A stretch of DNA of 64,000 bases from Gemmatimonadales bacterium (GTDB lineage: Bacteria > Gemmatimonadota > Gemmatimonadetes > Gemmatimonadales > GWC2-71-9), in the NCBI GenBank assembly GCA_035699205.1, contig DASSBA010000081.1, positions 2,273 to 66,272 of the forward strand, in the 5' to 3' direction. Positions 1 through 64,000 of the stretch are shown here, in pieces (positions within the stretch are counted from its first letter, which is position 1; every line of letters starts with the position of its first letter). The notes below the pieces were generated by a model. It worked only from the letters and a program-made list of their open reading frames with translations, was not told the DNA's origin and made no database searches. Both the position numbers and the translations under genes were made by a program.

Positions 1-692
1 CCCCCGCGGACACCCTCGAGGCGCGCGTTCCGGTGATCTACGTAGCCGGCACCTGCATGAACGCGGGCAAGACGGTCGCCGCCACGGAGCTCGTCCGCGG
101 CCTCGCGCGCGGCGGCTTCCGCGTGGCGGCGGCCAAGCTCACCGGGGTCTCGCTCATGCGCGACGCGCTCGCGATGCGCGACGCCGGCGCCGTCGCGGCG
201 CTCACCTTCAACGACGTCGGCATCGCCAGCACCCACGCCGGCGTCACCGTGAGCACCGCGAAGGGGATCTTCAACCGGCTGGCCGCGTCCCGCCCCGACG
301 TCATCGTCGCCGAGCTGGGCGACGGCATCCTCGGCGAATACGGCGTGCAGGACATCCTTCGCGACCGCGAGCTCATGGATGTCGGTGCCGCCTATATCAT
401 GGCTGCCCCCGATCCCGTGGCCTGCTGGGGTGCCGCCGAGCTGATGCGGCGCGAATTCGACCTCTCCATCACCGCCATTACCGGCCCGGCCACCGACAAC
501 GAGGTGGGCCAGGTCTACATTACCACCGGCCTCGGCTTGCCCGCGCACAACGCGCGGCGGGATGCGTGCGGGCTGCTCTCAGTGGTGCGGACGGCGCTGG
601 ACCAATGGGCGGAGGGGCGGAGCGACGGAGAGACGGAGAGAGACGAGCCCTTCCGAGAGGCTTTCCGTCCCTCCGTCCTTCCGGCATCATGA
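1..692 (+). CDS. P-loop protein, DUF1611-like C-terminal domain; 5'-truncated at the window edge
   Basis: Frame is open from nt 3 to TGA 690-692. Walker-A-like motif VAGTCMNAGKT. Stop overlaps the argC ATG (ATGA at 689-692). DUF1611/DgcN-like assignment is from remembered motif pattern only. Confidence 0.5.
   Translation, partial: PADTLEARVPVIYVAGTCMNAGKTVAATELVRGLARGGFRVAAAKLTGVSLMRDALAMRDAGAVAALTFNDVGIASTHAGVTVSTAKGIFNRLAASRPDVIVAELGDGILGEYGVQDILRDRELMDVGAAYIMAAPDPVACWGAAELMRREFDLSITAITGPATDNEVGQVYITTGLGLPAHNARRDACGLLSVVRTALDQWAEGRSDGETERDEPFREAFRPSVLPAS
619..684. repeat. Tandem-unit hairpin element E1 (8-nt unit, about GACGGAGA)
   Basis: Arms 623-640 (CGACGGAGAGACGGAGAG) and 661-678 (CTTTCCGTCCCTCCGTCC) are complementary at 15/18 positions. 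Lies in the last codons of the first CDS, just before the argC start. Confidence 0.6.
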
Positions 693-1735
693 AGGTCGCG
701 GTCATCGGGTCCGCCGGCTACGCCGGCGGCGAGCTCCTGAGGCTCCTGCTCCAGCACCCGGAAGTGGCCGAGTGCGTGGCCACCAGCCGCAGCCAGGGCG
801 GCAAGCCGATCGCCGATGTGCACCCCGCGCTGGCGCCGGTGACGGACGCGCGGTTCTCCGGCGCCACGCCGGGTGAAGCCTCGCGCGGACGTGACGTGGT
901 GTTTCTCTGCCTCGAGCACGGCGAGTCGTCGCGGGTGGCCGGTGAGGTGTTCGAGGCGGCCCCGGGTCTGATCGTGGATCTCGCCGCCGACTTCCGGGTA
1001 CACGACCCGCGGCTCTACGAGCGCTATTACGGTCCCCACGCCGCGCCCGAGCTGGTGCACCGGTTCACCTATGGGCTCGCCGACATCGCAGGCTGCGGGC
1101 TGCGCGGCGCAACGGCGATCGCCGCGCCCGGCTGCTTCGCGACGGCGGCGCAGCTCGCGCTCTATCCGCTGGCCCGCGCGGGCCTGGACGTGACGCCGTC
1201 GCTCTTCGCCGTCACCGGCTCGAGCGGCGCGGGAGTGAAGCCCCGTCCCACGACGCACCACCCGATGCGCGCGCACAACCTGTTCGCGTACTCGGTCCTG
1301 GGCCACCGGCACGAGGCCGAGGTGCTGGCGGCGTGGCGCGGATGGCTGGGCCGCCCGGACGCCACCACCCGGCTGCTGGTCCACTCGGGGCCGTTCGTGC
1401 GCGGCATCTATCTGACGCTGCACGCGTTCGTCCCCAGGGGGGCAATTCGGGACGGGCAACCGGGGACGGTGGCGGCCGGCTGGTTCCGCGCGGCGTACGG
1501 GGACCGGCCATTCGTCCGGGTGCTGGACACCCCGCCCGAGCTCACCCACGTGATCGGCACCAACTACGCGCTGGTTCACGCGGTCGAGAGTCCGGAGGGC
1601 GAGGAGATCCAGGTGACGGTGGCGATCGACAACCTCGTGAAGGGCGCCGGCGGCCAGGCCATCCAGGCGATGAACCTCGCGCTCGGCATCGACGAGCGCG
1701 CGGGACTCGCGGGCGCGGGGATCTATCCATGCTGA
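689..1735 (+). CDS. argC: N-acetyl-gamma-glutamyl-phosphate reductase
   Basis: N-terminus MKVAVIGSAGYAGGELLRLL (NAD fold) and catalytic-Cys region APGCFATAA. About 348 aa. Arg operon context. Confidence 0.9.
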   Translation: MKVAVIGSAGYAGGELLRLLLQHPEVAECVATSRSQGGKPIADVHPALAPVTDARFSGATPGEASRGRDVVFLCLEHGESSRVAGEVFEAAPGLIVDLAADFRVHDPRLYERYYGPHAAPELVHRFTYGLADIAGCGLRGATAIAAPGCFATAAQLALYPLARAGLDVTPSLFAVTGSSGAGVKPRPTTHHPMRAHNLFAYSVLGHRHEAEVLAAWRGWLGRPDATTRLLVHSGPFVRGIYLTLHAFVPRGAIRDGQPGTVAAGWFRAAYGDRPFVRVLDTPPELTHVIGTNYALVHAVESPEGEEIQVTVAIDNLVKGAGGQAIQAMNLALGIDERAGLAGAGIYPC

Positions 1736-2943
1736 ATGCGCGCCGCGATTCCGGCGCTGCTCCGGGAGTCACCCTGAGCGAAGCGGAGGGGCCGGTCTCG
1801 TCCTCTCCGCCACCTGCGCTCCTCCCGGTCTACGCGGCGATGCCCGTGCGTCCCGTCCGCGGCCGCGGTTCATGGCTGATCGACGAGGACGGCCACGAGT
1901 GGCTCGACGCCTATGGCGGCCACGCCGTTGCCTCGACCGGACACAGCCATCCGGACGTGGTGCGCGCCATCGCCGGGCAGGCCGAGCAGCTCCTCTTCTA
2001 CTCCACCGCCGTCCCGCTTCCCCAGCGCGAGGCGCTTGCCGAGACGCTGGCGGAGCGCTGTCCCGATCCGCTGGGTCGCGTCTTCCTGTGCAATTCGGGG
2101 GCGGAGGCCAACGAGAACGCGCTCCACCTGGCACGCCGCTGCACCGGCCGGCAGACGATCGTCTCGTTGCGCGGCGGCTGGCACGGGCGCACGGTCGCGA
2201 CGCTCGCCTGTACCGACGGCCCGCGCTACGAAGCGGCGGCGCGCCGCGCCGGCATGCCGCTCAGCCGCAAGGTGCCGTTCGACGACGTCGCCGCCCTCGA
2301 CGCCGCCATCGACGACACCGTCGCCGCCGTGCTGCTGGAACCGGTCCAGGGCTTCGCTGGCGCGCGCGACTGCTCGCCCGGGTTCCTCCGGGCCGCGCGC
2401 CGGCTGTGCGACGAGCGCGGGGCGGTGCTGCTGTTCGACGAGGTGCAATGCGGCGTCGGCCGCTGCGGCGCGTTCAGCGCGGCCGAAGCGGTGGAGGTGA
2501 CGCCGGACGCGCTCACCTTCGCCAAGGGACTCGCCGGCGGGCTTCCCATCGGGGCGGTGGTGGCCAGTCCGCGGCTCACCGATTCGCTCGTGCCCGGTGA
2601 TCTCGGCAGCACCTTCGGCGGCGGACCGGTGCCTTGCGCCGCGGCGCTCGCCAACATCGGCGTGATCGAGCGGGAGGGGCTCATCGCCAATGCGGTCGAC
2701 GTGGGCGACCAGCTCGCGCGCGGCTCCCGTGCCCTCGGCGTGAAGCAGGTCACCGGGCGTGGGCTGCTGCTCGGTCTCCATCTCGATCGGCCGGCCGCCG
2801 AGGCGCAGCGGGCGCTGTTTTCGCACCGGATCCTCACCGGCACCGCAACCGATCCCCGGGTGCTGCGGCTGCTGCCCCCGCTTTCCTTCTCTCCGCGCGA
2901 GGCCGACCTGCTGCTCGCGGGCCTGCGGGAGGTGCTGGCGTGA
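1729..2943 (+). CDS. argD: Acetylornithine (or succinylornithine) aminotransferase, class III PLP
   Basis: Motifs LLPVYAAMPVRPVRGRGSWLIDEDG, GGHAVASTGHSHP, FDEVQCGVGRCG and the TFAKGLAGG PLP-Lys region. ATG 1729 overlaps the argC stop (ATGCTGA). Confidence 0.9.
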   Translation: MLNARRDSGAAPGVTLSEAEGPVSSSPPPALLPVYAAMPVRPVRGRGSWLIDEDGHEWLDAYGGHAVASTGHSHPDVVRAIAGQAEQLLFYSTAVPLPQREALAETLAERCPDPLGRVFLCNSGAEANENALHLARRCTGRQTIVSLRGGWHGRTVATLACTDGPRYEAAARRAGMPLSRKVPFDDVAALDAAIDDTVAAVLLEPVQGFAGARDCSPGFLRAARRLCDERGAVLLFDEVQCGVGRCGAFSAAEAVEVTPDALTFAKGLAGGLPIGAVVASPRLTDSLVPGDLGSTFGGGPVPCAAALANIGVIEREGLIANAVDVGDQLARGSRALGVKQVTGRGLLLGLHLDRPAAEAQRALFSHRILTGTATDPRVLRLLPPLSFSPREADLLLAGLREVLA

Positions 2944-3959
2944 TCAAGCGCGACTTCCTCGCCCTCGAGGATTGGAGCCGGGACGAGGTGAATGAGCTGC
3001 TCCGTCTGGCCGCGCGGGTCAAGCGCGGCGAGGTCTCCGGCGGTCTCGAGAAGAAGGTGCTGGCGATGGTCTTCATGGACCCGAGCCTGCGCACCCGCAC
3101 CAGCTTCGAGACCGCGATGTTCCTGCACGGCGGGCACGGCGTGGTGCTCGAGCCGGGGAGGGGAAGCTGGCCGCTCGAGACCGAGCCGGGCGCCGTCATG
3201 GACGGCGATACCGTCGAGCACATCATCGACGCCGCCCGCGTCCTCGGCCGCTACGCCGACGCGCTGGGAGTCCGGAGCTTCCCCCGGGGCACCGACTGGG
3301 CGGTGGCGCGTGAGGACTCCGTCCTGCGGAATTTCGTGAAGTACTGCGAGAAACCCGTCATCAACTTCGAGAGCGCGCGGCGCCACCCGTGCCAGGCGCT
3401 TGCGGACGCGATGACCCTGCGCGAGAAGCTCGGGCAGACCGAGGGAAAGCGCTTCGTGCTCACCTGGGCCTGGCACCCGAAGGCGCTGCCCACCGCCGTC
3501 CCGGCCAGTGCCGCGCTCGCGGCGGCTGGGCTGGGGATGGAAATCGTCATCGCGCGACCGGCGGGCTACGAGCTGGACCCGGAGGACACCGCGCTGATCC
3601 GCCGCCTCGCCCAGCAGTCCGGCGGCGAGTTCGTGCACATCATCGACGACCCCGACGAGGCCACGGTCGGCGCGGACGCGGTCTACGTGAAGTCCTGGGG
3701 CTCGGTGAAGCTGTTCGGCCAGCCCCGGGAGGAGGCCGCCCTGCGCGCGGGGCTTCGCGACTGGCGCCTCACCCCCGGCCGACTCCGCTCCACCCGCGGC
3801 GGCAAGGGAATCGTCATGCACTGCCTGCCGGTGCGGCGGAATGTCGAGATCGACGACACGGTGCTCGACGGCCCGAATTCCGTCGTGGTCGACCAGGCGG
3901 AAAATCGGCTGCACGCGCAGCGGGCCTTGTTGTTGGAGCTCATAGGCGGTGAGCGGTGA
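2940..3959 (+). CDS. argF': N-acyl-ornithine carbamoyltransferase-type transcarbamylase (ArgF' type)
   Basis: Has SLRTRTSFE in place of the canonical STRTR context, plus HPCQALAD and HCLPVRRN. GTG 2940 overlaps the argD TGA (GTGA). Confidence 0.8.
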   Translation: MIKRDFLALEDWSRDEVNELLRLAARVKRGEVSGGLEKKVLAMVFMDPSLRTRTSFETAMFLHGGHGVVLEPGRGSWPLETEPGAVMDGDTVEHIIDAARVLGRYADALGVRSFPRGTDWAVAREDSVLRNFVKYCEKPVINFESARRHPCQALADAMTLREKLGQTEGKRFVLTWAWHPKALPTAVPASAALAAAGLGMEIVIARPAGYELDPEDTALIRRLAQQSGGEFVHIIDDPDEATVGADAVYVKSWGSVKLFGQPREEAALRAGLRDWRLTPGRLRSTRGGKGIVMHCLPVRRNVEIDDTVLDGPNSVVVDQAENRLHAQRALLLELIGGER

Positions 3960-4021
3960 GCGGTGAGCGGTAACCGGTGGCTCCTTGGGTCACCGCTCAC
4001 CGCTGACCGCTCACCGCTCAC
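3948..4021. repeat. Tandem-unit hairpin element E2 (7-nt unit GGTGAGC / GCTCACC)
   Basis: Arms 3949-3975 and 3988-4014 are complementary at 25/27 positions with a 12-nt loop. Spans the argF' stop codon and the argF'-argB spacer. Confidence 0.8.
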
Positions 4022-4038
4022 GTCTTCCTGGAGACCGT

Positions 4039-4974
4039 ATGACGATCGATACCTCGAAGGGCATCGCCGGCCTGAAAGGCGCCCTCCGCTACGTCCGCGC
4101 CTATCGCGACCAGGTCTTCGTCGTGAAGCTCGGCGGCGACGTGCTGGGTGAGCCGGAGGTGCTCGATCATGCGGCCGCGCAACTCGCGCTGCTCTCGTCG
4201 CTCAATATCCGGATCGTCGTGGTGCACGGCGGTGGGCCGCAGGCATCCAGGCTGAGCCGCCGGCTCGGCGCCGAGCCGCGCATGGTGGCGGGCCGCCGCG
4301 TCACCGACGATGAGGCGCTCGAGGTGGCCAAGCTGGTCTACGCGGGCCAGCTCAATGTGGATCTGCTCGCGGCACTGCGGGAGCACCGGGTGCAGGCCGT
4401 CGGCCTGAGCGGCGTGGATGCCGACCTCATCACCGCGCACCGGCGGCCGCCGGTGCAGGTGGTGGACGATGCCGGCGTCACCAGCAAGGTGGACTACGGC
4501 CATGTGGGTGACATCGACCGGGTGGACCCGCGCGTCCTCGTCACGCTCATGGAGGCCCGCTTCGTGCCCGTGGTCGCGAGCCTCGCCGGGGGCGAAGATG
4601 GCGAGGTGTTCAACGTGAACGCCGACACCGTCGCCGAGTCGCTCGCGGTGGCGCTCCGGGCCCAGAAACTGATCTTCCTCACCGGCGCGCCAGGGGTGCT
4701 CCGCGACCGGAACGACCCGTCGACCCTGGTCACCTTCGCCGACCCCGACGATCTCGCGAGCCTCATGGCCAGCGGCGTGCTCGCCGGCGGCATGCGGCCC
4801 AAGGTGGAGGCGTGCATCCGCGCGGCCACCGGCGGCGTTGAACGCACCCACATCATCGACGGCCGCGCGCCGGACGCGCTGCTGCTCGAGGTGTTCACCG
4901 GCGCGGGCTGCGGCACGATGATCGTGGGGCGCAAGGAGAAGGCGACGTATCTGGGGGTGGATCTTGCCGGATGA
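4039..4974 (+). CDS. argB: Acetylglutamate kinase
   Basis: Motifs VFVVKLGG, VVHGGGPQ and NVNADT. GGAG lies 6 nt upstream of ATG 4039. Confidence 0.9.
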   Translation: MTIDTSKGIAGLKGALRYVRAYRDQVFVVKLGGDVLGEPEVLDHAAAQLALLSSLNIRIVVVHGGGPQASRLSRRLGAEPRMVAGRRVTDDEALEVAKLVYAGQLNVDLLAALREHRVQAVGLSGVDADLITAHRRPPVQVVDDAGVTSKVDYGHVGDIDRVDPRVLVTLMEARFVPVVASLAGGEDGEVFNVNADTVAESLAVALRAQKLIFLTGAPGVLRDRNDPSTLVTFADPDDLASLMASGVLAGGMRPKVEACIRAATGGVERTHIIDGRAPDALLLEVFTGAGCGTMIVGRKEKATYLGVDLAG

Positions 4975-6040
4975 GATCGAGCTGCTCGGGAAGATGGTCG
5001 CGATCCCCTCCGTGAGCGGGGAGGAGGAAGCGCTCGCGGTCTTTGCCGAGGCCACGGCGCACAGCTGGGGCCTGCGGGTTCGGCGCGACGAGCTGGCCGT
5101 GACGGTCGACGTCCGCGGGCGCGCCGACGGGCCGACGCTCGCGCTGGTTTCGCATCTCGACGTGGTGCCGCCGGGGAAGGGGTGGACCCGCGACCCGTTC
5201 ACGCCGACGATCGAGGGGACCCGGCTGTACGGCCGCGGCTCGGGCGATGCCAAGGCGTCCGTGTCCGCCATGCTCTGCGCCGCGGCGGATGTCGCCGCGG
5301 ACGGCGGCCCCGCCACCGGGCGCCTCCTCGTGATCCTGGGCTACGGCGAGGAGACCAGGCACACCACGATGGAACGGGCCGTCGGGGCCGCGGGCACCAT
5401 CGGCGCCGCCCTCGTGGGCGAGCCGACCAACCTCGACTTCGCCGTCGCCCAGCGCGGGCTGATGATGGTGGACCTGCTCGCCGACGGCGACCAGCGCCAC
5501 GCCGGCTACGCCGCCGCGGACGGGGAGTTCCGGAACGCCGTGCTCGTCCTCGCCCGCGACCTGCTCAGGCTCGACGGTCTCTTCGCCGCGCGGTCGCACC
5601 CCGTGCTCGGCCACACCACCGCCACGCCGACCATGCTCGACGCCGGCGTGAGCCGGAACGTCACGCCGCCGGTGGCCAAGGCCGTGCTCGACATCCGGAG
5701 CACTCCCGACTGGACCCACGACGAGGTGGCGGAGCTGCTGCGGCGCTCGCTCGAGTCTACCGTCGAGGTCACGTCCCAGCGGCTGGTGCCGTGTGAGACG
5801 CCGCCGGGCTCCCGCCTCCTCGAGGTCTTGCGGCGGATGCGGCCGCAATCGGAGACCTTCGGGAGCCCGACCTGCTCGGACTGGGTGTTCCTGCGGCACA
5901 CCGACGCGGTGAAGTGCGGGCCGGGAACGAGCCGGCGGTCGCACACGCCGGATGAGTACGTGGACCTGCCGGAGGTGACGGCGGCGCGGGGGTTCTACGG
6001 GCAGGTGGTGCGGTCGTATCTGGCGGAGAAATCGGTATGA
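4964..6040 (+). CDS. argE: M20 family deacylase (acetylornithine/acetylcitrulline deacetylase-like)
   Basis: Motifs VAIPSVSGEE, SHLDVVPPG and GRGSGDAKAS. TTG 4964 is the start used by the track; ATG 4994 is an alternative. Overlaps the argB end. Confidence 0.7.
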   Translation: MPDEIELLGKMVAIPSVSGEEEALAVFAEATAHSWGLRVRRDELAVTVDVRGRADGPTLALVSHLDVVPPGKGWTRDPFTPTIEGTRLYGRGSGDAKASVSAMLCAAADVAADGGPATGRLLVILGYGEETRHTTMERAVGAAGTIGAALVGEPTNLDFAVAQRGLMMVDLLADGDQRHAGYAAADGEFRNAVLVLARDLLRLDGLFAARSHPVLGHTTATPTMLDAGVSRNVTPPVAKAVLDIRSTPDWTHDEVAELLRRSLESTVEVTSQRLVPCETPPGSRLLEVLRRMRPQSETFGSPTCSDWVFLRHTDAVKCGPGTSRRSHTPDEYVDLPEVTAARGFYGQVVRSYLAEKSV

Positions 6041-6064
6041 GTGGACGGGCCCCGCAGGTTCGTC

Positions 6065-6146
6065 GAGTCATCCTGAGCGCAGCGAAGGAGCCATGCCCGG
6101 ACGCATGCCCCCTTCGCTGTGCTCAGCGTGACTCGCGCTGAGTCAC
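6065..6146 (+). repeat. REP-like hairpin cluster in the argE-argH spacer
   Basis: Stem 6073-6088 pairs with 6111-6126 (15/16). Alternative short stems are 6122-6128/6136-6142 and 6128-6134/6140-6146. The 26-mer 6065-6090 recurs at 1766-1791. Confidence 0.65.
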
Positions 6147-6147
6147 T

Positions 6148-7560
6148 ATGCCGGCCGGTCCCACCACCCTCTGGTCCCCCGCCGCCGCCCCCGACGCGGC
6201 GATGCTCGCCTACACCTCGGGCGACGACCGCGCCTGGGACGCGCGGCTCCTCCGCTGGGACGTGCTCGGCAGTCTGGGCCACATCGAAGGGCTGCGCGCC
6301 TCGCGGCTGCTCTCCGAGCCGGAGTACGCCCGCCTCCGGGCCGGTCTCCGCGCCGCGCTCGCCGAGGTGAGCGCGGGCCGCTTCAGGGTGGCCGCGCGAC
6401 ACGAGGACATCCACACCGCCGTCGAGGAGTGGCTCACGCGCCGGCTGCCGGGCCTGGGCGAGCGCCTGCACACCGGCCGCTCGCGCAACGACCAGGTCGC
6501 CTGCGACCTGCGGCTCTACCTCAAGCACGAGCTGCTCGCGTTGCACGCCGCCGCGCTCGCCCTGGCGGACGCGCTCCTGGCCTTCGCCGCGCGCCATCGC
6601 ACGGTGCTCTGGCCCGGCTATACCCATCAGCGGCGCGCCATGCCTTCCTCGATCGGGCTGTGGGCCAGCGCCTATGCCGAGGGGGTGCTCGATACCGCCG
6701 AGTCGCTCGGCGCCCTCTGGCCGCTGGTGGATCGCTCGCCGCTCGGAAGCGCCGCCGGCTATGGCGTGCCGCTGCCGCTGAAGCGGGAGGTCACGGCACG
6801 CGCGCTCGGCTTCGCCGCGCTCGACCGCAACGTGGCGACGGTGCAGGCGGGCCGCGGCAAGCTGGAGGCCGCGGCACTCTTCTGGTGCACCCAGCTCGGG
6901 CACGAGCTCGCGCGGCTGTCGCAGGACGTCATTCTCTTCAGCGCCGAGGAGTATGGCTACCTCGTGCTGCCGGCCGAGCTCGCCACCGGCTCCAGCATCA
7001 TGCCGCACAAGCGGAATCCCGATCTCTTCGAGCTGACCCGGGGCCGTGCCGCGGCGCTCGAGGGCGACCTCGTCACCGTGCTCCAGCTCAAGGGCAAGCT
7101 CGCCGGCGGCTACCAGCGTGACTTCCAGTTGCTGAAGGAGCCGCTCATGCGCGGGCTGGAGCGAACCGGCGCCATGCTTGCGGTCGTGGCGGATGCTATC
7201 CCGCGCCTGGGCGTGGACCGCGCCCGCTGCGCCGCGGGGCTTCAGGGCGGTGCGCTTGTCACGGATGAGGTAATGCGGCGGGTCGAGGAGGGGCGCCCGT
7301 TCCGCATCGCCTATCGCGAGGTGGCGGCGGCGCTCGAGGCGGGGGAGACATTCCCGCCGCCCAGCCCGGCGAAGATCGTGGCCCGCCGCTCCTCGACGGG
7401 CGGGCTCGGCAATCTCGGCCTCGACAAAGTGCGCGCCCGTCTCAGCCGCGCCCGCGCCTGGCATGCCCGCGAGCGGAACCGGTTCGACCGCGCGATCCGC
7501 AGGCTCGCCGGGCGCGGCATGACCGACCGCCCGAGCGCCCGACGGCCGGCCCGGCCATGA
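6148..7560 (+). CDS. argH: Argininosuccinate lyase
   Basis: GRSRNDQV and the fumarate-lyase signature GSSIMPHKRNPD. 470 aa. Confidence 0.92.
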   Translation: MPAGPTTLWSPAAAPDAAMLAYTSGDDRAWDARLLRWDVLGSLGHIEGLRASRLLSEPEYARLRAGLRAALAEVSAGRFRVAARHEDIHTAVEEWLTRRLPGLGERLHTGRSRNDQVACDLRLYLKHELLALHAAALALADALLAFAARHRTVLWPGYTHQRRAMPSSIGLWASAYAEGVLDTAESLGALWPLVDRSPLGSAAGYGVPLPLKREVTARALGFAALDRNVATVQAGRGKLEAAALFWCTQLGHELARLSQDVILFSAEEYGYLVLPAELATGSSIMPHKRNPDLFELTRGRAAALEGDLVTVLQLKGKLAGGYQRDFQLLKEPLMRGLERTGAMLAVVADAIPRLGVDRARCAAGLQGGALVTDEVMRRVEEGRPFRIAYREVAAALEAGETFPPPSPAKIVARRSSTGGLGNLGLDKVRARLSRARAWHARERNRFDRAIRRLAGRGMTDRPSARRPARP

Positions 7561-8003
7561 CCGCCGACCGCCGCAAGCGCCACCTGAAGATTCTCGAGCT
7601 CATCAGCACCCGGGCCGTTCGCACCCAGGAAGAGCTGGCGGAGGCGCTCACGGCCGAAGGGTGGGAGGTGACGCAGTCTTCGGTGAGCCGCGACATCGCG
7701 ACGCTCCGGCTGATCAAGGTGGACGGCGCCTATCGCCGCCCATCCGCGGTGGTGATTCCGGCCGACCCCAACGTCCGCCGCATCGCCGACGGCGTGCTGG
7801 CGGCCGAGCCGGCCGGCGAGGCGCTCGTCGTCATCCACACCCCGCCGGGCGAGGCCAACCGGGTGGCGGTGGCGCTCGACCGGCTGGCCTGGCCGGACGT
7901 GGTGGGGACCCTCGCCGGCGACGACACCATCTTTCTGGCGGTGAAGGACGGCGCGGCGCAGCGGCGGGTGCTGGGGGAGGTTCGAAAGCTGACCGGGGGG
8001 TGA
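7557..8003 (+). CDS. argR: Arginine repressor
   Basis: N-terminal wHTH (RHLKILELISTRAVRTQEELAEALTAEGWEVTQSSVSRDI) and a C-terminal oligomerisation domain (DDTIFLAV). ATGA overlap with argH. Confidence 0.85.
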   Translation: MTADRRKRHLKILELISTRAVRTQEELAEALTAEGWEVTQSSVSRDIATLRLIKVDGAYRRPSAVVIPADPNVRRIADGVLAAEPAGEALVVIHTPPGEANRVAVALDRLAWPDVVGTLAGDDTIFLAVKDGAAQRRVLGEVRKLTGG

Positions 8004-8366
8004 TGCTGCACCCGGCCGGACCAGGTCCTCAGCGGACCGGCGTCACGCGGACACCCTGGCCGACGGCCCGTGTGCCACGGCCCGTCCGGCTGCTCGGCTT
8101 ACGATAGTGGCGGCGCCGGAGGCGGGCGGACGCTGCTCGCGGCGGGGCCACGGCCGGCCGCGGTATGGCCAGCACGGACCAGTCCCGTCGAGCCGTCCTG
8201 GGCGCGTGTACGGACCGCCGCCTCGCCGCCAGCGCGAGCGCGGTCAGCACGGATTGGGCGATGACTCCGTCGCGGAGTATCAAGCTGGACATTTGCGAGC
8301 CTGTGGGAGACCGGCTAACATACCGGCCCGCGGATAATTCACGGTTAGAAACCGGTTAGTGAGCCC

Positions 8367-11240
8367 ATGGCAGGTCCCACACTCCGTCTGTTCACCCTTG
8401 GCGGCCTCACCCTCGAGCGGGATGGGCAACCGATCGGCGGCATCGGCAACCGAAAGGTGCCGCTGATCCTGCTGGCGCTCCTTGCGGGGCACGGCGCGCA
8501 GGGGATCAGCCGGGACAAGCTGGTGGCCTACCTCTGGCCCGATAGCGACGAGGCGAGGGCCCGCAACAGCCTCAAGCAGGTGCTGTTCGGCCTGCGCCGG
8601 GAGCTGGGCGATTCGCTGCTGATGTCGGCCGGTCCCACCCTCCGCCTCGACCCATCCGCAATCGGATCCGATCTCGCCGACTTCGACGCCGCTCTCATGG
8701 CCGAGGATTTGGCCGCCGCGGCTGAGCTGTACCGCGGTCCCTTTCTGGACGGATTCTTCCTGCCGGGTCGTCTCGAGCTGGAGCGCTGGATCGAGACCGA
8801 TCGTCAGCGGCTCCATCGTGTACACGTGGAGAACCTCGTCCGCCTGGCTCGGCGGGCCGACGCCGAGCACGACCTGGTCCTGGCGGTCCGCTGGTGGCGG
8901 CAGGCCTCCGCCGCCGACCCGTTCAGCGCCGATGCCGCCCTCGGCGCCATGCGTGCGCTGGCCGCGACCGGCGACCGCGCCGGGGCGCTGGAGCACGGCC
9001 GGTCCTACGAGGCCGCCCTCGCCGCCGAGCTGGGGCTCCCGGCCGAGCCCGCGGTCCGAGAGTTCGCCCGATCCCTCCGGATCCCCGACCCGGCGCCGCC
9101 GGTCGCCATCGGGGCACCGCCGGCCGCCGATGCCTTCCACCCGCAGGCGCTAGCCGCGGCAATGGCCGTCTCGACCCCCCTGGCAGTGCCGGCCGGCCGG
9201 GCGCGACCGGTGGCGGCGCGCTGGACCGGCTACCTCCTCCCGCTGATCCTGGTGCTGGCCATCGCCGGCGCCGTGCTGCTGCTGCGGAGCAGCGCGCCGG
9301 ACGCCGTCGCCCCGGGCGCGCCCGCGACGCTCACGGTCCTGCCGTTCGAAGCGGTGGGTGACGCGAGCGGCGATCTCGGACGCGGCCTCGATGCGCTCCT
9401 CTCCTCCGGACTCGACGGCGTGGCGGATATTCGAGCGGTGCCGACCGTCCCGGCGGGTGGCAGGGGCGGGACGCCGGGTGGATTGACCGGCTCGGCGGCC
9501 TCGGAGACGGCCCGGCGCTCCGGCGCCCGGCTCTACGTGGTAGGCCGACTGGTGGCGGATCGGGACAGTCTGCGCGCCACCGCCTCGCTCCACGACCGCG
9601 CCAACGCCGACCGCGAGGTGAGCCGCGCCCAGGCGACGGTCTCACGGGACGAGCTGTTCACCATGGCGGACGAGCTCGTGCGCGGGCTGGTGGCCGACCG
9701 GGTCGGCGGGCCCGGCGAGCGGCTGGCCAGGGCCGCCGCGGTGAGCACCCGGTCGCTGCCGGCGCTCAAGGCCTACCTGGACGGTGAGCAGCGGCTCCGG
9801 CACGACGAGTACGTCGCCGCCGTCGATGCCTTCAACCGCGCCGTCAGGGCCGACAGCGCATTCGGGCTGGCCTATTACCGGCTCAGCGTGGCCGCGGACC
9901 GGGCGGGACGCGACGAGACGTCCCTCTGGGCCGCCCGCCTGGCCAGCCGGTTCAGCGCCGGCCTGTCCGAGCACGACCAGCGCCTGGTGCTGGCCTATCT
10001 CACCGTCCGGAACGGGCGGCTGGACGAGGGCGAGCGGATCTATCGCGGGATCGTCGCGGACTACCCGCAGGACGTCGAGGCCTGGCTCCAGTTGGGCGAT
10101 CTGCTGCTGCACGGCAATCCGTTGCGCGGACGCTCCGCGCTCGAGGCACGCGAGGCCTTCGAACGGGTGCTGGCGCTCGCGCCGGACCAGGGCGACGCGC
10201 TCGTGCCGCTCGCGCGCATCGCCTCGCTCGAAGGGAAGCGCACCGAGGCGGACTCGCTGCTGCGCCGCGCGGAAGCCACCGTGCCCGCGGCCGCCCTCGA
10301 CCTCCGGGCCATCCGTACCTTCGCGCTGAACGACCGTCCCGGCCACGAGCGGGCGACGCGCGATCTCCTGGCCGACCGGTCGATTCTGCCCCGCCGGCTC
10401 GCGTTCGACGTGGCGGTGAAACTCGGCGATCTGGCCGGCTCGGCGCGCTTCGCGGGACTCCTCGTCCGCGCGTCCGCCACCTGCGACGTGCACGCGATGG
10501 GGCGGCGGATGCTGGCGCAGGTCGCGATCGCGCACGGACGGCTCGGTGTGGCGGACGGCGAGCTCGCGCGCGCGGCGCCGTGCGATCCGGGGGCAGCCCT
10601 GGAACACCGCGCGCTTCTGGCCGTGCAGCCGTTCGCGAGCCCGGACACCTCCGACCTCGAGGAGCTCGCGCGCGACCTCGGCGTCGCGGCCGACTCGGTG
10701 CTCGGGCACCCGGCGCGCGAGTACTACGCCGGTCTCGTCGCGATCGGCCTCGGCGATAGCCTGACCGCCGCCGCCGACGCGCGCGCACTCCTTGCCGCAG
10801 GGGATTCGACGGCCACCGGCGACCTGTCCCGCACGTTCGGCCGGAGTCTGCGCGCGCGGGTGCTGTGGCACGCCGGTCGCCCGGCCGAGGCACTGGCGGA
10901 GCTCGAGGCGGCCGGATGGGAGCGCACGGCGCGACTCTCGGTGGCGGAGGCCTCGGACCGCTATCTCCGGGCGGAGCTGCTCCACCGTCTGGGCAGGGAC
11001 GAGGAGGCGATCGGGTGGTATCGGTCCATCGCTCAGCGGGCGTCCTACGAGCTGGTGTATGTGGCGCCGGCCGAGCGCCGGCTCGCGATGATCTACGACG
11101 CCACCGGGGATGAGGCGGCCGCGCGTGAGCACTACCGGCGGTTCATCGACCTGTGGCGGGAGGCGGATCCGGAGCTGCAGCCGGCGGTGGGGGCGGCGGA
11201 GCGGCGGCTGGGGGAGCTGGAGGGGGCGACGGCGGGATGA
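8367..11240 (+). CDS. Membrane-anchored SARP/BTAD-family transcriptional regulator with periplasmic TolB-like and TPR modules
   Basis: N-terminus LRLFTLGGLTLERDG...LVAYLWPDSDEARARNSLKQVLFGLRREL (OmpR-type wHTH plus BTAD). One TM segment (WTGYLLPLILVLAIAGAVLLL). Then a TLTVLPFEAVGD... module and TPR-like repeats. Confidence 0.8.
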   Translation: MAGPTLRLFTLGGLTLERDGQPIGGIGNRKVPLILLALLAGHGAQGISRDKLVAYLWPDSDEARARNSLKQVLFGLRRELGDSLLMSAGPTLRLDPSAIGSDLADFDAALMAEDLAAAAELYRGPFLDGFFLPGRLELERWIETDRQRLHRVHVENLVRLARRADAEHDLVLAVRWWRQASAADPFSADAALGAMRALAATGDRAGALEHGRSYEAALAAELGLPAEPAVREFARSLRIPDPAPPVAIGAPPAADAFHPQALAAAMAVSTPLAVPAGRARPVAARWTGYLLPLILVLAIAGAVLLLRSSAPDAVAPGAPATLTVLPFEAVGDASGDLGRGLDALLSSGLDGVADIRAVPTVPAGGRGGTPGGLTGSAASETARRSGARLYVVGRLVADRDSLRATASLHDRANADREVSRAQATVSRDELFTMADELVRGLVADRVGGPGERLARAAAVSTRSLPALKAYLDGEQRLRHDEYVAAVDAFNRAVRADSAFGLAYYRLSVAADRAGRDETSLWAARLASRFSAGLSEHDQRLVLAYLTVRNGRLDEGERIYRGIVADYPQDVEAWLQLGDLLLHGNPLRGRSALEAREAFERVLALAPDQGDALVPLARIASLEGKRTEADSLLRRAEATVPAAALDLRAIRTFALNDRPGHERATRDLLADRSILPRRLAFDVAVKLGDLAGSARFAGLLVRASATCDVHAMGRRMLAQVAIAHGRLGVADGELARAAPCDPGAALEHRALLAVQPFASPDTSDLEELARDLGVAADSVLGHPAREYYAGLVAIGLGDSLTAAADARALLAAGDSTATGDLSRTFGRSLRARVLWHAGRPAEALAELEAAGWERTARLSVAEASDRYLRAELLHRLGRDEEAIGWYRSIAQRASYELVYVAPAERRLAMIYDATGDEAAAREHYRRFIDLWREADPELQPAVGAAERRLGELEGATAG

Positions 11241-11304
11241 CCGTGGAACATGACCGGCAGCGGTGAACGCGGGCGACCGGACGCGAAGCCGGGCCAGTGC
11301 GAAA

Positions 11305-11330
11305 AAGGGCGGCCCGGGAGGGCCGCCCTT
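11305..11330. terminator. Bidirectional stem-loop between convergent genes
   Basis: AAGGGCGGCCC-GGGA-GGGCCGCCCTT, an 11-bp perfect stem flanked by A-run and T-containing sequence. Confidence 0.6.
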
Positions 11331-11361
11331 CTCGTGTGTTGCACCGGCGTTCGCCGGTGGG

Positions 11362-12735
11362 TCAGGGCTTCACATTCGTCTTCACTTCCGCGGGAGCATT
11401 GAAGGTCTCGACGTCGCGCCCCACGACGCCGGTGATGCCGGATGCATCGGTGCTGCTCACCGTGATGATCAAACCGCCGGTCTTCGTCACCGACAAGTGG
11501 AACGTCGCATAGCCGGGTTGCAGCGGGCCGCCGGCGGTGGCCGAGGCCGACTTCGTGATTGCCGAAACGTCGTCCGGCCCGGTGTTGTCGCACTCTTTGT
11601 TCCCCGCCAGCGCGGTGTTCTGCCCGTTGTTGTTCGCCCCATGCATGTACACGCAGACGCCATTCACTCCGAGGCCATCGTCGGTCTTGGCTCGGACGAT
11701 TACTTCGTAGGGCATCTTGCGAACGGACATGGTGGCCGGTGGTGCCTTCACATAGCTGAACGTGATGCTCGGCACGGGCTTGTTGGCGAACTCGCTCCTG
11801 AGGCCACCGGCCGAGCCGCCGATGGTCCTGGTGCCGGCGAACAGCGGCTGCGGGGTGAGGAATTTGACCAGCCGCTGCACGAGGACCCGCGCGCCCCAGG
11901 ACTGCGGGATCGAGCTGATCGAGGCATCGCAGACGTAGTCCGCGTCGTGATAGGCCAGCACGCCGAAATCGGACTCGCTGACCATGCTGGTCGGCTCGCT
12001 GCTCGCGAGGCACAGTGCGACGGTGGCCCCGTCGCCGCCGAACGGCACGGAGGGCCGGATTGCCTCCCACTGGTACTCGCTGGTCGAATAGCCACCGATA
12101 TCCGCGCCCGCCAGGGGAATCCCATAGATCAGCGCGCGCTCGGAGAGAACCTGGCTCCAGGGGAGCGCAGTGCCTGGCGCAACGAGATCGTTGGGATCCT
12201 GCGGAGGAGCCACTCCCGATAGCCGCTGGGTTACGCCGACCGTTGTGCGCGACACCACCGGTGTGTTGCCACTGGCCGGGCCGCGAACCTCGTAGGCACC
12301 CGGCACCGCCGGATCAAGCGACGGAGTGAAATCGAGCGCGTCGAAGTTGGACGGGAAGTCGCTCGAGGTGCCTGCCTTGTACATGCACTTGATCAGCTCC
12401 TTCGTCAGCTCGGAGCCGGTGCTGGCGGCCGTGTTCCCGCCCTTGACTGCAGCGGCGATCAGCTCCATGACGTTGAACCCGCTGGCCTGTGCGGCGGCAG
12501 TGTATGGGCTCGCGGTCATCTCGTCGACGAAGCCCCTCGCCTGCTGAGTCGTCGCCGGGTCGGTGAAATAGCCGCTGACGAGCGATGGGAACGCACTGCT
12601 GTTGCAGGCGAGGGTGGGGGCCGGGCGGAACTCCGGCTGTCCGGGAGCAACCGGACCCGAGTCATTCCGGTCCGCGCACGCGATCACCAGCATCCCGACC
12701 GCGATGGGGAGCATGCCAAGAACACGGCGAGCCAT
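11362..12735 (-). CDS. Secreted lipoprotein of unknown function (C-terminal Ig-like beta domain likely)
   Basis: MARRVLGMLPIAVGMLVIAC has a lipobox. AAGGAG lies 9 nt upstream of ATG 12735. No recognisable catalytic motifs. Confidence 0.7.
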   Translation of the reverse strand: MARRVLGMLPIAVGMLVIACADRNDSGPVAPGQPEFRPAPTLACNSSAFPSLVSGYFTDPATTQQARGFVDEMTASPYTAAAQASGFNVMELIAAAVKGGNTAASTGSELTKELIKCMYKAGTSSDFPSNFDALDFTPSLDPAVPGAYEVRGPASGNTPVVSRTTVGVTQRLSGVAPPQDPNDLVAPGTALPWSQVLSERALIYGIPLAGADIGGYSTSEYQWEAIRPSVPFGGDGATVALCLASSEPTSMVSESDFGVLAYHDADYVCDASISSIPQSWGARVLVQRLVKFLTPQPLFAGTRTIGGSAGGLRSEFANKPVPSITFSYVKAPPATMSVRKMPYEVIVRAKTDDGLGVNGVCVYMHGANNNGQNTALAGNKECDNTGPDDVSAITKSASATAGGPLQPGYATFHLSVTKTGGLIITVSSTDASGITGVVGRDVETFNAPAEVKTNVKP

Positions 12736-12807
12736 GGTATGACACTCCTTGATGGTCCTCGGCAAGGAGGACTCCCGAAGGAAACCTGTGGTATGAGAGA
12801 GCAATCA

Positions 12808-12836
12808 CATATAGCAGGTTACAGGCCGCTTGTCGA
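12808..12836 (-). promoter_or_regulatory. Sigma70-like promoter for the lipoprotein gene
   Basis: Minus strand reads TCGACA-17 nt-TATATG (-35 at 12836-12831, -10 at 12813-12808). Confidence 0.4.
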
Positions 12837-12979
12837 GGGGTGGTCGATGGGCCGAACCCCGTGGCCCTGTGGCATCTAGGTCATTCCTGCCCATCCCGGC
12901 TTTACCCGGGCGAGGCCCCCACGCCGCAGGGCGTGGCGGACGATCGACACCACCGCCCTCCGGCCCCCGGGCCGGACCG

Positions 12980-15610
<2,631 letters not shown>

Positions 15611-15684
15611 ACAGCCTTTGGGCGGGAGCGAAGCGTGAAAGTAAGCGGAGGGAAGCGCCTCCGGCTATGCCCTGTGCGGCGTAC

Positions 15685-16515
15685 TCAGCCGACCATCACC
15701 GCCGCCAGCGCGTCCCGCATTGCGGCCGCCGACTGCCACCGGTCCTCGGGTGCCTTGGCCAGCGCGCGGCTGATGCCCGCCGCCAGTTCGGCCGGGATGC
15801 CGGGCTGGAGGGTCCGCAGGTCGGGCGCCGGCTGGTTGAGATGCATCTGCAGCACCACCGCCTCGTTCCGGTGCACGAACGGCGGCTGGCCGGCCAGGCA
15901 CTCGAACAGCACGCAGGCGAGCGAGTAGATGTCGCTCCGGAGATCGATCTCCTTGAGCGCCGTGATCTGCTCGGGGCTCATGTAGGTCGACGTGCCGACG
16001 GCGATTCCCGAGCGCGTCAGCCGGTCGCTGCCGGAGGCCCACACCGCGCGGGCAATCCCGAAGTCGAGCAGCACCGCGCCGCCCGGAGAGACCACCACGT
16101 TCTCGGGCTTCACGTCCCGGTGGATGATCCCGTGTCCGTGCGCGTGCTCCAGCGCGTCGAGCAGATGGTCCGCCAGGCGGAGCGTATCCCCGACGGAGAG
16201 CCGCCCCCGCTGCGACATGAACTCGCGCAGGGTGGCACCCTCGACGAACGTCATGACGTAATAGACCAGCCAGTCACGCTCACCCGAATCCAGCAGATGG
16301 GCGATGTGCGGATGGTCCAGCTGCGATGCCAGCTTGATCTCGCGCAGGAACCGGTCGGCCGCGACACTGACCAGCAGCTCCGGATGCAGGATCTTGAGCG
16401 CGACCGGCTCCCCTCCCGGCTGGCGGGCCAGGAAGATGCGGGCGTTTCCGCCCTTGCCGATCTCGCGCTCGACCTCGTACTGCCCCTGGAACGCCTGGCG
16501 GACCAGTGCCAGCAT
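15685..16515 (-). CDS. Ser/Thr protein kinase, catalytic domain only (about 276 aa)
   Basis: Motifs IGKGGNARIF, VALKIL, HRDVKPENVVV, DFGIA and MSPEQ. ATG 16515 chosen; the longer track ORF (to 17016) would overlap the upstream gene and hairpin E3. Confidence 0.8.
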   Translation of the reverse strand: MLALVRQAFQGQYEVEREIGKGGNARIFLARQPGGEPVALKILHPELLVSVAADRFLREIKLASQLDHPHIAHLLDSGERDWLVYYVMTFVEGATLREFMSQRGRLSVGDTLRLADHLLDALEHAHGHGIIHRDVKPENVVVSPGGAVLLDFGIARAVWASGSDRLTRSGIAVGTSTYMSPEQITALKEIDLRSDIYSLACVLFECLAGQPPFVHRNEAVVLQMHLNQPAPDLRTLQPGIPAELAAGISRALAKAPEDRWQSAAAMRDALAAVMVG

Positions 16516-16587
16516 GTCGCGGCGAATGAGCCGGTCCTTGTGGGGGACTCCCGAATGGTTGCAGTGCGGGCGGCTTCGCGCAAGATC

Positions 16588-16674
16588 GAAAGGCGGAAAG
16601 GCGGAAAGGCGGAAAGGGACAAACCCTTCCCTGCGTGTTTCCTTTCTGCCTTTCCGCCTTTCCGCCTTTCCCCC
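16588..16674. repeat. Tandem-unit hairpin element E3 (8-nt unit GGCGGAAA / TTTCCGCC)
   Basis: Arms 16588-16617 and 16641-16670 are complementary at 29/30 positions, each arm about 3.5 tandem units. Sits directly after the stop of the M50-HlyD gene. Confidence 0.85.
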
Positions 16675-18725
16675 TACAGCAGCAGATCCGTCCGCACCCG
16701 CTTCCGGATCCCCCACCAGATGGATCCCCACACGTTCGATTCCCGGATGGTGACGCTCGCCTCCCCAGTCATCCCCGGCCGCCACCGCGCCGGGCCGCCC
16801 ATCCCGATCCGCGCCTCCACCGTCCCCGAGCCGGCCGACGAGAGCTGCGCCACCCCCGTGACCCGCGCGTCCATCGTCCCGCCGTCCGCATGGAACACCA
16901 GCCGCGCCCGCTGTCCGGCGCGCACCCGCGTGGCCCCCGCGCCGGTGAGCGCGATCCGGACCTCCAGCGAATCCGGTTGTCCCAGCTCCATCAGCCCCTG
17001 GCCAAGGCTTACCCACTGGCCCGTGAGCTCCTCCGGCCGCCGGGTCACCACCACCCCGGCGGTCAGCGCCCGGACGGTCAGCGCCTGCTGCTCCACGGTC
17101 ATCCCCTCGAGCCGGGCGGCGTCGGTGGCGCGCTCGGCGGCCAGTCGGGCGACCTCGGACGTCCGCCCGGCGGCGCGCGCCTGCGCCTCCCGGGCCACCA
17201 GCGAATCCACCCGCCGCCCCGCGGCCAGGGCCGCGCGCTCCAGGTCCAGGTCACGCACCTCGACCAGCGGCATGCCCGACTCCACCCGGGTGCCCTCGCG
17301 TACGTACACCCGGGAGACCAGTCCGCTGTCGGGGGCGGTGAGCGGCAACGACAGCGCGGGCGCGACGGCGAACTGCCCGGTCACCGTGATCGGCCGCGGC
17401 ACGAGCGCGCCGAGCACGAGCAGCATCGCCGCCCCCGCGAGCAGCCGGTCGCGGAAGCGGCCGGTGTCGATCCTCGCCCGGAGCTCGCGCCAGCCGGCCG
17501 CGACCGTCTGGGCCGCGCTCCGGACCGCCTGCCGGGTCATCAGCCAGACGGCGATGGCGAAGAGCACGCCGCCGGCGAGGCCGAGCGCGCCGTCGAGCCA
17601 GCCGTACACGGTGCCGGCCACGACCAGCATGATCGAAGTGATATAAACCGCCGCCAGCACGGCGTAGACGATGAAGATCCGCTGTTCCCGCTCGTCGGCC
17701 GGCGGGGCGGGAACCTCGAGTCGGAATACCCGCGTCTTCACCAGCCAGCCGAGGTGCGCGAAGGCACGCTGCCGGAGGTTCGGCACCTCGAGGTAGTCGC
17801 TCAGCGCGAAGTAGCCGTCGAGCGGGATCAGCGGGTTGGCGTTCATGACGACGGTGGTGATCCCGCCGAAGAGCACGGCGGAGAGCGCGATGTGCGAGAC
17901 CAGCGTGTCCGGCTCCGCCGCCCACCAGACGATTGCCGCGAGGCTGGCCGCGACGAGCTGGATCCACGAGCCCGCCGCGGTCACCCAGAGCCGGGCCTTG
18001 AGCTCGGGAAACGTCCACGCATCGTTCACGTTGCAGAAGAATGCCGGCTCGAAGTACAGCAGCATCGCGCCGATCTCGTGCACCTGTCCGCCGAAGTGTT
18101 TGCAGGTATATCCGTGCCCCAGCTCGTGGACCACGATGATGGCCGTGGCCGTGGACCAGAGCACGAACAGCTCCCAGGCGGAGTAGCGGAAGTGATAGAA
18201 GTCGCCGAACGCCGCCATGAGCTCGGGCCATTTGACGGCGACGACGAGCAGGTAGATGGCGAACAGGAACACCGAGGCGACGAGGAAGCCGCGGGTGAAC
18301 ATCCAGCGGATGTAGGGGATGGTGCGGTCCATGAAGTGATCGGGATCGCCGACCGACCAGCGGAGCCGCAGGATATCGCCCTGGAACGGTCCCGTCGCGA
18401 GACGCTGCCGGCGCTGAGCGCGGAGCCGTTCCATCATGAGCACGGAGCGTTCACCCAGCGTGCGCTCGAGCAGCCCCATCGTCTTGAGCTTGTTCGCGAA
18501 CCCCTCGACCGCCGCGGCCGAGACCCGGAGCCCGGCCGCGACCAGCTCCTCGGCGATCTCGGCCGCGCTGCGGGTGCCGTCGAATTGTCGAATGACGTTC
18601 ACTTCCACCGGCCGGAATCGGAAATACTTCCTGGTCGTGGGGTCCTTCAGGATGAAGCTCTGCTCGCCGCGGTAGGTCTGCTCGACGAGCGTCAGGTCGG
18701 CGCGGAGCTTCGGCGCGGTGGTCAC
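16674..18725 (-). CDS. Fusion protein: PqqD/RRE-like N-terminal domain, M50 (site-2 protease) membrane metalloprotease, C-terminal HlyD/MFP-like domain
   Basis: HELGH zinc motif and NANPLIPLDG motif within a multi-TM core. N-terminus FRFRPVEVNVIRQFDGTRSAAEIAEEL...GLLE. C-terminus has lipoyl-like, coiled-coil and barrel MFP pattern. GTG start overlaps the upstream TGA (GTGA). Confidence 0.8.
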   Translation of the reverse strand: MTTAPKLRADLTLVEQTYRGEQSFILKDPTTRKYFRFRPVEVNVIRQFDGTRSAAEIAEELVAAGLRVSAAAVEGFANKLKTMGLLERTLGERSVLMMERLRAQRRQRLATGPFQGDILRLRWSVGDPDHFMDRTIPYIRWMFTRGFLVASVFLFAIYLLVVAVKWPELMAAFGDFYHFRYSAWELFVLWSTATAIIVVHELGHGYTCKHFGGQVHEIGAMLLYFEPAFFCNVNDAWTFPELKARLWVTAAGSWIQLVAASLAAIVWWAAEPDTLVSHIALSAVLFGGITTVVMNANPLIPLDGYFALSDYLEVPNLRQRAFAHLGWLVKTRVFRLEVPAPPADEREQRIFIVYAVLAAVYITSIMLVVAGTVYGWLDGALGLAGGVLFAIAVWLMTRQAVRSAAQTVAAGWRELRARIDTGRFRDRLLAGAAMLLVLGALVPRPITVTGQFAVAPALSLPLTAPDSGLVSRVYVREGTRVESGMPLVEVRDLDLERAALAAGRRVDSLVAREAQARAAGRTSEVARLAAERATDAARLEGMTVEQQALTVRALTAGVVVTRRPEELTGQWVSLGQGLMELGQPDSLEVRIALTGAGATRVRAGQRARLVFHADGGTMDARVTGVAQLSSAGSGTVEARIGMGGPARWRPGMTGEASVTIRESNVWGSIWWGIRKRVRTDLLL

Positions 18726-19699
18726 GGCGTGGCTTTCACCACCTCTTCGCCCGCCGCGATGCCGCTCACCACCTCGACCCGGTCGCCGTCGAGGTCCGCG
18801 CCGAGGACGACGGCGCGCAGCGCGGTGCGGCCGTTCTCCTGCACGAGGGCAAAGCCGTCCCGGGCCACCGCCGCGCGAGGAATCGCCAGCACCCGCCGCC
18901 GCTGCGCGCCAAGCTGGACGGTGACGCTGCTGCCGGGCGTGAGCGACGAGCCGGAAGCGAGCTGCAGCACCAGTTCGCGCGTCCCGCTGGCCGGATCGAG
19001 CACGGGCGAGGCGCGCACCACGCGCGCGCCCGCGCTCGCCCCGCCGGCGGTGAGCACCCGGGCCTCGGCGCCCACGCGAAGGCCGGCCGCCGCGCCCTCG
19101 GGCACGTGGACCGTGGCCAGGACCGGCGCCAGCGCGGTAACGCGGAACAGCGAGTCGCCGGCGTTGACCAGCCGCTGGACCCGGGCCATCCGCGCCGTGA
19201 CCACCCCGGCGAACGGCGCGACGATCCGGGTGAGGTCGTAGTCCCGCTGCGCCTGGCGGAGCGCCAGCTCGGCGTCGCGGTGCTCGAACTCCACCTGCTC
19301 GCTGTCCGCCCGCGTGACCACCCCCGCGGTGGCCAGGGCGCGCTGGCGCTCGACCCGCTGCGACGCGTTGGCCGACCGCTCGCGCGCCTGCGCGAGGGCG
19401 ATCTCCTGATCGGTGCTCTCGAGCCGGGCGAGCGGCTGGCCCGCGGACACCCGGCTGCCCATGTCCACCAGGATGCTCTCGACGATGCCCGACGACCGCG
19501 CCACGACCGCCGCGTCGTGTTCCACGTACAGTTGCGACGGCAGGGTGAGCGGCCGGTCCACCGTGGTGCTCTCGGCGGTCGCCACCGCGCCGGAAGGAGT
19601 GGCTGCGAGGGATGCGGAGGCGGCGGTCTGGACCGGAGGCGCGACCTCCCCGCCGCAGGCCGCCAGGAGGAGCGTCACGGGAACGACGAGGCGGGTCAT
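18722..19699 (-). CDS. HlyD-family periplasmic adaptor (membrane fusion protein) lipoprotein
   Basis: MTRLVVPVTLLLAACGG has a lipobox. MFP pattern (LARLESTDQEIALAQA..., IVAPFAGVVTA). ATGA overlap with the upstream gene. Confidence 0.85.
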   Translation of the reverse strand: MTRLVVPVTLLLAACGGEVAPPVQTAASASLAATPSGAVATAESTTVDRPLTLPSQLYVEHDAAVVARSSGIVESILVDMGSRVSAGQPLARLESTDQEIALAQARERSANASQRVERQRALATAGVVTRADSEQVEFEHRDAELALRQAQRDYDLTRIVAPFAGVVTARMARVQRLVNAGDSLFRVTALAPVLATVHVPEGAAAGLRVGAEARVLTAGGASAGARVVRASPVLDPASGTRELVLQLASGSSLTPGSSVTVQLGAQRRRVLAIPRAAVARDGFALVQENGRTALRAVVLGADLDGDRVEVVSGIAAGEEVVKATP

Positions 19700-21630
19700 G
19701 ACCAGATCCTCCACCAGAGAAGCCGGGCCCAGCGCGATGGCGCCCGGAGGAGCCGGGTGGCCGCCGATGCGGGATCGGTGAGCACGCGGACGTACGCGGC
19801 CATGCTCGGCCTGAGGACTCCGTCCGGGTTGGCGACGACGGCGCGGACCGGATAGCGCACCCCGGCGCCCGCCGTGTCCGCCGCCGCCACCGGCGCGATC
19901 GAACGCACCCGCCCCGTAAAGGTCCGCTGCGGGACCGCGTCGACCCGGAGCCGCACCTCCTGCCCTGGCCGGACTCGGCCGATGTCCTGCTGCGCCACCC
20001 CGAACTCGAGCTCGAGGGAATCGGTGCGGCCGATCGTCAGGAGCAGGTCGCCCTCTTCGAGCGAGCTCCCGACCCGGTCCTCCACGTGCGGCGTGAGGAC
20101 GACGCCGCTGACCGGGGCGCGCAGCGTGGTGAGGTCGACCTCCTCGTCCAGCAGCGCGACCTCGCGCCGGAGCGCGTCGCCGCGGATCCGCTGCAGCCGC
20201 TCCTCCGAGGGATCGCCCCGGCTGGCGGCCAGCGCGGCGAGCCGGTCGGCCGAGGCCGCCTCGGCGGCCGTGGCCTCCCGGTCCGCGCGCAGACTGGTGG
20301 CGCGGAGGTAGGCCACCGGCGTCCCCCGCGACACCAGGCTCCCCTCGCTCACCGGGAGTCGCTCGACCACGCCCGCCACGAGCGCGCGCACCGGGGCGTA
20401 GGCCGTGGCGCGGAAGCTCGCCGCCTGGCCCGGGACGCGGAACGGCCAGCGAACCAGGAGCAGGAGCCCCAGCGCGACCGCGACGGCCGCCGCGTAGATC
20501 TGGATTCGCCGCTTGGGCATTGCACGGAGCGCCTCGCGCCTGGCCGCCAGCGCGCCGAGCGCGTCCACCATCGGCACCTGGTGATACAGCTGCGCGTTCC
20601 GCAGCGCCACCGCGGTCTGGTTGGCCAGGATCGCCGCTACCTCGCGCTGCGTGGGCGTGGCGAAATCCACGGTGGCCGACTCGAACACCAGGACCCCGAG
20701 CACCCCCTCCTCGTCCTTGAGCGGCAGGTACAAGCCGCTCTCCACGCCGTCGGTTTCCAGGTCCTGGCCGAAGATGGTCACGAACATCCGTTCGGCGTCG
20801 GAGCCCGGGTAGACGCGCTCGCTCAGATACAGCGGCTCGCCCCGCCCGGCGGCCCACTCCGCCCGGGCCACCAGGTCCTGCAGCTTGGGATCCTTGGGGT
20901 CGACGGTCTCCTCACCCGCCACGGCCCGAACGTCGCAGCGCCCCTTCTCGTAGAGCGCGACGGCGGCCCGGTCGAACGGGAGCGCGCGGGAGGCGAGGTT
21001 GACGACTGACTGGAGCACGCGGTCCAGGTCGAGCGTCGCCGTGATCTCGCGGCTGATGTCCAGCAGCAGCGCGAGGTCCCCGGCGCGCTTCTCGGCGCCG
21101 TGAAGCTGTGCGTTCCGGAGAGCCAGGGCGCCGGTGGCGGCCAGCCCCTCGAGCAGCTCGCGGTCATGCTCCTCGAACACGCCGGAGCCGGTGAGCTTAT
21201 TGGTGACCTGGATGGCGCCGACCGTGTTGCCGTTGACCACCATGGCCGTGGCCATGACGTTCACCGCGATGGTCTCACTCGGGTGGTCCAGGTTCGCGTC
21301 GAACCGTGGATCGGCCGTTGCCTGGGTGACGATGGTCGTCTTCTGCTGCTGCGCCACGTCGCCCACGAACCCGGTCCCGACCGGCACTTCGGCACCGACC
21401 AGCTGATCCCCGCGTCCGCCGATCGCGATCCGGCACCGCAACACGTCACCGTCGGCGATCCAGATCGAGCCTCCCTCCGCGCCGAGCGCGGCGAGGACGC
21501 GGTGAAACACCTTCGGCAGCAGCTCGTCGAAGTCGAGCGACGCGCCGAACTCCAGGCCGATCGAGTGGAGCAGCCGGAGACGCTCGACTTCTTCGCGCAG
21601 CTCGTCGGTCGAGGTGGTGGGAGCGCTCAT
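19696..21630 (-). CDS. Tandem-GAF cytoplasmic sensor fused via a TM segment to a HlyD/MFP-like periplasmic domain
   Basis: Two GAF-like blocks (each ending ...ALRNAQLH/LY). TM segment IYAAAVAVALGLLLLV. Then an MFP pattern (LRAPVSGVVLT..., RLRVDAVPQRTFTGRV). Confidence 0.75.
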   Translation of the reverse strand: MSAPTTSTDELREEVERLRLLHSIGLEFGASLDFDELLPKVFHRVLAALGAEGGSIWIADGDVLRCRIAIGGRGDQLVGAEVPVGTGFVGDVAQQQKTTIVTQATADPRFDANLDHPSETIAVNVMATAMVVNGNTVGAIQVTNKLTGSGVFEEHDRELLEGLAATGALALRNAQLHGAEKRAGDLALLLDISREITATLDLDRVLQSVVNLASRALPFDRAAVALYEKGRCDVRAVAGEETVDPKDPKLQDLVARAEWAAGRGEPLYLSERVYPGSDAERMFVTIFGQDLETDGVESGLYLPLKDEEGVLGVLVFESATVDFATPTQREVAAILANQTAVALRNAQLYHQVPMVDALGALAARREALRAMPKRRIQIYAAAVAVALGLLLLVRWPFRVPGQAASFRATAYAPVRALVAGVVERLPVSEGSLVSRGTPVAYLRATSLRADREATAAEAASADRLAALAASRGDPSEERLQRIRGDALRREVALLDEEVDLTTLRAPVSGVVLTPHVEDRVGSSLEEGDLLLTIGRTDSLELEFGVAQQDIGRVRPGQEVRLRVDAVPQRTFTGRVRSIAPVAAADTAGAGVRYPVRAVVANPDGVLRPSMAAYVRVLTDPASAATRLLRAPSRWARLLWWRIWS

Positions 21631-21703
21631 GGAGGTGCTTGGTGGCTCGGCGTGAACGAAAGGGCCCCGGCCCCCAGACGAACGGGGAGCCGGAGCCCGG
21701 ATC

Positions 21704-21724
21704 GGCGCCCCGTTCCGGGGCGCC
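21704..21724 (-). terminator. Stem-loop downstream of small ORF A (possible attenuator or processing site)
   Basis: GGCGCCCCG-TTC-CGGGGCGCC, a 9-bp GC stem, 16 nt after the ORF-A stop. No clear U-tract. Confidence 0.4.
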
Positions 21725-21739
21725 GCGAGAAGATCGCGA

Positions 21740-21871
21740 CTAGTTGAGCCGCATCGGCGCGATTTTCTCTTCGAGCTCTTCGACGCCCAGCTCGACGTCC
21801 TTGGACGGAACCGGCTTCTTCGGCTGCTGTTCGGGAGTCTTGGTCCGGGACTGCTCGTCGTGCTTGCTCAT
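21740..21871 (-). CDS. Small ORF A, 43 aa, candidate precursor peptide
   Basis: MSKHDEQSRTKTPEQQPKKPVPSKDVELGVEELEEKIAPMRLN. Shares the ELxVEELExxIAP block with ORFs B and C. Confidence 0.55.
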   Translation of the reverse strand: MSKHDEQSRTKTPEQQPKKPVPSKDVELGVEELEEKIAPMRLN

Positions 21872-21924
21872 GATAGCGCTCGTTTCGTCGGAGGTCGAGG
21901 GGTCAGGGGGCGCCGGATCCTGAT

Positions 21925-22077
21925 CTACTTGTTCCAGAGCTTGCCCGGCGCGATGCGGGCCTCGAGCTCCTCGACCGAGAACTCCACCGCGTCGGCGTCC
22001 TTGCCGGTGGCGTTACGGATGGTGGCCTTCTGCTCGGGGGTCAGCTCGATCCGGAGATGGTCCTTGGCGTTCGACAT
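21925..22077 (-). CDS. Small ORF B, 50 aa, candidate precursor peptide
   Basis: MSNAKDHLRIELTPEQKATIRNATGKDADAVEFSVEELEARIAPGKLWNK. AGGAG lies 6 nt upstream of the ATG. Full-length paralog of ORF C at 31328-31477. Confidence 0.65.
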   Translation of the reverse strand: MSNAKDHLRIELTPEQKATIRNATGKDADAVEFSVEELEARIAPGKLWNK

Positions 22078-22142
22078 GGCGTGCTCCTGGGTGACGAAGG
22101 GCTGGCGGTGTGGCCGACAGGGCCGGCGAACAACTGGAAGCG

Positions 22143-22175
22143 AAGCTAGCTGGCCTCCGTGAAAAGTCCGTGAAT
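22143..22175 (-). promoter_or_regulatory. Heptamer direct-repeat (11-nt period) activator-type promoter of small ORFs B/A
   Basis: Minus strand reads ATTCACG-GACT-TTTCACG-GAGGCCAGC-TAGCTT. The same architecture occurs upstream of ORF C. Confidence 0.6.
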
Positions 22176-22196
22176 GCGTACTTGCCCTTCCGGGAA

Positions 22197-24485
22197 TTGA
22201 CGGTACGTTCTACCTGTCCTCCCCAAGGACCGCCCCTGCACGCCTTCGCCCTCCGCCTGCTCGGAGCACCCGCCCTCGTTGCCCCCGAGGGGGGTCCGGC
22301 CGCGCCCGTCCCAGGCGCCAAGCCTATGGCGCTGCTCGCCTTCATGGCTCTCGAGCCGCGGCCCCACAGCCGCGAGTCGCTGGCCGGCCTGCTGTGGGGG
22401 GAGTCCCCCGAGTCCGAGGCTCGGGCCTCGCTGCGGCAGGCGCTCAAGCAGCTCCGCGAGGTGCTGGGCGACCGGCTTCGCGCCGACCGGACACTGGTCG
22501 AGCTCGCGGCTCCGCTCGCCTGCGACGTCCTCGAGTTCCGCCAGGCGGCGGAAAGCGAGCCGGCCCGGGCGGCCGGCTTCGAAGTCCCGGCCTTCCTGGA
22601 GGGCTTCTCGGTCCGCCACGCGCCGCTGTTCGACGAATGGGTGGCCGCCACCCGGGTCGCACTTCTCCGTCAGTTTCACCAGGTGCTCGGCCGGCTGGCG
22701 CGCGACGCGATGGGCCAGTGGCGCTGGCGTGACGCGGTCGAGCTGGCCGACCGGTGGCTGGCCAACGATCCGGTTTCCGACGAAGCGGCGCAACTCGCGG
22801 TGGAGGCCCGCTATCTCTCGGGCAATCGAGGCGCGGCGCTCGCCCGGTTCGGCGAGTATCGGGCGCTGCTCGCGCGCGAGATGGGCTGCGAGCCGAGCCG
22901 GGCGCTCCAGGCCTTGGTGCGCCGCGTGGAGGCCGACCGGGGCGGAGCCGAACCGCGGCCGATCACCGACGAATGGTACGTGCACGCCCCCGCCTTCGAG
23001 GCGAGCCTGGTGGGGCGCGAGGCGCAGTGGAATTCGCTGACCGGCGCCTGGAAGCGCGCGGCCCGCGGCCACGCCGGCATCGTGCTCGTCGAAGGCGAGT
23101 CTGGCGTGGGCAAGTCGCGGCTGGCGGACGAGTTCCTGCGCTGGGCCGTGGCCGAAGGCGCCACCGTGCTGCGCGGGCGAAGCCACGACGGCAGCCTCGG
23201 CATCCCCTACGAGCCGGTGGTCGAAGTGCTGCGCGGCGCGCTCGACGCGCCTGGCCTGGCCGCGACCTCCGCGGAGTGGCTCGTGGAGGCCGGCCGCCTC
23301 CTGCCGGAGCTTCGGGAGCGCTTCCCCGGCCTTCCCGCCGGAAGCGAGCCGGATGCGTCCGAGGGTTGGCGGCTCTCCGAGGGCGTGGCCCAGGTCCTGG
23401 CCGCCATCGCGGCCGAGCGTCCGCTCGTCGTTCTGATCGACGACCTCCAGTGGTGCGACGAGGATAGCTGCAATCTGCTTCGCTTCCTCAGCCGGCGCCT
23501 CGAGCGGTCACCGGTGCTGTGGCTCGGGCTCCTGACCCTCGGCGAGGTCGAGCGCGACGCGCCGGCCGCCCGGCTCTGCCGGGTGCTCCGCGCCAAGGCG
23601 CATGCGGAGGTCGTGTCCCTCGGCCCGCTGAGCGAGGAGGAGGTGTGGCAGATGGTGCGCGAGATGGGGCACGTCAGTGCGCCCACGGGCGGCCGCCGCT
23701 TCGCCGGCCGCCTTTTCGGCATCACGGCCGGCAATCCGTTCTACATCATCGAGCTGCTGAAGACCATGTTCGCGCAGGGACTGCTCGCGATGGAGCAGAA
23801 CACCGGGGAGTGGACGGTGTCGCCGGAGGTGGTCGGCGCCGGATGCGAGCTGCCGGTCTCCCAGACGGTGCAGGCCGCCATCGCCGAGCGGGTCGAGCGG
23901 CTGCCCGACGAGCTCCGCGACGTGCTGATCACCCTGGCGGTGAGCGGCGTGGGGTGCCGCCCGGACGTGCTGTCCCACGTCCACGGAATCTCGCGCCTGC
24001 ACGCCGCGGCCGACGGGGACGCCCTGGTACACCGGCGTCTGGCGGTCGAGGAGGCGGGCACCTACCGGTGCGCCCATCCGGTCATCGCGCACCTGGTGCG
24101 TGATGGGCTCACCGCCTCCCGCCGGCAGGAGGTGCACCGGAGTCTGGCGCTCGCGCTGGGGCTCGTGCTGCGGCCCGAGGAGGCACCTTCCGCCGCCGGC
24201 GAGTTGGCCCGGCACGCCGACCGGGGCGGCGAGCCCGGCCTGGCATATCGATACGCGCTGCTCGCCGCCGAGGGAGCGGTGTCGCGCTACGCGTACACGG
24301 AAGCGCTGTCCTGGCTCGACCTGGCGGCCACATCCGCGCGCGGCGCCTCCGAGAGCGAGGTCGTGGACCAGAGGACCGCGGACGTACTGGAGAGGGCGGG
24401 GTGGCGCGAGGCGCCGCGCGGGACGCTGGTGCCGGTGACCCGCGAGATCGTCACCGAGGATCTGGATCTGCGCGTCCGCGGATAA
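22197..24485 (+). CDS. SARP/AfsR-like regulator: wHTH-BTAD, P-loop ATPase, C-terminal helical repeats
   Basis: Motifs FALRLLGAPALV and SLAGLLWGESPESEARASLRQALKQLR, with Walker A GESGVGKSRL. Start uncertain: the track start GTG 22110 would put the ORF-B promoter inside the CDS, so TTG 22197 is chosen. Confidence 0.75.
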   Translation: MTVRSTCPPQGPPLHAFALRLLGAPALVAPEGGPAAPVPGAKPMALLAFMALEPRPHSRESLAGLLWGESPESEARASLRQALKQLREVLGDRLRADRTLVELAAPLACDVLEFRQAAESEPARAAGFEVPAFLEGFSVRHAPLFDEWVAATRVALLRQFHQVLGRLARDAMGQWRWRDAVELADRWLANDPVSDEAAQLAVEARYLSGNRGAALARFGEYRALLAREMGCEPSRALQALVRRVEADRGGAEPRPITDEWYVHAPAFEASLVGREAQWNSLTGAWKRAARGHAGIVLVEGESGVGKSRLADEFLRWAVAEGATVLRGRSHDGSLGIPYEPVVEVLRGALDAPGLAATSAEWLVEAGRLLPELRERFPGLPAGSEPDASEGWRLSEGVAQVLAAIAAERPLVVLIDDLQWCDEDSCNLLRFLSRRLERSPVLWLGLLTLGEVERDAPAARLCRVLRAKAHAEVVSLGPLSEEEVWQMVREMGHVSAPTGGRRFAGRLFGITAGNPFYIIELLKTMFAQGLLAMEQNTGEWTVSPEVVGAGCELPVSQTVQAAIAERVERLPDELRDVLITLAVSGVGCRPDVLSHVHGISRLHAAADGDALVHRRLAVEEAGTYRCAHPVIAHLVRDGLTASRRQEVHRSLALALGLVLRPEEAPSAAGELARHADRGGEPGLAYRYALLAAEGAVSRYAYTEALSWLDLAATSARGASESEVVDQRTADVLERAGWREAPRGTLVPVTREIVTEDLDLRVRG

Positions 24486-24497
24486 TAGGAACTCACG

Positions 24498-25004
24498 ATG
24501 CCCATCAAGGAATCCATGCTCCCGGAATTCGACCACGAGATGGCCTCGACCCGCCGGGTCCTCGAGCGGGTGCCCGAGAAGCGGGCGTCGTGGCAGCCCC
24601 ATCCGAAGTCGAAGAGCCTCGGCGAGCTCGCCGAGCACCTGGCCGGGGTGCCGGGGTGGGTGGCGTCCATCATCGACGCACCGTCGTGCGATGTCGCGCC
24701 CCCCGAGGGGCGGTCCGCGAGCCCGCCGACGTTCGAGTCCTCCGCGGAGCTGCTCCGCCGGTTCGACCGCAACGTCGCCGCCGCGCGCGCGGCGCTCGCC
24801 GGCAGGAGCGACGCCGACCTGATGACGCCCTGGACCCTCAAGCGCGGGGGCCAGGACCTGCTGACCATGCCGCGCGCGGGCGTGTTCCGCACCCTGCTGC
24901 TCAATCACATGATCCACCACCGGGGCCAGCTCACCGTGTACCTGCGCCTCAACGACGTGCCGCTGCCGATCGTCTACGGGCAGACGGCCGATGAGCGCTG
25001 GTGA
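24498..25004 (+). CDS. DinB-family (DinB_2) metal-dependent four-helix-bundle protein
   Basis: Motifs LGELAEHLAG and LLNHMIHHRGQLTVYLRL. Confidence 0.8.
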   Translation: MPIKESMLPEFDHEMASTRRVLERVPEKRASWQPHPKSKSLGELAEHLAGVPGWVASIIDAPSCDVAPPEGRSASPPTFESSAELLRRFDRNVAAARAALAGRSDADLMTPWTLKRGGQDLLTMPRAGVFRTLLLNHMIHHRGQLTVYLRLNDVPLPIVYGQTADERW

Positions 25005-25894
25005 TGTCGCGGCCCGCTGCGTTCGCGGTGGCGTGTCTCCTGGTGGGCACGGCGTGCGACTCGCTCAGGCTGCCGGCGCTCCCGGCCCGGGCCGCCACCG
25101 TGCACGACAGCGCCGCGGCCAAGCCGGCGGCGAAGCCCCGACGCGCGGCCACGGACGCCGCGGCGGACCCGGCGCTCGCCGCCGCGCGGTTCGACCAGAT
25201 CCGCCGCGGCCTTCGCCGCCTGGTGGCGGCCGAGGAGAGCTTCTACGCCGAGAACGGGGTGTACACGGAGGAACTGAGCCGCGTCGGGTTCGTGCCCGAG
25301 GGAGAGACCGCGGTGCGTTTTCTCTGGCTCTCGCGGGACGGATGGGCGGCGAGCGGCACCCATCCTGATCTGCCGGGCCGCGATTGCGTCATTTACGTCG
25401 GCCGAGCGCGCGGCGCGCCGACGACGCTCAAGAACGTGCGGTCGGGGAGGGAGGGGGTGCCCGTCTGCGACGCATCGCCGTCCGCGCGGCCGGCTGCACG
25501 CGTGCCGACCCGGACGGCCGCGGCGCCGACCGCGCCCGCGCCGGCGCCGGAGCCGGCGCCGCCGGACACGGGGAGCGCGCTCGACGCGGTGGACCCCTCG
25601 GTGCAGATGCGGGTCGATCTGCGCAACCTGGTCCGGTCACAGGACACCTACTTCGGGCAGCAGGGCGTCTACGCCCGCCGCACCGAACCGTTCGCGCTGC
25701 AGTACCTGTGGCACCGCGGCGTCACGATCACCATCCTCGGCGCCAACGACGCGTCGTGGTCGGCCAGGGCGACATCGGCCAGGCGCCCCGGGAAGAGCTG
25801 CGTGATCTGGTTCGGGCCGGTTCCCCACCGCCCGGCCACCGAGGCGCGGCAGCGCGTCCCCGATCAGCCCGGCACGCCGGTGTGCGACGACTGA
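25001..25894 (+). CDS. Lipoprotein with two tandem pilin-like domains
   Basis: Signal peptide AFAVACLLVGTAC (lipobox). Two homologous halves: LRRLVAAEESFYAENGVY...CVIYVG...VPVCD and LRNLVRSQDTYFGQQGVY...CVIWFG...TPVCDD. Confidence 0.6.
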   Translation: MMSRPAAFAVACLLVGTACDSLRLPALPARAATVHDSAAAKPAAKPRRAATDAAADPALAAARFDQIRRGLRRLVAAEESFYAENGVYTEELSRVGFVPEGETAVRFLWLSRDGWAASGTHPDLPGRDCVIYVGRARGAPTTLKNVRSGREGVPVCDASPSARPAARVPTRTAAAPTAPAPAPEPAPPDTGSALDAVDPSVQMRVDLRNLVRSQDTYFGQQGVYARRTEPFALQYLWHRGVTITILGANDASWSARATSARRPGKSCVIWFGPVPHRPATEARQRVPDQPGTPVCDD

Positions 25895-26925
25895 CCCCGC
25901 GCCGCGGCGCCGCCGTACCGCACCGCGGTCATCTCCGCCAGGATCGCCAGCGCCGTCTCCGCGGGCTGCCGTCCGCCCAGCTCCAGCCCGATCGGCCCGT
26001 GCACCCGCGCAATCTCCGCGTCGTCGAACCCCGCCTCCCGCAGCCGCTCGCGCCGGGACGCCTGCGTCTTGCGTGAGCCGATCGCGCCGATGTATCTGGC
26101 CGGCGAGCGGAGCGCGAGCTCCAGCGCCGGCTCGTCGAACTTGGGGTCGTGCGACAGGATGCAGACAAAGCATGAAGCGTCCAGCCCGACCCGCTGGAAT
26201 GCCTCCTCCGGCCAGGCGAGGAGCAGCTCGTCCGCGTCGGGAAAGCGCTCGCGGGTGAGGAACGCCGGCCGCCCGTCGGCCACGATCGTGCGGTAGGCGA
26301 GAGTCCGTGCCAGCGGTACCAGCGCCACGGCGATGTGCACGCCGCCGAAGATCACGAGCCGCGGCGCCCGAGGGAAGACCTCGAGGAAGACGCTTGCCGG
26401 GCCGGTGCCGGTTTCCAGGGTGATCGTGGCGGCGGACTCGCGGGCGAGCGCCGCGAGCGCGGCGTCCCGCACCGCGGCCGGCGGAAGGCCGCGGAGATCG
26501 CCGTCCGTGCGGCCGTCCTCGTAGATCCGGGCGCTCAGTCCGGTACCGGGGCCCTCCACGATAGTGGCCACCACCTCGCCTCCCGGGCCGCGGGCCGCCG
26601 CGAGCACCTCCGGGCGCACTGCCGGCTCGACGAACACCTTGATCGTCCCTCCGCAGGCCAGGCCCACTTCCCAGGCGCGCTCGTTCGTCACCCCGAACGT
26701 CACCAGCTTCGGCGTGCCGCGTCCGATCGCAGCGCCGATCTCGGAGGCGGTGGCGCCCTCGACGCAGCCGCCGGAGACGGAGCCCGCCATGGTGCCCTCG
26801 GCGTCGGCGAGCATCGAGGAGCCTTCGGGGCGGGGTGCCGAGCCCCACACGCTGGTCACCACCGCGCGCCCGAAAGGGCGGCCGGCGGCCGCGAGGCGAT
26901 CGTAGTCGGTCAGCAGGTCACGCAT
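25864..26925 (-). CDS. XdhC/CoxI-family molybdenum-hydroxylase maturation protein
   Basis: MRDLLTDYDRLAAAGRPFGRAVVTSVWGSAPRPEGSSML...GSVSGGCVEG, with a Rossmann-like second half. ATG 26925 chosen. Confidence 0.8.
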   Translation of the reverse strand: MRDLLTDYDRLAAAGRPFGRAVVTSVWGSAPRPEGSSMLADAEGTMAGSVSGGCVEGATASEIGAAIGRGTPKLVTFGVTNERAWEVGLACGGTIKVFVEPAVRPEVLAAARGPGGEVVATIVEGPGTGLSARIYEDGRTDGDLRGLPPAAVRDAALAALARESAATITLETGTGPASVFLEVFPRAPRLVIFGGVHIAVALVPLARTLAYRTIVADGRPAFLTRERFPDADELLLAWPEEAFQRVGLDASCFVCILSHDPKFDEPALELALRSPARYIGAIGSRKTQASRRERLREAGFDDAEIARVHGPIGLELGGRQPAETALAILAEMTAVRYGGAAARGQSSHTGVPG

Positions 26926-26936
26926 CGGTGTGCTCC

Positions 26937-28085
26937 TTACAGTGTCGTCAGCCGTCCCGCCAGCTCCTCGAGCGTGGCCACGCTGGCGGCGGGCACCAGC
27001 TCGTCCACGTGCGGCAGCGCGGCCCGGAGGCCCACGGTGCTCGGCTCGAACCCCGGACGCGCGGCGAGCGGGTCGATCCAGAGCAGCCGGTGGCAGGAGC
27101 GCCGGAGCGTGGCCATCTCGCGCGCGAGGAGCGCCGGATCCCCGCGCTCCCAGCCGTCGGAGACGAGCAACACGACGGCGCTGCTCCGCACGGTGCGCCG
27201 CACCCACCGGCGATTGAGCTCGTGCAGGCTCTCGCCGATCCGCGTGCCGCCGCTCCAGTCTACCACCTTCTCGGCCACCCGCCGGAGCGCGGCTTCGGGG
27301 CTCCGGAGCCGGAGCTGGCGGGTGATCCGCGTGAGCCGCGTCCCGAAGACGAACACCTCGAGGGGTGCGCCGCTCTGCTGGAGCGCATGGGCGAAGCGCA
27401 GCATGAACCGGCTGTAGCGCTCCATGCTGCCGCTGATATCGCAGACCAGCACGATCGGCCGGGGCCGTTCCGTCCGTCGCAGCCAGCGCCAGCCAAGCGC
27501 CTCGCCGCCGGTGCCCATGGCCCGGCGCAGCATCAGCCGGGCGGCGGGCCGGTGGCCGCTGCGTCCGCTCCGGCTTCGCCGGGCCCGGCGCACCGGCAGC
27601 CGCGGCCGGAGCGCCTCGATCATTGCCTGGGCGTCGCGTGCCTCATCGGCGGTGAGGATGCCGAAGTCGGCGGTGCGCAGCTCCGCCAGCGCGCTCGCGG
27701 CCCCCGGCCGCACCGCGGGAAGCATGTGAGCCTGGCCGGCGGCGGCATCCGGCCCCGCGGGATCGGCCGGCCGCTCGCGGCGCGTCTCCTGCCGCATCCG
27801 CGGGAGCCGGTCGCTGACGCCCGACCCGCTTCGCCGCCGCCAGAACAGGTCGAAGGCGGCCTCGTACAGCCGGACGTCCTCCCGCCGACGGACGAAGATG
27901 GCGCGGCCGGCGGCGCGCACGTCGGCGCGCCGCTCGAAGCCGAGCAACGCGAGGGCCTGGAGGAAGGTGGCGGTCTGTCCGCCATCCGCGCCGAGGCCCG
28001 CCCGGCGGAGGAGGCGCCCGAACCGGGCGACGTTGGCGAGGAACACCTGGCCATCGATCGGGTCTAACGGGATCGAATCTTGCAC
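26937..28085 (-). CDS. VWA-domain protein, CoxE-like
   Basis: MIDAS region IVLVCDISGSM plus LLVSDGWERGD. GTG 28085 is preceded by GAGGGGGAAA. Confidence 0.8.
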   Translation of the reverse strand: MQDSIPLDPIDGQVFLANVARFGRLLRRAGLGADGGQTATFLQALALLGFERRADVRAAGRAIFVRRREDVRLYEAAFDLFWRRRSGSGVSDRLPRMRQETRRERPADPAGPDAAAGQAHMLPAVRPGAASALAELRTADFGILTADEARDAQAMIEALRPRLPVRRARRSRSGRSGHRPAARLMLRRAMGTGGEALGWRWLRRTERPRPIVLVCDISGSMERYSRFMLRFAHALQQSGAPLEVFVFGTRLTRITRQLRLRSPEAALRRVAEKVVDWSGGTRIGESLHELNRRWVRRTVRSSAVVLLVSDGWERGDPALLAREMATLRRSCHRLLWIDPLAARPGFEPSTVGLRAALPHVDELVPAASVATLEELAGRLTTL

Positions 28086-28100
28086 GCCAATTTCCCCCTC

Positions 28101-28769
28101 ATGCAGCGCTTCGACTGCTCCGCTATCCTGTTCGATCTCGACGGTGTCCTGGTGGACTCCGCCGCTTTCGTCGAACGGCAGTGGCGCCGCTGGGCCACGG
28201 CCCGCGGGCTCCGGCCGGAGCCGTTCCTGCGGGTCTGCCATGGCCGCCGCGCTCTGGAAACGATCCGGATCGCCGCGCCGGAGCTCGACGCCGAGGCCGA
28301 GGTCAGGGCCTTCCAGCCGGAGGACGCGGAGGACGCCCAGCCGATCGCTCCGCTGCCGGGCGCCGGCCGCCTCCTCTCGGCGCTCCCTCCCGGGAGCTGG
28401 GCCGTGGCGACCTCGGGTCCCCGATCGAGCGCCACCGAGCGGCTCCGCCGGGCTGGACTGCCGGTGCCGGAGGTGCTGGTCTGCGCCGAGGATGTGGCCA
28501 GCGGGAAGCCGAGTCCCGACGCGTACCTGCTTGCGGCTCGGCGGCTCCAGGTCGTGCCGGCCGGTTGCCTGGTCGTGGAGGACGCACCCGCCGGGATCGA
28601 CGCCGCCCGCGCCGCCGAGATGCGCGTCATCGCCCTCACCACAACCTACCCGACCGACCAGCTCCCGGCCGACGCCTGCGCCCAATCGCTCGCCGGCGTC
28701 CACCTTGGCCGCGTGGACCACAATCCCCACGGCCTCCCGCAGTTGGAGATCCTGGTAGTAGAAGCCTGA
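28101..28769 (+). CDS. HAD-superfamily hydrolase
   Basis: LFDLDGVLVDS (DxDG), ...SGKPSPD... and VVEDAPAGI motifs. Confidence 0.8.
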   Translation: MQRFDCSAILFDLDGVLVDSAAFVERQWRRWATARGLRPEPFLRVCHGRRALETIRIAAPELDAEAEVRAFQPEDAEDAQPIAPLPGAGRLLSALPPGSWAVATSGPRSSATERLRRAGLPVPEVLVCAEDVASGKPSPDAYLLAARRLQVVPAGCLVVEDAPAGIDAARAAEMRVIALTTTYPTDQLPADACAQSLAGVHLGRVDHNPHGLPQLEILVVEA

Positions 28770-28804
28770 AGCTACCCGGCTGACCACCGCTCCCCGCTCA
28801 CCTC

Positions 28805-29704
<900 letters not shown>

Positions 29705-29845
29705 GGGTCGGCGGGCCTCGGCTGGGGACTCCGGAATATCGCCGGGGGCCGGGCGGTGTGTCAGAACGGCATCGGCGGCTGCCGGGAATCTCCGTTCGAG
29801 TGGGTCGAGAAAGCTCGCGAGCGCGGCATGGTATTGAATGCGCTC

Positions 29846-31204
29846 TCAGACGGTCCGGGAAAGGCGCTCCAGAGCGCCCGCGGCCGCATACGCATCGAGC
29901 TCCATCGCGAGATTGCGCAGGAAGAAACGGCCGGTGGTGGTGACGACGAGCCGGTCCGGCTCGAGCCGCACGAAACCTTCGTCGGCAAACGGACGAAACC
30001 GCGCGAGCGGGTCCTCGTCGCCGCCAAGCGATGCCAGGCAGGCGTATGGGAGCTCCAGCGTGCAGAGCAGCCGGTCGATCGCCGCGCGGCGCACCCGGTC
30101 GTCCCGGGAGAGCGCGTGGCCGCGCACGATGGGCAGTGTGCCGGCATCGATCGCCCGCTGGTACCGTCCGAGATGGGCGTCGTTCTGCACGAACCGGCCG
30201 TCCACCTCCCCGATGCCGCTCGTCCCGAACGCCAGCAGGTGTGGCGCGGGGTCGGGAACGTAGCCCATGAAGTTGCGGCGCAGCCTGCCGTCGTCCAGGG
30301 CCAGCGACAGCTCATCGCCCGGCCGGGCGAAGTGGTCGAGCCCGATCCACTGGTACCCGGCCGCCGTGAGCGCCTCGACCGCCAGCCCGAAGAGCGCGAA
30401 CCTCGCGTAGCGATCGGGGAGCGCGGCCCGGATCCGGCGCTGGTTGGGCCGCGCCCACGGGACGTGCGCGTAGCCGAAACAGGCGATCCGGTCGGGTGCC
30501 ATCTCGATCACCCGCTGCAGCGTGCGGGCGAATGACGCCTCGGTCTGCGCCGGCAGCCCGTAGACCAGGTCGAAATTCACGCTGGAGAAGCCGAGGTCCC
30601 GCGCGGCGTCGCGCAATTCCTCCACCCTGGCCTCGGACTGGATCCGGCCGATCGCCTCCTGCACGCCAGGGTCGAAATCCTGGACCCCGACGCTCAACCG
30701 GTTGAAGCCGAGCGCCCGGAGCAGGCCGAGCTGCTCGACCGATGCGACCCGCGGGTCGATCTCGATGGCGGTCGGGGCGTCCGGCGCCAGCTGGAAGCGC
30801 TCGTGCAACGCGTCGGCCAGTTGTTCCATGGCGGCCGGTCCCAGGAAGTTGGGGGTGCCGCCGCCCCAATGGACCTCCGCCGCCCGACGGCGCGCACCGA
30901 GCGCGTCGCAGACCATTCCCATCTCACGAATCAGGCGGCCGACGTAGGCCTGCTGCACGTGATCGTGGCGGGTGACCGTGGCGTTGCAGCCGCAGTACCA
31001 GCAGCGCGCGACGCAGAACGGGAGGTGGAGGTACAGGGCGACGGGGTCTTCCGGGAGCCGAGCCAGGTGGCCCAGCGCCTCGCGGTAGTCACGCTCACCG
31101 AAGCTCGCGCTCCAGCTCGGGATCGGGGGGTAGCTGGTGTACCGCGGGCCGGGTCGGTCGTAGCGGTCGAGCAGCTCGCGGGGAATCGTAGCGGCGTCGG
31201 GCAT
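29846..31204 (-). CDS. hemN: Oxygen-independent coproporphyrinogen III oxidase (radical SAM)
   Basis: N-terminal YDRPGPRYTSYPP, radical SAM CVARCWYCGC. 452 aa. Confidence 0.85.
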   Translation of the reverse strand: MPDAATIPRELLDRYDRPGPRYTSYPPIPSWSASFGERDYREALGHLARLPEDPVALYLHLPFCVARCWYCGCNATVTRHDHVQQAYVGRLIREMGMVCDALGARRRAAEVHWGGGTPNFLGPAAMEQLADALHERFQLAPDAPTAIEIDPRVASVEQLGLLRALGFNRLSVGVQDFDPGVQEAIGRIQSEARVEELRDAARDLGFSSVNFDLVYGLPAQTEASFARTLQRVIEMAPDRIACFGYAHVPWARPNQRRIRAALPDRYARFALFGLAVEALTAAGYQWIGLDHFARPGDELSLALDDGRLRRNFMGYVPDPAPHLLAFGTSGIGEVDGRFVQNDAHLGRYQRAIDAGTLPIVRGHALSRDDRVRRAAIDRLLCTLELPYACLASLGGDEDPLARFRPFADEGFVRLEPDRLVVTTTGRFFLRNLAMELDAYAAAGALERLSRTV

Positions 31205-31263
31205 ACCCCAGCCTACACTGGCGGACCGAAGATTCGGTGAAGCGCGAATGAAACCGCCGAAAT

Positions 31264-31306
31264 GGAGCGCGCCCTCCCGCCGGTTCCGGGCGGGAAGGCG
31301 CGCTCC
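31264..31306 (-). terminator. Strong stem-loop immediately after small ORF C
   Basis: Arms GGAGCGCGCCCTCCCGCC / GGCGGGAAGGCGCGCTCC form an 18-bp stem. The single imperfection is a G-U pair on the minus-strand RNA. Followed on the minus strand by ATTTCGGCGGTTTCATT. Confidence 0.65.
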
Positions 31307-31327
31307 AACCTGGTGCGACGGAGAGCC

Positions 31328-31477
31328 TTACTTCGGCTTGGCCGTCATCGGCGCGATCCGCTCCTCGAGCTCCTCGACGCCGAGCTCGATTGCCCGGGCG
31401 TCCTTCCCCGTGGCGGCCTTGACCTGGGCCTTCTGCTCTTCGGTCAGCTCGATGCGGATGTGATTCTGGTCGGACAT
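31328..31477 (-). CDS. Small ORF C, 49 aa, paralog of ORFs A/B
   Basis: MSDQNHIRIELTEEQKAQVKAATGKDARAIELGVEELEERIAPMTAKPK. AGGAG lies 6 nt upstream of the ATG. Corresponds to the C-terminal part of track ORF 31328..31759. Confidence 0.65.
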   Translation of the reverse strand: MSDQNHIRIELTEEQKAQVKAATGKDARAIELGVEELEERIAPMTAKPK

Positions 31478-31520
31478 GGTGTGCTCCTGGCGTGGGTGGC
31501 GACCGGACGACTCGGCAGAC

Positions 31521-31553
31521 AGTCTACGGCGCCTGCGTGAATTCAGGGTGAAT
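31521..31553 (-). promoter_or_regulatory. Heptamer direct-repeat promoter of small ORF C
   Basis: Minus strand reads ATTCACC-CTGA-ATTCACG-CAGGCGCCG-TAGACT, with the same spacing as the ORF-B promoter. Confidence 0.6.
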
Positions 31554-31584
31554 CTGCCAGCGCCGACCGTGATTTTCCGCGGGA

Positions 31585-32658
31585 TCACCCCTCCGGGGCC
31601 CGGAGCTCCCTCGCGTAGTCCGGGAATCGGAACCGCATCTCGCTTCCCAGCACGCCCCCATGGGCCAGGTCGGCCAGGGCGGCCGCGGTGAGCGCCTCGC
31701 CGGTGAGCAGGCGGGGGAGGACCAGGTCTGCGGCGGTAGCCATCGTGAACATCCCGCACTGCGGCAGGCCGAGCAGCCGGCTCCCGTCGAGCTCGGCCAG
31801 CCAGATCATCGAGCCGGGGTGCGCCGGCACGCCGCGCCGGAGGACCCGGCCGCCGAGGGCCTCCAGCGCGACAAAGAACGGAGACAACGGATCCCCCGCC
31901 GAAACACCCCCCACCAGCACCACGGGAAGCCGGCGCTCGCGCACCGATTGAACCAGTGCCGTTTGCGCGTCCCGCTCGGCGGCCGCCGGGTCGGGGTCGC
32001 CCACCACGATCGTACCCGCGAAGCGGGACCCGAGGGCTTCCACCTTCCGCCGCGCGACCGTCTCGAACCGCTCGAGCGCCTCGGCGCTCAATGCTTCCTC
32101 CGCGATCGCGCCCACCTCCAACGGACGGTAGGGCCGGACGTCCACCAGCGGCGCGGCCACCCGCGCCAGCGCCTCACCCGACTCGACCAGGCTCTCCGCG
32201 ATCACGTGAGGCGCCACCTTCACCGACGCCACCGTCTCCCCGGCCACGACCGCCTGCCCGTGATAGATCGTGAACACCTCGAGCGCGTCCAGGGTGTTGA
32301 GCCGGGTGAGCTCCGGGACCCGCACGTGGACGACGCCATCCCACCGGGCCGTGAGGTCGAGGCGGCTCTGCCGCGGCGTTCCCGCCGCGACGCCCGGCCC
32401 TCCCACCGCGCGTGCCAGCCGCCCGGCGGCCTCGTCTTCGTGGAGGTCGCCCGGCTCCGGCCAGGCGAGCGGCACCGGCCCGGTGAGCGTTCCGGTACGA
32501 GCGGCCCTGCTGAGGCGCTCGGCCATCGGCGTGTCCACCCGCGTGCCCTTCGGCAGCCGGCCCCCGTCGAGTCGCACGGGGGCCAGCAGCACCGCGCCGG
32601 TGAGCTCGTTCGCAGGGGCGGCGGCGAGATCGGCGGGGGTGAGGCGTCTGGCCCGCAT
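31585..32658 (-). CDS. Molybdopterin-binding (MoCF-biosynthesis/MoeA-like domain) protein
   Basis: Motifs VVLVGGVSAGDPLSP and GVPAHPGSMIWLAEL. Sits in the cox-type maturation cluster. Confidence 0.6.
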   Translation of the reverse strand: MRARRLTPADLAAAPANELTGAVLLAPVRLDGGRLPKGTRVDTPMAERLSRAARTGTLTGPVPLAWPEPGDLHEDEAAGRLARAVGGPGVAAGTPRQSRLDLTARWDGVVHVRVPELTRLNTLDALEVFTIYHGQAVVAGETVASVKVAPHVIAESLVESGEALARVAAPLVDVRPYRPLEVGAIAEEALSAEALERFETVARRKVEALGSRFAGTIVVGDPDPAAAERDAQTALVQSVRERRLPVVLVGGVSAGDPLSPFFVALEALGGRVLRRGVPAHPGSMIWLAELDGSRLLGLPQCGMFTMATAADLVLPRLLTGEALTAAALADLAHGGVLGSEMRFRFPDYARELRAPEG

Positions 32659-32664
32659 CCCGGT

Positions 32665-33114
32665 TCAGCTCTCGCCGACCCGCCGCGCGAAGTCGGTCCA
32701 GAACTGCTCCGTGAGCCGGCGAGCCGTGCCTTCGAGCAGGCGCGCCCCGACGCTCGCCACGGTGCCGCTGACATCACTGGTGGCCGTCCAGCCGAGCCGG
32801 GTTCTGCCGTCGCCCGCGTCGTCGAGGCGAAGCGCGGAGAGCACGTCCACCGCCGAGCCGGGCGCCTTGCCCCGGGCGCGCATCTTGAGCTCCCGCCCCT
32901 CGACGATGTCGAACAGCTCGACGTCGAGCTTGAACTTCACCTTCACCGCGCCGACGCCGAGTGCCGAGATCACCTTGAAGTGAGTCGGATCGACCGTCTC
33001 GACCGACTCGACGCCCGGACCCGAGGCCGCGACGAAATTCGGGTCCCGCAGCTTCTCCCAGACCTTCTCGCGGGAGGCGGTGATCTCGGGGGCGCCGGAG
33101 AACTCGAGTTTCAT
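32665..33114 (-). CDS. coxG: CoxG-like SRPBCC protein
   Basis: MKLEFSGAPEITASREKVWEKLRDPNF... and the full-length pattern of the CoxG family. ATGA overlap with the upstream gene. Confidence 0.8.
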   Translation of the reverse strand: MKLEFSGAPEITASREKVWEKLRDPNFVAASGPGVESVETVDPTHFKVISALGVGAVKVKFKLDVELFDIVEGRELKMRARGKAPGSAVDVLSALRLDDAGDGRTRLGWTATSDVSGTVASVGARLLEGTARRLTEQFWTDFARRVGES

Positions 33115-33710
33115 GGCCAGGATCCTTCGAGGGTGTGAAGGTCGGCGGGAGTATCCACGTCGGGGTTGCGGCCGGCCACGTCGATGAAGGCGGCACCCGG
33201 AGAGTGCGGGGAAATGACCGCGGCGAGCCCGGCATCGCCCTCGAGCCGCTCGGCCAGCGGCCAGACCGAGCGGTCGGCCAGAACGGGGTGGCCCGGCTCG
33301 CCGGGCGCGTCGGCGTAGCGTGGCCGGATGAGCACGCCGCGCCGTTCACGCCAGGCGCCGATGAGCTCCGCGAGCACGTCGAGCCGGACCAGCGGCTGGT
33401 CGGCCAGGAGCAGGATGGCGGCGCCGGCGTCGGCCCCGAGCGCCGCCAGGCCGAGCCGGAGCGAGCTCGACAGGCCGCGGTCCGGCGCGTCGTTGGCCAC
33501 CGTTCGGACACCCGCGGCTCGCGCCAGCTCCGCCAGGGCGGCGTCGCCTCCCGCCATGACCAGATGGCCGCCGGTCACGAGCCCGACATCACACGCCCGG
33601 CGCACCAGCTCGAGCACGTACGCCACGAGGGGCCGGCCATGCAGCGGCGCGAGCAGCTTGCGGCCGCCGAACCGGCGTCCGCCACCGGCGGCGAGTATCA
33701 CCGCCGCCAC
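33111..33710 (-). CDS. MobA-like NTP transferase (molybdenum cofactor cytidylyltransferase, MocA-like)
   Basis: VAAVILAAGGGRRFGG and LLLADQP motifs. GTG 33710 is preceded by GGGAGG. Confidence 0.75.
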   Translation of the reverse strand: MAAVILAAGGGRRFGGRKLLAPLHGRPLVAYVLELVRRACDVGLVTGGHLVMAGGDAALAELARAAGVRTVANDAPDRGLSSSLRLGLAALGADAGAAILLLADQPLVRLDVLAELIGAWRERRGVLIRPRYADAPGEPGHPVLADRSVWPLAERLEGDAGLAAVISPHSPGAAFIDVAGRNPDVDTPADLHTLEGSWP

Positions 33711-33736
33711 GCCTTCGACGCCTCCCGCCAGGGCGG

Positions 33737-34594
33737 CTACTTCGCCCGCGCGAGCGCCTGCTCGAGCGCCCGGCGGACGATGACCTGCGTCAGGTGTCGG
33801 CGGTACGGCGCGGGCGCGTGGATGTCTCCCTGGATGTCGATCCCGTCCACCGACGCGGCCGCCACCCGGGCGAGCACCTCCGGTTCGGCCTTGGTGCCGA
33901 CGAGCTGGTCGGCGGCCGCGACGAGCTGGGAGACCTCGCCCACGCCGGTGAGCGCCACGACCGCGTGGCTCACCGTCTTCCGGGTCCGTGCCACCACCAC
34001 CGCGGCGCCCGCGAGCGCATAGCCGGAGGCCGCCTGGTCCTGGCTCAGGTACGCGGTGCCCGCGCCCCGGGGGAGGCCCGGCAGGACGATGTCCAGCAAC
34101 AGCTCGTCCTCGGCCAGCGCGGTCGCGAACGGCCCCTGGAAGAACTCGCGCGCGCGGATGGCGCGGCGGCCGCGCCGGGAGCGGACGTTGAATGTGGCGT
34201 CGAGCGCCAGCATGACCGACGGCATGTCCGAGGCGGGGTCGGCGTGGGCCAGGCTCCCGCCGATGGTGCCGCGGTTCCGCACCTGCCGGTCGCCGATGTT
34301 CTCGGTGCACTCCGCGATGATCGGGAAGCGCTCGCGCAGGAGCTCGCTGTCGAGCAGCTCGCGGTAGGTGGTGAGGGCGCCGATCCGGGCCCCTTTCCGG
34401 TGTTCGGCCACACCGCGCAATTCGGCGAGGCCGCCGATGTCCAGCAGCGTCGTGGGCTGGGCCAGGCGGAACTTCATGACCGGGATCAGGCTGTGCCCGC
34501 CCGCCAGCACCTTGGTGCCGTCGCCCTTGGCCAGCACGCCCAGCGCGTCGCGGAGCGAGGCGGCGCGCACGTAGTCGAAGCTCGTCGGGATCAC
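33737..34594 (-). CDS. coxM: FAD-binding medium subunit of a molybdenum hydroxylase
   Basis: FDYVRAASLRDALGVL...VLAGGHSLIPVMKFR. GTGA overlap with the coxL stop. Confidence 0.85.
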   Translation of the reverse strand: MIPTSFDYVRAASLRDALGVLAKGDGTKVLAGGHSLIPVMKFRLAQPTTLLDIGGLAELRGVAEHRKGARIGALTTYRELLDSELLRERFPIIAECTENIGDRQVRNRGTIGGSLAHADPASDMPSVMLALDATFNVRSRRGRRAIRAREFFQGPFATALAEDELLLDIVLPGLPRGAGTAYLSQDQAASGYALAGAAVVVARTRKTVSHAVVALTGVGEVSQLVAAADQLVGTKAEPEVLARVAAASVDGIDIQGDIHAPAPYRRHLTQVIVRRALEQALARAK

Positions 34595-37044
34595 CGGACG
34601 TTCTCCTTTCCCGGGCCCACGGCGCCGGGAACGACCTGCGCGTCCGCGGGGCCCGCGTCCGGCTCGATGCCGGGATGGCCACCGCCGGCTCCGTTCCCGC
34701 CGCTCCTGGCGGCCTGGATCGCGGCCCACACGCGCGCCGGCGTGAGCGGCTTGTCGATGTGGGCGATCCCGAGCGGCGCGAGCGCGTCGCACACCGCGTT
34801 CACCAGGCACGCCGCCGACGCGATCGTCCCGGCTTCGCCGCAGCCCTTGATGCCCAGCGGGTTGACGGGCGACGGCGTCACCGTGTGATCGAGCTCCAGG
34901 CGCGGCATCTGGCTCGCCCGCGGGACCGCGTAGTCCATCATGGTGCCGGTGATGAGCTGGCCGTCATCGTCGTAGATGGCAATCTCCTGCAGCGCTTCGC
35001 CCAGTCCCTGGATCACGCCGCCGTGGATCTGGCCCTCGACGATCATCGGGTTGATGTGCGGGCCGCAGTCGTCCACGGCGATGTAGCGGAGGATCTTGAC
35101 CTCGCCCGTGTCCGGGTCCACCTCGACGGTGCAGACGTGGCTGCCGAACGGGTAGACGAAGTTGCTCGGGTCGAAGAACGCCGAGGCCTCGAGCCCCGGC
35201 TCCACGCCCGCGGGCATGTTCCAGGCGACGTTGGCCATCAGTGCCACCTCGGCGAAGTTCTTGGCCTGGTCGGGCGACCCGCGCACCCGGAACGCGTCGT
35301 CCTTCCACTCGACGTCCTGCTCGTTGGCTTCGAGCAGGTGCGCGGCGATCTTCCTGGCCTTCTCCTTGACCCGCCGCGCCGCCACCTTGACCGCCGAGCC
35401 GCAGACCGCGGTGGAGCGGCTGCCGTAGGTGCCCCAGCCCTGCGGGGTGGTCTCGGTATCGCCGTGCACGATCTCGACGTTCTCGACCGGATAGCCGAAC
35501 TCCTCCGCCACGATCTGCGCGAACGTGGTCTCCTCGCCCTGACCGTGCGGGCTGGCGCCGATGTACACCCGCACGACGCCCGTGGGATACACGCGCACGA
35601 CCGCCGAGTCGTACAGCCCCCCGCCGAAGCCCACCGCGCCGGCCACCTGCGACGGCCCCAGGCCGCAGATCTCGATGTAGCTCACGACGCCGACGCCGAG
35701 GTAACGCCCCTGCTTCCGCGTCTCCTCCTGCTGCCGCCGGAACGCCGCGTAGTCCAGGAGCTTGAGGGCCTTGTCGAGCGCCGGCTCGTAGTCGCCCGAG
35801 TCGTAGGTGATCCCCGTGGCGACGGTGTAGGGGAACTGGTCCTTGGGGATGAAATTCTTCCGGCGCACCGCGGTGGGGTCCATGCCGATCTTGCGGGCGT
35901 AGAGGTCCACCAGGCGTTCGACCAGGTACGCCGCCTCCGGGCGGCCGGCGCCCCGGTAGGCGTCCACCGGCGCGCCGCTGGTGTACACGCCGTAGACCGT
36001 GCCGAGGATGTTGGGAATCCGGTAGGCACCCGAGTAGACCAGGCCGTGCAGGATGGTCGGGATGCCCGGACCCGCGGTCGAGGCGTAGGCGCCGAGGCCG
36101 GCGTAGACTCTGGTGCGGATGGCGGTGATCGTCCCATCCTTCGTGCCCGCCATCTCGACGTATTCGACGTGGTCGCGGCCGTGGATGGTCACCTTGTAGT
36201 TCTCGGAGCGGTCCTCGGTCCACTTGACCGGCCGGCCGAGGTCCATCGCCGCGAAGCTCACCAGCGCCTCGTCGGGGTAGGCGGGGATCTTGCTGCCGAA
36301 CCCGCCGCCCACCTCCGGCGCGATGACCCGGATCCGGTGCTCGGGCAGCTTGAGCATGACCGAGCACAGGAACCGGTGGATGTGCGGGTTCTGGCTGGTG
36401 GCCCAGAGGGTGAGCTGGCCGCTTCCCTTGTTGTAGCTGGCCACGGCGGCCCGGCATTCCATGGCGGTCGGAAGCAGCCGCTGCTGGACGATGCGCTGCT
36501 CCACCGTCACCTCGGCGGTGTTGAACGCCTGCTCGGCGTCGCCGCCGGCCACCACCCAGGTGAACGCGACGTTGTTCGGAACCTCGTCGTGGAGCTGGGG
36601 GGCCCCGGGCTGCGCCATCTTCTCGGGGTCCACGCCCCCCTGCAGCGGATCGTAGTCCACTTCGATCAGGTCGATCGCGTCCCGCGCGGCCGCGCGCGAC
36701 TCGGCGACGACCATGGCGACGCCGTCACCCACGTAGCGCACCTTGTCGTACGCGAGCAGGGGGTGCGGCGGGACCTTGAGATCGCAGTTGGGCGGGTTCC
36801 ACGCGCAGGGCACCGGGACGACCTTGTCCTTGATGTCGGCGCCCGTGTAGACCGCGACGACGCCCGGAGCCTGCCGCGCGGCGCTCACGTCGATCGAACC
36901 GAGCCGCGCATGGGCGTAGGGACTCCGCAGGATGGCGGCGTAGGTCAGTCCGGGCAGCTTGACGTCGTCGACATAGGTGGCGGCGCCGGTGATGAGCCGG
37001 GGATCCTCGCGGCGCTTGATGGCGGACCCGAACAGCGTAGGCAT
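34591..37044 (-). CDS. coxL: Molybdopterin-binding large subunit, form II CoxL-like (aldehyde oxidase/xanthine dehydrogenase family)
   Basis: 817 aa. Active-site loop reads AYRGAGR (the form II signature) rather than the form I AYxCSFR. Confidence 0.85.
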   Translation of the reverse strand: MPTLFGSAIKRREDPRLITGAATYVDDVKLPGLTYAAILRSPYAHARLGSIDVSAARQAPGVVAVYTGADIKDKVVPVPCAWNPPNCDLKVPPHPLLAYDKVRYVGDGVAMVVAESRAAARDAIDLIEVDYDPLQGGVDPEKMAQPGAPQLHDEVPNNVAFTWVVAGGDAEQAFNTAEVTVEQRIVQQRLLPTAMECRAAVASYNKGSGQLTLWATSQNPHIHRFLCSVMLKLPEHRIRVIAPEVGGGFGSKIPAYPDEALVSFAAMDLGRPVKWTEDRSENYKVTIHGRDHVEYVEMAGTKDGTITAIRTRVYAGLGAYASTAGPGIPTILHGLVYSGAYRIPNILGTVYGVYTSGAPVDAYRGAGRPEAAYLVERLVDLYARKIGMDPTAVRRKNFIPKDQFPYTVATGITYDSGDYEPALDKALKLLDYAAFRRQQEETRKQGRYLGVGVVSYIEICGLGPSQVAGAVGFGGGLYDSAVVRVYPTGVVRVYIGASPHGQGEETTFAQIVAEEFGYPVENVEIVHGDTETTPQGWGTYGSRSTAVCGSAVKVAARRVKEKARKIAAHLLEANEQDVEWKDDAFRVRGSPDQAKNFAEVALMANVAWNMPAGVEPGLEASAFFDPSNFVYPFGSHVCTVEVDPDTGEVKILRYIAVDDCGPHINPMIVEGQIHGGVIQGLGEALQEIAIYDDDGQLITGTMMDYAVPRASQMPRLELDHTVTPSPVNPLGIKGCGEAGTIASAACLVNAVCDALAPLGIAHIDKPLTPARVWAAIQAARSGGNGAGGGHPGIEPDAGPADAQVVPGAVGPGKENVR

Positions 37045-37053
37045 GATCGCTCC

Positions 37054-37560
<507 letters not shown>

Positions 37561-37678
37561 GGACGCGGGCTCCTTGACTGCACGGGGCGGGATACGGCCG
37601 GAGGCGTGTCGGCGGGTCGTCTGTCACCATAAGCTTGTCACGCCCGAAGTGGGGGTCAAGGTTGGCCGGCGCGCGGCC

Positions 37679-37707
37679 TTGACCCGCCGTGCCTCCCCCG
37701 ATAAAGT
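37679..37707 (+). promoter_or_regulatory. Sigma70-like promoter of tRNA-Asn
   Basis: TTGACC-17 nt-TAAAGT, ending about 25 nt upstream of the tRNA 5' end. Confidence 0.5.
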
Positions 37708-37731
37708 GCCTGTCCCCGTTCGACATGACCT

Positions 37732-37804
37732 TGGGGTGTAGCTCAATCGGCAGAGCGCCCGGCTGTTAACCGGGAGGTTGCTGGTTCGACCCCAGCCGCC
37801 CCAG
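37732..37804 (+). tRNA. tRNA-Asn (anticodon GTT)
   Basis: Hand-folded cloverleaf. Acceptor TGGGGTG/CGCCCCA, D stem GCTC/GAGC, anticodon stem CCCGG/CCGGG with loop CTGTTAA, T arm GCTGG-TTCGACC-CCAGC. CCA is not encoded. Confidence 0.9.
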
Positions 37805-37806
37805 TC

Positions 37807-37889
37807 GAAGGAAGTCGTCAGTCGTGGGTCGTGGTGTTCGCGTCTGGAAGCACCAACGACTTACGACTTACGACTTACGACTCACGACC
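37807..37889. repeat. Tandem-unit hairpin element E4 (7-nt unit AAGTCGT / ACGACTT)
   Basis: Left arm 37812-37836 and right arm 37851-37876 (about 21/25 plus one bulge). The right arm carries 4-5 tandem units and encodes the last codons and stop of aceB. Confidence 0.75.
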
Positions 37890-39454
37890 TGCTCATACGC
37901 CGCCAGCGTGAGGAACTCCGGAAATCGCTCGGCCGCGAACAGCGCGTCCAGCAGCTGGGCCGCGTCCTTCCACCGACCCGCCGCGCCCTCCCGGAGCATC
38001 AGTTCCTCCGCCAGCAGTGCCCGCACCCAGGCGAGCGTGACCGGCCGGCCGGTCTCCGTCGGCGTGCCGTGGTGGATCCACTGCCATAGCTGCGCCCGGG
38101 CGATTTCGGCCGTCGCGGTATCCTCCATCAGGTTGTTGATCGCCACCGCGCCGGAGCCGCGGAGCCAGGCCTCGAGATACTGGAGCGCCACGCTCACGTT
38201 GCCCCGGACGCCCGTCTCGGTGACACGGCCGCCCGGAATCCGGACGTCGAGCAGCCGGCCGCCGTCCGCCGGCGCGTCGGGGACGTGCTCCTTCTGGTTG
38301 GGCCGGCCGCCCAGATGCCGGTCAAACACCTCGCGCACGACCGGCACGAGGTCCGGATGCGCCACCCAGGCGCCATCGAAGCCCAACTCCGCCTCGAGGT
38401 TCTTGTCCTCCCGCACCCGCGCCAGGGCCGTCCGGTTGACCTCCTCGTCGCGGCGGGACGGGATGAACGCGGCCATCCCGCCGATTGCGTGGGCCCGCCG
38501 CCGATGGCAGGTCCACACCAGCCGCTCGACATACGCCCGCATGAACGGAACGCCCATGGTCACCTGCGCGCGGTCCGGCAGGACGAACTCCTGACGGTGG
38601 CCGAATTTCTTGATGACGCTGAAGATGTAGTCCCAGCGACCGGCATTGAGCCCGGCCGCGTGGGGCCGCAGCTCGTACAGGATCTCGTCCATCTCGAACG
38701 CCGCCACGATCGTCTCGATGAGAACCGTGGCGCGGATCGTCCCTCGCGGCAGGCCGAGCGCGTCCTGCGCGGCTTCGAACACGGAGTTCCAGAGGCGAGC
38801 CTCGAGATGGCCCTCGAGCTTCGGCAGATAGAAGTACGGCCCGCTCCCCCGGCCGAGCAGCGCCCGGCCGTTGTGATGGAGGTAGAGCGCGAAATCGAAC
38901 AGCCCGGCGGGCACCGGACGGCCGTCCACCAGCACATGCGCCTCGTCGAGGTGCCACCCGCGCGGCCGGAGCACCAGCGTGGCGAGGCGCTCGCCGAGCC
39001 GGTACCGCTTCCCCTCGGGGCTGGTGTACTCGAGGGTGCGGCGCACCGCGTCCAGGCAGCTCACCTGCGCCGCCACCACGTTGCCCCAGGGCGGTGAGAG
39101 CGCGTCTTCGCAGTCCGCCATGAGTACCTGCGCGCCCGAGTTGAGCGCGTTGATCATCATCTTGGGCTCGGCGGGGCCGGTGATCTCCACCCGGCGGTCG
39201 TCGAGGTCTGCCGGCGCGGGCGCGACGAACCAGTCTCCCGCGCGCACGGCCGCGGTCTCGGGCAGGAATCCGGGTAGCTCGCCCGCGTCGAACCGGGCCT
39301 GCCGCTCGTGTCGCTGCCCGAGCAGCCGGTCGCGTTCGTCGCGAAACCTTCGCGTCAGACGGGCCACCAGGTCTAGAGCGTCGGGCGTCAGCACCCGCTC
39401 TGCTCCAGCGACACGGCCGCCCGTCACCTGCACGCCGTCGATAGGGCCGTTCAC
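37868..39454 (-). CDS. aceB: Malate synthase A
   Basis: 528 aa. Motifs [33 protein letters not shown] and [12 protein letters not shown]. Confidence 0.9.
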
Positions 39455-39544
39455 GTTTTCCTCCCGGGTCAGCGGCTTCCGGGGCAGGTTGAAGGATGCG
39501 GTCCGAGACGAGCGCCCTCTCGCTCCCTCCGTCCTTCCGTCCGC

Positions 39545-40174
39545 TTACGCCACGTGCAGTACCATGAACGCGAAGTGGCACCCGCTCCCCGCCAGCACCA
39601 GGAGGTGCCAGATCTCGTGGTGCCCGAACACTCCCGGGAACGGATCCGGCCGCGCGCGGGCGAAGATGATCGCGCCGACCGTGTACGCCATGCCCCCGGC
39701 GACGAGCCAGGCCAACCCGCCGGGCCCGACCGCCGAGGCGAGCGGGACCGCGGCCAGCAGCGTCATGTAGCCCATGCCGAGGTAGATCGCGGTGGACAGC
39801 CAGACCGGCGCGTCCAGCCACCAGATCTTGAAGGGGATCCCCGCGACCGCGATCCCCCAGGCGGTGCCGAGCAGCAGAAGCCCCGTCGAATTGTGCAGCG
39901 TGACGAGCGCCACCGGCGTATAGGTGCCCGCGATGAGGAAATAGATGGCGATGTGGTCGAGTGTCCGCAGCGGCCGGAGGCGGTGCGCCGGCAGCGGCAC
40001 CGCGTGGTAGACCGTGCTGGCGCCGTAGAGTAGGATGAGCGAAGCGCCGTAGACCGCGAACGCGACCGTCTGGGCGGCGCTCCTGGCCAACTGGAGCAGC
40101 GCCACCGTTCCCGCCGTGGCGAGCACCAGCCCGACGAAGTGCGACCAGGCGTTCACGGGCTCGCGGATGCGCAT
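39545..40174 (-). CDS. Hemolysin III / PAQR family membrane protein
   Basis: MRIREPVNAWSHFVG..., seven TM segments, C-terminal HHEIWHLLVLAGSGCHF. Confidence 0.85.
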   Translation of the reverse strand: MRIREPVNAWSHFVGLVLATAGTVALLQLARSAAQTVAFAVYGASLILLYGASTVYHAVPLPAHRLRPLRTLDHIAIYFLIAGTYTPVALVTLHNSTGLLLLGTAWGIAVAGIPFKIWWLDAPVWLSTAIYLGMGYMTLLAAVPLASAVGPGGLAWLVAGGMAYTVGAIIFARARPDPFPGVFGHHEIWHLLVLAGSGCHFAFMVLHVA

Positions 40175-40301
40175 GGGGGGAATCTAATTCGGGTTGGACC
40201 ATGGACTCCGATGTCGGTCAGGCCCTGGTGAATACAGCCACGATCTCCTCCCGCGCACCCGCTCCCTTGTCGCCCGGCCGGCTCTGATCTAGGGTTGAAG
40301 C

Positions 40302-41450
40302 GTGCGCATTGCCCTCTTCTCCGAGGTGTACTGGCCGATGGTGAGCGGCGTCGGGGTGACCCTGCTCCGGCTCACCGAGGCGCTCAGCGCGCGCGGCCAC
40401 GAAGTGCGGGTCTACAGCGCGACTTACCCGCTCCCGTCCGGCACCCCCGACCGGCCCGAGGTCCACCGCTCACCCAGCGTCCCGTTCTTCCTCTATCCCG
40501 ACGTGCAGTGGGCCTTTCCCCGGCTCCGTGACGTCGTGGAGGACCTGGCCCGCTTCCAGCCCGACATCGTCCATGTGGCCACCGAGTTCTCCCTCGGCAT
40601 CGCGGGCGTCAAGGCGGCGCGGCAACTGGGCATTCCACTCATCGCCTCGGCGCATACCGACTACGACCAGTACGCCGCGCGCTACGGGGTCACCTGGGCG
40701 CTCCGGGCCGGGTGGCATTACCTGCGCTGGTTCTACGGGCAGGCGCATCGAGTGCTCTGCCCGTCGAGGATCTACGAGGAGACGGTGCATCGGCACGGGG
40801 TGACGCACACCGGGATCTGGAGCCGCGGGGTGGATCCGGAAGTGTTCTCGCCCCGCTTCCGGAGCGAAGGGTACCGGACCGGCTTCGGGGTGGGCCCGGA
40901 CGACCTGCTGGTGACCTACATCGGCCGGATCGCGCGCGAGAAGAACCTGGGGCTGCTGCTCGAGGCATGGGAAGCGCTCGCGCCCGAGCGGGGCGGCGCC
41001 AAGCTGGCGCTGGTGGGCCGGGGGCCGCTCGAGGACGAAATTCGCCGGCGCGGCATCCCGGGGGTCTACGTCTCCGGCCTCCTGCAGGGCCCGGCCCTGT
41101 CGGCCGCGTACGCCTCGGCCGACATCTTCGCGTTCCCGTCGGCCACCGAGACGTTCGGCAACTCGTTGCTCGAAGCGATGGGCTCGGGGCTGCCGTCGCT
41201 GGTGGCGGCGTCGGGCGGAGTGCTCGAGTTCGCGGCGCACGGCGAGAACGCGCTGCTGGTGCAGCCGGACAGCGCGAGCGGCATCACGGCCGCGCTCTGG
41301 CGCCTGCTGCACGACGGGGAGCTGCGCCGCCGGTTGGGCGAGGGTGCGCTACGCACGGCGCGCGCGCGGGAGTGGAACGCCGTGTACGACGGGCTGCTCG
41401 GGGAGTACGCCGACGCGGTGGCGGCGCGCGGGGAGACCCGGGCCGCGTAG
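40302..41450 (+). CDS. Glycosyltransferase family 4 (GT-B)
   Basis: RIALFSEVYWPMVSGVGV and the C-terminal E-x7-E region FPSATETFGNSLLEAMGSGLP. Confidence 0.85.
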   Translation: MRIALFSEVYWPMVSGVGVTLLRLTEALSARGHEVRVYSATYPLPSGTPDRPEVHRSPSVPFFLYPDVQWAFPRLRDVVEDLARFQPDIVHVATEFSLGIAGVKAARQLGIPLIASAHTDYDQYAARYGVTWALRAGWHYLRWFYGQAHRVLCPSRIYEETVHRHGVTHTGIWSRGVDPEVFSPRFRSEGYRTGFGVGPDDLLVTYIGRIAREKNLGLLLEAWEALAPERGGAKLALVGRGPLEDEIRRRGIPGVYVSGLLQGPALSAAYASADIFAFPSATETFGNSLLEAMGSGLPSLVAASGGVLEFAAHGENALLVQPDSASGITAALWRLLHDGELRRRLGEGALRTARAREWNAVYDGLLGEYADAVAARGETRAA

Positions 41451-41459
41451 CGGCGCCTC

Positions 41460-42491
41460 CTACCTCCGCAGTATCAGGTACGCCACCGCGGCGATCGCCG
41501 CGCTCATCGGGATGGTGAGGATCCACGCCCACACGATCCGGGTCGCCACCCCCCACCGCACCGCCGAGATCCGGTTGGCCGCGCCCACGCCCACGATGGC
41601 ACCGGTGATCGTGTGCGTCGTGCTCACCGGAACCCCCAGGTGGGACGCCAGCAGGATCGAGAGGCCGCCCGCCGTCTCCGCGCAGAATCCGCCGAACGGC
41701 CGGAGCTTGGTGATCCGGCTCCCCATCGTCTTGACGATCCGCCACCCGCCGAGCGCCGTCCCCATGCCGATCGCGCTGTAGGCCGAGAGCTCCACCCAGA
41801 GCGGGATGTGGTCGGCCCTGGGCACGTGCAGGTGGGCCAGCCATCCGGTCTGGTGCACGAACAGCGCCTGGGTGGAGACCAGGAGGCCGACGATGATGCC
41901 CATCGTCTTCTGGGCATCGTTGGCGCCGTGGCTGAGCGAGTAGAGCGCGGCCGAAAGGAGCTGCAGGCGGCGGAACACCCGGTCCACCGGCCCGGGGCGG
42001 CGTCCGTGGAGCAGCCAGGAGAGGGCCACCGTGAGGATGAGCGCCAGCACCATCCCGAGCAGCGGCGACAGGAGGATGAACAGGATGGGCTTGATCCAGC
42101 CGGCGAGCTGGAGCGCCGGGAAGCCCGCCTTGGCGATTGCCGCGCCGCCCAGCCCGCCCATCAGGGCGTGACTCGAGGAGCTCGGCAGGCCGAAGTACCA
42201 GGTGATGATGTTCCAGACGATCGCGCCGAGCAGCGCGCCGAGGATGAGGTCGGGGTCCACCACCGACGGCTCGATGAGCCCCTTGCCGATGGTCTGCGCC
42301 ACCGCCGTGCCGACCACGAAGGCGGCCAGGACGTTGAACGCCGCCGCCCAGAGCACCGCCACCCCGGGCGAGAGCACCCGGGTCGAGACCACCGTGGCGA
42401 TCGAGTTGGCGCTGTCGTGAAACCCGTTGATGAAGTCGAAGACGAGCGCGACGGCCACGATCGCCAGGACGTACACCACGTCGTGCGGCAT
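41460..42491 (-). CDS. Inorganic phosphate transporter, PiT family
   Basis: FDFINGFHDSANSIAT and GANDAQKTMG motifs. ATG 42491 chosen. Confidence 0.85.
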   Translation of the reverse strand: MPHDVVYVLAIVAVALVFDFINGFHDSANSIATVVSTRVLSPGVAVLWAAAFNVLAAFVVGTAVAQTIGKGLIEPSVVDPDLILGALLGAIVWNIITWYFGLPSSSSHALMGGLGGAAIAKAGFPALQLAGWIKPILFILLSPLLGMVLALILTVALSWLLHGRRPGPVDRVFRRLQLLSAALYSLSHGANDAQKTMGIIVGLLVSTQALFVHQTGWLAHLHVPRADHIPLWVELSAYSAIGMGTALGGWRIVKTMGSRITKLRPFGGFCAETAGGLSILLASHLGVPVSTTHTITGAIVGVGAANRISAVRWGVATRIVWAWILTIPMSAAIAAVAYLILRR

Positions 42492-42493
42492 GC

Positions 42494-43114
42494 TCAGGCG
42501 TGCTTGATCGAGATCGATTCGAGCACGTTGCCGGCATCCTCGATGTAGTCCAGCGTCTTCTCGAGGTTGTCGTAGATCTCCTTCCACTTGATCACCTGCA
42601 GGGCGTCCGGCTGCCCCTCGAACAGCTTGCCGAGCCACTCGTGGTAGAGTGAATCGCCCTCCTCCTCCAGTCGCTTGACCTGAACGCAGGCTTCGAGCAC
42701 CGTGCCGGCCTTGTTCTTCTCCAGCGACGCCACCGCCACCTGGATCTGCTCGCTGGCACGGATGATGACCTCCGCGATGAGCCTCGCGCCGTCGGGTGCC
42801 TCGCCCGCCCGGAACATCTGCAGCCGCCGGGCGGTGCCGTCGATGAGGTCGATGACGTCGTCGAGGCGGGACGCGAGCAGGTGGATGTCCTCGCGGTCGA
42901 GCGGGGTGATGAACACCCGGTCGAGCCGGGTCACCACCTCATGGGTGACCTGGTCGGCCTGGTGCTCGAGCCGCTTGATCTGATCCACGATGGCGCCCCG
43001 CCGGTTCTGGTCCGCCCGCAGGAGGTCCTGCTGCAGCCGGGCCGCCTCGACGGTGAACGTGGCGACCGCGGTGAAGAGGTCGAAGAACTTCTCGTCGCGA
43101 GGCAGGAGGCGCAT
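42494..43114 (-). CDS. DUF47/PhoU-like Pit accessory protein
   Basis: MRLLPRDEKFFDLF... and a helical PhoU-like pattern. Immediately upstream of the PiT gene. Confidence 0.8.
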   Translation of the reverse strand: MRLLPRDEKFFDLFTAVATFTVEAARLQQDLLRADQNRRGAIVDQIKRLEHQADQVTHEVVTRLDRVFITPLDREDIHLLASRLDDVIDLIDGTARRLQMFRAGEAPDGARLIAEVIIRASEQIQVAVASLEKNKAGTVLEACVQVKRLEEEGDSLYHEWLGKLFEGQPDALQVIKWKEIYDNLEKTLDYIEDAGNVLESISIKHA

Positions 43115-43221
43115 GATCGGTCCGGGTGAGCGGGCGGCGTGAAGATAACGCGTTGCCGGGGCGGGGCACAGCCGCGGACGGCTTCCTTGACGGGCCCCGT
43201 TTCCGGCCCAGATTCTCCCCG

Positions 43222-46200
43222 GTGACCCAGGCCATTCCGCCGTTCGTTCCCGAGAGCCCTCCCGAGGAGGCGTTCGACCGCCTCACCCGACTGGCGGCCC
43301 GGCTGCTGGGCGCGCCCGCGGCGATGATTACCTTCGTCCGGGAAGACCGGGCGGTCTTCAAGAGCGCGATCGGGCTTCCCGAGCCGTGGGCCAGCCAGCG
43401 GAGCGCGCCGCTGTCGCTCTCGTTCTGCCGCCACGTGGTGGCCTCGGGCGCACCGCTGGTGGTGGACGATGCCCGCCGCCACCCGCTGGTGCGGGGCAGC
43501 CCGGCCATCCGGGAGCTGGGCTGGATCGCGTATGCGGGCGTGCCCCTCACCGCGCCGGGGGGCCGCACCGTGGGAGTGCTGGCCGTGGCGGACTCGCTGC
43601 CGCGGCTCTGGTCGCCCCGGGACGTGACGCTGCTGGAGGACCTCGGCGGCTCGGTCATGGCCGAGCTCGAGCTGCGTGGGCGGCGACCCGCGCCGGCCCC
43701 CGCCCCCTCGCCCGATCCTGCCGCCGGTGTGTTCGACGGGTCCGCGCTCCCGATGGGCCTGCTCCTCGCCGACGGCCGCTGGCTCCGGGTCAACCGCGCG
43801 CTCGCCGGCCTGCTGGGCACCACGCCGGAGGCGCTGGCCGGCTGCCCCGCCGAGGCGTTCACCCATCCTGCCGACCGCGCGGCCGACCGCGAAGCGGTCC
43901 ACCTGCTGCTGGCCGGCGAGTGCGCCAGCTACAGTGCGGAGAAGCGGCTGCTGCGGGAGGACGAGCCGCCGGTCTGGGTTGCCTCGACGGTCACCCGGCT
44001 TCCCGCCGGTGACGGCGGCGCCGGCCACTTCCACGTCGCCTTTCACGACATCACCGACCGGCGGCAGGCGGAGCTGGACCTGCTGGGGCGAGAGGAGCGC
44101 TACCGGCTCGTGGCGGAGGCCACCCAGGACGCCGTCTGGGACTGGGACCTGCTCACCGACCGGATCGTCTGGGGCGAGCGCGCGGCGGGAAGCTTCGGCT
44201 ACGGCCGGCACGAGGTGCGGACCTCGGCGGCCTGGTGGTACGAGCGCCTGCACTCGGAGGACCACGACCGGGTGGTGAGCGGGATGCACGCGGCCATCGC
44301 GCGCGGGGCGGGGGAATGGGCGGACGAATACCGGTTCCGCCGCGCGGACGGGGGCTGGGCCCACGTGCGGAATCGCGCCACCATCGTGCGCGACGAGGCG
44401 GGCGACGCGGTGCGGATGGTCGGCGCCGTCGTGGACGCCACCGGGGAGACCCGCGCCGGGCTGCTGGCGCGGGGGCAGAGCCGGCTGCTCGAGCAGATCG
44501 CCGTGGGGCTCGAGCTCCCGGCCGTGCTCGAGCGGATCGCCCGGTTCACCGAGGCGCACGGGAGCGATCTCGTCGCCTGCGTGATGCTGCTCGACCCCGA
44601 TGCCGGGCTGCTCCGGGCGGCGGCCGCGCCCAGCCTGCCGGCGGAGGTCCGCGATGCGCTCGCGCGGCCGGCGGCGGGCCGCGAGCCGGTCGTGATCACC
44701 GATCTCGAGGCTGACGCCGGAGCCGACGGACGGCGCGGGCCGCTCCTGGAGCACGGGCTCCGGGCGGCCTGGTCGCTGCCGCTCTTCGCGTCCGACGGGG
44801 GTCTCCTCGGCGCCCTCGACGTGTACTGCCGGCACGCTCGCGCCCCGGCCGACGAGGACACCGGCCTGATGGAGATCGCCGGCCACCTGGCCGAGATCGC
44901 GATCGAACGGGAGCGCGGCCAGGAGGCGCTCGCGCGCGGCACCCGGGTGCTCGAGCAGGTGCTCGACAGTCTGCCCGTCGGCGTGTGGGTGCTCGACGGC
45001 GAGGGCACCATCATCTTCGGGAACCCGGCCGCGCGCGCCCTCTGGGGCGGCGCGCGCTACGTCGGCCTCGCGGACCTCGGCGTCTACCGCGGGCGGCGGG
45101 CGGACACCGGCGAGCCGATCGCCGCGGAGGAGTGGGGTGCCGCGCGCGCGATCACCAAGGGGGAGACCTCGCTCGACGAGCCGGTCCGGATCGAGGGCTT
45201 CGATGGGGTCGAGCGGACCATCCTCAGTTCCGCGGTCCCGCTCCGCAGCCTCGGCGGCGAGGTCGTGGGCGCCATCCTGTTGCACCAGGACGTCACCGAC
45301 CAGCGGAAGGGCGAAGAAGCGCTGCGGCGGAGCGAGGCGCAACTCCGCCATGCGCAGAAGATGGAAGCGGTGGGCCAGCTCGCCGGCGGGATCGCCCACG
45401 ACTTCAACAACCTGCTGACCGGAATCCTGAGCTACACCGACCTGGTGCTGGAGGAGCTCCGCCCGGGGGACCCGATCCGGGGCGACCTCGAGCAGATCCG
45501 GCACGCGGCCCAGCGCGCCGCCGCGCTCACCCGGCAGCTCCTTGCCTTCAGCCGCCGCCAGGTGCTCCAGCCGCACGTGCTCTCGCTGAACGGCTGCGTC
45601 GCCGAGCTCGATGCGATGCTGCGCCGCCTGCTGGGCGCCGATGTCACCCTCGAGACCGATCTCGACCCGGGGCTCTGGTACGTGCAGGCCGACGCCGGGC
45701 AGCTCGAGCAGGTCCTGGTCAATCTGGTCGTGAACGCGCGCGACGCGATGCCGGGGGGCGGGCGGGTGACGATCGCCACCGCCAACCTCCCGCTGTCGCA
45801 CGGCGCATACGTCACGCTCAGCGTGAGCGACACCGGGATCGGCATGGACGCCACCACCCAGGCGCGGATCTTCGACCCGTTCTTCACCACCAAGGAGCCG
45901 GGGAAGGGCACCGGGCTCGGACTCTCGACCGTGTACGGGATCGTGGAGCAGAGCGGTGGCCACGTCACGGTGGAGAGCGCGCCGGGCCAGGGCGCCACCT
46001 TCACGGTGTTCCTCCCGCGGCAGGCCGGGCCCGCGCTCGGCGCACCGGTGGGCAGCGACCGGCGGAGCCTGCCGGGCGGGAACGAGACGCTGCTCCTGGT
46101 GGAGGACGAGGCCGCGGTGCGCACCTCCGCTCGGCGGCTGCTCGAGCGGCAGGGGTACACGGTGGTGGAGGCCCGTCACGGCGCGGACGCGCTCCGGATC

Positions 46201-46446
46201 TTCGAGGAGGGTGGCCGGGCGATCGACCTCGTGCTCACCGATCTGGTGATGCCCGAAATGGGCGGGCGCGAGCTGGTCGAACGGCTGCGCGCGCGCCATC
46301 CCGCGGTGAAGGTGCTCTACATGTCGGGATACAGCGAGCGGGCAGTGACGGTGGACGGTGCCATGCCCCCGCGTACCGGATTCGTGGAGAAGCCGTTCAC
46401 CGTGGAGCAGCTGGTTCGGCGGACGCGGGAGATCCTGGATGGGTGA
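43222..46446 (+). CDS. Hybrid sensor histidine kinase (GAF, PAS, GAF, PAS, HisKA, HATPase, receiver)
   Basis: H-box [13 protein letters not shown]-box [11 protein letters not shown]-box GTGLGLS, receiver [14 protein letters not shown]. Start uncertain: GTG 43222 chosen, while the track start 43126 lies 12 nt from the divergent gene. Confidence 0.85.
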
Positions 46447-47083
46447 CGAGCGTGACCAGATCGTCCGGGGTTTCCAGCCAATAGTCCGGCGTTGCCCCTG
46501 CTAGGTGCGCCCGCCCGAACGGCCCCCACAGCGCCGCTGCCGTGCGGACGCCTGCCGCCCGGCCTGACAGCATGTCGTGGATGCTGTCCCCCACGTAGAC
46601 CGTCGTGGCCCGATCCGCGGCCAGCAGCGCCACCGCCTTTTCCACCGGCTCCGGGTGGGGCTTGGGGTTGGTCACCTCGTCGGCGCACACCAGCACATCC
46701 ATCATCCGCTCCAGCTTGGCCAGCGCCAGCCCCCTGAGTGCCCCGCTCCGGTTCTTGCTGGTGACCAGCCCGGTGCGGCGGCCTGATGCGCGGACCCGCT
46801 CCACGGCAGCCACGACGCCGGGATACACCGTCACCATCCGGTCGTGGTGCGCCAGGTTGTACTCGCGATAGGTGGCGATCAGCAGCTCCATCAACTCCCG
46901 GTCGTCGCAGCACTCCGCGAATTGCGCGGTGAGCGGCGTGCCCACTCCGCGGAGCCACTCCTCGTCGCTCCGCGCGGGCAGGCCATGCGCCGCGAGGGTG
47001 TGGTGATAGCTGTCGAGGATGAGGCGCACCGAGTCGATCAGCGTGCCATCGAGATCGAACAGGACCGTATGCAGGGGTGCCAT
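46397..47083 (-). CDS. HAD hydrolase (phosphoglycolate phosphatase/PpaX-like)
   Basis: LFDLDGTLIDS, LVTSK and YVGDSIHD motifs. 50-nt convergent overlap with the kinase 3' end. Confidence 0.8.
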   Translation of the reverse strand: MAPLHTVLFDLDGTLIDSVRLILDSYHHTLAAHGLPARSDEEWLRGVGTPLTAQFAECCDDRELMELLIATYREYNLAHHDRMVTVYPGVVAAVERVRASGRRTGLVTSKNRSGALRGLALAKLERMMDVLVCADEVTNPKPHPEPVEKAVALLAADRATTVYVGDSIHDMLSGRAAGVRTAAALWGPFGRAHLAGATPDYWLETPDDLVTLVTHPGSPASAEPAAPR

Positions 47084-47169
47084 TCGCGAAAGTTAGCGCC
47101 CTGCTCGCCGGGTTGCGCACGCAGTTCACCAGCCCTATGCTCCCGGGCTCTCTCCCCTGGAGCTGCAGC

Positions 47170-47358
47170 ATGCAACCGTCCGAGCTGGTGGCGATCATGG
47201 CCGCAATCATCTACACCGGACGCCGTGAGGGGGACGCCCCGCGCCCCGAGACCCGCCAGCTCGCCGTCGAGGAGGCCTGGCACCTCTGGCATCTCGCCAT
47301 GGACGAGTGGAGCGACCCGGGAGCCCGCGACCTCGGGGGGAATCCGCTGGCGCCGTGA
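47170..47358 (+). CDS. Hypothetical small protein (62 aa)
   Basis: Only ORF filling the gap. One hydrophobic helix (LVAIMAAIIYTG). No motif support. Confidence 0.25.
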   Translation: MQPSELVAIMAAIIYTGRREGDAPRPETRQLAVEEAWHLWHLAMDEWSDPGARDLGGNPLAP

Positions 47359-47374
47359 GCGGGGGCGGCCATCC

Positions 47375-49744
47375 TCAGCGAAGCGAATGGGCCGGCGCCC
47401 CGCCGTGGTGCTCGAACACCACTACCCCGGTCACCCGCGCTTCGACCGACTCCCAGCGCGGCGTAGGTGCCGGCAGCCGGCCTGTCCACTTTGCAAGTTC
47501 CGCCGCATCGACCTCCGCCAACCGCCGCACCAGCTCCGCTTCTCCCGCGGTGTGACCCCCCGCCACGAATGCGAGGGCGCGCTCCAGCCGCGTGAGCGCC
47601 GGCACGTCCCGCCGCCGCGCCGCCTCGCGCACGGATGCCTGCAGCCGCGCGGCCAGCCGGCGGGCGCTCGGCTCGGGCTCGGCGGCCGTCCATCGGCGCG
47701 CGCCCGCCACCGCGAGCCGTGCCCGGATCGGCGCCGTGAGTCTGTCGAGCGCCCGCCCGAGCACCGCTGCCGGCGGCGCGCAGCGTGCTCCGCTCCGCGC
47801 TGCCTCGACCAGCCGCCGGGTCACCGTTTCTTCATCCTCGAACCACCGCCCCGCGAAGTCCAGCCAGCCCACTGCCGCCGCGATCCGCTCGACCGCGCCA
47901 TCCCGCCGCCCCAGCAGTTCGAACCCGGCGAGCACGCCGCGGCTGCCACTGCACACGAGCGCCGTGCCCGGTGCCGACGGGCCCGCGACCATCCGGTCCG
48001 CCAGTGCCGACCGCCAGCGCCACAGGCGGACGCCGTCGGGGCCGAGCCCGGCGCGCCCGGGGAGCGCGGCCTTCCGCGCGAGCCGCTCTCCGAGTCGCAG
48101 GGCGGCGTCGAGCGAGGGTGGGGGAAGGAAGCGCACCACCGCGATGCGGTCGTTCGCCGAGCCCAGCCGAACCGTCCGCCCCTCACGCTGCTCCAGCCGC
48201 ATCGGTGTCCATGGCAGGTCGTAGTGCACCACGCGCTCCGCGCGCCGGAGATCGAGTCCTTCGGCCGCCACATCGGTGACAACCAGACATCGCGGCGCGG
48301 CGTGCGACACCTCGGCAGGTGGCTGCTCCCGGAACCAGTCCAGCACCGCCGACCTCGGAAGCGGTGCGCGGCCGATCCCGGCACGCTCGCCGGTGCACCA
48401 GGCGACGGGTGGAGGACCGAGCCGGTCGCGCAGGTGACGCACCGTCTCCCGTCTGGCCGTGAAGACCAGCGTCGGCACGCCGTCGGCCAGGACGGCGCGC
48501 AGGCGCTCGAGCTTCGGGTCCGCTCCGGTGGCGCCCGCCGTGGCGCCCGCGATCACCGCGTCCAGCGTCGCGAGGTCTTCCAGCGCGAGCTCGACCTCGC
48601 TGCCGCCCTGGCGGACGGCAACCAGTTCCCACAGTACCAGCTGGTCATCCAGCTCGCCGGCGAACGTCCGGAGCTCCGCCCGCGAGAGCGCGCGCCCCGC
48701 CTGCCGCGCGTCCCGGGCGTGGAGCAGCAGCCCGCGATACCGCCTGAGCGCGGCCGCCAGCGCGGCGGGGCTCGACCCCGCGGCACGCTGCAGCACGCTC
48801 CGCACGAGCGCGGCGGTCGGCGGGTGGCGCGAGAGGCGAAGACCCGCGAGCAGCTCGAGCGCGCCCGCCACGGCCAGACCCTCCGCCTCGCTGGCCGGGC
48901 TGGTGCCGAAAGCCCGGATGGGACGCGGGCCGGCCTCTGCGGTGTCCTCGATGACGAGGGCCCCGAGCGCCGACGTGCCCGCGCCCGACGCCAGTGACGC
49001 CCTGAGCGACACCACGCCGTCCGGCAGCAGCGCGTCATCCCGCACGCCGAGCAGGAGCTGGTGGGCCAGGTCGTCCAGCCGGTTGACTAGCGGCGTCGCG
49101 CTCAGGAGCAGGACCGGCCGTCCGATCAGCCACGGCGCCACGTGGGCGTATCGCCTGGTGCGTGGATGGCGGAAGTGGTGGCTCTCGTCGATGACGACGA
49201 GCCCGGCGGTGCCGGCCGGCAGCCGGCCGCGGCTGGCCTGTTCATGACTCCCCACCTCGACCGCAATGCCCAACCGTGCCGCGACCAGACGCCATTGCGT
49301 CGCGAGCGTGGCCGGAACGAGGCATGCAGTCGGGCGTCGGCGCTGCAGCGCGGCGGCCACGGCGAGCGCCACGTACGTCTTCCCGCTACCCACCGGTTCC
49401 GCCAGCAGAGCGCCGCCGAACCGCTCGATGGCCGCCAGCGCGCGACGGTAGCTCCGCGCCTGGCCGGCCAGCAGCCATGCCGGCGGAGGGACCACCCGTT
49501 CGGCCGGGAGCAGGCTCGCGGCCAGCGCCCGCGCGACGTGGCCGGCCGCTGCCGCCGGCCCGGCCGTGAGTCCCGTGCGGAGCGGGTCGGCGACCGCGAC
49601 CAGCGCCTCAGCGACGATCCGCGGCGCCCAGCACGGCGCGGTCGCGGGTCGAGAGGGCAAGGTGTCGGGCCACGGTCTCATCCAGGGCCTCCTGAACGTC
49701 CTCCCCTCGCCGGCCTGCCCGAGCGAGCGCGGAGAGCTGGGCAT
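47375..49744 (-). CDS. SNF2/DEAD-like superfamily 2 helicase with an unknown C-terminal domain of about 300 aa
   Basis: Motif I EPVGSGKT, II VIDESHH, III LSATP, VI QREGRTVR. Start uncertain (ATG 49744 or ATG 49681). Overlaps the upstream MTase gene by 74-137 nt. Confidence 0.8.
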   Translation of the reverse strand: MPSSPRSLGQAGEGRTFRRPWMRPWPDTLPSRPATAPCWAPRIVAEALVAVADPLRTGLTAGPAAAAGHVARALAASLLPAERVVPPPAWLLAGQARSYRRALAAIERFGGALLAEPVGSGKTYVALAVAAALQRRRPTACLVPATLATQWRLVAARLGIAVEVGSHEQASRGRLPAGTAGLVVIDESHHFRHPRTRRYAHVAPWLIGRPVLLLSATPLVNRLDDLAHQLLLGVRDDALLPDGVVSLRASLASGAGTSALGALVIEDTAEAGPRPIRAFGTSPASEAEGLAVAGALELLAGLRLSRHPPTAALVRSVLQRAAGSSPAALAAALRRYRGLLLHARDARQAGRALSRAELRTFAGELDDQLVLWELVAVRQGGSEVELALEDLATLDAVIAGATAGATGADPKLERLRAVLADGVPTLVFTARRETVRHLRDRLGPPPVAWCTGERAGIGRAPLPRSAVLDWFREQPPAEVSHAAPRCLVVTDVAAEGLDLRRAERVVHYDLPWTPMRLEQREGRTVRLGSANDRIAVVRFLPPPSLDAALRLGERLARKAALPGRAGLGPDGVRLWRWRSALADRMVAGPSAPGTALVCSGSRGVLAGFELLGRRDGAVERIAAAVGWLDFAGRWFEDEETVTRRLVEAARSGARCAPPAAVLGRALDRLTAPIRARLAVAGARRWTAAEPEPSARRLAARLQASVREAARRRDVPALTRLERALAFVAGGHTAGEAELVRRLAEVDAAELAKWTGRLPAPTPRWESVEARVTGVVVFEHHGGAPAHSLR

Positions 49745-52643
49745 CGGCCGGAACCCCGGCCGGCAGCGGCAGCCGGCTCACGATTCCCGCGCTGAACCGG
49801 TGAAAGCCGCCGGCGGCGGGTACCGCTCCCAGCCGGGCCACGGCGCGGATCCAGCGCGAGTTGAGCCAGGCGGCCAGGCGCTCGGCCACCTCGGCGGTGG
49901 GCACGGCCGCCACATAGCAGGTGTTGAGGGGGATGCTGGCGGCGTCACGCCGGCCGGTGAGCGCGGCGGCGGTGAGCCGCCGCGCGAGATCCGACCAGGC
50001 CACGCGGTGGAGGGCGGCTGCCGCGCCGGTCCGGAAGAGCGTCCACGGCGGACCGCCGTCGAAGTCGGTTCGCGCGCGGAGCGCCGGCTCGTGGGGCGCG
50101 AGATACGCCGCGGCGGCCGGCGGAAGGCAGCCGAGCGGCGTGCCGTCCGCGCCGTGGGTCCACAGCAGCCGGACGCGCGGACATGCGCGGAACGGGCGCA
50201 GGTCGCGCCCGCGCACCGCCCAGCGCACCAGCTCGGCCTCGATGTCCCCCGGCGGATCCAGGAAGATCCGATTGGCGCCGGTCTTGACGCCGAGGCGGCA
50301 GCTGAACCGCTCGCCCAGCGCGGGGTGGTCCCGCGCCAGCCCGGTGACGATGGCGCGCGATCGGTCGGCGGAAAGAATCCACGGCTGGCCGCCCCTGAGC
50401 GTGGCCTGCGGTACCGTCGTCCGCGTGCCTTCCAGGCTGGTGCGTACGCGATGACCGCCTGGCGGCGGCGACTTGCGCGCCACGAGCGCCAGCGGATAGA
50501 CCGTTGCGTCGAACGCCGCATCGGGCCGGCCGGTCAGGTCGGCCACGTGAAGCAGTGTCGTGGACGCGGCCAGCGCATGACGGGCGGCGGCACCGTATCC
50601 CGCGGTCGCGAGCTTGGCCGGCACGAGGAGCGCGATGACTCCGCCCTCCGCCGTCAGCTCGACGGCGCGCTCGAGGAAGGCGATGGCGAGGTCGGGCCGG
50701 TGCCCGAACCCCGCGTCCGCGCCACGCCACCAGCGGTATCGCCCCTCGAGCCGGCGCCGCATCTCGGCCGGGATTTCCTCGGCGCGGAGCCATGGCGGGT
50801 TGCCGGCAACGATGCTGAATCCGCCCGCCGCGAAGACGTCGGCAAAGTGGCTCCGGTACTGGAACCAGGGCACCTCGCGCTCGCGCGCGAGCGCTCGCCG
50901 CGCGGCGCGGAGCCCGCGCAGCTCGGCCCGGGCTTCGACGAGCCCGGCCCGGAGCTCGCGGTCCATTCCCCGTCGCTCGCCGAACAGATCGACGCTCCGC
51001 GCCATCCGAAGGCGCTCGGCGATGTCGGCCCGGAGTTCCGACTCTGCCGCCTCGAGTGCCACGGCCGCCGCGCGTGACTCCGCCGTCCGGAGCTCCCGCA
51101 CCAATTCGCGTTTGCCGCTGCCGGTGGCGATGACCAGCCGGCGCCGGAGCCGCGCGATCGACTCTGCCAGGCGTGCATCGGGGCTCCGGATGCGCGCAGC
51201 GCTCCCCGGCTCGAACAGACTGTCGCCCTGGCGGATCAGGCAGTCGAGGTTAGGCAGCGGTTCGACCCGGTCCGGGCATTGCTCCCGGTCGTCCGCGATG
51301 ACCGCGAGCCAGAGGCGGAGCTCCGTCAGCCGCACCGCCGCGGCGCTCCGGTCGACCCCGAAGAGATTGCGCTGCAGGATTCGCCGTCGGCCGGACGCTG
51401 TGGGATTGCCGTCGGGGGCGGCGTACGACGACAGCAGATCGAGCGCTCCCAGCAGGAATGCCCCGGAGCCGACGGCGGGGTCGAGCACGGTGAGCCGGTC
51501 GACCACTGCCCGTGCCGCGACGTCGCGATCGGCCAGCCTCCGCTCCGCTTCGGCCTCCCCGCAGCCGAGCCGCCCGGCCACGGCCGCCTCGAGCGCGGTG
51601 TCGAGCAGCTTCCGGACGAGGCCGGCGGGGGTGTAAAAGGTTCCCGATGCCCGGCGCACGTCGGGCGCCATTACCCCCTCGAACACCCGACCCAGCATGT
51701 CCGGCGCGACGCCGGTGCGCTGGCCGTGCTCGGAGACGGTGAAGTGAAACCGCTCGAACAGCCGGTCGAAGGCATCCCGCCAGAGCGGGTTGGGGATGTC
51801 GCCGCGGAGCGAGCGCTCGAGCGGATGGGGCTCGAACAGCCCGCCATTGAGGAATGGCACGGCGCCGAACGCGGCGGCGCCGCGGCTCCGCTCCGCGGCG
51901 GGACGGTTGAGCGTTCCGAAGAACAGCGGGCGGAGCAGGTCGCGATGGATGCCGCGCTTCCGCACCAGGCAGCGGTCTACCTCCTCGGCGAGAAACCGGT
52001 CCCGCCCGGCGAGCCAGCCTTTGGCCTGGATGAAGTAGAGGAAGAGGACGCGGGTGAGCTGGAGCAGAGCCAGGCTGCGCCGCTCCTCGCCGTGGGCCGC
52101 GGTGGGCAGGCCTTCCGCCATGCGGTCGAGCGTCGCCCTGAACTCGCGGAAGAAGCGGCCGCCGGCCGCTTCTCCGCTCAGGGCGTCCGCCGCGCGGGCG
52201 GCGTAGGCCAGCGCGCCGCCCGGGCCCGGCGCGGCGAGCCGGCCGAGCGCGGCGAGCGCGGCGCCCCGCGGCCGGTCGAGCTCCAGTGCGATCGAGGGGG
52301 TGCCGTCGAACGCGATGGCGACGGCAAGCCGCCGCTCGGCGGCGTCGAGCGCCAGCACTCCCGCGATCCTTCCCCGGGCCGCGAGCCGTCGCGCCACCCG
52401 GCGCGCGAGCCGCTCGGGATCGGCGCCGGCGACCGCGAACCAGGGGAACTCGCCGGCGCGCGCGACCGCCACCGCGATGGTGCCGACGTGGCGTGTACCC
52501 GCTCCGGTCAGACCCGGCACCGGGTCATGCAGCGGCTCGTGGCCGAGCGCCGCCAGCAGCTCGCTCAGGTCATCGATCGAGCGGACCCGCTCGATCAGGG
52601 GACCGAGCTCCACGCGGCACTCCCGGATTGGAGGAGCGCGCAC
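49608..52643 (-). CDS. Eco57I/PglX-like N6-adenine DNA methyltransferase (type IIG-like architecture, 1011 aa)
   Basis: Motifs FLNGGLFE, GTFYTP, SAM motif VLDPAVGSGAFLL and catalytic NPPW (IVAGNPPWLRAE). Confidence 0.8.
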   Translation of the reverse strand: MRAPPIRECRVELGPLIERVRSIDDLSELLAALGHEPLHDPVPGLTGAGTRHVGTIAVAVARAGEFPWFAVAGADPERLARRVARRLAARGRIAGVLALDAAERRLAVAIAFDGTPSIALELDRPRGAALAALGRLAAPGPGGALAYAARAADALSGEAAGGRFFREFRATLDRMAEGLPTAAHGEERRSLALLQLTRVLFLYFIQAKGWLAGRDRFLAEEVDRCLVRKRGIHRDLLRPLFFGTLNRPAAERSRGAAAFGAVPFLNGGLFEPHPLERSLRGDIPNPLWRDAFDRLFERFHFTVSEHGQRTGVAPDMLGRVFEGVMAPDVRRASGTFYTPAGLVRKLLDTALEAAVAGRLGCGEAEAERRLADRDVAARAVVDRLTVLDPAVGSGAFLLGALDLLSSYAAPDGNPTASGRRRILQRNLFGVDRSAAAVRLTELRLWLAVIADDREQCPDRVEPLPNLDCLIRQGDSLFEPGSAARIRSPDARLAESIARLRRRLVIATGSGKRELVRELRTAESRAAAVALEAAESELRADIAERLRMARSVDLFGERRGMDRELRAGLVEARAELRGLRAARRALAREREVPWFQYRSHFADVFAAGGFSIVAGNPPWLRAEEIPAEMRRRLEGRYRWWRGADAGFGHRPDLAIAFLERAVELTAEGGVIALLVPAKLATAGYGAAARHALAASTTLLHVADLTGRPDAAFDATVYPLALVARKSPPPGGHRVRTSLEGTRTTVPQATLRGGQPWILSADRSRAIVTGLARDHPALGERFSCRLGVKTGANRIFLDPPGDIEAELVRWAVRGRDLRPFRACPRVRLLWTHGADGTPLGCLPPAAAAYLAPHEPALRARTDFDGGPPWTLFRTGAAAALHRVAWSDLARRLTAAALTGRRDAASIPLNTCYVAAVPTAEVAERLAAWLNSRWIRAVARLGAVPAAGGFHRFSAGIVSRLPLPAGVPADAQLSALARAGRRGEDVQEALDETVARHLALSTRDRAVLGAADRR

Positions 52644-52744
52644 GATACGGCCGGGCCTTCAAGGTGCCGGGATCATTCCCGCGCATTCCGGGTCGCCGTC
52701 GTTCGCCGCTGGACGGTGGCGGGCGCCGTCCTTATCCTCAACGC

Positions 52745-53440
52745 ATGCGACTCGACTCCCGCTGGTTCGCCAGCCTCCTGGCCGTGGCCTTTCTCCCCGC
52801 GTCTCCCGCGCTCCCACGGCGCACCCCCCCGGCCGGCCCGCCGGTGTCGGACAGCGGCGCCTTCGTGATCCGCCACGCCGCCGACACCGTCGCCATCGAG
52901 CGATTTGCCAGGACGCCCACCGGGCTCACCGGCACCCTCGAGATCCGCAACTCGAAGAGCACGTCCCAGAGCTACAAGGCGGTGGTGGCGCCGGACGCGT
53001 CGGTGGCGCTGATCGAGGTGACGGTGAAGGAGCGGCCGATAAAGGATGCCGAGGTAAGGGTGGTCCATAGCGCCCGGGTCGTTTTCAAGGAGGACAGCGC
53101 GGCGGTGGACGACATGTCGCAGCGCGGCCTCCAGACCCGCGTCTTCGGGACCGAGCGGGGCGCCGTGCCGTACCTCAATCTTTCGTTCGCCCTGATCGAG
53201 CAGGCGGTGCTCCGCTCGCGTGCTCCGGGCGCGACGGCGGGGCTCGTGCCGCTGTTCAACCTTGGCGGCGGTGAGCGCGGCGGCGGCCAGACGCTGGACG
53301 CGAAGGTCTCACCCCTCGGCGGCGATTCGCTGCTGGTGGCCATCGGGAACATCGAATTCCGTTTGCGGATCGATCCGGCCGGTCGGGTGCTCGGGGCGCG
53401 GATCCCGGCGCAGGATGTGGTGGTGGAGCGGACGTCGTAG
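52745..53440 (+). CDS. Secreted hypothetical protein
   Basis: Signal-like N-terminus MRLDSRWFASLLAVAFLPASPA, beta-rich sequence, no motifs recognised. Confidence 0.5.
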   Translation: MRLDSRWFASLLAVAFLPASPALPRRTPPAGPPVSDSGAFVIRHAADTVAIERFARTPTGLTGTLEIRNSKSTSQSYKAVVAPDASVALIEVTVKERPIKDAEVRVVHSARVVFKEDSAAVDDMSQRGLQTRVFGTERGAVPYLNLSFALIEQAVLRSRAPGATAGLVPLFNLGGGERGGGQTLDAKVSPLGGDSLLVAIGNIEFRLRIDPAGRVLGARIPAQDVVVERTS

Positions 53441-53469
53441 CTGGCCTCGGCACGGTCCCTCGTTCCGGC

Positions 53470-54636
53470 TCACCTCTCTCCGGTCTGCATCCGCTCCCCC
53501 TCCCGCTCGTACACCCTCCCACGCCACTCGACCCGCCGCGAGCCGCGCCAGACGGACCGCGCGAAGATGTAGAGCGCCATCGCCGCGCCCGCCGGGTACA
53601 AGAGTCCGTACAGCATCGGGATCTTCATCCCGTACGACACCAGTGCCCAGAAGAGCGCGCTGAGCCCCAGCGCTGCCGCTGCCGCCCTCTGGAGGCCGGC
53701 CACGTCGGCCCCGAGCGCGCCGGCGAGAAGCACCGCGGGCGGTACCAGCCAGAAGACCGTCGCCGCCGCGAGCATCACCGGCACCAGTGCGCGCAGGACC
53801 GGCTCGTCGGGGAACGAGCGGCGGCCGCCGAGATAGACGTTCTTCGACCATCCCTCGACGAGCTGCCGGAGATTCCGGTACATCCGCGTCTCCATCAGCC
53901 GCTCCGCGAACGCGAAGTGGAGACGGCGGCCGTGCCGCAGATACGCCTGCGCCAGCGCCAGGTCCTCCGCCACTGCGCCGCGCACCGCCCCGTGTCCGCC
54001 AACGGACTCATAGGCGGCTCGCGTGGTCAGGATGAACTGGCCGTTGGCGATGACGTCGCGGGGGCGGCGCGCCCGGTTCACCCGCCGCGGATGATACCGA
54101 AGCCCCAGCAGAAGCCAGATCTGCGGCATGACGACCCGCTCCCAGAACCCCAGGCAGAGCTGGCGCGGCGCGACCGTGACCAGGTCGGCCTGCTCCCGCC
54201 GGAGCGCCGCGACCGCGCGGCCGAGCAGCTCGGGCGCGTGGCGCGTGTCGGCGTCGGTGAAGAGGAGCAGCTCGCCCCTGGCCGCGCGGAATCCCTGCTC
54301 GCATGCCCAGGGCTTGCCGTACCACCCACCGGGCAGTGGCGTGCCGCGTACCAGGCGCACGCGCGGGTCTGCCGCCGCGAGCCGCTCGACCGTCGCCGCA
54401 GTCCCGTCGGTCGAGCGGTCATCCACGACGAGCAGCTCGAACGGCCGGTACCGGGAGGCAAGAATGGAGCGGACGACGGTCTCGATCGTCTCCGCCTCGT
54501 TGCGGGCGGGGATGATGACGGAGACCGGAATCCCCTCGACCGGAGGGACGTCGCTCAGATTGGGATGCGCCCAGGCGAGGCGGAACAGTGCGGCGTACGG
54601 CGCGAGCCAGGGCAGCGCCGGAAGCAGGTCGACCAT
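53470..54636 (-). CDS. Membrane-bound glycosyltransferase family 2
   Basis: VSVIIPARNE, VVDDRSTDGT and FTDADT (DxD) motifs, C-terminal TM segments. Confidence 0.85.
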   Translation of the reverse strand: MVDLLPALPWLAPYAALFRLAWAHPNLSDVPPVEGIPVSVIIPARNEAETIETVVRSILASRYRPFELLVVDDRSTDGTAATVERLAAADPRVRLVRGTPLPGGWYGKPWACEQGFRAARGELLLFTDADTRHAPELLGRAVAALRREQADLVTVAPRQLCLGFWERVVMPQIWLLLGLRYHPRRVNRARRPRDVIANGQFILTTRAAYESVGGHGAVRGAVAEDLALAQAYLRHGRRLHFAFAERLMETRMYRNLRQLVEGWSKNVYLGGRRSFPDEPVLRALVPVMLAAATVFWLVPPAVLLAGALGADVAGLQRAAAAALGLSALFWALVSYGMKIPMLYGLLYPAGAAMALYIFARSVWRGSRRVEWRGRVYEREGERMQTGER

Positions 54637-54666
54637 CGGTCTCGGGATCCGGCGGAGCCGCGCCGG

Positions 54667-55230
54667 CTACTGCGCCTGCTTCCTGGCGAAGGCGTGGAGC
54701 TGCAGCTCGATCGCGTCGAGCTGGCGCTCGACTTCCAGGGCGTCGTACTCGGTGCCGAACGAGGGCACGCCGTTCTGCGCGAACAGCGTGGCGACCAGCG
54801 CGTCGGTGTATCCCACCACCGCGACGGCGATCCCCTTGTCGATGACGCGGTTGAGGCGGAGCATGATGGCCATCCCCTGCCGGGCACGCACGGCGGCGAG
54901 CACCGGAGCGAGGTTCCGGATCAGCAGCTCGCGGAGGAACTGCAGCTCCTCCACCACTTCGCCGGCCGCGAGCCCGCGGGTCGAGGCCATCCGCCCGTAG
55001 TGCTCGCAGGCATGCAGCCACACGGCCCCGACCTCGCGGCGGAGCGGGCCGACCATCTCGCTGATGATGTCGATCAGGATGCGGAACTCCCGCTCGACGA
55101 GCGGCCGCGGTATCGTGGGAGCGCCGGTGATCCGGTCGCCGAGCCAGTCCGCCCACTGGGCGACCATCTGGTCCCGCAGCTCGGCGATGACGCGGCCGGC
55201 GGCGAGCAACGCGGGCTGCGAAGCGCGCAC
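54667..55230 (-). CDS. RsbRD-N-like helical sensor domain protein
   Basis: The pattern AELRDQMVAQWADWL...EELQFLRELL resembles the RsbR N-terminal non-heme globin-like domain. GTG 55230 is preceded by GGGAGG. Confidence 0.45.
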   Translation of the reverse strand: MRASQPALLAAGRVIAELRDQMVAQWADWLGDRITGAPTIPRPLVEREFRILIDIISEMVGPLRREVGAVWLHACEHYGRMASTRGLAAGEVVEELQFLRELLIRNLAPVLAAVRARQGMAIMLRLNRVIDKGIAVAVVGYTDALVATLFAQNGVPSFGTEYDALEVERQLDAIELQLHAFARKQAQ

Positions 55231-55278
55231 TACCGTCCTCCCTGGAAAAGGTGGGATCAATCTAACCGTGGAGCGTTC

Positions 55279-56241
55279 ATGGGGTCAAAACCGCTGGTCC
55301 GTCCTCCACGCCTCGCGCCCGGGATTCGGATGGCGCTCGTGGCGCCGGCGGGACCCCTGCTGGAACGGGATGATCTAACGCGCGCGGAAACGCTCTGCCG
55401 TGCGCTGGGGTACGAGCCGGTGCCGGGGCCGCATGCGGGCGGCCGGTATGGCTATTTCTCCGGCACCGACGAGGAGCGCCTGGCCGATCTCAACGGTGCC
55501 TTCCGCGATCCTGCGATCGACGCGGTCTGGTGCATCCGCGGCGGCTACGGGGTGACCCGGATCCTCGAACATGTGGACTTCGAGGCGCTCGCCCGCCGCC
55601 CGCGTGCCGTCATCGGTTACTCCGACATCACGGCACTGCTGGCCGGCATCACCCGGCGCGCCGGCCTCGTCGCCTTTCACGCGCCCACCGCACGCGCCGA
55701 GATGCCCGGCTTCAGCCGCAGACACTTCGCCCGGGTGCTCACGGCCGCGGAGCCGGCAGGGACGCTCGAGTCGCTGCCCGTGCCGGCCGACGTGCTGGTG
55801 CCGCGGGAGAACCGGATCGTGACGATTCGCGGGGGCGTGGCCGAGGGACCGCTCGCGGGCGGCAATCTCACCCTGCTCCAGTGCCTGATCGGCACGCGAT
55901 TTCTCCCGGATCTCGATGGTGCGCTGCTGGTTCTCGAAGACGTCAACGAGGAGTTGTACCGCATCGACCGGATGCTGGCCCATCTCCGCCTGGCGGGCGC
56001 GCTGACCCGGATTCGCGGGGTCCTGATCGGCCGCTTCAGCGGACTCGAACGCCACAACGCCGACGGCGCGCTCGGCCTCGATGAGGTACTCGAGCATCAT
56101 TTCGGACCGCTCGGTGTGCCGGTGGCCCACGGGCTGCCGATCGGGCACATCGATGATCAATGGACCGTGCCGCTCGGCGTGCGTGCGCGGTTCGACGCGG
56201 ACGCGGGCGTGGTGGAGCTGCTGGAGTCGGCCGTGGGGTGA
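55279..56241 (+). CDS. ldcA: LD-carboxypeptidase (peptidase S66)
   Basis: Motifs ALVAPAGP, IRGGYG and GYSDITAL (nucleophile Ser). C-terminus has the GLPIGH motif. Confidence 0.8.
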   Translation: MGSKPLVRPPRLAPGIRMALVAPAGPLLERDDLTRAETLCRALGYEPVPGPHAGGRYGYFSGTDEERLADLNGAFRDPAIDAVWCIRGGYGVTRILEHVDFEALARRPRAVIGYSDITALLAGITRRAGLVAFHAPTARAEMPGFSRRHFARVLTAAEPAGTLESLPVPADVLVPRENRIVTIRGGVAEGPLAGGNLTLLQCLIGTRFLPDLDGALLVLEDVNEELYRIDRMLAHLRLAGALTRIRGVLIGRFSGLERHNADGALGLDEVLEHHFGPLGVPVAHGLPIGHIDDQWTVPLGVRARFDADAGVVELLESAVG

Positions 56242-56270
56242 TCCGCCACACCTGTTGTTAGCTTTCACCA

Positions 56271-57107
56271 ATGGCCACCCCCTCCCTCACACGTCACCGG
56301 CTCGCGGGCGCCCTCGGCGAGATCCTGGTCGACGTACGCGCCGCGGGCCGGGACGCACCGCGGCCGGCCGTGGTCGTGGTGCATGGATTCAAGGGTTTCA
56401 AGGACTGGGGGTTGTGGCCCTCGCTCGCCGAGCGGCTGGCCCGGGCCGGGTTCTCCGCCATCACGCTCAACCTGAGCGGCAGCGGCGTGGACGACACCGG
56501 CGAATTCGTCTTTCCCGAACGCTTCGGTCACAACACGTTTTCGGCCGAGCTGCAAGACCTGCGCCGGGTAGTCGATGCGCTGGTCGCGGGCGAGCTTGGC
56601 GTGGCGCCTCCGACCGCGCTGGGTCTGCTCGGCCACTCGCGCGGCGGCGGGATCGCCATCCTACACGCGGCGGAGGATTCGCGGGTGCGGGCGCTCGTCA
56701 CCTGGGCCGCGATCTCGACGGTCGAGCGGTGGCCCCCGGCGACGCGGGCATCGTGGCGGGCGGCCGGCGTCAGCCCGGTCGAGAACGCCCGCACCCATCA
56801 GGTGCTCCCACTCTACCCCGACGTACTCGACGACATCGAACGGAACGCCGAGGCCCTCGACATCGAGGCTGCGGCCGGGCGAATCGCCGCGCCCTGGCTC
56901 ATCGTGCACGGGAGTGAGGACGAAGCCGTCGCGCTCGCCGAGGGCCGGCTCCTGGCGTCGGCCGCGCCGCCCGGCACCAGCCGGTTCCTCGAAATCGAGG
57001 GCACCGGGCACACCTTCGGCGCCGCGCATCCGTGGAGCGGCGCCACCCCCGAGCTCGAGCGGGCCCTCAACGCGACCCTTGCCTTCTTCTCCGCGGAGCT
57101 CCGCTAG
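56271..57107 (+). CDS. Alpha/beta hydrolase
   Basis: VVVHGFKGF and nucleophile elbow GHSRGG. Confidence 0.75.
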   Translation: MATPSLTRHRLAGALGEILVDVRAAGRDAPRPAVVVVHGFKGFKDWGLWPSLAERLARAGFSAITLNLSGSGVDDTGEFVFPERFGHNTFSAELQDLRRVVDALVAGELGVAPPTALGLLGHSRGGGIAILHAAEDSRVRALVTWAAISTVERWPPATRASWRAAGVSPVENARTHQVLPLYPDVLDDIERNAEALDIEAAAGRIAAPWLIVHGSEDEAVALAEGRLLASAAPPGTSRFLEIEGTGHTFGAAHPWSGATPELERALNATLAFFSAELR

Positions 57108-57109
57108 CC

Positions 57110-57982
57110 ATGGCCGGGCTCGCGGACATGACCGGCCGTGTCTGCGTGATCACCGGCGCCACTCGCGGGATCGGCCGGGCCACGGCCGAGCGCCTCGCGG
57201 AGCTCGGCGCCACCCTGGTGCTGGTGGTCCGCCGGCAGGAGGACGGCGCGGCGGTCGCGCGCGAGCTGCGCCACGCGCACGGCGCGCCGCCGCCCGAGGT
57301 GATCCCCGCTGATCTCTCGTCGCAGCGATCCATACGCGCCGCGGCGGAGGCGATCCGTGCGCATCACCCGCGACTGAACGTGCTCATCAACAACGCCGGC
57401 ACCATCCCGAAGGAGCGGGAGACCACGGTGGACGGCCTCGAGATGCAGCTCGCCGTCAACCATCTCGCCTATTTCCTGCTCACCAACCTGCTCCTCGACC
57501 GCCTCATCGCCGGCGCACCGGCCCGGGTCATCAACGTCTCGTCCGGCGCGCATCAGGGCGGTACGATCGACTTCGGCGACCTGCAGAGCGAGCGCCGCTA
57601 CGACCCCGTGCGGGTCTACGGGCGCACCAAGCTCGCCAACGTGCTGTTCACCTACGAGCTTGCCAGGCGGCTTCAGGGCACCGGCGTCACGGCCAACTGC
57701 CTCCATCCCGGCGTCATCGCCACCAGGCTCCTGGCCGACTACATGAACGTGCCGCTGATCGGGGGCGCGATTGCCCGGACGTTTGGTGGCAGCCCCGAGT
57801 CGGGGTCGGAGACCAGCGTTTATCTCGCCGCCGCGCCCGAGGTCGAGGGCGTGACCGGGAAGTACTTCGTGGAGCGGCGGGAGGCCCGCTCGTCGCGCGC
57901 CTCGTACGACGAGGCGTCGCAGCGCCGCCTGTGGGAGGTGAGCGCGCAATTGGCCGCTCTCGCCGGCGCCGCCGCACCTTGA
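57110..57982 (+). CDS. Short-chain dehydrogenase/reductase
   Basis: ITGATRGIG, NNAG and YxxxK (YGRTK). Confidence 0.85.
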   Translation: MAGLADMTGRVCVITGATRGIGRATAERLAELGATLVLVVRRQEDGAAVARELRHAHGAPPPEVIPADLSSQRSIRAAAEAIRAHHPRLNVLINNAGTIPKERETTVDGLEMQLAVNHLAYFLLTNLLLDRLIAGAPARVINVSSGAHQGGTIDFGDLQSERRYDPVRVYGRTKLANVLFTYELARRLQGTGVTANCLHPGVIATRLLADYMNVPLIGGAIARTFGGSPESGSETSVYLAAAPEVEGVTGKYFVERREARSSRASYDEASQRRLWEVSAQLAALAGAAAP

Positions 57983-58012
57983 CCGCCCGGGTCCGTGCGG
58001 CCAATCTCCGGC

Positions 58013-58240
58013 ATGCCGATCTACAACTACCGCTGCGCCGCGTGCGGCGCCGAGTTCGAGCAGCTCGTCCGCTCGGACACCCGGGTGAGCTGCCCCGACT
58101 GCAATAGTGGCAAGCTCGACCGCCTCATGTCGATTCCCGCGCCACCCGCGGGGGCAGGGAAGCCCGCCGCCGTCGGCCGGCTCGGCCCGCCTCCGGCCGG
58201 CGGGTGCTGCGGCGGCGGCTGCCACTCGCACCACCACTGA
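58013..58240 (+). CDS. FmdB-family zinc-ribbon protein
   Basis: MPIYNYRCAACG...CPDCNSGKL (CxxC-CxxC) with a Gly/Cys/His-rich tail. Confidence 0.8.
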   Translation: MPIYNYRCAACGAEFEQLVRSDTRVSCPDCNSGKLDRLMSIPAPPAGAGKPAAVGRLGPPPAGGCCGGGCHSHHH

Positions 58241-58809
58241 GCACGCGGCTCGACCGGCTGCGTGACCGGCTCGCCGGTCACCCTCCGGCGGTCGGTGACG
58301 GAGACCCGGCACTGCTCTGGGCCGCCGTTGCCGTCGTGCTGGCCCCCTCGCCCGACGCGGTCCTGCTCATCCGCCGCGCCGAGCGCGCGGGCGATCCCTG
58401 GTCGGGTCACATGGCGCTGCCGGGCGGTCGCCGTGCCGTGGGCGACGCTGACCTCCTCTCCACGGCCATCCGCGAGACCACCGAGGAGGTCGGCCTCTCC
58501 CTCGCGCGGTCGGAGCTGCTCGGTAGCCTGGACGACGTCGTGCCGCGCACCCCCGTGCTGCCGCCGATCGCCGTCCGGCCGTACGTCTTCGCCCTTTCCG
58601 GGCGCCCGCCGCTGATTCCCAACCCCGAGGTGGCTGCCCTCCGCTGGGTCACCCTCGACCGGCTGCTCCATCCCGAGACCTACCACTCCGTCCGGCTCCA
58701 GATCCGCGGCGAATCCCGCGATGTCCCGGCCTACGAGCTCGAGGAGGCCATCGTGTGGGGAATGACCGAACGGATCGTGTCCGGCCTGCTGGAACTGCTC
58801 GGGCAATAG
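58204..58809 (+). CDS. NUDIX hydrolase (CoA pyrophosphatase-like)
   Basis: Nudix box GGRRAVGDADLLSTAIRETTEEVGL. Start uncertain (ATG 58204 overlaps the fmdB-like gene by 37 nt). Confidence 0.7.
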   Translation: MLRRRLPLAPPLSTRLDRLRDRLAGHPPAVGDGDPALLWAAVAVVLAPSPDAVLLIRRAERAGDPWSGHMALPGGRRAVGDADLLSTAIRETTEEVGLSLARSELLGSLDDVVPRTPVLPPIAVRPYVFALSGRPPLIPNPEVAALRWVTLDRLLHPETYHSVRLQIRGESRDVPAYELEEAIVWGMTERIVSGLLELLGQ

Positions 58810-58817
58810 CTCAAGCC

Positions 58818-58861
58818 TTGACGTGAGTCCTGCGAAACCTCATAATTAGCCAAGCCTAATT
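58818..58861 (+). promoter_or_regulatory. Promoter (TTGACG-17-CATAAT) with an overlapping AATTAG-N6-CTAATT operator-like palindrome
   Basis: -35 at 58818-58823, -10 at 58841-58846, inverted repeat at 58844-58861. Lies 12 nt upstream of the mntR-like ATG. Confidence 0.55.
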
Positions 58862-58872
58862 CAGGATTTCGT

Positions 58873-59559
58873 ATGGACGCAACTGCCACCACGGAGCCCC
58901 TGACCCGCTCCGTCGAGGACTATCTCAAGGCTATCTACCGGCTGAGTCCCGAGGGCCGGCCGGCCTCGACCAGCGAGATCGCCCACCTGCTCCAGCTCTC
59001 ACCTCCCTCGGTGAGTGGAATGGTGAAGCGGCTCTCCGAGCTCGGTCTCCTCGAGCACGTCCCCTACAAGGGCGTCCAGCTCACCGACTCCGGCCGCCGC
59101 GCGGCGCTCCGGATGGTGCGCCGGCACCGACTCATCGAGGCCTACCTGGTCGAGTTCCTCGGCTACCCCTGGGACGCGGTGCATCCCGAGGCGGAGCGGC
59201 TGGAGCACGCGGTCAGCGATACCCTGGTCGAGCGGATGGCCGTGGCGCTCGGCCACCCGGCGGTCGATCCCCACGGCGACCCCATTCCCGAGGCCGATGG
59301 CTCCATCCGGGAGCCCGCCTCCACGCCACTCAGTGATCTCGAGGTCGGCCGCACCGTGGAAATCGTCCGGGTTGACGAGCGCGAGCCCGAGCGGCTTCGC
59401 TATCTCGCCTCGCTCGGCCTCACTCCGGGCGTGGTCATCACGCTGCAGGACCGCCAGCCGTTCGGCGGGCCGGTAACGGTGGAGTCGAGCGGCGAGCGGC
59501 ACGTACTCGGGCAGGAGCTCGCCCAGGTGGTCCGCTGCGGAGCCGAGGGCGCCCGATGA
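58873..59559 (+). CDS. mntR: DtxR/MntR-family metal-dependent regulator with a FeoA-like C-terminal domain
   Basis: Motifs [18 protein letters not shown] and HRLIEAYL, with metal-site residues EAERLEH. Confidence 0.85.
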
Positions 59560-60914
59560 ACACCGCCTCCACCCCGCCGGTCGAGGAGCTCGGCGGTTGG
59601 CGCTACCCGCGTACCATGCCGAGCCTGCCGGAGGCGCACCACACCGTCCAGGTCCCCCGCGGAGTCTCGTTCTGGCGGAAGGCGCTCGCCTTTGCCGGAC
59701 CGGGCTACATGGTGGCGGTGGGCTACATGGACCCGGGCAACTGGGCCACCGACCTGGCCGGCGGTTCGCGGTTCGGCTACACGCTGCTCAGCGTCATCCT
59801 GATCTCGAACCTGATGGCGATCCTGCTGCAGGCCCTCGCCCTCAAGCTCGGCATCGTGACCGGCCGGGATCTGGCGCAGGCGTGTCGCGACCACTACTCC
59901 CGTCCAGTGAGCTTCGTGCTCTGGGTCCTGTGCGAGATCGCGATCGCCGCCTGCGACCTGGCCGAGGTCATCGGCTCCGCCATCGCCCTCAACCTGCTCT
60001 TCGGGATCCCGCTCATCTGGGGCGTGTGCCTCACGGCGCTGGACGTGCTGCTGATCCTGCTGCTGCAGCACCGCGGCTTCCGCTACCTCGAGGCCTTCGT
60101 CATCGCGCTGGTGGCGACCATCGGCATCTGCTTCGCCGTGGAGCTGGCGATGGCCCGGCCCGCGCTGGCCGAGATCGTCCGGGGGCTGGTGCCGCGGGCC
60201 GAAATCGTCACCAACCCCGCGATGCTCTACATCGCCATCGGCATTCTCGGCGCCACCGTCATGCCGCACAACCTGTATCTGCACTCCTCCATCGTGCAGA
60301 CGCGCAAGGTGCTGCCCGACGAGAGCTCGCGCCGGGAAGCCATCCGCTTCGCCACGCTCGACTCGACGCTGGCGCTGCTGTTCGCCTTCTTCATCAACGC
60401 GGCCATCCTCATTCTTGCGGCGGCAACCTTCAACCAGACCGGCCACCAGGAGGTCGCCGACATCGGCGACGCCTACCGGCTCCTCGCGCCGGCGCTCGGC
60501 ACCACGTTCGCGAGCACCCTGTTCGCGGTGGCGCTGCTGGCGTCGGGCCAGAATTCGACCATCACCGGGACGCTCGCTGGCCAGATCGTGATGGAGGGAT
60601 TCCTCGACATCCGGCTCCCGCCGTGGCTCCGCCGGCTCATCACCCGCCTCATCGCGATCATTCCTGCCGTCATCGTAACCGCGCTCTATGGCGAGCGCGG
60701 CGCGGGCGGGCTGCTCATCCTGAGCCAGGTCATCCTCAGCCTGCAGCTCTCCTTCGCGGTGGTGCCGCTGGTCTACTTCACCAGCGAGCGCCGGAAGATG
60801 GGCAGCTTCGTCAACTCACCGCTGCTCGCCGGAGCCGCGTGGTCGGTCGCGGCCGTGATCGTCGGGCTCAACGGCTGGCTGCTGATCGGGACCTTCCGCG
60901 AGTGGCTGAGCTGA
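59556..60914 (+). CDS. mntH: NRAMP-family Mn2+/Fe2+ transporter
   Basis: [19 protein letters not shown] and [12 protein letters not shown] motifs. ATGA overlap with mntR. Confidence 0.92.
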
Positions 60915-61726
60915 CGCCGGCGCGGCTCGCCCTGACCGCCCTCGGCCTGGGCATCGCACCGCTGGGGGCACAGCAGAAGAGCGCGGCTGATCCCATCGCC
61001 GACAACAGCTTCCTGATCGAGGAGGCTTACAACCAGGACGCCGGGGTCGTCCAGCACGTCGGGACGCTCGTCAGGGTCGATGGCGGCGGCGCCATGGCCT
61101 ATGCCTTTACGCAGGAGTGGCCGCTCCACGGAATGAAGCGGCAACTCAGTTACACCATCCCCCTCTTGCAGGCGGATGGCAGCGGCACCGGCATCGGCGA
61201 TGTCGCCCTCAACTTCCGCTACCAGCTCGCGGGCGATGGTGGCGATGGCCTCCATCTCGCCCCTCGCATGACCCTGCTCCTCCCCACGGGTGACGAGCGC
61301 CGGGGCCGCGGCGCCGGCGGCGTGGGGCTTCAGGCCAACCTGCCCTTGAGCGTCCGGCCGCTCCCGCAACTCGCGCTGCACGGCAACGCCGGCCTCACCT
61401 ACACCCCCGTGACGAAGAACGCCGCGGAACAGGCGGCGCGCACGCTGAACGTCAATCTCGGCGGCAGCGCCATCTGGCTGGTCCGGCCGACGTTCAACCT
61501 CATGCTCGAGCTGCTCTGGCTGAGCACCGAACAGGTGGTCGGTCCGGGAGAGCGGATGCGGCAGAGTGGCTGGCTCCTGAATCCCGGACTGCGGGGGGCC
61601 ATCAACTTCGCGGGCGGGCTGCAGATCGTTCCCGGCGTGGCCTACACCGTCGGACTTGACGAAGGCGCCGGCGAGGACGGTCTTTTCCTGTATCTGAGCT
61701 TCGAGCACCCGTTCCGGCGAAGTTGA
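60902..61726 (+). CDS. Outer-membrane beta-barrel protein (MetA-pathway/transporter-like barrel)
   Basis: Signal-like [17 protein letters not shown], alternating beta pattern, C-terminal [12 protein letters not shown] 60902 overlaps the mntH end by 13 nt. Confidence 0.6.
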
Positions 61727-61734
61727 GCTTCGGA

Positions 61735-61820
61735 TTCACCACGGAGGCACGGAGGTACCCGGAGGCTGTTACCCTTCACTCCTCTGTGAGTCTCCGTGCC
61801 CTCTGTGCCTCTGTGGTGAA
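61735..61820. repeat. Tandem-unit hairpin element E5 (8-nt unit CACGGAGG / CCTCTGTG)
   Basis: TTCACCACGGAGGCACGGAGG... pairs with ...CCTCTGTGCCTCTGTGGTGAA. Several G-T oppositions on the plus strand. Sits between the barrel gene stop and the ABC permease start. Confidence 0.8.
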
Positions 61821-61826
61821 CCCGTC

Positions 61827-62663
61827 GTGACCACGCCCATCCCGCTCCTCAATTCGCTGCTGCTCGCCGCCGCCGTTCTGCCGGCACCCGCACTGGCCCA
61901 GCTCCCCGCCGTCTCCATTGAGCGCCGCCTCGCCCAGGACCTCTCGCTCCGCGTCGGCGACACGATCCGCCTCGGCACCGCTCCCGATTCGATGGGGCTC
62001 GTCGCCACCGTCGCCGCCGTCTACGAGCCCCGCCCCGATCCCGCCGAGATCGCCAAGGTCGAGCGCCACCTGCGCATGCACCTGCCCGACCTGGCCGTCC
62101 TCCTCGGCGCTCCCGACCGGGTGGACCGTTTCGGCGTCGGGCTCGTCCCCGGCACCGCGGTGGACAGTGCCGTCGCCGCGCTCGAGCGGAACGCCTTCGG
62201 TTTTCGGGTCTATCCATCCGCCGCCATCGCCGCCGAATCGTCGGAGACCTTTCTCGTGGTGAGCCGGTTCCACCGCGCCATCGCGATCATCACCATCGTC
62301 GCGAGCGCCGTCTTTCTGCTCTGCATCATGCTGCTCAAAGTGGAGGAGCGCCGAATGGACGCCGCGGTCATGCGCTTCGTCGGCGTGCGCCGGCGCACGA
62401 TCTTCGGCGCGCTGCTGCTCGAGGCCGCGTTGGTGGCGGCGCTCGGCTGCGTCATCGGAACCGGGCTCGCGCTGGTGGCCGGCGCCGCCACCAACGCCTA
62501 CTACCGCAGCTTCTTCGACACCGCGCTCACCTTCTCCCTCGTCACGCCCGGCATCGTGCTGTTCAGCGTAGCGCTCTCGCTTGCGCTCGGGCTGCTGGCC
62601 GGCGCCGCGGCGGCTTGGCGGTTGGTGCGCACCCGCCCGATGGTGCTCTGGGGCAGGGGATGA
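61827..62663 (+). CDS. FtsX/MacB-like ABC transporter permease (short form)
   Basis: N-terminal TM/signal segment, a periplasmic domain, and three C-terminal TM segments with an FtsX pattern. Confidence 0.7.
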   Translation: MTTPIPLLNSLLLAAAVLPAPALAQLPAVSIERRLAQDLSLRVGDTIRLGTAPDSMGLVATVAAVYEPRPDPAEIAKVERHLRMHLPDLAVLLGAPDRVDRFGVGLVPGTAVDSAVAALERNAFGFRVYPSAAIAAESSETFLVVSRFHRAIAIITIVASAVFLLCIMLLKVEERRMDAAVMRFVGVRRRTIFGALLLEAALVAALGCVIGTGLALVAGAATNAYYRSFFDTALTFSLVTPGIVLFSVALSLALGLLAGAAAAWRLVRTRPMVLWGRG

Positions 62664-63853
62664 GAGGGATCGCGTGGGGGCTCAGGAGTCTCGGCCGCCA
62701 GCCGCTCAGGACGGCGCTCTCGCTCGCGGGGATCGCGGTGGCCGCCGCGATGCTGCTCGACATGGTCATGCTGAGCGGTGGGATCGACCAGTCGTTCTCC
62801 GATCTCCTGCTCGTGCGCGGGTACCAGCTGCGCCTCACACCCAAGGGCACGCTGCCGTTCGACACCGAGGCCACCATGACCCGCGCCTCCGAGGTCGTCG
62901 CGGCGCTCCGGCGCGACCCCGATGTCGAGGCGGCCGGTGCCGTGCTCGGCACCTCGCTGTACGCGCGCGCCGCCGACTCGCTCGTTACCCTCTTCGGCTT
63001 CGGGGTCGAGCCGGAGGCGCAGGGGCTCTACGAGGTTACCGCCGGCCGCGACCTGACGTGGGGCGACACCGCGGGCATCATCCTCAGCGAGCCCGCCGCC
63101 CGCCTGCTCCGTGCCGGTGTGGGCGACAGTGTCACCCTCGTCGGCCGGCTCGATCCGCAGGTCGCCGCCGCGGCCGTGGGCCGCCGACTCGCCGTGCGGG
63201 GGATGGTGCGCTGGCTCTACGACTCCCGGGACCAGCCGTCGGTCGGCACCGTGCTCCCGGTCATGCAACGACTTTCTCGTGAGCCGGCGGAGGACCGCGC
63301 CTCGCTCATCCTGGTCAAGGCGCGCGCGGACGAGCGGGTCCCCGCCCTCGCCGCGCGGCTCCGCGCCGAATTCCCGGCAGTCGAGGTCAACAGCGCGGCG
63401 GAGCTGGTGGTCCACTTCCGGCAGCGGCTGGTGTACTTCCGCCAGCTCTCCTACATCCTGGGCAGCATGAGCCTGATCGTCGCGGTCCTGCTGATCGCGA
63501 CCCTGCTCACGATCGGCGTGAACGAGCGGCTCGGCGAGATCGCCACCCTCCGCGCCATCGGCGTGAGCCGCGCCACCGTCGTCGGCCAGGTGCTCGCCGA
63601 GGGAACCGCGCTCACCGCCCTGGGCGCCGCGCTCGGGATCCTGCTGGGGCTGGTCACGGCCCGCTATCTGGACGCGATCCTGACCAGCTTCCCCGGTCTC
63701 CCGGCCGCGTTCAGCTTCTTCGTGCCGCGTGCCGGTACCCTGAGCTTCGCCGCCATCGTGCTGCTCGTCACCGGCTCGCTGGCCGGGCTCTATCCCGCCT
63801 GGCTCGCCGCCCGTGCGCCGATCGCGGCCACCCTCCGCGCGGAGGCGACGTGA
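62660..63853 (+). CDS. FtsX/MacB-like ABC transporter permease
   Basis: [25 protein letters not shown], a MacB_PCD-like periplasmic domain, and an FtsX C-terminal bundle. ATGA overlap with the previous gene. Confidence 0.8.
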
Positions 63854-64000
63854 CCCCGCCGCCGCTCCTCGCCCGCGACCTCCGCAAGGACTACCCGATG
63901 AACGGCGAGACGGTGCACGCCCTCCGCAGCGTCTCGCTCCGGGTGGACACGGGCGACTACGTCGCGATCGCCGGCCCGTCCGGCAGCGGCAAGTCCACGC
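63850..64000 (+). CDS. ABC transporter ATP-binding protein, 3'-truncated at the window edge
   Basis: GTGA overlap start. Walker [10 protein letters not shown] sits at the window end. Confidence 0.8.

Follow-up and report, generated by a model that had tools for sequence, protein, structure and literature searches.

Daptide precursors carry the motif ELExMEAP, with a proline at position −1, and their leader is removed by a site-2 protease fused to an RRE (bioRxiv 10.1101/2023.03.08.531785). In the epipeptide system YydFGHIJ/EpeXEPAB, a small ribosomal peptide is matured by the M50 protease YydH/EpeP, and EpeP is thought both to cleave and to export EpeX (PMC10885120). [quoted passage not shown] In the RRNPP quorum-sensing systems of Firmicutes, the C-terminal end of a small precursor gives rise to a short unmodified peptide. 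The RRNPP precursors use Sec signal sequences, and some of the pheromones are processed by the M50 protease Eep. The receptors are regulators that reside in the cytoplasm, and the peptides have to be imported again.

We analyzed the region 8367–24485 of a 64,000-nt stretch of DNA (the window) of a Gemmatimonadales bacterium from soil. Real genes were chosen by GC3 phase, domains were assigned by Pfam and NCBIfam, and synteny was compared across 80 Gemmatimonadales loci, with denominators that differ by component. The gene set is a conserved, undescribed peptide-precursor cassette in Gemmatimonadales.

Gene content and conservation of the locus

The following features were identified:

8367–11240, + strand: BTAD-TM-TPR regulator, 957 aa; BTAD and weak TPR matches
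11362–12735, − strand: 457-aa lipoprotein with lipobox VIAC; no family match
12980–15610, − strand: kinase-TM-TPR protein, 876 aa; Pkinase 5.6e-56 and weak TPR matches
15685–16515, − strand: soluble Ser/Thr kinase, 276 aa, kinase domain only (Pkinase, Pfam), no TM helix
16585–16680, − strand: hairpin between the M50-HlyD gene and the first kinase gene, −58.9 kcal/mol, z = −7.1
16674–18725, − strand: M50-HlyD fusion, 683 aa; M50 (HExxH)
18722–19699, − strand: lipoprotein periplasmic adaptor of the RND_mfp type, 325 aa; TIGR01730 at 152 bits, cut-off 94.9
19696–21630, − strand: GAF-GAF-TM-HlyD protein (GAF-HlyD), 644 aa; GAF 4.7e-27 and HlyD_D23 1.5e-23 (Pfam)
21640–21725, − strand: pair of GC-rich hairpins in the spacer from pep2 to GAF-HlyD, −60.7 kcal/mol, z = −2.9 (RNA fold)
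21740–21871, − strand: precursor peptide pep2, 43 aa, short-leader type
21925–22077, − strand: precursor peptide pep1, 50 aa; GC3 of the ORF 0.96, family alignment
22143–22196, − strand: SARP box of pep1, with repeats R1 TTCCCGG (22196–22190), R2 TTCACGG (22174–22168) and R3 TTCACGG (22163–22157)
22110–24485, + strand: SARP-STAND regulator, 791-aa ORF; Trans_reg_C, BTAD 1.2e-11 and AAA_16 3.8e-30 (Pfam)
31330–31476, − strand: third, orphan precursor peptide, found by tblastn outside the region 8367–24485
31552–31521, − strand: exact SARP box of the third peptide, R2 31552–31546, R3 31541–31535, 8 nt, then TAGACT 31526–31521

Every component listed by a first-pass annotation is present between 8367 and 24485, with corrections to the number of promoters, to a TolB-like label, and to two ORFs. 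Its reading of the locus as a coherent peptide production and processing cassette is upheld by the synteny comparison, in which essentially all 80 loci combine the regulator and peptides with GAF-HlyD, adaptor, and M50-HlyD. This invariant core consists of the SARP-ATPase regulator, transcribed divergently from the peptides (49/49 loci), one to three precursor peptides per locus (57/58), GAF-HlyD (59/59), the lipoprotein adaptor (72/73), and the M50 protease-adaptor fusion. More loosely associated are the soluble Ser/Thr kinase, which directly follows M50-HlyD in 51 of 60 loci and adjoins the SARP gene in some others, and the TPR kinase; the latter, found in 28 of 41 loci only, does not support the wider cassette first proposed. 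The 957-aa BTAD-TPR regulator (within 10 kb in 3/22 loci only) and the 457-aa lipoprotein (6/22) have no conserved neighborhood with the cassette. The gene set first proposed as one unit thus stands for the core but not for these two genes, and of the two SARP/BTAD regulators said to flank the locus, both are present but the 957-aa one is rarely found nearby.

Precursor peptides and the protease-adaptor machinery

The alignment of the precursor family comprises 121 peptides with 115 different tails, and the protein database holds at least 4133 peptide clusters. The precursors are hydrophilic and start with an acidic leader, conserved and about 43 residues long, whose positions −8 to −1 read E-L-E-[E/A/D]-[R/K]-I-A-P and are invariant or nearly so among 115 distinct leaders. 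Leader similarity extends over about 40 residues between Gemmatimonadales and a Longimicrobiales-like contig. The tails are hypervariable, cationic, and Cys-free, of 3–13 residues (K 15.5%, P 12%, R 8.5%, D+E 1.4%); R, K, A, and P dominate at the last position, where Thr occurs in 1 of 115. Certain tails recur in several genomes behind diverging leaders; an example is GMAYRPWQGLD, common to L060, L068, L069, and L070 (with a Q-to-H variant in L068). Such conservation argues that the tail is functional.

According to the alignment, pep1 divides into leader MSNAKDHLRIELTPEQKATIRNATGKDADAVEFSVEELEARIAP and tail GKLWNK, pep2 into MSKHDEQSRTKTPEQQPKKPVPSKDVELGVEELEEKIAP and MRLN, and the third peptide into MSDQNHIRIELTEEQKAQVKAATGKDARAIELGVEELEERIAP and MTAKPK. 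In peptides of the pep2 type, the conserved block at the N-terminus is missing, and only the ELEE[K/R]IAP end followed by an M-K-hydrophobic tail remains. The orphan peptide is followed by a terminator hairpin (z = −3.6, RNA fold) and has orthologues in L001, L002, L005, L006, L011, L041, and L061. Downstream of pep2, the second of the two GC-rich hairpins is followed by UUUCGUUC, and the pair is likely a partial terminator that sets the machinery genes apart from those for the precursors.

The first-pass annotation was right to see a protease/adaptor operon: its three genes overlap, GAF-HlyD stop with adaptor start (ATGA) and adaptor stop with M50-HlyD start (GTGA), and the arrangement is conserved across related loci. 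GAF-HlyD has a cytoplasmic GAF pair, one TM helix (375–393), and a HlyD-type periplasmic adaptor. The second protein, with lipobox LLAAC, carries the sequence MTRLVVPVTLLLAAC. M50-HlyD is composed of an RRE-like N-terminal domain (~12–82), an M50 domain with HELGH at 200–204 and about six TM helices, and a HlyD-type adaptor part with a long alpha-hairpin at 493–547 in the structure model. This adaptor part resembles MacA, MexA, AcrA, and EmrA (Foldseek; E = 1e-14 for MacA and MexA). The N-terminus adopts a beta3-alpha3 topology in the AF2 model. Its profile matches the RREs PaaA, TfuB1, TbiB1, and PqqD, each weakly (E = 0.001 to 0.8); PDB RREs account for 5 of its top 10 matches, and PqqD is the Pfam family matched by the most members (8/20). 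Homologues of M50-HlyD are named "putative peptide zinc metalloprotease" by JGI.

The closest parallel is with daptides. The leader end is the same E-L-E-x-x-x-A-P with Pro at −1 (MpaA), an RRE-like N-terminus probably precedes M50, as the RRE does in MpaP/DapP, and both have several precursor genes per cluster. The best named profile of M50-HlyD is daptide_HExxH (NCBIfam; 198 bits over residues 19–407, below the family cut-off of 300). As the protease is the closest named relative of the daptide leader peptidase and the leader end is shared, processing is supported; we consider peptide production and processing well supported and peptide export plausible. The locus differs from daptide clusters in having no equivalent of MpaB, MpaC, MpaD, or MpaM (DUF-RRE protein, dehydrogenase, aminotransferase, methyltransferase), in the C-terminal residue (invariant Thr in daptides), in its short cationic tails in place of a hydrophobic-helix core, and in a protease that has one periplasmic adaptor as its fusion partner and two further adaptors beside it. 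Whereas the names of the profile models in the daptide paper refer to Actinobacteria and Bacilli, the host here belongs to the diderm Gemmatimonadota. We found no modification enzyme in the cluster or among its window neighbors, and none conserved in the 80 loci; genes for such enzymes could lie elsewhere in the genome.

The epipeptide system offers a second M50 precedent, and M50-HlyD shows a weak profile match to YydH/LiaK (1.4e-9). However, its leader is different, M50-HlyD has RRE-like and adaptor domains fused to it, and the cluster contains no radical SAM epimerase or ABC transporter; among the window proteins scanned, hemN (456 bits, cut-off 325) was the sole radical SAM gene. With three HlyD/MFP adaptors, and lipoyl, beta-barrel, and alpha-hairpin elements in the model of M50-HlyD, the locus also recalls MacAB-TolC, HlyBD-TolC, and peptidase-containing ABC exporters, and the leader cleavage coupled to export that we propose resembles that of C39-ABC exporters. 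Unlike tripartite efflux and type 1 secretion systems, it has no double-glycine leader and no nearby outer-membrane factor gene (none of the TolC type among the window proteins scanned), and neither the cluster nor the annotated parts of the window contain an ABC, RND, or MFS transporter. The M50 protease is the only polytopic membrane component.

Two points weigh against export: no such transporter was found in the cluster or window to power it, and outward movement of a cationic peptide opposes the membrane potential.

Regulators, kinases, and other lineages

The SARP-STAND regulator contains a winged-helix DNA-binding domain, a BTAD, an AAA_16 domain with the Walker A motif GESGVGKS, and a C-terminal region of about 300 aa. 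Its true start is probably GTG 22170, TTG 22182, or TTG 22197. The N-terminus matches the PDB structures of AfsR (8hvr, E = 2e-5) and EmbR (2fez). As in AfsK/AfsR and PknH/EmbR, a SARP DNA-binding domain is combined with BTAD and a STAND-type ATPase, and a Ser/Thr kinase gene is likewise conserved in the same cluster as for AfsK/AfsR. The ATPase is of the AAA_16 type here and NB-ARC in AfsR, the heptamer is TTCACGG and not the TCGAGxx of AfsR, the phylum is Gemmatimonadota, and the targets are peptide genes.

In the pep1 box, R1 and R2 are 22 nt apart and R2 and R3 11 nt, and 8 nt separate R3 from a −10-like TAGCTT (22148–22143). This geometry equals the published SARP rule, including that of AfsR. 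TTCAC-N6-TTCAC with at most one mismatch was matched seven times against 0.79 expected, and its only two exact copies lie before pep1 and before the third peptide. Among the Gemmatimonadales loci, 76 of 88 exact boxes sit 50–90 nt upstream of a peptide ATG, and the consensus built from 89 boxes has the geometry of the pep1 box. The heptamer promoter is real and non-random. SARP-style promoters had been assigned to two peptides of the region; the one of pep1 is confirmed, but it is the single box there, and pep2, 53 nt behind pep1, has none of its own.

The two Ser/Thr kinase genes do follow the operon on the same strand, as had been noted, and the hairpin that sets them apart from it is also real. 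The latter, directly 3′ of the M50-HlyD stop, is built from (GGAAAGGC)n and its complement. The hairpin is a lineage-specific feature rather than a conserved part of the system: long stems are confined to close relatives, and the length of the spacer between M50-HlyD and the kinase differs between loci (40 to 345 nt). The soluble kinase has intact catalytic motifs (VALK, HRDVKPEN, DFG) and is the best-conserved protein of the cluster, with 74–93% identity across loci. The 876-aa kinase has a TM helix (338–356) followed by a periplasmic alpha/beta domain and a TPR-like region. Its kinase domain is 85–89% identical across loci, whereas the periplasmic part, which is mosaic relative to the kinase domain, is 52–68% identical and evolves fastest in the cluster (73–91% for other periplasmic domains). 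The TPR kinase is an accessory, fast-evolving member.

The 957-aa regulator is similarly built, with one TM helix (~285–310), then a periplasmic alpha/beta domain and a TPR region. Alignment of the membrane-proximal periplasmic parts of these two proteins shows homology, with 26% identity across 191 aa (E = 5e-5). A shared periplasmic module described as TolB-like plus TPR is thus partly borne out: the homology and weak TPR matches, all below Pfam cut-offs, are there, but no profile returned TolB-like, the only match towards this label being a weak FlgO hit.

The Longimicrobiales-like contig L084 carries the GAF-HlyD, adaptor, and M50-HlyD trio with two peptides of the same family and a Crp regulator, and has neither SARP nor kinase. 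This engine is therefore independent of the Gemmatimonadales regulators, which does not support the wider composition first proposed for the cassette. The trio was also found with other regulators in an Acidobacteriota-related contig and in two contigs of unlisted taxon, its neighbors elsewhere being sigma-54, AraC, or beta-propeller kinases. No motif-bearing peptide adjoins the M50-HlyD gene in the Acidobacteriota-related and Planctomycetota loci or in two loci without taxon.

Possible roles of the peptides

What the tails do can be read in several ways. The exported tail might act as an autoinducer: it would be bound by the periplasmic TPR domains of both the 876-aa kinase and the 957-aa regulator, and these would feed back positively on the SARP-box promoters, amounting to peptide quorum sensing in a diderm. 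The TPR kinase lies downstream on the same strand in 28 of 41 loci, its rapidly evolving, mosaic periplasmic domain parallels the hypervariable tails, the pairing of SARP and kinase has a precedent in AfsK/AfsR, and the trio of the Acidobacteriota-related contig adjoins two membrane kinases with periplasmic beta-propellers. We nevertheless judge such a closed loop unlikely: the TPR kinase is missing in about one-third of the loci, BTAD-TPR adjoins the cassette in only 3 of 22, and elsewhere the engine works without a kinase, alongside Crp, sigma-54, or AraC regulators. In a comparison of low power, tails and the TPR-kinase periplasmic domain did not covary (partial r = −0.006, p = 0.52). The proposed TPR receptors, besides being below Pfam cut-offs, lie after a TM helix in the periplasm, and the precursors are hydrophilic without Sec signal; no RRNPP family profile matched the cassette proteins. 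As RRNPP receptors are cytoplasmic, the analogy is weak and does not transfer to periplasmic TPR domains.

That the tail is a natural product, altered by enzymes encoded elsewhere or acting as a cationic antimicrobial, with kinases and SARP controlling production only, as happens in antibiotic clusters of Streptomyces, is distinctly improbable. Leader motif and protease are of the daptide type, SARPs classically govern antibiotic clusters (PMC10936776), the tails are cationic and Pro-rich, and hypervariable cores are typical of such peptides. However, none of the 80 loci has a conserved modification enzyme, the radical SAM gene lying nearest is a genuine hemN, immunity and ABC genes are absent from the cluster, and the daptide pattern is not followed by tails of 3–7 residues that lack Cys and end in Thr in only 1 of 115 cases. 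Unmodified tails this short would also be unusual for an antimicrobial. We hold it very improbable that the peptides stay inside the cell, their leader being the functional part, for instance as partner of the GAF domains or the SARP, and M50 performing regulated intramembrane proteolysis to control an adaptor complex with some other role. Regulated proteolysis is a classic role of M50 proteases, the GAF domains lie in the cytoplasm, no transporter is present, and leader conservation over some 40 residues goes beyond the eight-residue daptide motif. Against this, pep2-type peptides dispense with the N-terminal block, tails such as GMAYRPWQGLD outlast their leaders, three adaptors with TolC-docking-type hairpins suggest an envelope conduit, and RRE plus leader motif is a signature of product-forming systems.

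On balance, the locus probably encodes a system that makes and processes leader peptides and probably also exports the product, with a Gemmatimonadales-specific regulatory layer. Judging from box geometry and conservation, the SARP-STAND protein would bind the three heptamers and activate the precursor genes. The leader would then be bound by the RRE-like domain of the M50 protein, as protease and motif homology suggest, and be cut after Pro(−1) by analogy with daptides only, with no modification of the tail. The M50-adaptor fusion, translationally coupled to two adaptors, one with GAF domains, may form a conduit to an outer-membrane channel through which the tail peptide would be released. 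The soluble kinase may modulate the SARP-STAND regulator in the AfsK/AfsR manner, and the membrane TPR kinase could provide an optional, fast-evolving input. Under this production and export reading, the peptides that leave the cell most likely serve as extracellular signals specific to the strain. A bolder version, which strikes us as quite doubtful, makes the M50 protease the inner-membrane part of a pump-less, envelope-spanning machine. Together with three different periplasmic adaptors, one of them gated by the cytoplasmic GAF domains, it would cut a daptide-type leader and eject strain-specific peptides of 3–13 residues, which in Gemmatimonadales would be pheromones read by hypervariable periplasmic TPR kinases signaling to the SARP. 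If true, peptide export would have a route not seen before, and the phylum Gemmatimonadota its first quorum-sensing circuit based on peptides.

The 457-aa protein does carry the lipoprotein signal first attributed to it. The + strand ORFs 11762–11938 and 12326–12547 were rejected as peptide genes, being GC3 shadows of the lipoprotein gene. A SARP box precedes the lipoprotein ORF in L050 and a region homologous to the 457-aa lipoprotein in L052; in L063, a box is followed by L050-like sequence in which no ORF was called. In those few loci, the lipoprotein gene may belong to the SARP regulon.

Gene content and conservation of the cassette

The first-pass annotation read the region from 8367 to 24485 as a cassette for peptide production, export, TPR-based sensing and SARP feedback. 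The G+C content of the window is 72%, and real genes were chosen by the phase of third-codon G+C (GC3). This gene calling, combined with domain assignment, showed that the gene inventory proposed for the region is correct. The related sequences used for comparison all come from Gemmatimonadales metagenome-assembled genomes.

Genes of the reported region, with their presence among 80 related loci (denominators differ by component).
8367–11240, + strand: BTAD-TM-TPR protein of 957 aa (BTAD-TPR regulator); 3/22
12735–11362, − strand: lipoprotein of 457 aa; 6/22
15610–12980, − strand: kinase-TM-TPR protein (TPR kinase); 28/41
16515–15685, − strand: soluble Ser/Thr kinase (short kinase 3' of the protease gene); 51/60
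18725–16674, − strand: M50-HlyD fusion
19699–18722, − strand: lipoprotein adaptor; 72/73
21630–19696, − strand: GAF-GAF-TM-HlyD protein (GAF-HlyD); 59/59
21871–21740, − strand: small ORF pep2, after pep1 in order of transcription
22077–21925, − strand: small ORF pep1, first in order of transcription; peptide, 57/58
22110–24485, + strand: BTAD-AAA_16 protein (divergent SARP regulator); 49/49

Consecutive genes for GAF-HlyD, the lipoprotein adaptor and M50-HlyD, here called the trio, share the overlaps ATGA and GTGA. Within the cluster, conservation is highest for the soluble kinase. RNA folding indicates that the hairpin 3' of the M50-HlyD gene is real (z = −7.1). It was rejected as a conserved attenuator, as the spacer varies from 40 to 345 nt among loci and long stems are confined to close relatives. 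Two plus-strand ORFs considered as small peptide genes (11762–11938 and 12326–12547) proved to be antisense shadows with very high GC3, sharing their third-codon phase with the 457-aa lipoprotein gene of the minus strand.

On the 3' side of the SARP gene and on the same strand, the stretch 24498–25894 (+) holds a DinB_2-family gene and a gene for a 297-aa lipoprotein (lipobox VGTAC), which has two internal repeats and is without family match. Because its adjacency to the SARP gene is kept in most related loci, this lipoprotein may be part of the SARP-gene unit.

Precursor peptides and their predicted processing

A tblastn search of the window proteins against the 80 related loci identified 121 peptide genes. 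Their products have in common a leader about 43 residues long, [F/V]R[I/M]xLTPEQKxQ[V/I]RxATGKDAEAVELSVEELEERIAP, in which positions −8 to −1, E-L-E-[E/A/D]-[R/K]-I-A-P, show no or almost no variation. Peptides of the pep2 type are devoid of the N-terminal block and retain VELGVEELEEKIAP, followed by M-K-hydrophobic. The leader is acidic (E 17%), and the tail following it is basic and rich in Pro and Gly (K 15.5%, P 12%, R 8.5%, D+E 1.4%), without Cys. Tails are 3 to 13 residues long (median 7) and highly diverse, with 115 distinct ones among the 121 peptides. Some are nevertheless kept across genomes while leaders diverge, such as GMAYRPWQGLD in four loci (with a Q-to-H variant in L068, one of the related loci), which suggests that the tail is a functional product. 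Profile searches expanded the family to at least 4133 sequence clusters, nearly all unnamed or labelled DUF1192. In Pfam and NCBIfam scans, the peptides matched no family, and the JGI label DUF1192 was rejected since the Pfam scan does not reproduce it.

A third member of the family, the orphan pep3 (31476–31330, −), is found some 9 kb away from the reported region, under a SARP box of its own (direct TTCACGG-type heptamer repeats; promoter at 31521–31552) and with a strong terminator hairpin; pep3-type orphan orthologues are present in at least seven related loci. The radical SAM gene on its 3' side (29846–31204) was considered as a maturase and rejected: it matches hemN at equivalog level, and in the related locus L002 orphan peptide and radical SAM gene are unlinked. 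A CO-dehydrogenase or xanthine-dehydrogenase-type cluster (26937–29704 and 32665–37560, both −) carries genes for a MadB-like AAA ATPase, a CoxE/MadC-like VWA protein, CoxG, and FAD-binding, molybdopterin and 2Fe-2S subunits. These genes stand between pep3 and the main cassette in the window, but not in L002.

The best named relative of M50-HlyD is the NCBIfam family "daptide biosynthesis intramembrane metalloprotease", matched over residues 19–407 with 198 bits, short of the 300-bit cut-off; the YydH/LiaK profile matches more weakly. In daptide precursors, the leader ends in the motif ELExMEAP, with Pro at −1, and is cut off by a site-2 protease carrying an N-terminally fused RRE (bioRxiv 10.1101/2023.03.08.531785). 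The ELEERIAP of the Gemmatimonadales peptides is this same motif. Three further lines concern the N-terminal domain of M50-HlyD. Its AlphaFold model has a beta3-alpha3 fold (pLDDT 72.5). A profile built from 20 sequences, some of them from distant relatives in other phyla, retrieved the RREs PaaA, TfuB1, TbiB1 and PqqD as five of the top ten PDB matches (E = 0.0045 to 0.8). PqqD is also the Pfam family that more of these 20 members match (8/20) than any other. Each line is weak, and their concordance points to a predicted RRE-like N-terminus. With the full-length model, the top 50 Foldseek matches were adaptors only, so that this search alone does not confirm the RRE and M50 parts. Since the leader motif, the protease homology and the RRE lines agree, the protease would cut after Pro(−1) and set the tail free.

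The Gemmatimonadales system is, however, not a daptide cluster, because terminal Thr is nearly absent from the tails (1/115) and the modification enzymes are missing: none of the four was found in the cluster, among the window neighbours or conserved in the 80 loci, and the radical SAM gene beside pep3 is, as noted above, hemN. The system appears to release unmodified peptides. A daptide-type leader and RRE-M50 peptidase pair would be used outside daptide biosynthesis, in diderm bacteria. Peptide production and processing, the first part of the proposed cassette, are strongly supported.

SARP boxes, regulators and proposed periplasmic sensing

The pep1 promoter carries the arrangement TTCCCGG-(22 nt)-TTCACGG-(11 nt)-TTCACGG, then 8 nt and TAGCTT; the pep3 promoter is arranged in the same way. 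The spacing of these repeats conforms exactly to the published SARP rule (PMC10936776). With at most one mismatch, TTCAC-N6-TTCAC occurs seven times in the window for 0.79 expected. The related loci, 1.13 Mb in total, contain 88 exact boxes, 76 of which precede a peptide start codon by 50–90 nt; the peptide genes lacking a box are mostly second in tandem. The divergent BTAD-AAA protein, present in all 49 loci, matches the AfsR and EmbR structures. Its pairing with the soluble kinase has a precedent, because AfsK phosphorylates AfsR (PMC10936776). These boxes of canonical geometry upstream of peptide genes would extend SARP regulation beyond actinomycetes and give promoters open to direct testing.

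A search of the window for an exact SARP box before the gene of the 457-aa lipoprotein found none. Among related loci, exact boxes precede a gene for a lipoprotein of about 480 aa (L050, position 6645) and a region homologous to the 457-aa lipoprotein (L052, position 20791); in L063 (position 15678), a box is followed by L050-like sequence in which no ORF was called. Upstream of hemN (31204–29846, −), imperfect TTCA-type repeats spaced by 11 nt, TTCATTC, TTCACCG and TTCGGTC (31215–31252, −), are followed by 8 nt, TAGGCT and the hemN start. They may represent a degenerate SARP box before a housekeeping gene, or chance.

The other part of the proposal, sensing by TPR proteins with a role for the 957-aa regulator, receives no support from conservation, the TPR kinase being present in 28/41 loci and the BTAD-TPR regulator in 3/22. 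The membrane-proximal periplasmic domains of the two proteins are homologous (E = 5e-5). The periplasmic part of the TPR kinase evolves at the highest rate of all domains in the cluster, and its divergence is barely correlated with that of the adjoining kinase domain (r = 0.18). Pairwise comparisons of TPR kinases from related loci (L024 vs L027, L005 vs L006) gave 84–96% identity for the kinase domains and 42–64% for the periplasmic domains, so that the sensor part may have undergone domain swapping or strong diversifying selection. A test for co-evolution of tails and receptors, of low power and based on a crude similarity measure, was negative (partial Mantel r = −0.006, p = 0.52, n = 19 loci). 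The results speak neither for nor against a peptide feedback loop. Should the tails be signals, communication between cells by peptides could be tested with synthetic hexapeptides in a phylum of Gram-negative type.

Possible export and wider distribution of the adaptor-protease trio

The C-terminal part of M50-HlyD resembles MacA, MexA, AcrA and EmrA, with a long alpha-hairpin (AlphaFold model, Foldseek). Two further adaptors, one with two cytoplasmic GAF domains, are translationally coupled to it. Among the window proteins scanned, there was neither a pump of the ABC, RND or MFS type nor an outer-membrane factor. For the M50 protease EpeP, a review (PMC10885120) gives the view that the enzyme carries out both cleavage and export of its peptide. 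Given this view and the adaptor resemblance of the protease, cleavage-coupled export through an adaptor ring, as the proposed cassette implied, is plausible. The pump-less trio may represent an unrecognised route for peptides across two membranes.

The M50-HlyD family comprises 3138 clusters at 50% identity (E ≤ 1e-30) from at least three phyla, with members in Longimicrobiales, Blastocatellia and Planctomycetota. We observed the trio in two phyla and on two contigs of unknown taxon, one of them without the separate adaptor.

Distant loci encoding M50-HlyD.
L084, Longimicrobiales-like: all three trio genes; two family peptides; Crp regulator, no SARP or kinase
L083, Acidobacteriota-related: all three trio genes; no family peptides found; two beta-propeller kinases
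L086, unknown taxon: all three trio genes; no family peptides found; sigma-54 activator
L085, unknown taxon: GAF-HlyD and M50-HlyD, no separate adaptor; no family peptides found; AraC regulator
L081, Planctomycetota: M50-HlyD only; no family peptides found; WD40 protein upstream

Among these loci, peptides with the same motif adjoin M50-HlyD in L084 only. Judged by gene content, the engine of the system is the trio, joined by family peptides in Gemmatimonadota, and the regulators are lineage-specific additions, as follows from the differing regulators beside the trio in L083 to L086. The system is classed here with the RRE-M50 leader-peptidase systems, under SARP control and combined with an uncharacterised, widespread adaptor-protease set. 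Full-text literature searches (Gemmatimonadetes/Gemmatimonadota, M50, HlyD, GAF, RRE, site-2 protease) yielded no specific description of it. The analysis links an abundant, unnamed peptide family to a defined machinery and promoter in the Gemmatimonadota, which are common in soil.

Tandem arrays lie directly 3' of M50-HlyD in L083 (10362–10549), L085 (11201–11377) and L086 (11176–11483). Their periods of 36, 18 and 30 nt, respectively, are multiples of 3, they comprise 5 to 10 copies, and the contigs end there or just beyond. They may encode repetitive peptides or mark assembly break points. The same position in the window is occupied by the (GGAAAGGC)n hairpin.

Elsewhere in the window, an Eco57I-type methylase/restriction protein (1011 aa) adjoins a helicase-domain protein (789 aa) at 47375–52643 (−), a pair probably involved in restriction-modification or defence. 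A hybrid histidine kinase of 1106 aa (43126–46446, +) combines GAF, several PAS, HisKA, HATPase and receiver domains.

Follow-up and report, generated by a model that had tools for sequence, protein, structure and literature searches.

A fused RRE, site-2-type protease and HlyD adaptor beside small variable-tailed peptides: a candidate peptide-processing locus in Gemmatimonadales

Results

Organization of the locus

The window, by which we mean the whole 64-kb stretch of DNA that was analysed, comes from a soil bacterium of the order Gemmatimonadales in which, judging from sequence and structural models, an RRE domain, an M50 protease and a periplasmic adaptor are joined in one polypeptide (Table 1). 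The GTG start of the fusion gene overlaps the stop codon of the gene upstream (GTGA), which encodes a lipoprotein adaptor, and the ATG of the latter overlaps the stop codon of the GAF-GAF-TM-HlyD gene (ATGA); because of these start/stop overlaps we read the three adaptor genes as translationally coupled. Upstream of this adaptor operon stand one to two small genes of 43-55 aa, and synteny with it extends to the regulator, the kinases and, in one relative, a PP2C phosphatase. The neighbourhood is kept in synteny over 80 loci. No ABC, RND or MFS inner-membrane transporter, no ATPase and no TolC-type outer-membrane factor was found in the conserved locus or in the window; genes for a transporter or an outer-membrane factor might lie in another part of the genome. 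The hairpins that follow peptide A, which are devoid of a U-tract, are a possible attenuator; a scan for canonical intrinsic terminators after the peptide genes found none.

Table 1. Position of the genes, domains and sites in the window
Feature	Position	Strand	Remarks
Ser/Thr kinase with TM segment (338-356) and extracytoplasmic domain	12980..15610	-	TPR repeats in the extracytoplasmic domain
Soluble Ser/Thr kinase	15685..16545	-	Kinase domain only; best-conserved gene of the locus, 75-93% identity
RRE-M50(S2P)-HlyD fusion gene	16674..18725	-	683-aa ORF, GTG start
Seventh TM helix and periplasmic adaptor	16677..17456	-	Residues ~424-683; lipoyl/barrel-sandwich, alpha-hairpin, beta-barrel
M50/site-2-protease membrane core	17535..18293	-	Residues ~145-397; six TM helices
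NANPLIPLDG	17814-17843	-	Residues 295-304
HELGH	18114-18128	-	Residues 200-204
RRE (PqqD-like) domain	18462..18713	-	Residues ~5-88; beta1-3 then alpha1-3
Lipoprotein periplasmic adaptor	18722..19699	-	RND_mfp type, 325 aa, lipobox LLAAC
GAF-GAF-TM-HlyD protein	19696..21630	-	644 aa; two cytoplasmic GAF domains, TM 375-393, periplasmic adaptor
Two G+C-rich hairpins	21662..21724	-	Between peptide A and the GAF-HlyD gene; -60.7 kcal/mol, z -3.4
Precursor-like peptide A	21740..21871	-	43 aa; ends in VELGVEELEEKIAP and then MRLN
Precursor-like peptide B	21925..22077	-	50 aa; ends in VEFSVEELEARIAP and then GKLWNK; AGGAG 7 nt before ATG
BTAD (SARP-type) and AAA_16/STAND regulator	22110..24485	+	Divergent; true start probably downstream of 22110, because relatives have 719-754 aa
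Promoter box of peptide B	22143..22196	-	TTCCCGG-N15-TTCACGG-N4-TTCACGG, spacing 22 and 11 nt; then 8 nt and TAGCTT
Precursor-like peptide C (orphan)	31328..31477	-	49 aa; ends in IELGVEELEERIAP and then MTAKPK; upstream of hemN
Same box at peptide C	31521..31552	-	Upstream; TTCACCC-N4-TTCACGC, then 8 nt and TAGACT

The fusion protein

The initial annotation described this protein as an unusual fusion of three parts, beginning with a PqqD/RRE-like domain on which it quoted the string KLRADLTLVEQTYRGEQSF, corresponding to residues 6-87. An AlphaFold2 model of residues 1-108 (pLDDT 85) has the order beta1-3 then alpha1-3, and in a Foldseek search of the PDB its top matches are leader-bound TbiB1, lasso B1, CteB, TigE and TglHI, RRE-containing proteins occupying ranks 1-8, 10, 13 and 15 with probabilities of 0.92-1.00. 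The best structural match over residues 1-90 is to lasso B1 proteins and other discrete RREs (TbiB1, PDB 5v1u/5v1v, and 6jx3), with target-normalised TM-scores of 0.66-0.76; they likewise consist of three strands and three helices, at a sequence identity of only 16-21%, but belong to the lasso protease complex, whereas the domain studied here is the N-terminus of a membrane protease. The strand beta3 (KYFRF) and alpha3 are its most conserved parts in alignments of homologues, an indirect hint that the domain may bind the leader of its cognate precursor. Profile searches gave a match of residues 25-80 to ScmD, a PqqD-related NCBIfam model (E 0.0026), and no match above threshold to Pfam PqqD (PF05402) in the fusion protein; in two relatives, P0193 and P0223, PqqD matches at E 2e-4, below the cut-off. 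Together with the homology to the RRE-fused site-2 protease of daptides (PMC10036551), the structural matches bear out the RRE assignment.

The two motifs on which the protease assignment was based, HELGH and NANPLIPLDG, are both present, and the catalytic motifs are intact in the homologues. By prediction the HExxH lies on a TM helix and the Asp in an NPxxxLDG-type motif of a later helix, as in M50/site-2 proteases. No variation was seen in HELGH or in the Asp of LDG among 32 close and 16 distant homologues; in the alignments H200, E201, H204, N297, P298, D303 and G304 do not vary, and the catalytic H200, E201, H204 and D303 are kept down to 26-35% identity. The strongest family match is to the NCBIfam model of the daptide intramembrane metalloprotease (NF041824; E 2.5e-58, residues 19-407 on positions 13-375 of the 379 in the model), with 198 bits, which does not reach the equivalog cut-off of 300 bits, and the YydH/LiaK model matches at E 1.4e-9. 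Pfam Peptidase_M50 (PF02163) scores 22.8 bits on residues 195-267 against a gathering cut-off of 27.2, and 28.7-35.1 bits in six of ten distant relatives (P0144, P0154, P0193, P0245, P0251 and P0208). The AlphaFold2 model is weak near the active site (pLDDT below 50 at residues 217-238 and 297-307). Seven TM helices are predicted and the positive-inside pattern of the loops indicates an N-in/C-out orientation, with RRE and active site predicted to be cytoplasmic and the adaptor periplasmic.

The C-terminus, in which a membrane-fusion-protein pattern had been seen, is by sequence and structure prediction a complete HlyD/MacA-type adaptor module placed after a TM anchor. Pfam detects HlyD_3 (45.5 bits, cut-off 22.2) and HlyD_D23 (39.3 bits, cut-off 30) over residues 447-647, its alpha-hairpin is formed by two 26-residue helices (493-518 and 522-547), and Foldseek matches the domain to MacA, MexA, AcrA, ZneB and EmrA at E ~1e-14. 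The three adaptor modules of the operon, with their alpha-hairpins, are conserved from Gemmatimonadota to Blastocatellia. All three parts of the proposed fusion are thus supported, but the word unusual was an overstatement, because the RRE-M50-HlyD architecture is very common: we found about 10,500 clusters at 50% identity, in several phyla.

A family of small peptides with a conserved motif and variable tails

The small ORFs that precede the operon share an invariant VEELEE(R/K)IAP. After it stands a tail of 2-18 aa that is hypervariable, acid-free and rich in Lys, Pro and Arg. Per-column entropy is ~0 at positions -13 to -1 and 2.5-3.6 bits in the tail; tails are distinct in 91 of 95 peptides, and their composition (Lys 18%, despite a genome of 72% G+C; Asp plus Glu only 0.5%) is cationic. 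Nearly all tails differ across lineages, yet they are conserved among close relatives: the GKLWNK tail has 0 changes in 18 nt in three relatives, in which the leader region has 0-8. In the leader, codon entropy is 0.36, 0.16 and 1.09 at codon positions 1, 2 and 3, so that variation falls mainly on the third position, where it is 3-7 times that of the other two.

In the six-frame translation of the window the ELEERIAP-type motif occurs three times, always inside a precursor-like ORF; the candidate precursors pointed out in the initial annotation are real. Of 58 Gemmatimonadales loci, 52 encode an ELEERIAP peptide on the same strand, no more than 900 nt upstream, a clear answer to the concern that orthologues of the fusion might never co-occur with such small ORFs. 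A search begun from the peptides, with P0310 and P0333 chosen solely by the length of their contigs, led back to the same operon. The peptides have 5541 database relatives, motif and tail being present in all 120 of those listed, and independent pipelines annotate these small ORFs as genes. In some precursors two copies of the motif follow each other in tandem, and in other lineages the same motif stands before long G/N/P-rich cores of 23-36 aa, the leader there being reduced to ~10 residues and the motif. Conservation of the 30 residues ahead of the motif exceeds what is typical of a leader, and the N-terminal fragment may therefore have a function of its own.

A search of 23 distant metagenome loci gave no convincing conserved small ORF ahead of the GAF-HlyD gene; distant relatives have a different small-ORF family, adjoining downstream, with a conserved N-terminus (MSIEKKSLIS...) and variable repeats. 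An all-against-all clustering of small ORFs gave mostly off-frame shadows of conserved genes.

Heptamer repeats upstream of the peptide genes

An alignment of 14 upstream regions, followed by pattern searches, yielded the promoter box of peptide B. The box is located upstream of peptides B and C only, with 0.01 chance matches expected; the composite pattern was devised after both sites were known, which makes its zero chance expectation partly circular, and in the simpler pattern one position is still left open to C or G so as to accommodate the peptide C site. We take it for a SARP-type heptamer-repeat box, and the peptide genes are probably activated by the divergent BTAD-STAND regulator.

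Comparison with known systems

Daptide leaders, which end in ELExMEAP, are removed by MpaP, a site-2 protease with a fused RRE (Ren et al. 2023, PMC10036551). The present locus has these features in common with it: in MpaP/DapP (NF041824), too, an RRE at the N-terminus is joined to an intramembrane site-2 protease, with homology over residues 19-407, there are several small precursors per genome, and the leader ends in Ala-Pro directly before the core, as in ELEERIAP. The fusion protein differs from the daptide protease by an extra TM helix and the C-terminal HlyD adaptor, and its locus by having no DUF-RRE, decarboxylase, aminotransferase, methyltransferase or ABC transporter. The cores are also different (2-18 aa, cationic, non-aliphatic, with varied end residues and no C-terminal Thr), and the host is a diderm Gemmatimonadota whereas the daptide system is found in Actinomycetota or Bacillota.

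The operon itself has a precedent in the SecA_DEAD-associated, type-I-secretion-like module of unknown function described by Kamneva, Poudel and Ward in 2015 (PMC4452313) in PVC, Proteobacteria, Nitrospirae and Chlorobi. That module has the same operon of GAF+HlyD, Peptidase_M50 with HlyD similarity and HlyD/biotin-lipoyl proteins, again with no ABC transporter; RRE domain, substrates and regulators are not reported in that paper. A gene for a SecA_DEAD ATPase was found neither in our operon or window nor in four long distant loci.

The logic of the locus is shared with peptidase-containing ABC transporters and their HlyD-type adaptors (RaxB/RaxA, CvaB/CvaA, HetC), which recognise the leader, cleave it off at the inner membrane and pass small ribosomal peptides on to the outer membrane through an adaptor conduit. 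The parts are different: a zinc S2P in place of a C39 cysteine peptidase, an RRE in place of recognition of a double-glycine motif, and no ABC domain, the adaptor being covalently fused to the protease and accompanied by two further adaptors. Membrane M50 enzymes that free a short C-terminal product of a small precursor are also known in Eep/RseP (pheromones), EpeP/YydH (epipeptide) and TglG/TmoG (pearlins), and EpeP is thought both to cleave and to export (PMC10885120). Unlike the protein studied here, none of them has a fused RRE and adaptor; Eep/RseP have PDZ domains and cut hydrophobic segments resembling signal peptides, and the pearlin enzymes remove a single modified residue. By analogy only, the arrangement also recalls the RRNPP systems of Firmicutes (Rgg/SHP, PlcR/PapR), in which the short C-terminal peptide of a small precursor is lineage-specific, the regulator gene is divergent and adjoining, and in some cases an M50 protease takes part. 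The regulator families are nevertheless unrelated (BTAD-STAND here, HTH-TPR there), and the envelope here is diderm.

Discussion

On balance we lean, though only somewhat, towards reading this locus as a leader-guided machine for peptide processing and export, which would release short, unmodified C-terminal peptides. We infer cleavage, export and function of the products as follows. In daptides, RRE domains recognise the leader ELExMEAP, and by analogy the RRE would here bind the acidic stretch ELEERIAP; the protease would cut after Pro(-1) and free GKLWNK, MRLN and MTAKPK in this genome; and the three adaptors would assemble as a hetero-oligomer into a periplasmic conduit ending at an outer-membrane factor whose gene would lie elsewhere. 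Such a machine would do the job of a peptidase-containing ABC transporter and its adaptor with no ATPase in the locus, and the most likely role of its products is that of a lineage-specific extracellular signal. A precedent exists in epipeptides and pearlins, whose short C-terminal products are released by M50 proteases (PMC10885120). Several points count against this reading, among them the lack of a transporter, an ATPase and an outer-membrane factor in locus and window, the strong conservation of the residues ahead of the motif and the weak structural model around the active site. Hydrophobicity, a trait of classical S2P substrates and of daptide cores, is missing from the tails; being cationic, they would have to be exported passively against the membrane potential, and the positive-inside rule favours their retention. 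In addition, site-2 proteases are, to our knowledge, not known as peptide translocators.

The alternative that comes next is cytoplasmic regulatory proteolysis, in which the RRE-S2P trims the small proteins; we think it rather unlikely. The product, either the conserved, acidic 40-aa N-terminal fragment or the tail, would stay inside. Its targets would be the kinases, the GAF domains or the neighbouring STAND/BTAD regulator, and the adaptors would do no more than provide an anchor, promote oligomerisation or monitor the envelope. The cationic tails, the 30-40 N-terminal residues that are unusually conserved for a leader, the locus with neither transporter nor ATPase, the synteny of regulator, kinases and (once) phosphatase, and the ligand-sensing STAND architecture of the regulator all fit such a scheme. 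Three complete adaptors conserved from Gemmatimonadota to Blastocatellia are, however, hard to explain without a periplasmic conduit, and in other lineages it is the leader that shrinks and the core that grows, so that the variable part looks like the payload. Should the machine instead be type-I-secretion-like, as was suggested in 2015 for the related SecA_DEAD-associated module, and serve some other cargo, the M50 protein would be mainly an inner-membrane pore and the ELEERIAP proteins accessory or regulatory. GAF-HlyD, M50 and HlyD have been described as a secretion-related module of unknown cargo (Kamneva et al., PMC4452313), and distant relatives hold the three genes but no ELEERIAP peptides. 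This is improbable in our judgement: all relatives retain the RRE and an intact set of catalytic residues, an argument that peptides are recognised and cut, the distant relatives have their own adjoining small-ORF family, and the SecA_DEAD gene is absent from operon and window.

A daptide-like or otherwise modified RiPP pathway, with tailoring enzymes elsewhere and tails modified before release, is suggested by the best family match, which is the daptide protease, by the resemblance of the leader motif to ELExMEAP and by the one unlinked precursor copy, which makes unlinked enzymes conceivable. We hold it to be very unlikely, since the NF041824 score lies below the equivalog cut-off, the cores are not aliphatic-rich and lack the invariant C-terminal Thr, and no MpaB/C/D/M-type gene occurs in the conserved neighbourhood of more than 80 loci; on score, tailoring genes and Thr we reject membership in the daptides. 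The radical-SAM gene beside peptide C was rejected as a maturase as well, since it is a genuine HemN (456 bits, cut-off 325). As many spurious ORFs arise in high-G+C DNA, the small ORFs might also be due to chance and the fusion an ordinary protease of regulated intramembrane proteolysis. We give this practically no credence: the codon-position and synteny data refute it, and the thousands of relatives, the listed ones all with motif and tail, the independent gene annotations and the confinement of the motif to such ORFs in the window speak against it too.

If the processing and export reading is extended to its furthest, the operon would be a transporter-free (no ABC, RND or MFS) tripartite exporter in which one adaptor is GAF-gated and the RRE-bearing protease itself both cuts the peptides and lets them through the diderm envelope. 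The products would be unmodified, lineage-specific cationic pheromones of 3-12 residues, sensed by the syntenic membrane Ser/Thr kinase or by BTAD-STAND and auto-inducing the SARP-box promoters, in a quorum sensing widespread in Gemmatimonadota and related soil phyla, with relatives elsewhere that use multi-copy repeat precursors. We regard this extension as speculative and doubtful.

The M50/GAF-HlyD/HlyD module as such has been known since 2015, with no function assigned to it (PMC4452313). Neither the RRE-M50-HlyD fusion nor the ELEERIAP peptides turned up in the literature searched, and nothing was found there on linear-peptide signalling in Gemmatimonadota; what appears to be new is that the module is linked with an RRE, a precursor family and a SARP-type promoter box. 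Such modules, common and unstudied, may make secreted mini-peptides. If the preferred reading, peptide processing and export, is true, it would provide candidate substrates and a recognition mechanism for a very common secretion-like module, and the RRE-guided site-2 leader peptidase of Gram-positive daptides would extend to diderm soil phyla. Recognition, cleavage and a periplasmic conduit would then be united in one polypeptide with no evident ATPase. Since the products would be exactly predictable from sequence and can be synthesised, linear-peptide signalling in Gemmatimonadota would become directly testable.

Domain architecture and distribution of the fusion protein

A single open reading frame of 683 aa, in a window of 72% G+C, encodes the protein that the initial annotation had read as a fusion of a PqqD/RRE-like domain (RRE, RiPP recognition element), an M50 site-2-type (S2P) zinc protease and a HlyD periplasmic adaptor. 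The sequence features quoted for that reading, the N-terminal strand-and-helix segment, HELGH (200-204) and NANPLIPLDG (295-304), are all present. In Pfam, residues 447-647 match HlyD_3 (45.5 bits) and HlyD_D23 (39.3 bits), each above its cut-off, and residues 195-267 match Peptidase_M50 with 22.8 bits, slightly under the cut-off of 27.2. The most informative match was found in NCBIfam, where residues 19-407 align to positions 13-375 of the 379 of NF041824, 'daptide biosynthesis intramembrane metalloprotease' (E 2.5e-58), with 198 bits, which falls short of the equivalog cut-off of 300. Weaker NCBIfam matches were to the YydH/LiaK epipeptide protease (1.4e-9) and, for residues 25-80, to a PqqD-related model (0.0026).

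No PqqD sequence profile scored above threshold at the N-terminus. As the best PDB fold matches of residues 1-108, modelled separately (pLDDT 85), are RRE proteins, the RRE proposal is nevertheless borne out: TbiB1 in complex with a leader peptide (E 9e-4, TM 0.66-0.68 on target), lasso-peptide B1 with leader (TM 0.76), the RRE of sactisynthase CteB, TigE and TglHI. The full-length AlphaFold2 model, whose mean pLDDT is 75 and whose active-site region is of low confidence, runs from three strands (12-37) and three helices (39-82) through a helical membrane core to a C-terminal domain in which two antiparallel 26-residue helices are flanked by beta structure. This domain matches MacA, MexA, AcrA, ZneB and EmrA in Foldseek (E about 1e-14), in agreement with the HlyD-type C-terminus of the initial annotation. 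Hydropathy and loop charges predict seven TM helices, including the HELGH helix, and place the N-terminal domain, loops 205-244, 297-347 and 398-424 and the active-site motifs in the cytoplasm, and the adaptor domain in the periplasm. This predicted topology is the one that the proposed function needs. Our confidence in the architecture is high.

The architecture had been called unusual, but the fusion is not rare. A word-index search returned 1206 homologues, the best 120 of which are all about 683 aa long, 59-97% identical, and named 'putative peptide zinc metalloprotease protein' (IMG) or 'HlyD family efflux transporter periplasmic adaptor subunit' (NCBI); the closest relatives come from Gemmatimonadales MAGs throughout. 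An exhaustive search with residues 1-420 yielded 10,513 clusters (50% identity) at E<=1e-3 and 2195 at E<=1e-30, the best 150 being mostly 680-950 aa. Ten out of ten distant representatives (30-42% identity), one of them from a Blastocatellia (Acidobacteriota) MAG, contain M50 and HlyD domains, and two give a sub-threshold PqqD hit. Across this set, both the catalytic residues and the KDP...YFRF segment near the N-terminus are kept. The fusion belongs to a very large, uncharacterised family and is no singular oddity.

Organization of the locus

The fusion gene is the third and last of three translationally coupled genes, with start/stop overlaps at 19696-19699 (ATGA) and 18722-18725 (GTGA). 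Downstream of it lie two kinase genes, one for a soluble Ser/Thr kinase, the other for a kinase that also has a TM helix and a TPR-containing extracytoplasmic domain. Gene order is retained in 80 Gemmatimonadales/Longimicrobiales loci (protease 37-87% identical), and the three-adaptor core even in metagenome loci whose proteins are just 25-35% identical. Neither the locus nor the rest of the 64-kb window contains an ABC, RND or MFS transporter, ATPase or TolC-type gene.

No gene of the locus is better conserved than the soluble kinase, with 75-93% identity against 51-87% for the protease. Kinase genes also adjoin several distant relatives (L081, L113, L146 and L147), and in one relative, L163, a PP2C phosphatase lies next to the regulator. 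The TPR kinase is followed by a 480-aa protein that matches nothing in Pfam or NCBIfam and has a hydrophobic segment at its N-terminus; it is found in the same position, at 28-35% identity, in related loci L002, L003, L020, L037, L046, L069 and L077. The window also encodes a second BTAD protein, weakly similar to TIGR04510, 'putative peptide modification system cyclase' (E 2.6e-8, far short of its cut-off), which has a relative near related locus L038, and an ORF pair whose domains point to restriction-modification or a related kind of defence.

Features of the window and of related loci
Feature	Position	Strand	Remarks
BTAD + TPR protein	8349-11240	+	963 aa
480-aa protein	11362-12804	-	
Soluble Ser/Thr kinase	15685-16545	-	
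RRE-M50-HlyD fusion	16674-18725	-	
Lipoprotein adaptor	18722-19699	-	RND_mfp type; second coupled gene
GAF-GAF-TM-HlyD protein	19696-21630	-	first coupled gene
Peptide A	21740-21871	-	upstream of coupled genes; ...VELGVEELEEKIAP, then tail MRLN
Peptide B	21925-22077	-	upstream of coupled genes; ...VEFSVEELEARIAP, then tail GKLWNK
BTAD + AAA_16 regulator	22110-24485	+	SARP/STAND-type; divergent from peptide B
Peptide B box	22143-22196	-	TTCCCGG-N15-TTCACGG-N4-TTCACGG, 8 nt, TAGCTT
hemN, bona fide	29846-31204		peptide C directly upstream
Peptide C	31328-31477	-	orphan, 10 kb from operon; ...ELGVEELEERIAP, then tail MTAKPK
Peptide C box	31521-31552	-	TTCACCC-N4-TTCACGC, 8 nt, TAGACT
Two large adjacent ORFs	47375-52658	-	Eco57I/N6-methylase-like (1016 aa); helicase (800 aa; SNF2/ResIII + Helicase_C)
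Short-leader EELEERIAP peptides	L131 (939, 1306, 1670), L125 (999), L149 (1267)	+	Gly/Asn/Pro/Ser-rich cores
Second small-ORF family	L102, L105, L106, L109, L113, L117-L119, L126, L128-L130, L132, L133, L135, L137, L139, L141, L144-L146, L150, L151, L153, L157		examples on the minus strand: L113 start 11304, L146 start 10479

Small ORFs with a conserved putative boundary motif

The small ORFs that the initial annotation had taken for candidate precursors also adjoin orthologues of the fusion. In 52 of the 58 loci with enough upstream sequence, ELEERIAP-type ORFs lie on the same strand no more than 900 nt from the GAF-HlyD start (one ORF in 17, two in 35), and in two further loci such an ORF is downstream of the protease. 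Among 95 peptides, entropy is near zero at positions -13 to -1 (ELSVEELEERIAP) and 2.5-3.6 bits in the tail, which is 2-18 aa long (mode 7-9), distinct in 91, and composed of 18% Lys, 11% Pro, 10% Arg and 0.5% Asp+Glu; the Lys content is striking given 72% G+C. Leader-codon variation is concentrated at third positions (1.09 bits vs 0.36 and 0.16). A profile search found 5541 relatives, and among the matches listed all 120 have motif and tail, with 117 distinct tails. The two peptides picked solely for lying on long contigs both lie in the same operon. In the closest relatives (protease 91-97% identical) the GKLWNK tail has 0/18 nt changes and the peptide B leader 0-8, and the peptide A tail differs by single residues (MRLN, MRLS, MRLK, MKLN). 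Since GKLWNK is invariant there and 91 of the 95 tails are distinct, the tail is under constraint inside a lineage and has diversified from one lineage to another.

In other lineages EELEERIAP follows a leader of about 10 residues and precedes Gly/Asn/Pro-rich cores of 23-36 aa, and the motif would therefore mark the leader/core boundary. Judged from their sequences, the small ORFs are genes that behave like precursors. Three of the 120 listed relatives (P0283, P0290, P0320) carry two tandem motif copies, as in ...EELEERIAP VTLGLTELEDRIAP AQVFPTDSL, which suggests two cleavage sites or two cores.

The short-leader peptides, three of them in L131, immediately precede RRE-M50-HlyD relatives. The window peptides have no Pfam hit; many relatives are labelled 'uncharacterized small protein (DUF1192 family)' in IMG, presumably because of a common LSVEELEERIA-like segment. 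Just downstream of distant (25-30% identical) RRE-M50-HlyD genes, and convergent to them, another small-ORF family has a conserved N-terminus, MS[IV][EQ]KKSLIS..K..KKA..AS, and behind it short basic units repeated in tandem that differ between loci (QTAKHPGL x7, QKLGT x8, NALKS x8, KRQLT x5, AVRP x15), and looks like a multi-core precursor family.

A promoter box common to peptides B and C

An alignment of 14 upstream regions revealed a conserved element upstream of peptide B. The pattern TCAC[CG]-N5-TTCACG occurs in the 64 kb only there and upstream of peptide C (0.01 sites expected by chance), as does the composite box pattern, both patterns having been written with knowledge of the second site. 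Sites of SARP (BTAD/OmpR-type) activators are heptamer direct repeats with 11-nt periodicity that end 8 nt before the -10 region. Because the box has this arrangement, the divergent BTAD-STAND protein is the likely activator of the peptide genes. As a mechanical ORF the regulator starts with GTG at 22110 (791 aa) and overlaps the peptide B box; its relatives are annotated with 719-754 aa, and translation therefore probably begins 40-70 codons further in. Two G+C-rich hairpins (-60.7 kcal/mol, z -3.4) separate peptide A from the machinery genes; a scan behind the peptide genes for canonical terminators found none.

Relation to known systems and proposed function

Daptide precursors share a leader motif, ELExMEAP, immediately before the core, and the daptide enzyme MpaP has been described as an RRE-dependent intramembrane leader peptidase (PMC10036551). 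ELEERIAP has Glu(-8), Leu(-7), Glu(-6), Ala(-2) and Pro(-1) in common with that consensus, and the protease half of the fusion is related to the daptide peptidase, although below the NF041824 equivalog cut-off. Since both enzyme and motif are homologous to those of daptides, we infer that the RRE binds the ELEERIAP segment and that cleavage follows Pro(-1). Very short C-terminal products are freed by other M50 enzymes, TglG and TmoG in pearlins and EpeP/YydH for the epipeptide, EpeP being also thought to export (PMC10885120). A conserved locus for a GAF-HlyD protein, a HlyD-like Peptidase_M50 membrane protein and a protein of HlyD/biotin-lipoyl type, linked to a secondary SecA_DEAD ATPase in the genomes studied, was described by Kamneva, Poudel and Ward in 2015, with no mention of RRE, substrates or regulators (PMC4452313). 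The present locus is clearly a relative of that module, but without the SecA_DEAD gene. Literature searches found no later work on the module and no paper on an RRE-M50-HlyD fusion or ELEERIAP peptides.

In the model with the best support, the cytoplasmic RRE would capture the acidic leader, the cytoplasm-facing S2P active site would cut after Ala-Pro, and the short cationic peptide would exit via a conduit of the three adaptors and an outer-membrane factor encoded at an unlinked site, with expression under the neighbouring regulator and perhaps the kinases too. Our confidence is fairly high for the small peptides as substrates, moderate for the predicted cleavage after Ala-Pro, low to moderate for the putative export route via the adaptors, and low for the biological role. 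As the chief alternative, processing would serve regulation inside the cell. Against the model count the lack of an energy source or known translocator in the locus or window, the membrane potential, against which a cationic cargo would run, the tails, which are not hydrophobic whereas classical S2P substrates are, and the unusually well conserved N-terminal part of the precursors. The initial observation of a three-part fusion is confirmed, and its interpretation as a peptide-maturation protein is supported in silico.

The core of the family was already known from the 2015 module. What appears new is the combination of the RRE assignment, a large cognate precursor family whose boundary motif resembles that of daptides and whose lineage-specific cationic cores are tiny, a SARP-type promoter box common to peptides B and C, and the lack of tailoring enzymes and of a transporter. 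The locus yields unusually concrete, testable predictions.

Follow-up and report, generated by a model that had tools for sequence, protein, structure and literature searches.

A conserved Gemmatimonadales locus that may mature and export leader-bearing peptides without a classical pump

A locus of a soil Gemmatimonadales bacterium, situated within the 64,000 nucleotides of DNA analysed here (the window), probably serves the leader-dependent maturation and export of small peptides without the use of a classical pump. The same order of genes, namely a regulator gene, peptide genes, genes for a GAF-MFP, an MFP, and an M50-MFP protein, and two kinase genes, is conserved in 80 Gemmatimonadales loci. 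The original prediction took the trio of MFP genes as the whole system, without a substrate, and left out the divergent regulator and the two downstream kinases. The conserved unit, however, also holds one to three genes for leader-bearing precursor peptides, which points to a peptide maturation and export system. Because these highly transcribed genes directly precede the trio, leader removal by a membrane protease together with pump-less export is the most likely function.

The three open reading frames of the trio were confirmed at their predicted positions on the minus strand. Gene 1 (19696..21630, 644 aa) encodes a protein with two cytoplasmic GAF domains, one transmembrane (TM) segment, and a periplasmic MFP/HlyD part; gene 2 (18722..19699, 325 aa) encodes a lipoprotein MFP of the RND-adaptor type; and gene 3 (16674..18725, 683 aa) encodes an RRE (aa ~5-85) followed by an M50 intramembrane metalloprotease, a TM segment, and an MFP domain (aa ~446-661). 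This domain composition, first proposed from the sequence, was borne out by Pfam and NCBIfam profiles, a hydrophobicity scan, and a model of the N-terminal RRE. In gene 1, the profile search detected both GAF domains and HlyD_D23/HlyD_3, and the single TM segment lies at aa 375-393. Of the three proteins, that of gene 2 alone matches the RND_mfp profile over almost its whole length (TIGR01730; 152.5 bits against a cutoff of 94.9, profile positions 3-306 of 322), and its lipobox, LLAAC, is also apparent in the hydrophobicity scan; the mechanically called frame extends further upstream, and the lipoprotein start MTRLVVPVTLLLAAC at 19699 was taken as the sensible one. The ATGA and GTGA overlaps described earlier are directly visible in the sequence: at the first junction, tcATGAcc, the stop codon TGA of gene 1 shares nucleotides with the ATG start of gene 2, and at the second, ccGTGAcc, the TGA of gene 2 does so with the GTG start of gene 3. 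Overlaps of the form [A/G/T]TGA are kept at these junctions in 71 and 81 of 82 related loci, respectively, and are thus more than a chance feature of one genome. It is plausible that the three MFP proteins form a hetero-oligomeric assembly.

Gene 3 combines Peptidase_M50 and HlyD_3 domains. Over aa 19-407 it matches NF041824, the daptide intramembrane metalloprotease (E 2.5e-58), with a score of 198 bits that is under the NCBI cutoff of 300 bits, and it weakly matches NF058609 (1.4e-9). The motifs HELGH (200-204) and NPLIPLDG (297-304) are present, and the catalytic motifs HExxH and NxxPxxxxDG are invariant among 51 homologs. About six hydrophobic segments were detected between aa 139 and 442. 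In the AF2 model (pLDDT 77), the C-terminal MFP part is structurally closest to MacA, MexA, ZneB, and EmrA. The N-terminal domain was modelled with an RRE fold (pLDDT 86.8); its nearest structures are RREs in complex with leader peptides (5v1u, 5v1v, 6jx3; TM up to 0.77), and the leader-binding RREs matched comprise TbiB1, lasso B1, CteB, and LynD. As gene 3 encodes the sole polytopic inner-membrane component, the proposal of an assembly centred on the protease rather than on a pump remains the natural reading.

The search for a pump or an outer-membrane partner supports this reading. Among the window ORFs scanned, which included some but not all of the small or weak ones, none carried an OEP/TolC, ABC_tran, or ACR_tran domain. 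The ABC genes noted at 61.8 kb correspond to two FtsX/MacB-type permeases (61827-62663 and 62615-63853); the window contains no ATPase, and the locus itself encodes no ATPase as an energy source for export. TolC queries gave no match in the 80 related loci, and neither the window nor the flanks of these loci contained an outer-membrane partner. The only ABC ATPases there are matches to a MalK query in three of the 80 loci, about 9-10 kb away at the outer ends of the flanks; two further weak matches proved to be UvrA. Since the trio is kept as a unit in all 80 loci and a linked ABC/RND pump in none, the view of a trio operating without such a pump stands. In principle, the three proteins could be ordinary tripartite-efflux adaptors whose ABC/RND/MFS pump and TolC are encoded elsewhere, the upstream small ORFs being unrelated. 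All three do carry genuine MFP domains, the lipoprotein scores above the RND_mfp cutoff, and adaptors are now and then unlinked from their pumps. We nevertheless regard this as very improbable, given that a pump is also missing beside the distant proteobacterial homologs that have TolC, that the covalent fusion of an MFP adaptor to an RRE-M50 protease recurs in more than 3000 sequence clusters, and that the small ORFs occur in 61 of 63 loci and have a leader resembling known substrates of the homologous protease. With MacAB-TolC and other tripartite efflux or type I secretion systems, the trio shares the MFP fold (lipoyl, beta-barrel, and alpha-hairpin), the lipoprotein adaptor, and, in distant homologs, a linked TolC. 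It differs from them in lacking an energised inner-membrane transporter, in having three different adaptors instead of one homo-hexamer, and in the fusion of one adaptor to a protease and of another to GAF sensor domains.

The precursor genes are located directly upstream of the trio in these 61 of the 63 loci with upstream flank, with one gene in 14, two in 43, and three in 4 loci; none was found in the other two, for which MAG frameshifts may be responsible. In the window, precursor gene 1 (21925..22077, minus strand, 50 aa; AGGAG 6 nt before the ATG) has the leader MSNAKDHLRIELTPEQKATIRNATGKDADAVEFSVEELEARIAP and the predicted core GKLWNK, and precursor gene 2 (21740..21871, minus strand, 43 aa) has the leader MSKHDEQSRTKTPEQQPKKPVPSKDVELGVEELEEKIAP and the predicted core MRLN. 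Members of the family comprise 43-66 aa, with a conserved leader of about 40 residues that ends in EELEE(R/K)IAP and a hypervariable tail of 3-13 residues. Among 124 peptides, E-8, L-7, E-6, and P-1 are invariant, I-3 and A-2 are nearly so (123 of 124), and information content is mostly 2-4.3 bits at leader positions and 0.5-1.9 bits at core positions. The 124 peptides have 118 distinct cores, which are cationic, rich in Pro/Gly, and free of Cys throughout. In comparison with relatives, many of the codon changes in the leaders are synonymous, whereas the cores are replaced entirely: the core of precursor gene 1 differs in every relative, and the orthologous lineage of precursor gene 2 shows 0-3 nonsynonymous changes in 39 leader codons next to cores such as MKAH, MKFGA, and MKQF. 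The peptide profile retrieved at least 4584 clusters at 90% identity, and the peptides match no curated leader family, including the LEPR-8K model. A core of 3-4 residues is remarkably small for a product destined for export. At 40 residues, the conserved leader exceeds what RRE binding normally needs, so that the N-terminal part of the peptide could itself be functional.

An RRE and a leader/core architecture are typical of RiPPs, and the peptides might be antimicrobial or otherwise bioactive RiPPs with tailoring enzymes encoded elsewhere, the kinases and the regulator controlling production or immunity instead of sensing peptides. Cationic cores, as in many antimicrobial peptides, an arms race as a source of core hypervariability, and the weak matches of kinase and regulator to the TOMM-cluster kinase/cyclase family TIGR03903 would all suit this explanation. 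We consider it rather unlikely, because the conserved unit contains no modifying enzyme in any of the 80 loci, the cores lack Cys and a conserved Ser/Thr pattern, many of them are too short (3-5 residues) for membrane-active bacteriocins, and no immunity gene is evident. The sole candidate enzyme, a radical SAM protein encoded downstream of a third precursor gene, was ruled out as a maturase, being an ordinary HemN.

The closest parallel for leader removal is found in the daptides, whose leaders, with the motif ELExMEAP and Pro at -1, are cleaved off by MpaP, a site-2 protease fused to an RRE (bioRxiv 10.1101/2023.03.08.531785). Like the protein of gene 3, MpaP (NF041824) has its RRE at the N-terminus, ahead of an M50 core that contains HExxH and NxxPxxxxDG; daptide loci likewise contain several small precursor genes, and the leader end ELEERIAP of the Gemmatimonadales peptides resembles the daptide motif, including Pro at -1. 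The tailoring genes for MpaB, MpaC, MpaD, and MpaM and the ABC transporter genes are missing from the Gemmatimonadales locus, the cores of 3-13 hypervariable residues have neither the invariant C-terminal Thr nor the hydrophobic helix of daptides, the protease differs from MpaP in its C-terminal MFP domain and in the two MFP proteins that accompany it, and daptide hosts are Actinomycetota and Bacillota. We propose that one to three small genes provide precursors with a conserved leader and a hypervariable tail, that the cytoplasmic RRE of the M50 protein binds the leader, and that, by analogy with MpaP, the intramembrane zinc protease would cleave the precursor after Pro(-1), i.e. after IAP, setting the short core free into or across the inner membrane. 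The MFP domains of the protease, the lipoprotein, and the GAF-GAF protein may build a periplasmic conduit or cage that guides the peptide towards a channel of the outer membrane whose gene lies elsewhere, and the tandem GAF domains would probably gate the machine from the cytoplasm. Maturation and possibly export of small peptides has been described for the M50 proteases EpeP and TglG, EpeP being thought to perform both cleavage and export (PMC10885120). The epipeptide and pearlin proteases (EpeP/YydH, TglG, TmoG) are similar in that a membrane M50 enzyme cuts a ribosomally made precursor and thereby frees a tiny product, and the weak NF058609 match of gene 3 is a further similarity; their systems, however, have no MFP fusion and include ABC transporters as well as tailoring enzymes of the radical-SAM or PEARL type.

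M50/site-2 proteases have a classical role in regulated intramembrane proteolysis, and the small proteins could accordingly be cytoplasmic regulators, e.g. partners of the BTAD-AAA regulator or of the kinases, that the RRE-M50 protease destroys in response to envelope or GAF-sensed signals, with the MFP domains acting as periplasmic sensors or scaffolds. The constant linkage of regulator and kinases, the missing export ATPase, and the conservation of the whole N-terminal region beyond the needs of RRE binding agree with such a switch. It appears improbable, as a hypervariable C-terminal tail right after an invariant cleavage-type motif is unexpected in a regulator, the peptides have no TM segment, unlike classical S2P substrates, and three adaptor-fold MFP domains as well as the TolC linkage in proteobacterial homologs argue for a trans-envelope conduit.

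Peptide genes and machinery differ markedly in transcript abundance. In soil metatranscriptomes, contig depth was about 85-1837 over the peptide genes (this range at precursor gene 1, and 637 for contig X27 at precursor gene 2) and 0-7 over the machinery (GAF-MFP gene); these are contigs assembled from mixed soil populations at a likeness of >=85%, and their depths, which sum over related strains along the conserved leader, reflect expression poorly. Two GC-rich RNA hairpins are predicted on the minus strand in the interval from the last precursor gene to the start of the GAF-MFP gene (21662..21724; -61.1 kcal/mol, z -2.6), the second being followed by UUUCGUU, and depth falls there from hundreds to 0-9. 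Most of the 25 loci folded have an equivalent long, near-perfect hairpin whose sequence differs. The element is a candidate leaky terminator, attenuator, or transcript-stabilising element, and precursors would be transcribed in large excess over the machinery. The stoichiometric co-expression expected from the overlaps can therefore apply to the trio alone, and does not extend to the precursors.

The combination of GAF-HlyD, M50-HlyD, and HlyD proteins is not new as such, since it has been known bioinformatically since 2015: Kamneva et al. 2015 (PMC4452313) described, in other phyla, a module of GAF-HlyD, Peptidase_M50-HlyD, HlyD/biotin-lipoyl, and a secondary SecA_DEAD protein and suggested that its inner-membrane component is the M50 protein. 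In both cases, the three HlyD-type proteins share an operon that lacks an ABC transporter. SecA_DEAD is not encoded within 10 kb in two Pfam-annotated Gemmatimonadales relatives, and the module here comes together with genes for precursor peptides, for an AfsR-like regulator, and for two Ser/Thr kinases; in the parts of that account considered here, neither an RRE nor a small-peptide substrate is mentioned, and Gemmatimonadota are not among the phyla reported there (PMC4452313). Homologous trios in Variovorax, Magnetospirillum (pMSR-1), and Pseudosulfitobacter plasmids adjoin TolC and/or giant proteins, again without an ABC pump. Gene 1 is homologous to the Variovorax HlyD from the second GAF domain through the TM segment and the MFP domain, and to the Pseudosulfitobacter HlyD over the MFP part, both of which belong to M50-HlyD modules. 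These TolC/RND-type MFP/(GAF-)HlyD/RRE-M50-HlyD clusters resemble the Gemmatimonadales locus in the RRE-M50-MFP protein (26-32% identity, also matching NF041824), the homologous GAF-MFP, and a third, RND-type MFP; they differ in the linkage to TolC and in the lack of kinases and a BTAD regulator. Their candidate substrates, LEPR-XLL or tandem-95 repeat giants, share an N-terminal LE-x-R-hydrophobic motif with the Gemmatimonadales peptides but comprise thousands of residues instead of 50, and their N-termini carry ALE(P/A)R motifs. As the modules of Pseudosulfitobacter and Variovorax adjoin giants with N-terminal ALEPRFLLSADP or ALEARYMFDAAA motifs, type-I-like secretion of large LEPR-type proteins encoded elsewhere is conceivable, the small peptides then serving as regulators, decoys, or chaperone-like RRE competitors. 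This is highly unlikely in Gemmatimonadales, where no flank contains a large repeat protein, the peptide genes occur in almost every locus with strong transcription, and the peptides fail to match the LEPR-8K model.

For the proposed peptide export system, the flanking genes most likely constitute a regulatory or sensing circuit, possibly a signalling one. Being so short and specific to individual strains, the cores look more like pheromone-type signals than like bacteriocins that form pores. The divergent gene at 22110..24485 (plus strand) encodes an AfsR/SARP-like regulator of the STAND type (Pfam: BTAD 1.2e-11, AAA_16 3.8e-30), and a homolog occupies this divergent position in nearly every related locus whose flank is long enough. 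On the minus strand, a short cytoplasmic Ser/Thr protein kinase consisting of the kinase domain alone (15685..16515; Pkinase 3.1e-44) and a receptor-type Ser/Thr kinase (12980..15610; Pkinase 5.6e-56) with one TM segment (338-356) and a large extracytoplasmic region with TPR-like repeats (weak TPR matches) are encoded; in most related loci, the homolog of the former is immediately 3' of the M50-MFP gene and that of the latter comes next.

The third precursor paralog (31328..31477, minus strand, 49 aa), detected by a motif scan and unlinked to the trio, has a leader ending in KDARAIELGVEELEERIAP and the core MTAKPK; in its lineage (loci L005, L006, L009, L015, and L067), the leader is conserved and the cores differ. 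Directly 3' of the M50-MFP stop codon, a palindromic hairpin of ~30 bp is formed by (GGAAAGGC)3 repeats (16580..16677, minus strand; -64.6 kcal/mol, z -8.2), the single occurrence of this repeat in the window. It is absent from most loci, is kept in the close relative L006, and in this lineage likely ends transcription of the trio.

Periplasmic adaptor proteins are characterised by lipoyl, β-barrel, and α-hairpin domains. In the window (G+C content 72%), three such proteins are encoded by consecutive genes on the minus strand: gene 1 (19696-21630, 644 aa) for a GAF-GAF-TM-MFP protein, gene 2 (18722-19699, 325 aa) for a lipoprotein MFP, and gene 3 (16674-18725, 683 aa) for an M50-MFP protein, MFP denoting the HlyD-type adaptor domain. 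Pfam matches to HlyD_D23 and HlyD_3 in all three proteins place them among the periplasmic adaptors (HlyD, RND_mfp). Gene 1 carries two GAF domains followed by HlyD_D23/HlyD_3, with a single hydrophobic segment (375-393) between the two parts; gene 2 has the lipobox LLAAC at its N-terminus and scores 152 bits against RND_mfp (cutoff 94.9); and gene 3 combines a weak Peptidase_M50 match with HlyD_3. The junctions read tcATGAcc and ccGTGAcc, so each start codon overlaps the preceding TGA by four bases. Among 82 loci compared, 71 keep this overlap at the first junction and 81 keep it at the second. The three ORFs, their coordinates and their domain strings were thus recovered by ORF, Pfam, and NCBIfam calls exactly as the original prediction had them, and the ATGA and GTGA couplings it described are visible in the sequence and conserved across most related loci.

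The trio is embedded in a larger conserved neighbourhood. Upstream and divergent lies a regulator of the AfsR/SARP type with BTAD and AAA_16 domains (22110-24485). Downstream, on the same strand as the trio, follow a short serine/threonine kinase consisting of the kinase domain only (15685-16515) and a receptor-type serine/threonine kinase with one transmembrane segment, a large extracytoplasmic region, and TPR-like matches (12980-15610). When one genome per species was scanned, 80 related loci with 50-87% identity were found, all of them in Gemmatimonadales or Gemmatimonadota. According to Pfam gene calls in two relatives and phmmer annotation of all loci, the common order is divergent BTAD-AAA regulator, one to three small genes, GAF-MFP, MFP, M50-MFP, short kinase, and long kinase. 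Soil metagenomes contain hundreds of proteins closely related to M50-MFP, those with names being Gemmatimonadales, and DNA of the window itself is present in soil metagenome runs.

The lack of a transporter or outer-membrane partner, the central observation of the original prediction, holds for the window: domain searches with about 45 of its ORFs gave no match to OEP/TolC, ABC_tran, or ACR_tran over the 64 kb, nor any energised inner-membrane transporter (ABC, RND, MFS) of the kind a tripartite pump contains. In the two Pfam-annotated relatives, ABC, RND, and MFS genes were absent within 10 kb, and a search of the flanks of related loci for TolC with queries from proteobacterial homolog loci gave no match. 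ABC ATPases, the one pump type searched for in the flanks of all 80 loci (phmmer with a MalK query), occurred in only three of them, 9-10 kb away and on the opposite strand. Two weaker MalK matches downstream of the operon proved to be UvrA. A strict Walker A/LSGGQ/Walker B pattern search over the loci yielded no match; this pattern also missed real ATPases. The original prediction would have failed if orthologous loci always had a linked ABC/RND pump or if the trio were not kept as a unit; neither is the case in these loci. The genes at 61.8 kb that had been taken for ABC genes are indeed unrelated to the trio by context; they are two FtsX/MacB-type permeases with no ATPase inside the window. 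The gene before them probably encodes an outer-membrane protein (MetA/phenol-degradation family), and this group (60914-63853, plus strand) is a system separate from the trio. A reading of the trio as classical adaptors whose pump is merely unlinked would agree with the HlyD-type domains of all three proteins; set against their occurrence as a unit in 80 loci without a linked ABC ATPase, it seems to us extremely improbable.

The 480-nt gap between the regulator and gene 1 is occupied by two small genes on the minus strand, peptide 1 (21925-22077; MSNAKDHLRIELTPEQKATIRNATGKDADAVEFSVEELEARIAPGKLWNK) and peptide 2 (21740-21871; MSKHDEQSRTKTPEQQPKKPVPSKDVELGVEELEEKIAPMRLN), which share the motif VEELEE.IAP a few residues ahead of the stop codon and are missing from the original prediction. 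A motif scan located such precursor genes directly upstream of the GAF-MFP gene in 61 of the 63 loci with enough flank, one per locus in 14 cases, two in 43, and three in four. In 124 distinct peptides, counted backwards from the end of the leader, E-8, L-7, E-6, and P-1 never vary, and I-3 and A-2 occur in 123. The information content is 2-4 bits at most of the 40 positions preceding this point and falls to 0.5-1.9 bits in the tail. The tails comprise 3-13 residues, among which K, P, G, and R are frequent, D and E are very rare and Cys is absent, and 118 of them are different. Among close relatives many substitutions in the leader are synonymous; that of peptide 2 shows 0-3 nonsynonymous changes per 39 codons, and its tails are wholly unlike one another (MRLN, MKAH, MKFGA, MKQF, and others). 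These comparisons indicate purifying selection on the leader and diversification of the core. A search with a profile of 20 peptides retrieved at least 4584 clusters at 90% identity, all of about 50 residues and named hypothetical or loosely "DUF1192", a name that appears to be a loose annotation: the peptides match no family in Pfam or NCBIfam, the only hits being weak ones to Amm_Lyn_leader (0.054) and DUF1192 (0.03-0.07). For one family member, P0155, the source label gives a Methylomirabilota MAG as origin, which reflects either a binning error or a peptide family reaching beyond Gemmatimonadota.

Gene 3 provides the candidate processing enzyme for these peptides. Residues 19-407 match NF041824, the "daptide biosynthesis intramembrane metalloprotease" family of NCBIfam (E 2.5e-58), with 198 bits, which is below the curated cutoff of 300 bits and marks the protein as a relative, not an equivalog, of that family; further, weaker NCBIfam matches are to an epipeptide protease family and to PqqD-like models. 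The HExxH and NxxPxxxxDG motifs are present as HELGH (200-204) and NPLIPLDG (297-304), are invariant in 51 homologs, and lie in a polytopic protein with about six hydrophobic segments. In an AlphaFold model of the whole protein (pLDDT 77), residues 12-82 form three strands and three helices, residues 128-441 make up a helical membrane core, and residues 446-661 are an MFP domain whose hairpin consists of two helices of 26 residues each. The nearest folds of the MFP part are MacA, MexA, ZneB, AcrA, and EmrA (E 1e-14 to 1e-10 against MacA and MexA). Because this domain dominated the fold search with the whole protein, the N-terminal region was modelled on its own. RiPP recognition elements (RREs) consist of a three-stranded sheet plus a winged helix, and the AlphaFold2 model of residues 1-105 (pLDDT 86.8) likewise runs strand-strand-strand followed by three helices. 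Its best matches in the PDB are TbiB1 and lasso B1, both with bound leaders (TM up to 0.77), followed by CteB; LynD (rank 35, E 1.3) and SuiB are much weaker (E 0.6-1.3). The N-terminus of the gene 3 protein accordingly has an RRE fold in this model. A phmmer search of PDB sequences with the RRE-M50 part gave no match.

In daptide biosynthesis, a leader with the motif ELExMEAP and Pro at position -1 is removed by the RRE-fused site-2 protease MpaP (10.1101/2023.03.08.531785), and the ELEERIAP of the present peptides stands in the same register. From the protease homology, the RRE fold, the matching leader end, and the strict adjacency of the genes we infer that the small peptides are most likely the substrates of the gene 3 protease and that they are cut after IAP. 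Of the features of a RiPP in the broad sense, the system has the precursor with conserved leader and variable core beside an RRE protein; a core-modifying enzyme is absent from the conserved unit and may be encoded elsewhere in the genome. Membership in the daptide class is not supported, the daptide tailoring genes being absent from the window locus and the annotated relatives and the C-terminal core residues being diverse. In double-glycine export of bacteriocins and peptide pheromones, an ABC exporter removes a GG-type leader with its own C39 peptidase domain; here the leader ends in IAP, not GG, and no ABC or C39 gene is present. The view that the peptides are tailored antimicrobial RiPPs with enzymes encoded elsewhere would fit the leader-core organisation and the RRE, and would have to place every tailoring step outside a unit that is otherwise conserved; we consider it unlikely.

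A third precursor paralog (31328-31477, minus strand; MSDQNHIRIELTEEQKAQVKAATGKDARAIELGVEELEERIAPMTAKPK), with hemN as its immediate downstream neighbour, is separated from the operon by about 10 kb. Its lineage is also represented a few kb upstream of the operon in seven loci (L005, L006, L009, L010, L015, L045, and L067), where the leader is conserved, the cores differ, and ORFs without Pfam matches come next. The radical SAM gene beside it in the window (29846-31204) was ruled out as a RiPP maturase, being a HemN equivalog (TIGR00538, 456 bits, cutoff 325); a maturase at this place is also disfavoured by the unrelated ORFs without Pfam matches that come next in other genomes. In this genome, an aerobic CO-dehydrogenase/xanthine-dehydrogenase-type cluster, all on the minus strand, forms an insertion between regulator and third precursor (26937-29845, 32665-33345, 34591-37623). 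It comprises a CoxE-type VWA protein (26937-28787), a MoxR/CoxD-like AAA protein (28805-29845), CoxG (32665-33345), a molybdopterin large subunit (34591-37053), and a 2Fe-2S subunit (37054-37623).

Transcription of the precursor genes was assessed with assembled contigs from four soil and rhizosphere metatranscriptomes, mapped to 20900-22500 at a likeness of at least 85%. The word depth was 85-1837 over both peptide genes, 0-7 over the GAF-MFP gene, and about 0 on the regulator side, values that are a rough measure only, as the contigs derive from mixed populations and the depth pools related strains. These data show that the peptide genes are transcribed, and far above the level of the machinery. 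Therefore the stoichiometric co-expression that had been proposed on the basis of the overlapping codons is possible only inside the trio and does not extend to the peptide genes. The drop in depth is located at two GC-rich hairpins in the spacer of 109 nt that separates peptide 2 from gene 1 (RNA folding, -61 kcal/mol, z -2.6), the second of which is followed by UUUCGUU. A long near-perfect hairpin of different sequence is found at the equivalent place in most of 25 loci folded; a scan for consensus terminators at the precursor/GAF-MFP junction gave no match because there is no clean T-run. The sole promoter-like match (21898-21870) was treated as spurious, since its -10 box overlaps the ATG of peptide 2. 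Directly after the M50-MFP stop codon, a near-perfect palindrome of about 30 bp built from (GGAAAGGC)3 units (16580-16677) folds with -64.6 kcal/mol (z -8.2), and the unit has no second place in the window. A similar GGAAGG-type palindrome occurs in L006 and most other loci are without one, so this hairpin is placed outside the core system.

From these data we propose a mechanism that, taken as a whole, we regard as reasonably probable. The leader would be bound in the cytoplasm by the RRE and cut after Pro(-1) at the M50 active site, and the short core would exit via the protease or beside it. A periplasmic conduit leading to an outer-membrane channel encoded elsewhere would be built from the three MFP domains, of which the first is tethered to the protease, the second is anchored by lipid, and the third belongs to the GAF protein; the tandem GAF domains would gate the system from the cytoplasm, and the kinases and the AfsR-like regulator would control the system or respond to its product. 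The original prediction of a hetero-oligomeric periplasmic assembly built around the M50 protease instead of a classical pump is in this way supported in part. Three points sit uneasily with export, namely that no ATPase is present at the locus, that no outer-membrane partner was found in the window or the flanks, and that the leader is unusually long and fully conserved. If the peptides were cytoplasmic regulators removed by regulated proteolysis, neither the lack of an ATPase nor the leader would be troublesome; the diversified cores and the three adaptor domains would then lack a place, and we hold this alternative to be very unlikely. With export preferred, a pheromone-like function of the cores is favoured over that of bacteriocins because of their length of 3-13 residues, their strain-level diversification, and the linked receptor kinase; it is the weakest step of the proposal, and we advance it as a possibility with some doubt.

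A module of similar composition is known from other phyla. A comparative study of 2015 (PMC4452313) describes a conserved module of unknown role in which GAF-HlyD, Peptidase_M50-HlyD, and HlyD/biotin-lipoyl proteins are accompanied by a secondary SecA_DEAD ATPase, gives its range as Planctomycetes, Verrucomicrobia, Proteobacteria, Nitrospirae, and Chlorobi, and proposes the M50 protein as a membrane pore. The same three protein types are present here in one operon; unlike there, SecA_DEAD was found neither in the scanned window ORFs nor, up to a distance of 10 kb, among the genes with Pfam annotation in the related loci L001 and L003. The full-length M50-MFP protein of the window matches 12008 representative clusters at E ≤1e-3 and 3138 at ≤1e-30, mostly of 680-820 residues.

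With tblastn against plasmids, the module was also found in Proteobacteria. In Magnetospirillum pMSR-1 (L085) and Variovorax CP063167.1 (L086), the gene for a large repeat protein is followed in order by those for TolC, RND-type MFP, HlyD, and M50-HlyD, and in Pseudosulfitobacter NZ_CP085155.1 (L088/L089) a "LEPR-XLL domain" protein of about 12,900 residues is followed by HlyD and a site-2 protease; the latter cluster also contains a SapC-family gene and a prepilin peptidase gene. The alignment of the window's GAF-MFP protein with HlyD of Variovorax begins at the second GAF domain and continues over the transmembrane segment and MFP (E 7e-9); that with HlyD of Pseudosulfitobacter is confined to the MFP part (E 4e-18). 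The giant repeat proteins beside the proteobacterial modules are of the LEPR-XLL, tandem-95, and ELWxxDGT types, two of them with an N-terminal ALE(P/A)R-hydrophobic motif. Their N-terminal starts read ...MEALEPRFLLSADP and ...AMALEARYMFDAAA, the protein with the former matching NF012209. These clusters look like a dedicated ABC-less secretion system for N-terminally tagged giant proteins; elsewhere, therefore, the trio works without an ABC pump, linked to TolC, and beside proteins with LE-x-R-hydrophobic N-termini. This motif resembles ELEERI, a likeness that is no more than suggestive since the LEPR model does not pick up the peptides. Conversely, small ORFs with ELE.R.AP were absent from the proteobacterial homolog loci, large LEPR-type proteins being present instead. 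That the trio of Gemmatimonadales itself secretes large LEPR-type proteins, with the peptides as accessories, would agree with the proteobacterial gene clusters; given the strict adjacency of the peptide genes, we attach hardly any probability to it.

Combining the peptide-export mechanism with these homologs yields a broader picture, which we offer as speculative: a so far unrecognised, ATPase-less trans-envelope system in which the RRE-guided protease would be the translocator, joined to a hetero-oligomeric, GAF-gated MFP tube, and would release short, strain-specific peptide pheromones that the neighbouring receptor kinase senses and relays to the AfsR-like regulator. It would serve quorum sensing or kin recognition of soil Gemmatimonadota and constitute the small-peptide branch of a far larger N-terminal-leader secretion family, whose proteobacterial members export giant LEPR-type proteins.

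Both RRE-fused M50 leader peptidases and the GAF/M50/HlyD module have been reported before. In the literature searched, we found no record that links the two, that describes a very large, strongly transcribed precursor-peptide family as substrate of the module in Gemmatimonadota, that reports such a module without tailoring, ABC, and SecA_DEAD genes, or that notes a fixed tie to an AfsR-like regulator and two serine/threonine kinases; on the function of the module or of "LEPR-XLL", no description was found apart from PMC4452313. The peptides offer a concrete candidate substrate for a GAF-HlyD/M50-HlyD/HlyD module whose function has been open since 2015, and likewise for more than 3000 RRE-M50-MFP sequence clusters. 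If the protease is indeed the translocator, it would provide a route for peptides, and perhaps giant proteins, across the Gram-negative envelope without an ABC transporter, and the conserved leader with its hypervariable core is a possible scaffold for peptide display and export. Gemmatimonadota are abundant in soil, and to our knowledge almost no cell-cell signalling or peptide natural products are known from them. With at least 4584 clusters of precursors at 90% identity, the locus family is a source of candidate secreted peptides in the thousands, and the precursor transcripts are among the more visible ones of this phylum in soil and rhizosphere metatranscriptomes.

Several other genes of the window deserve mention. 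Next after the long kinase, a protein of 480 aa (11362-12804, minus strand) that starts with a hydrophobic, lipoprotein-like segment and lacks any Pfam match has weak homologs at the same position in several related loci; beyond it lies a second BTAD-TPR regulator (8367-11240, plus strand), and both genes may be part of an extended regulatory neighbourhood. Apart from the gene 1 product, GAF was seen in a single protein of the window, a large hybrid sensor kinase (43117-46446, plus strand) with GAF, several PAS, HisKA, HATPase, and receiver domains. An Eco57I-type N6-methylase fusion (49608-52658) adjoins a helicase/SNF2-like protein (47375-49777), and together (47375-52658, minus strand) they are probably a restriction-modification or other defence module. 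An arginine biosynthesis block (566-7560, plus strand) encodes semialdehyde dehydrogenase, ornithine carbamoyltransferase, acetylglutamate kinase, an M20 deacylase, and argininosuccinate lyase, and in L003 and other relatives the same genes are found beyond the kinase end of the locus.
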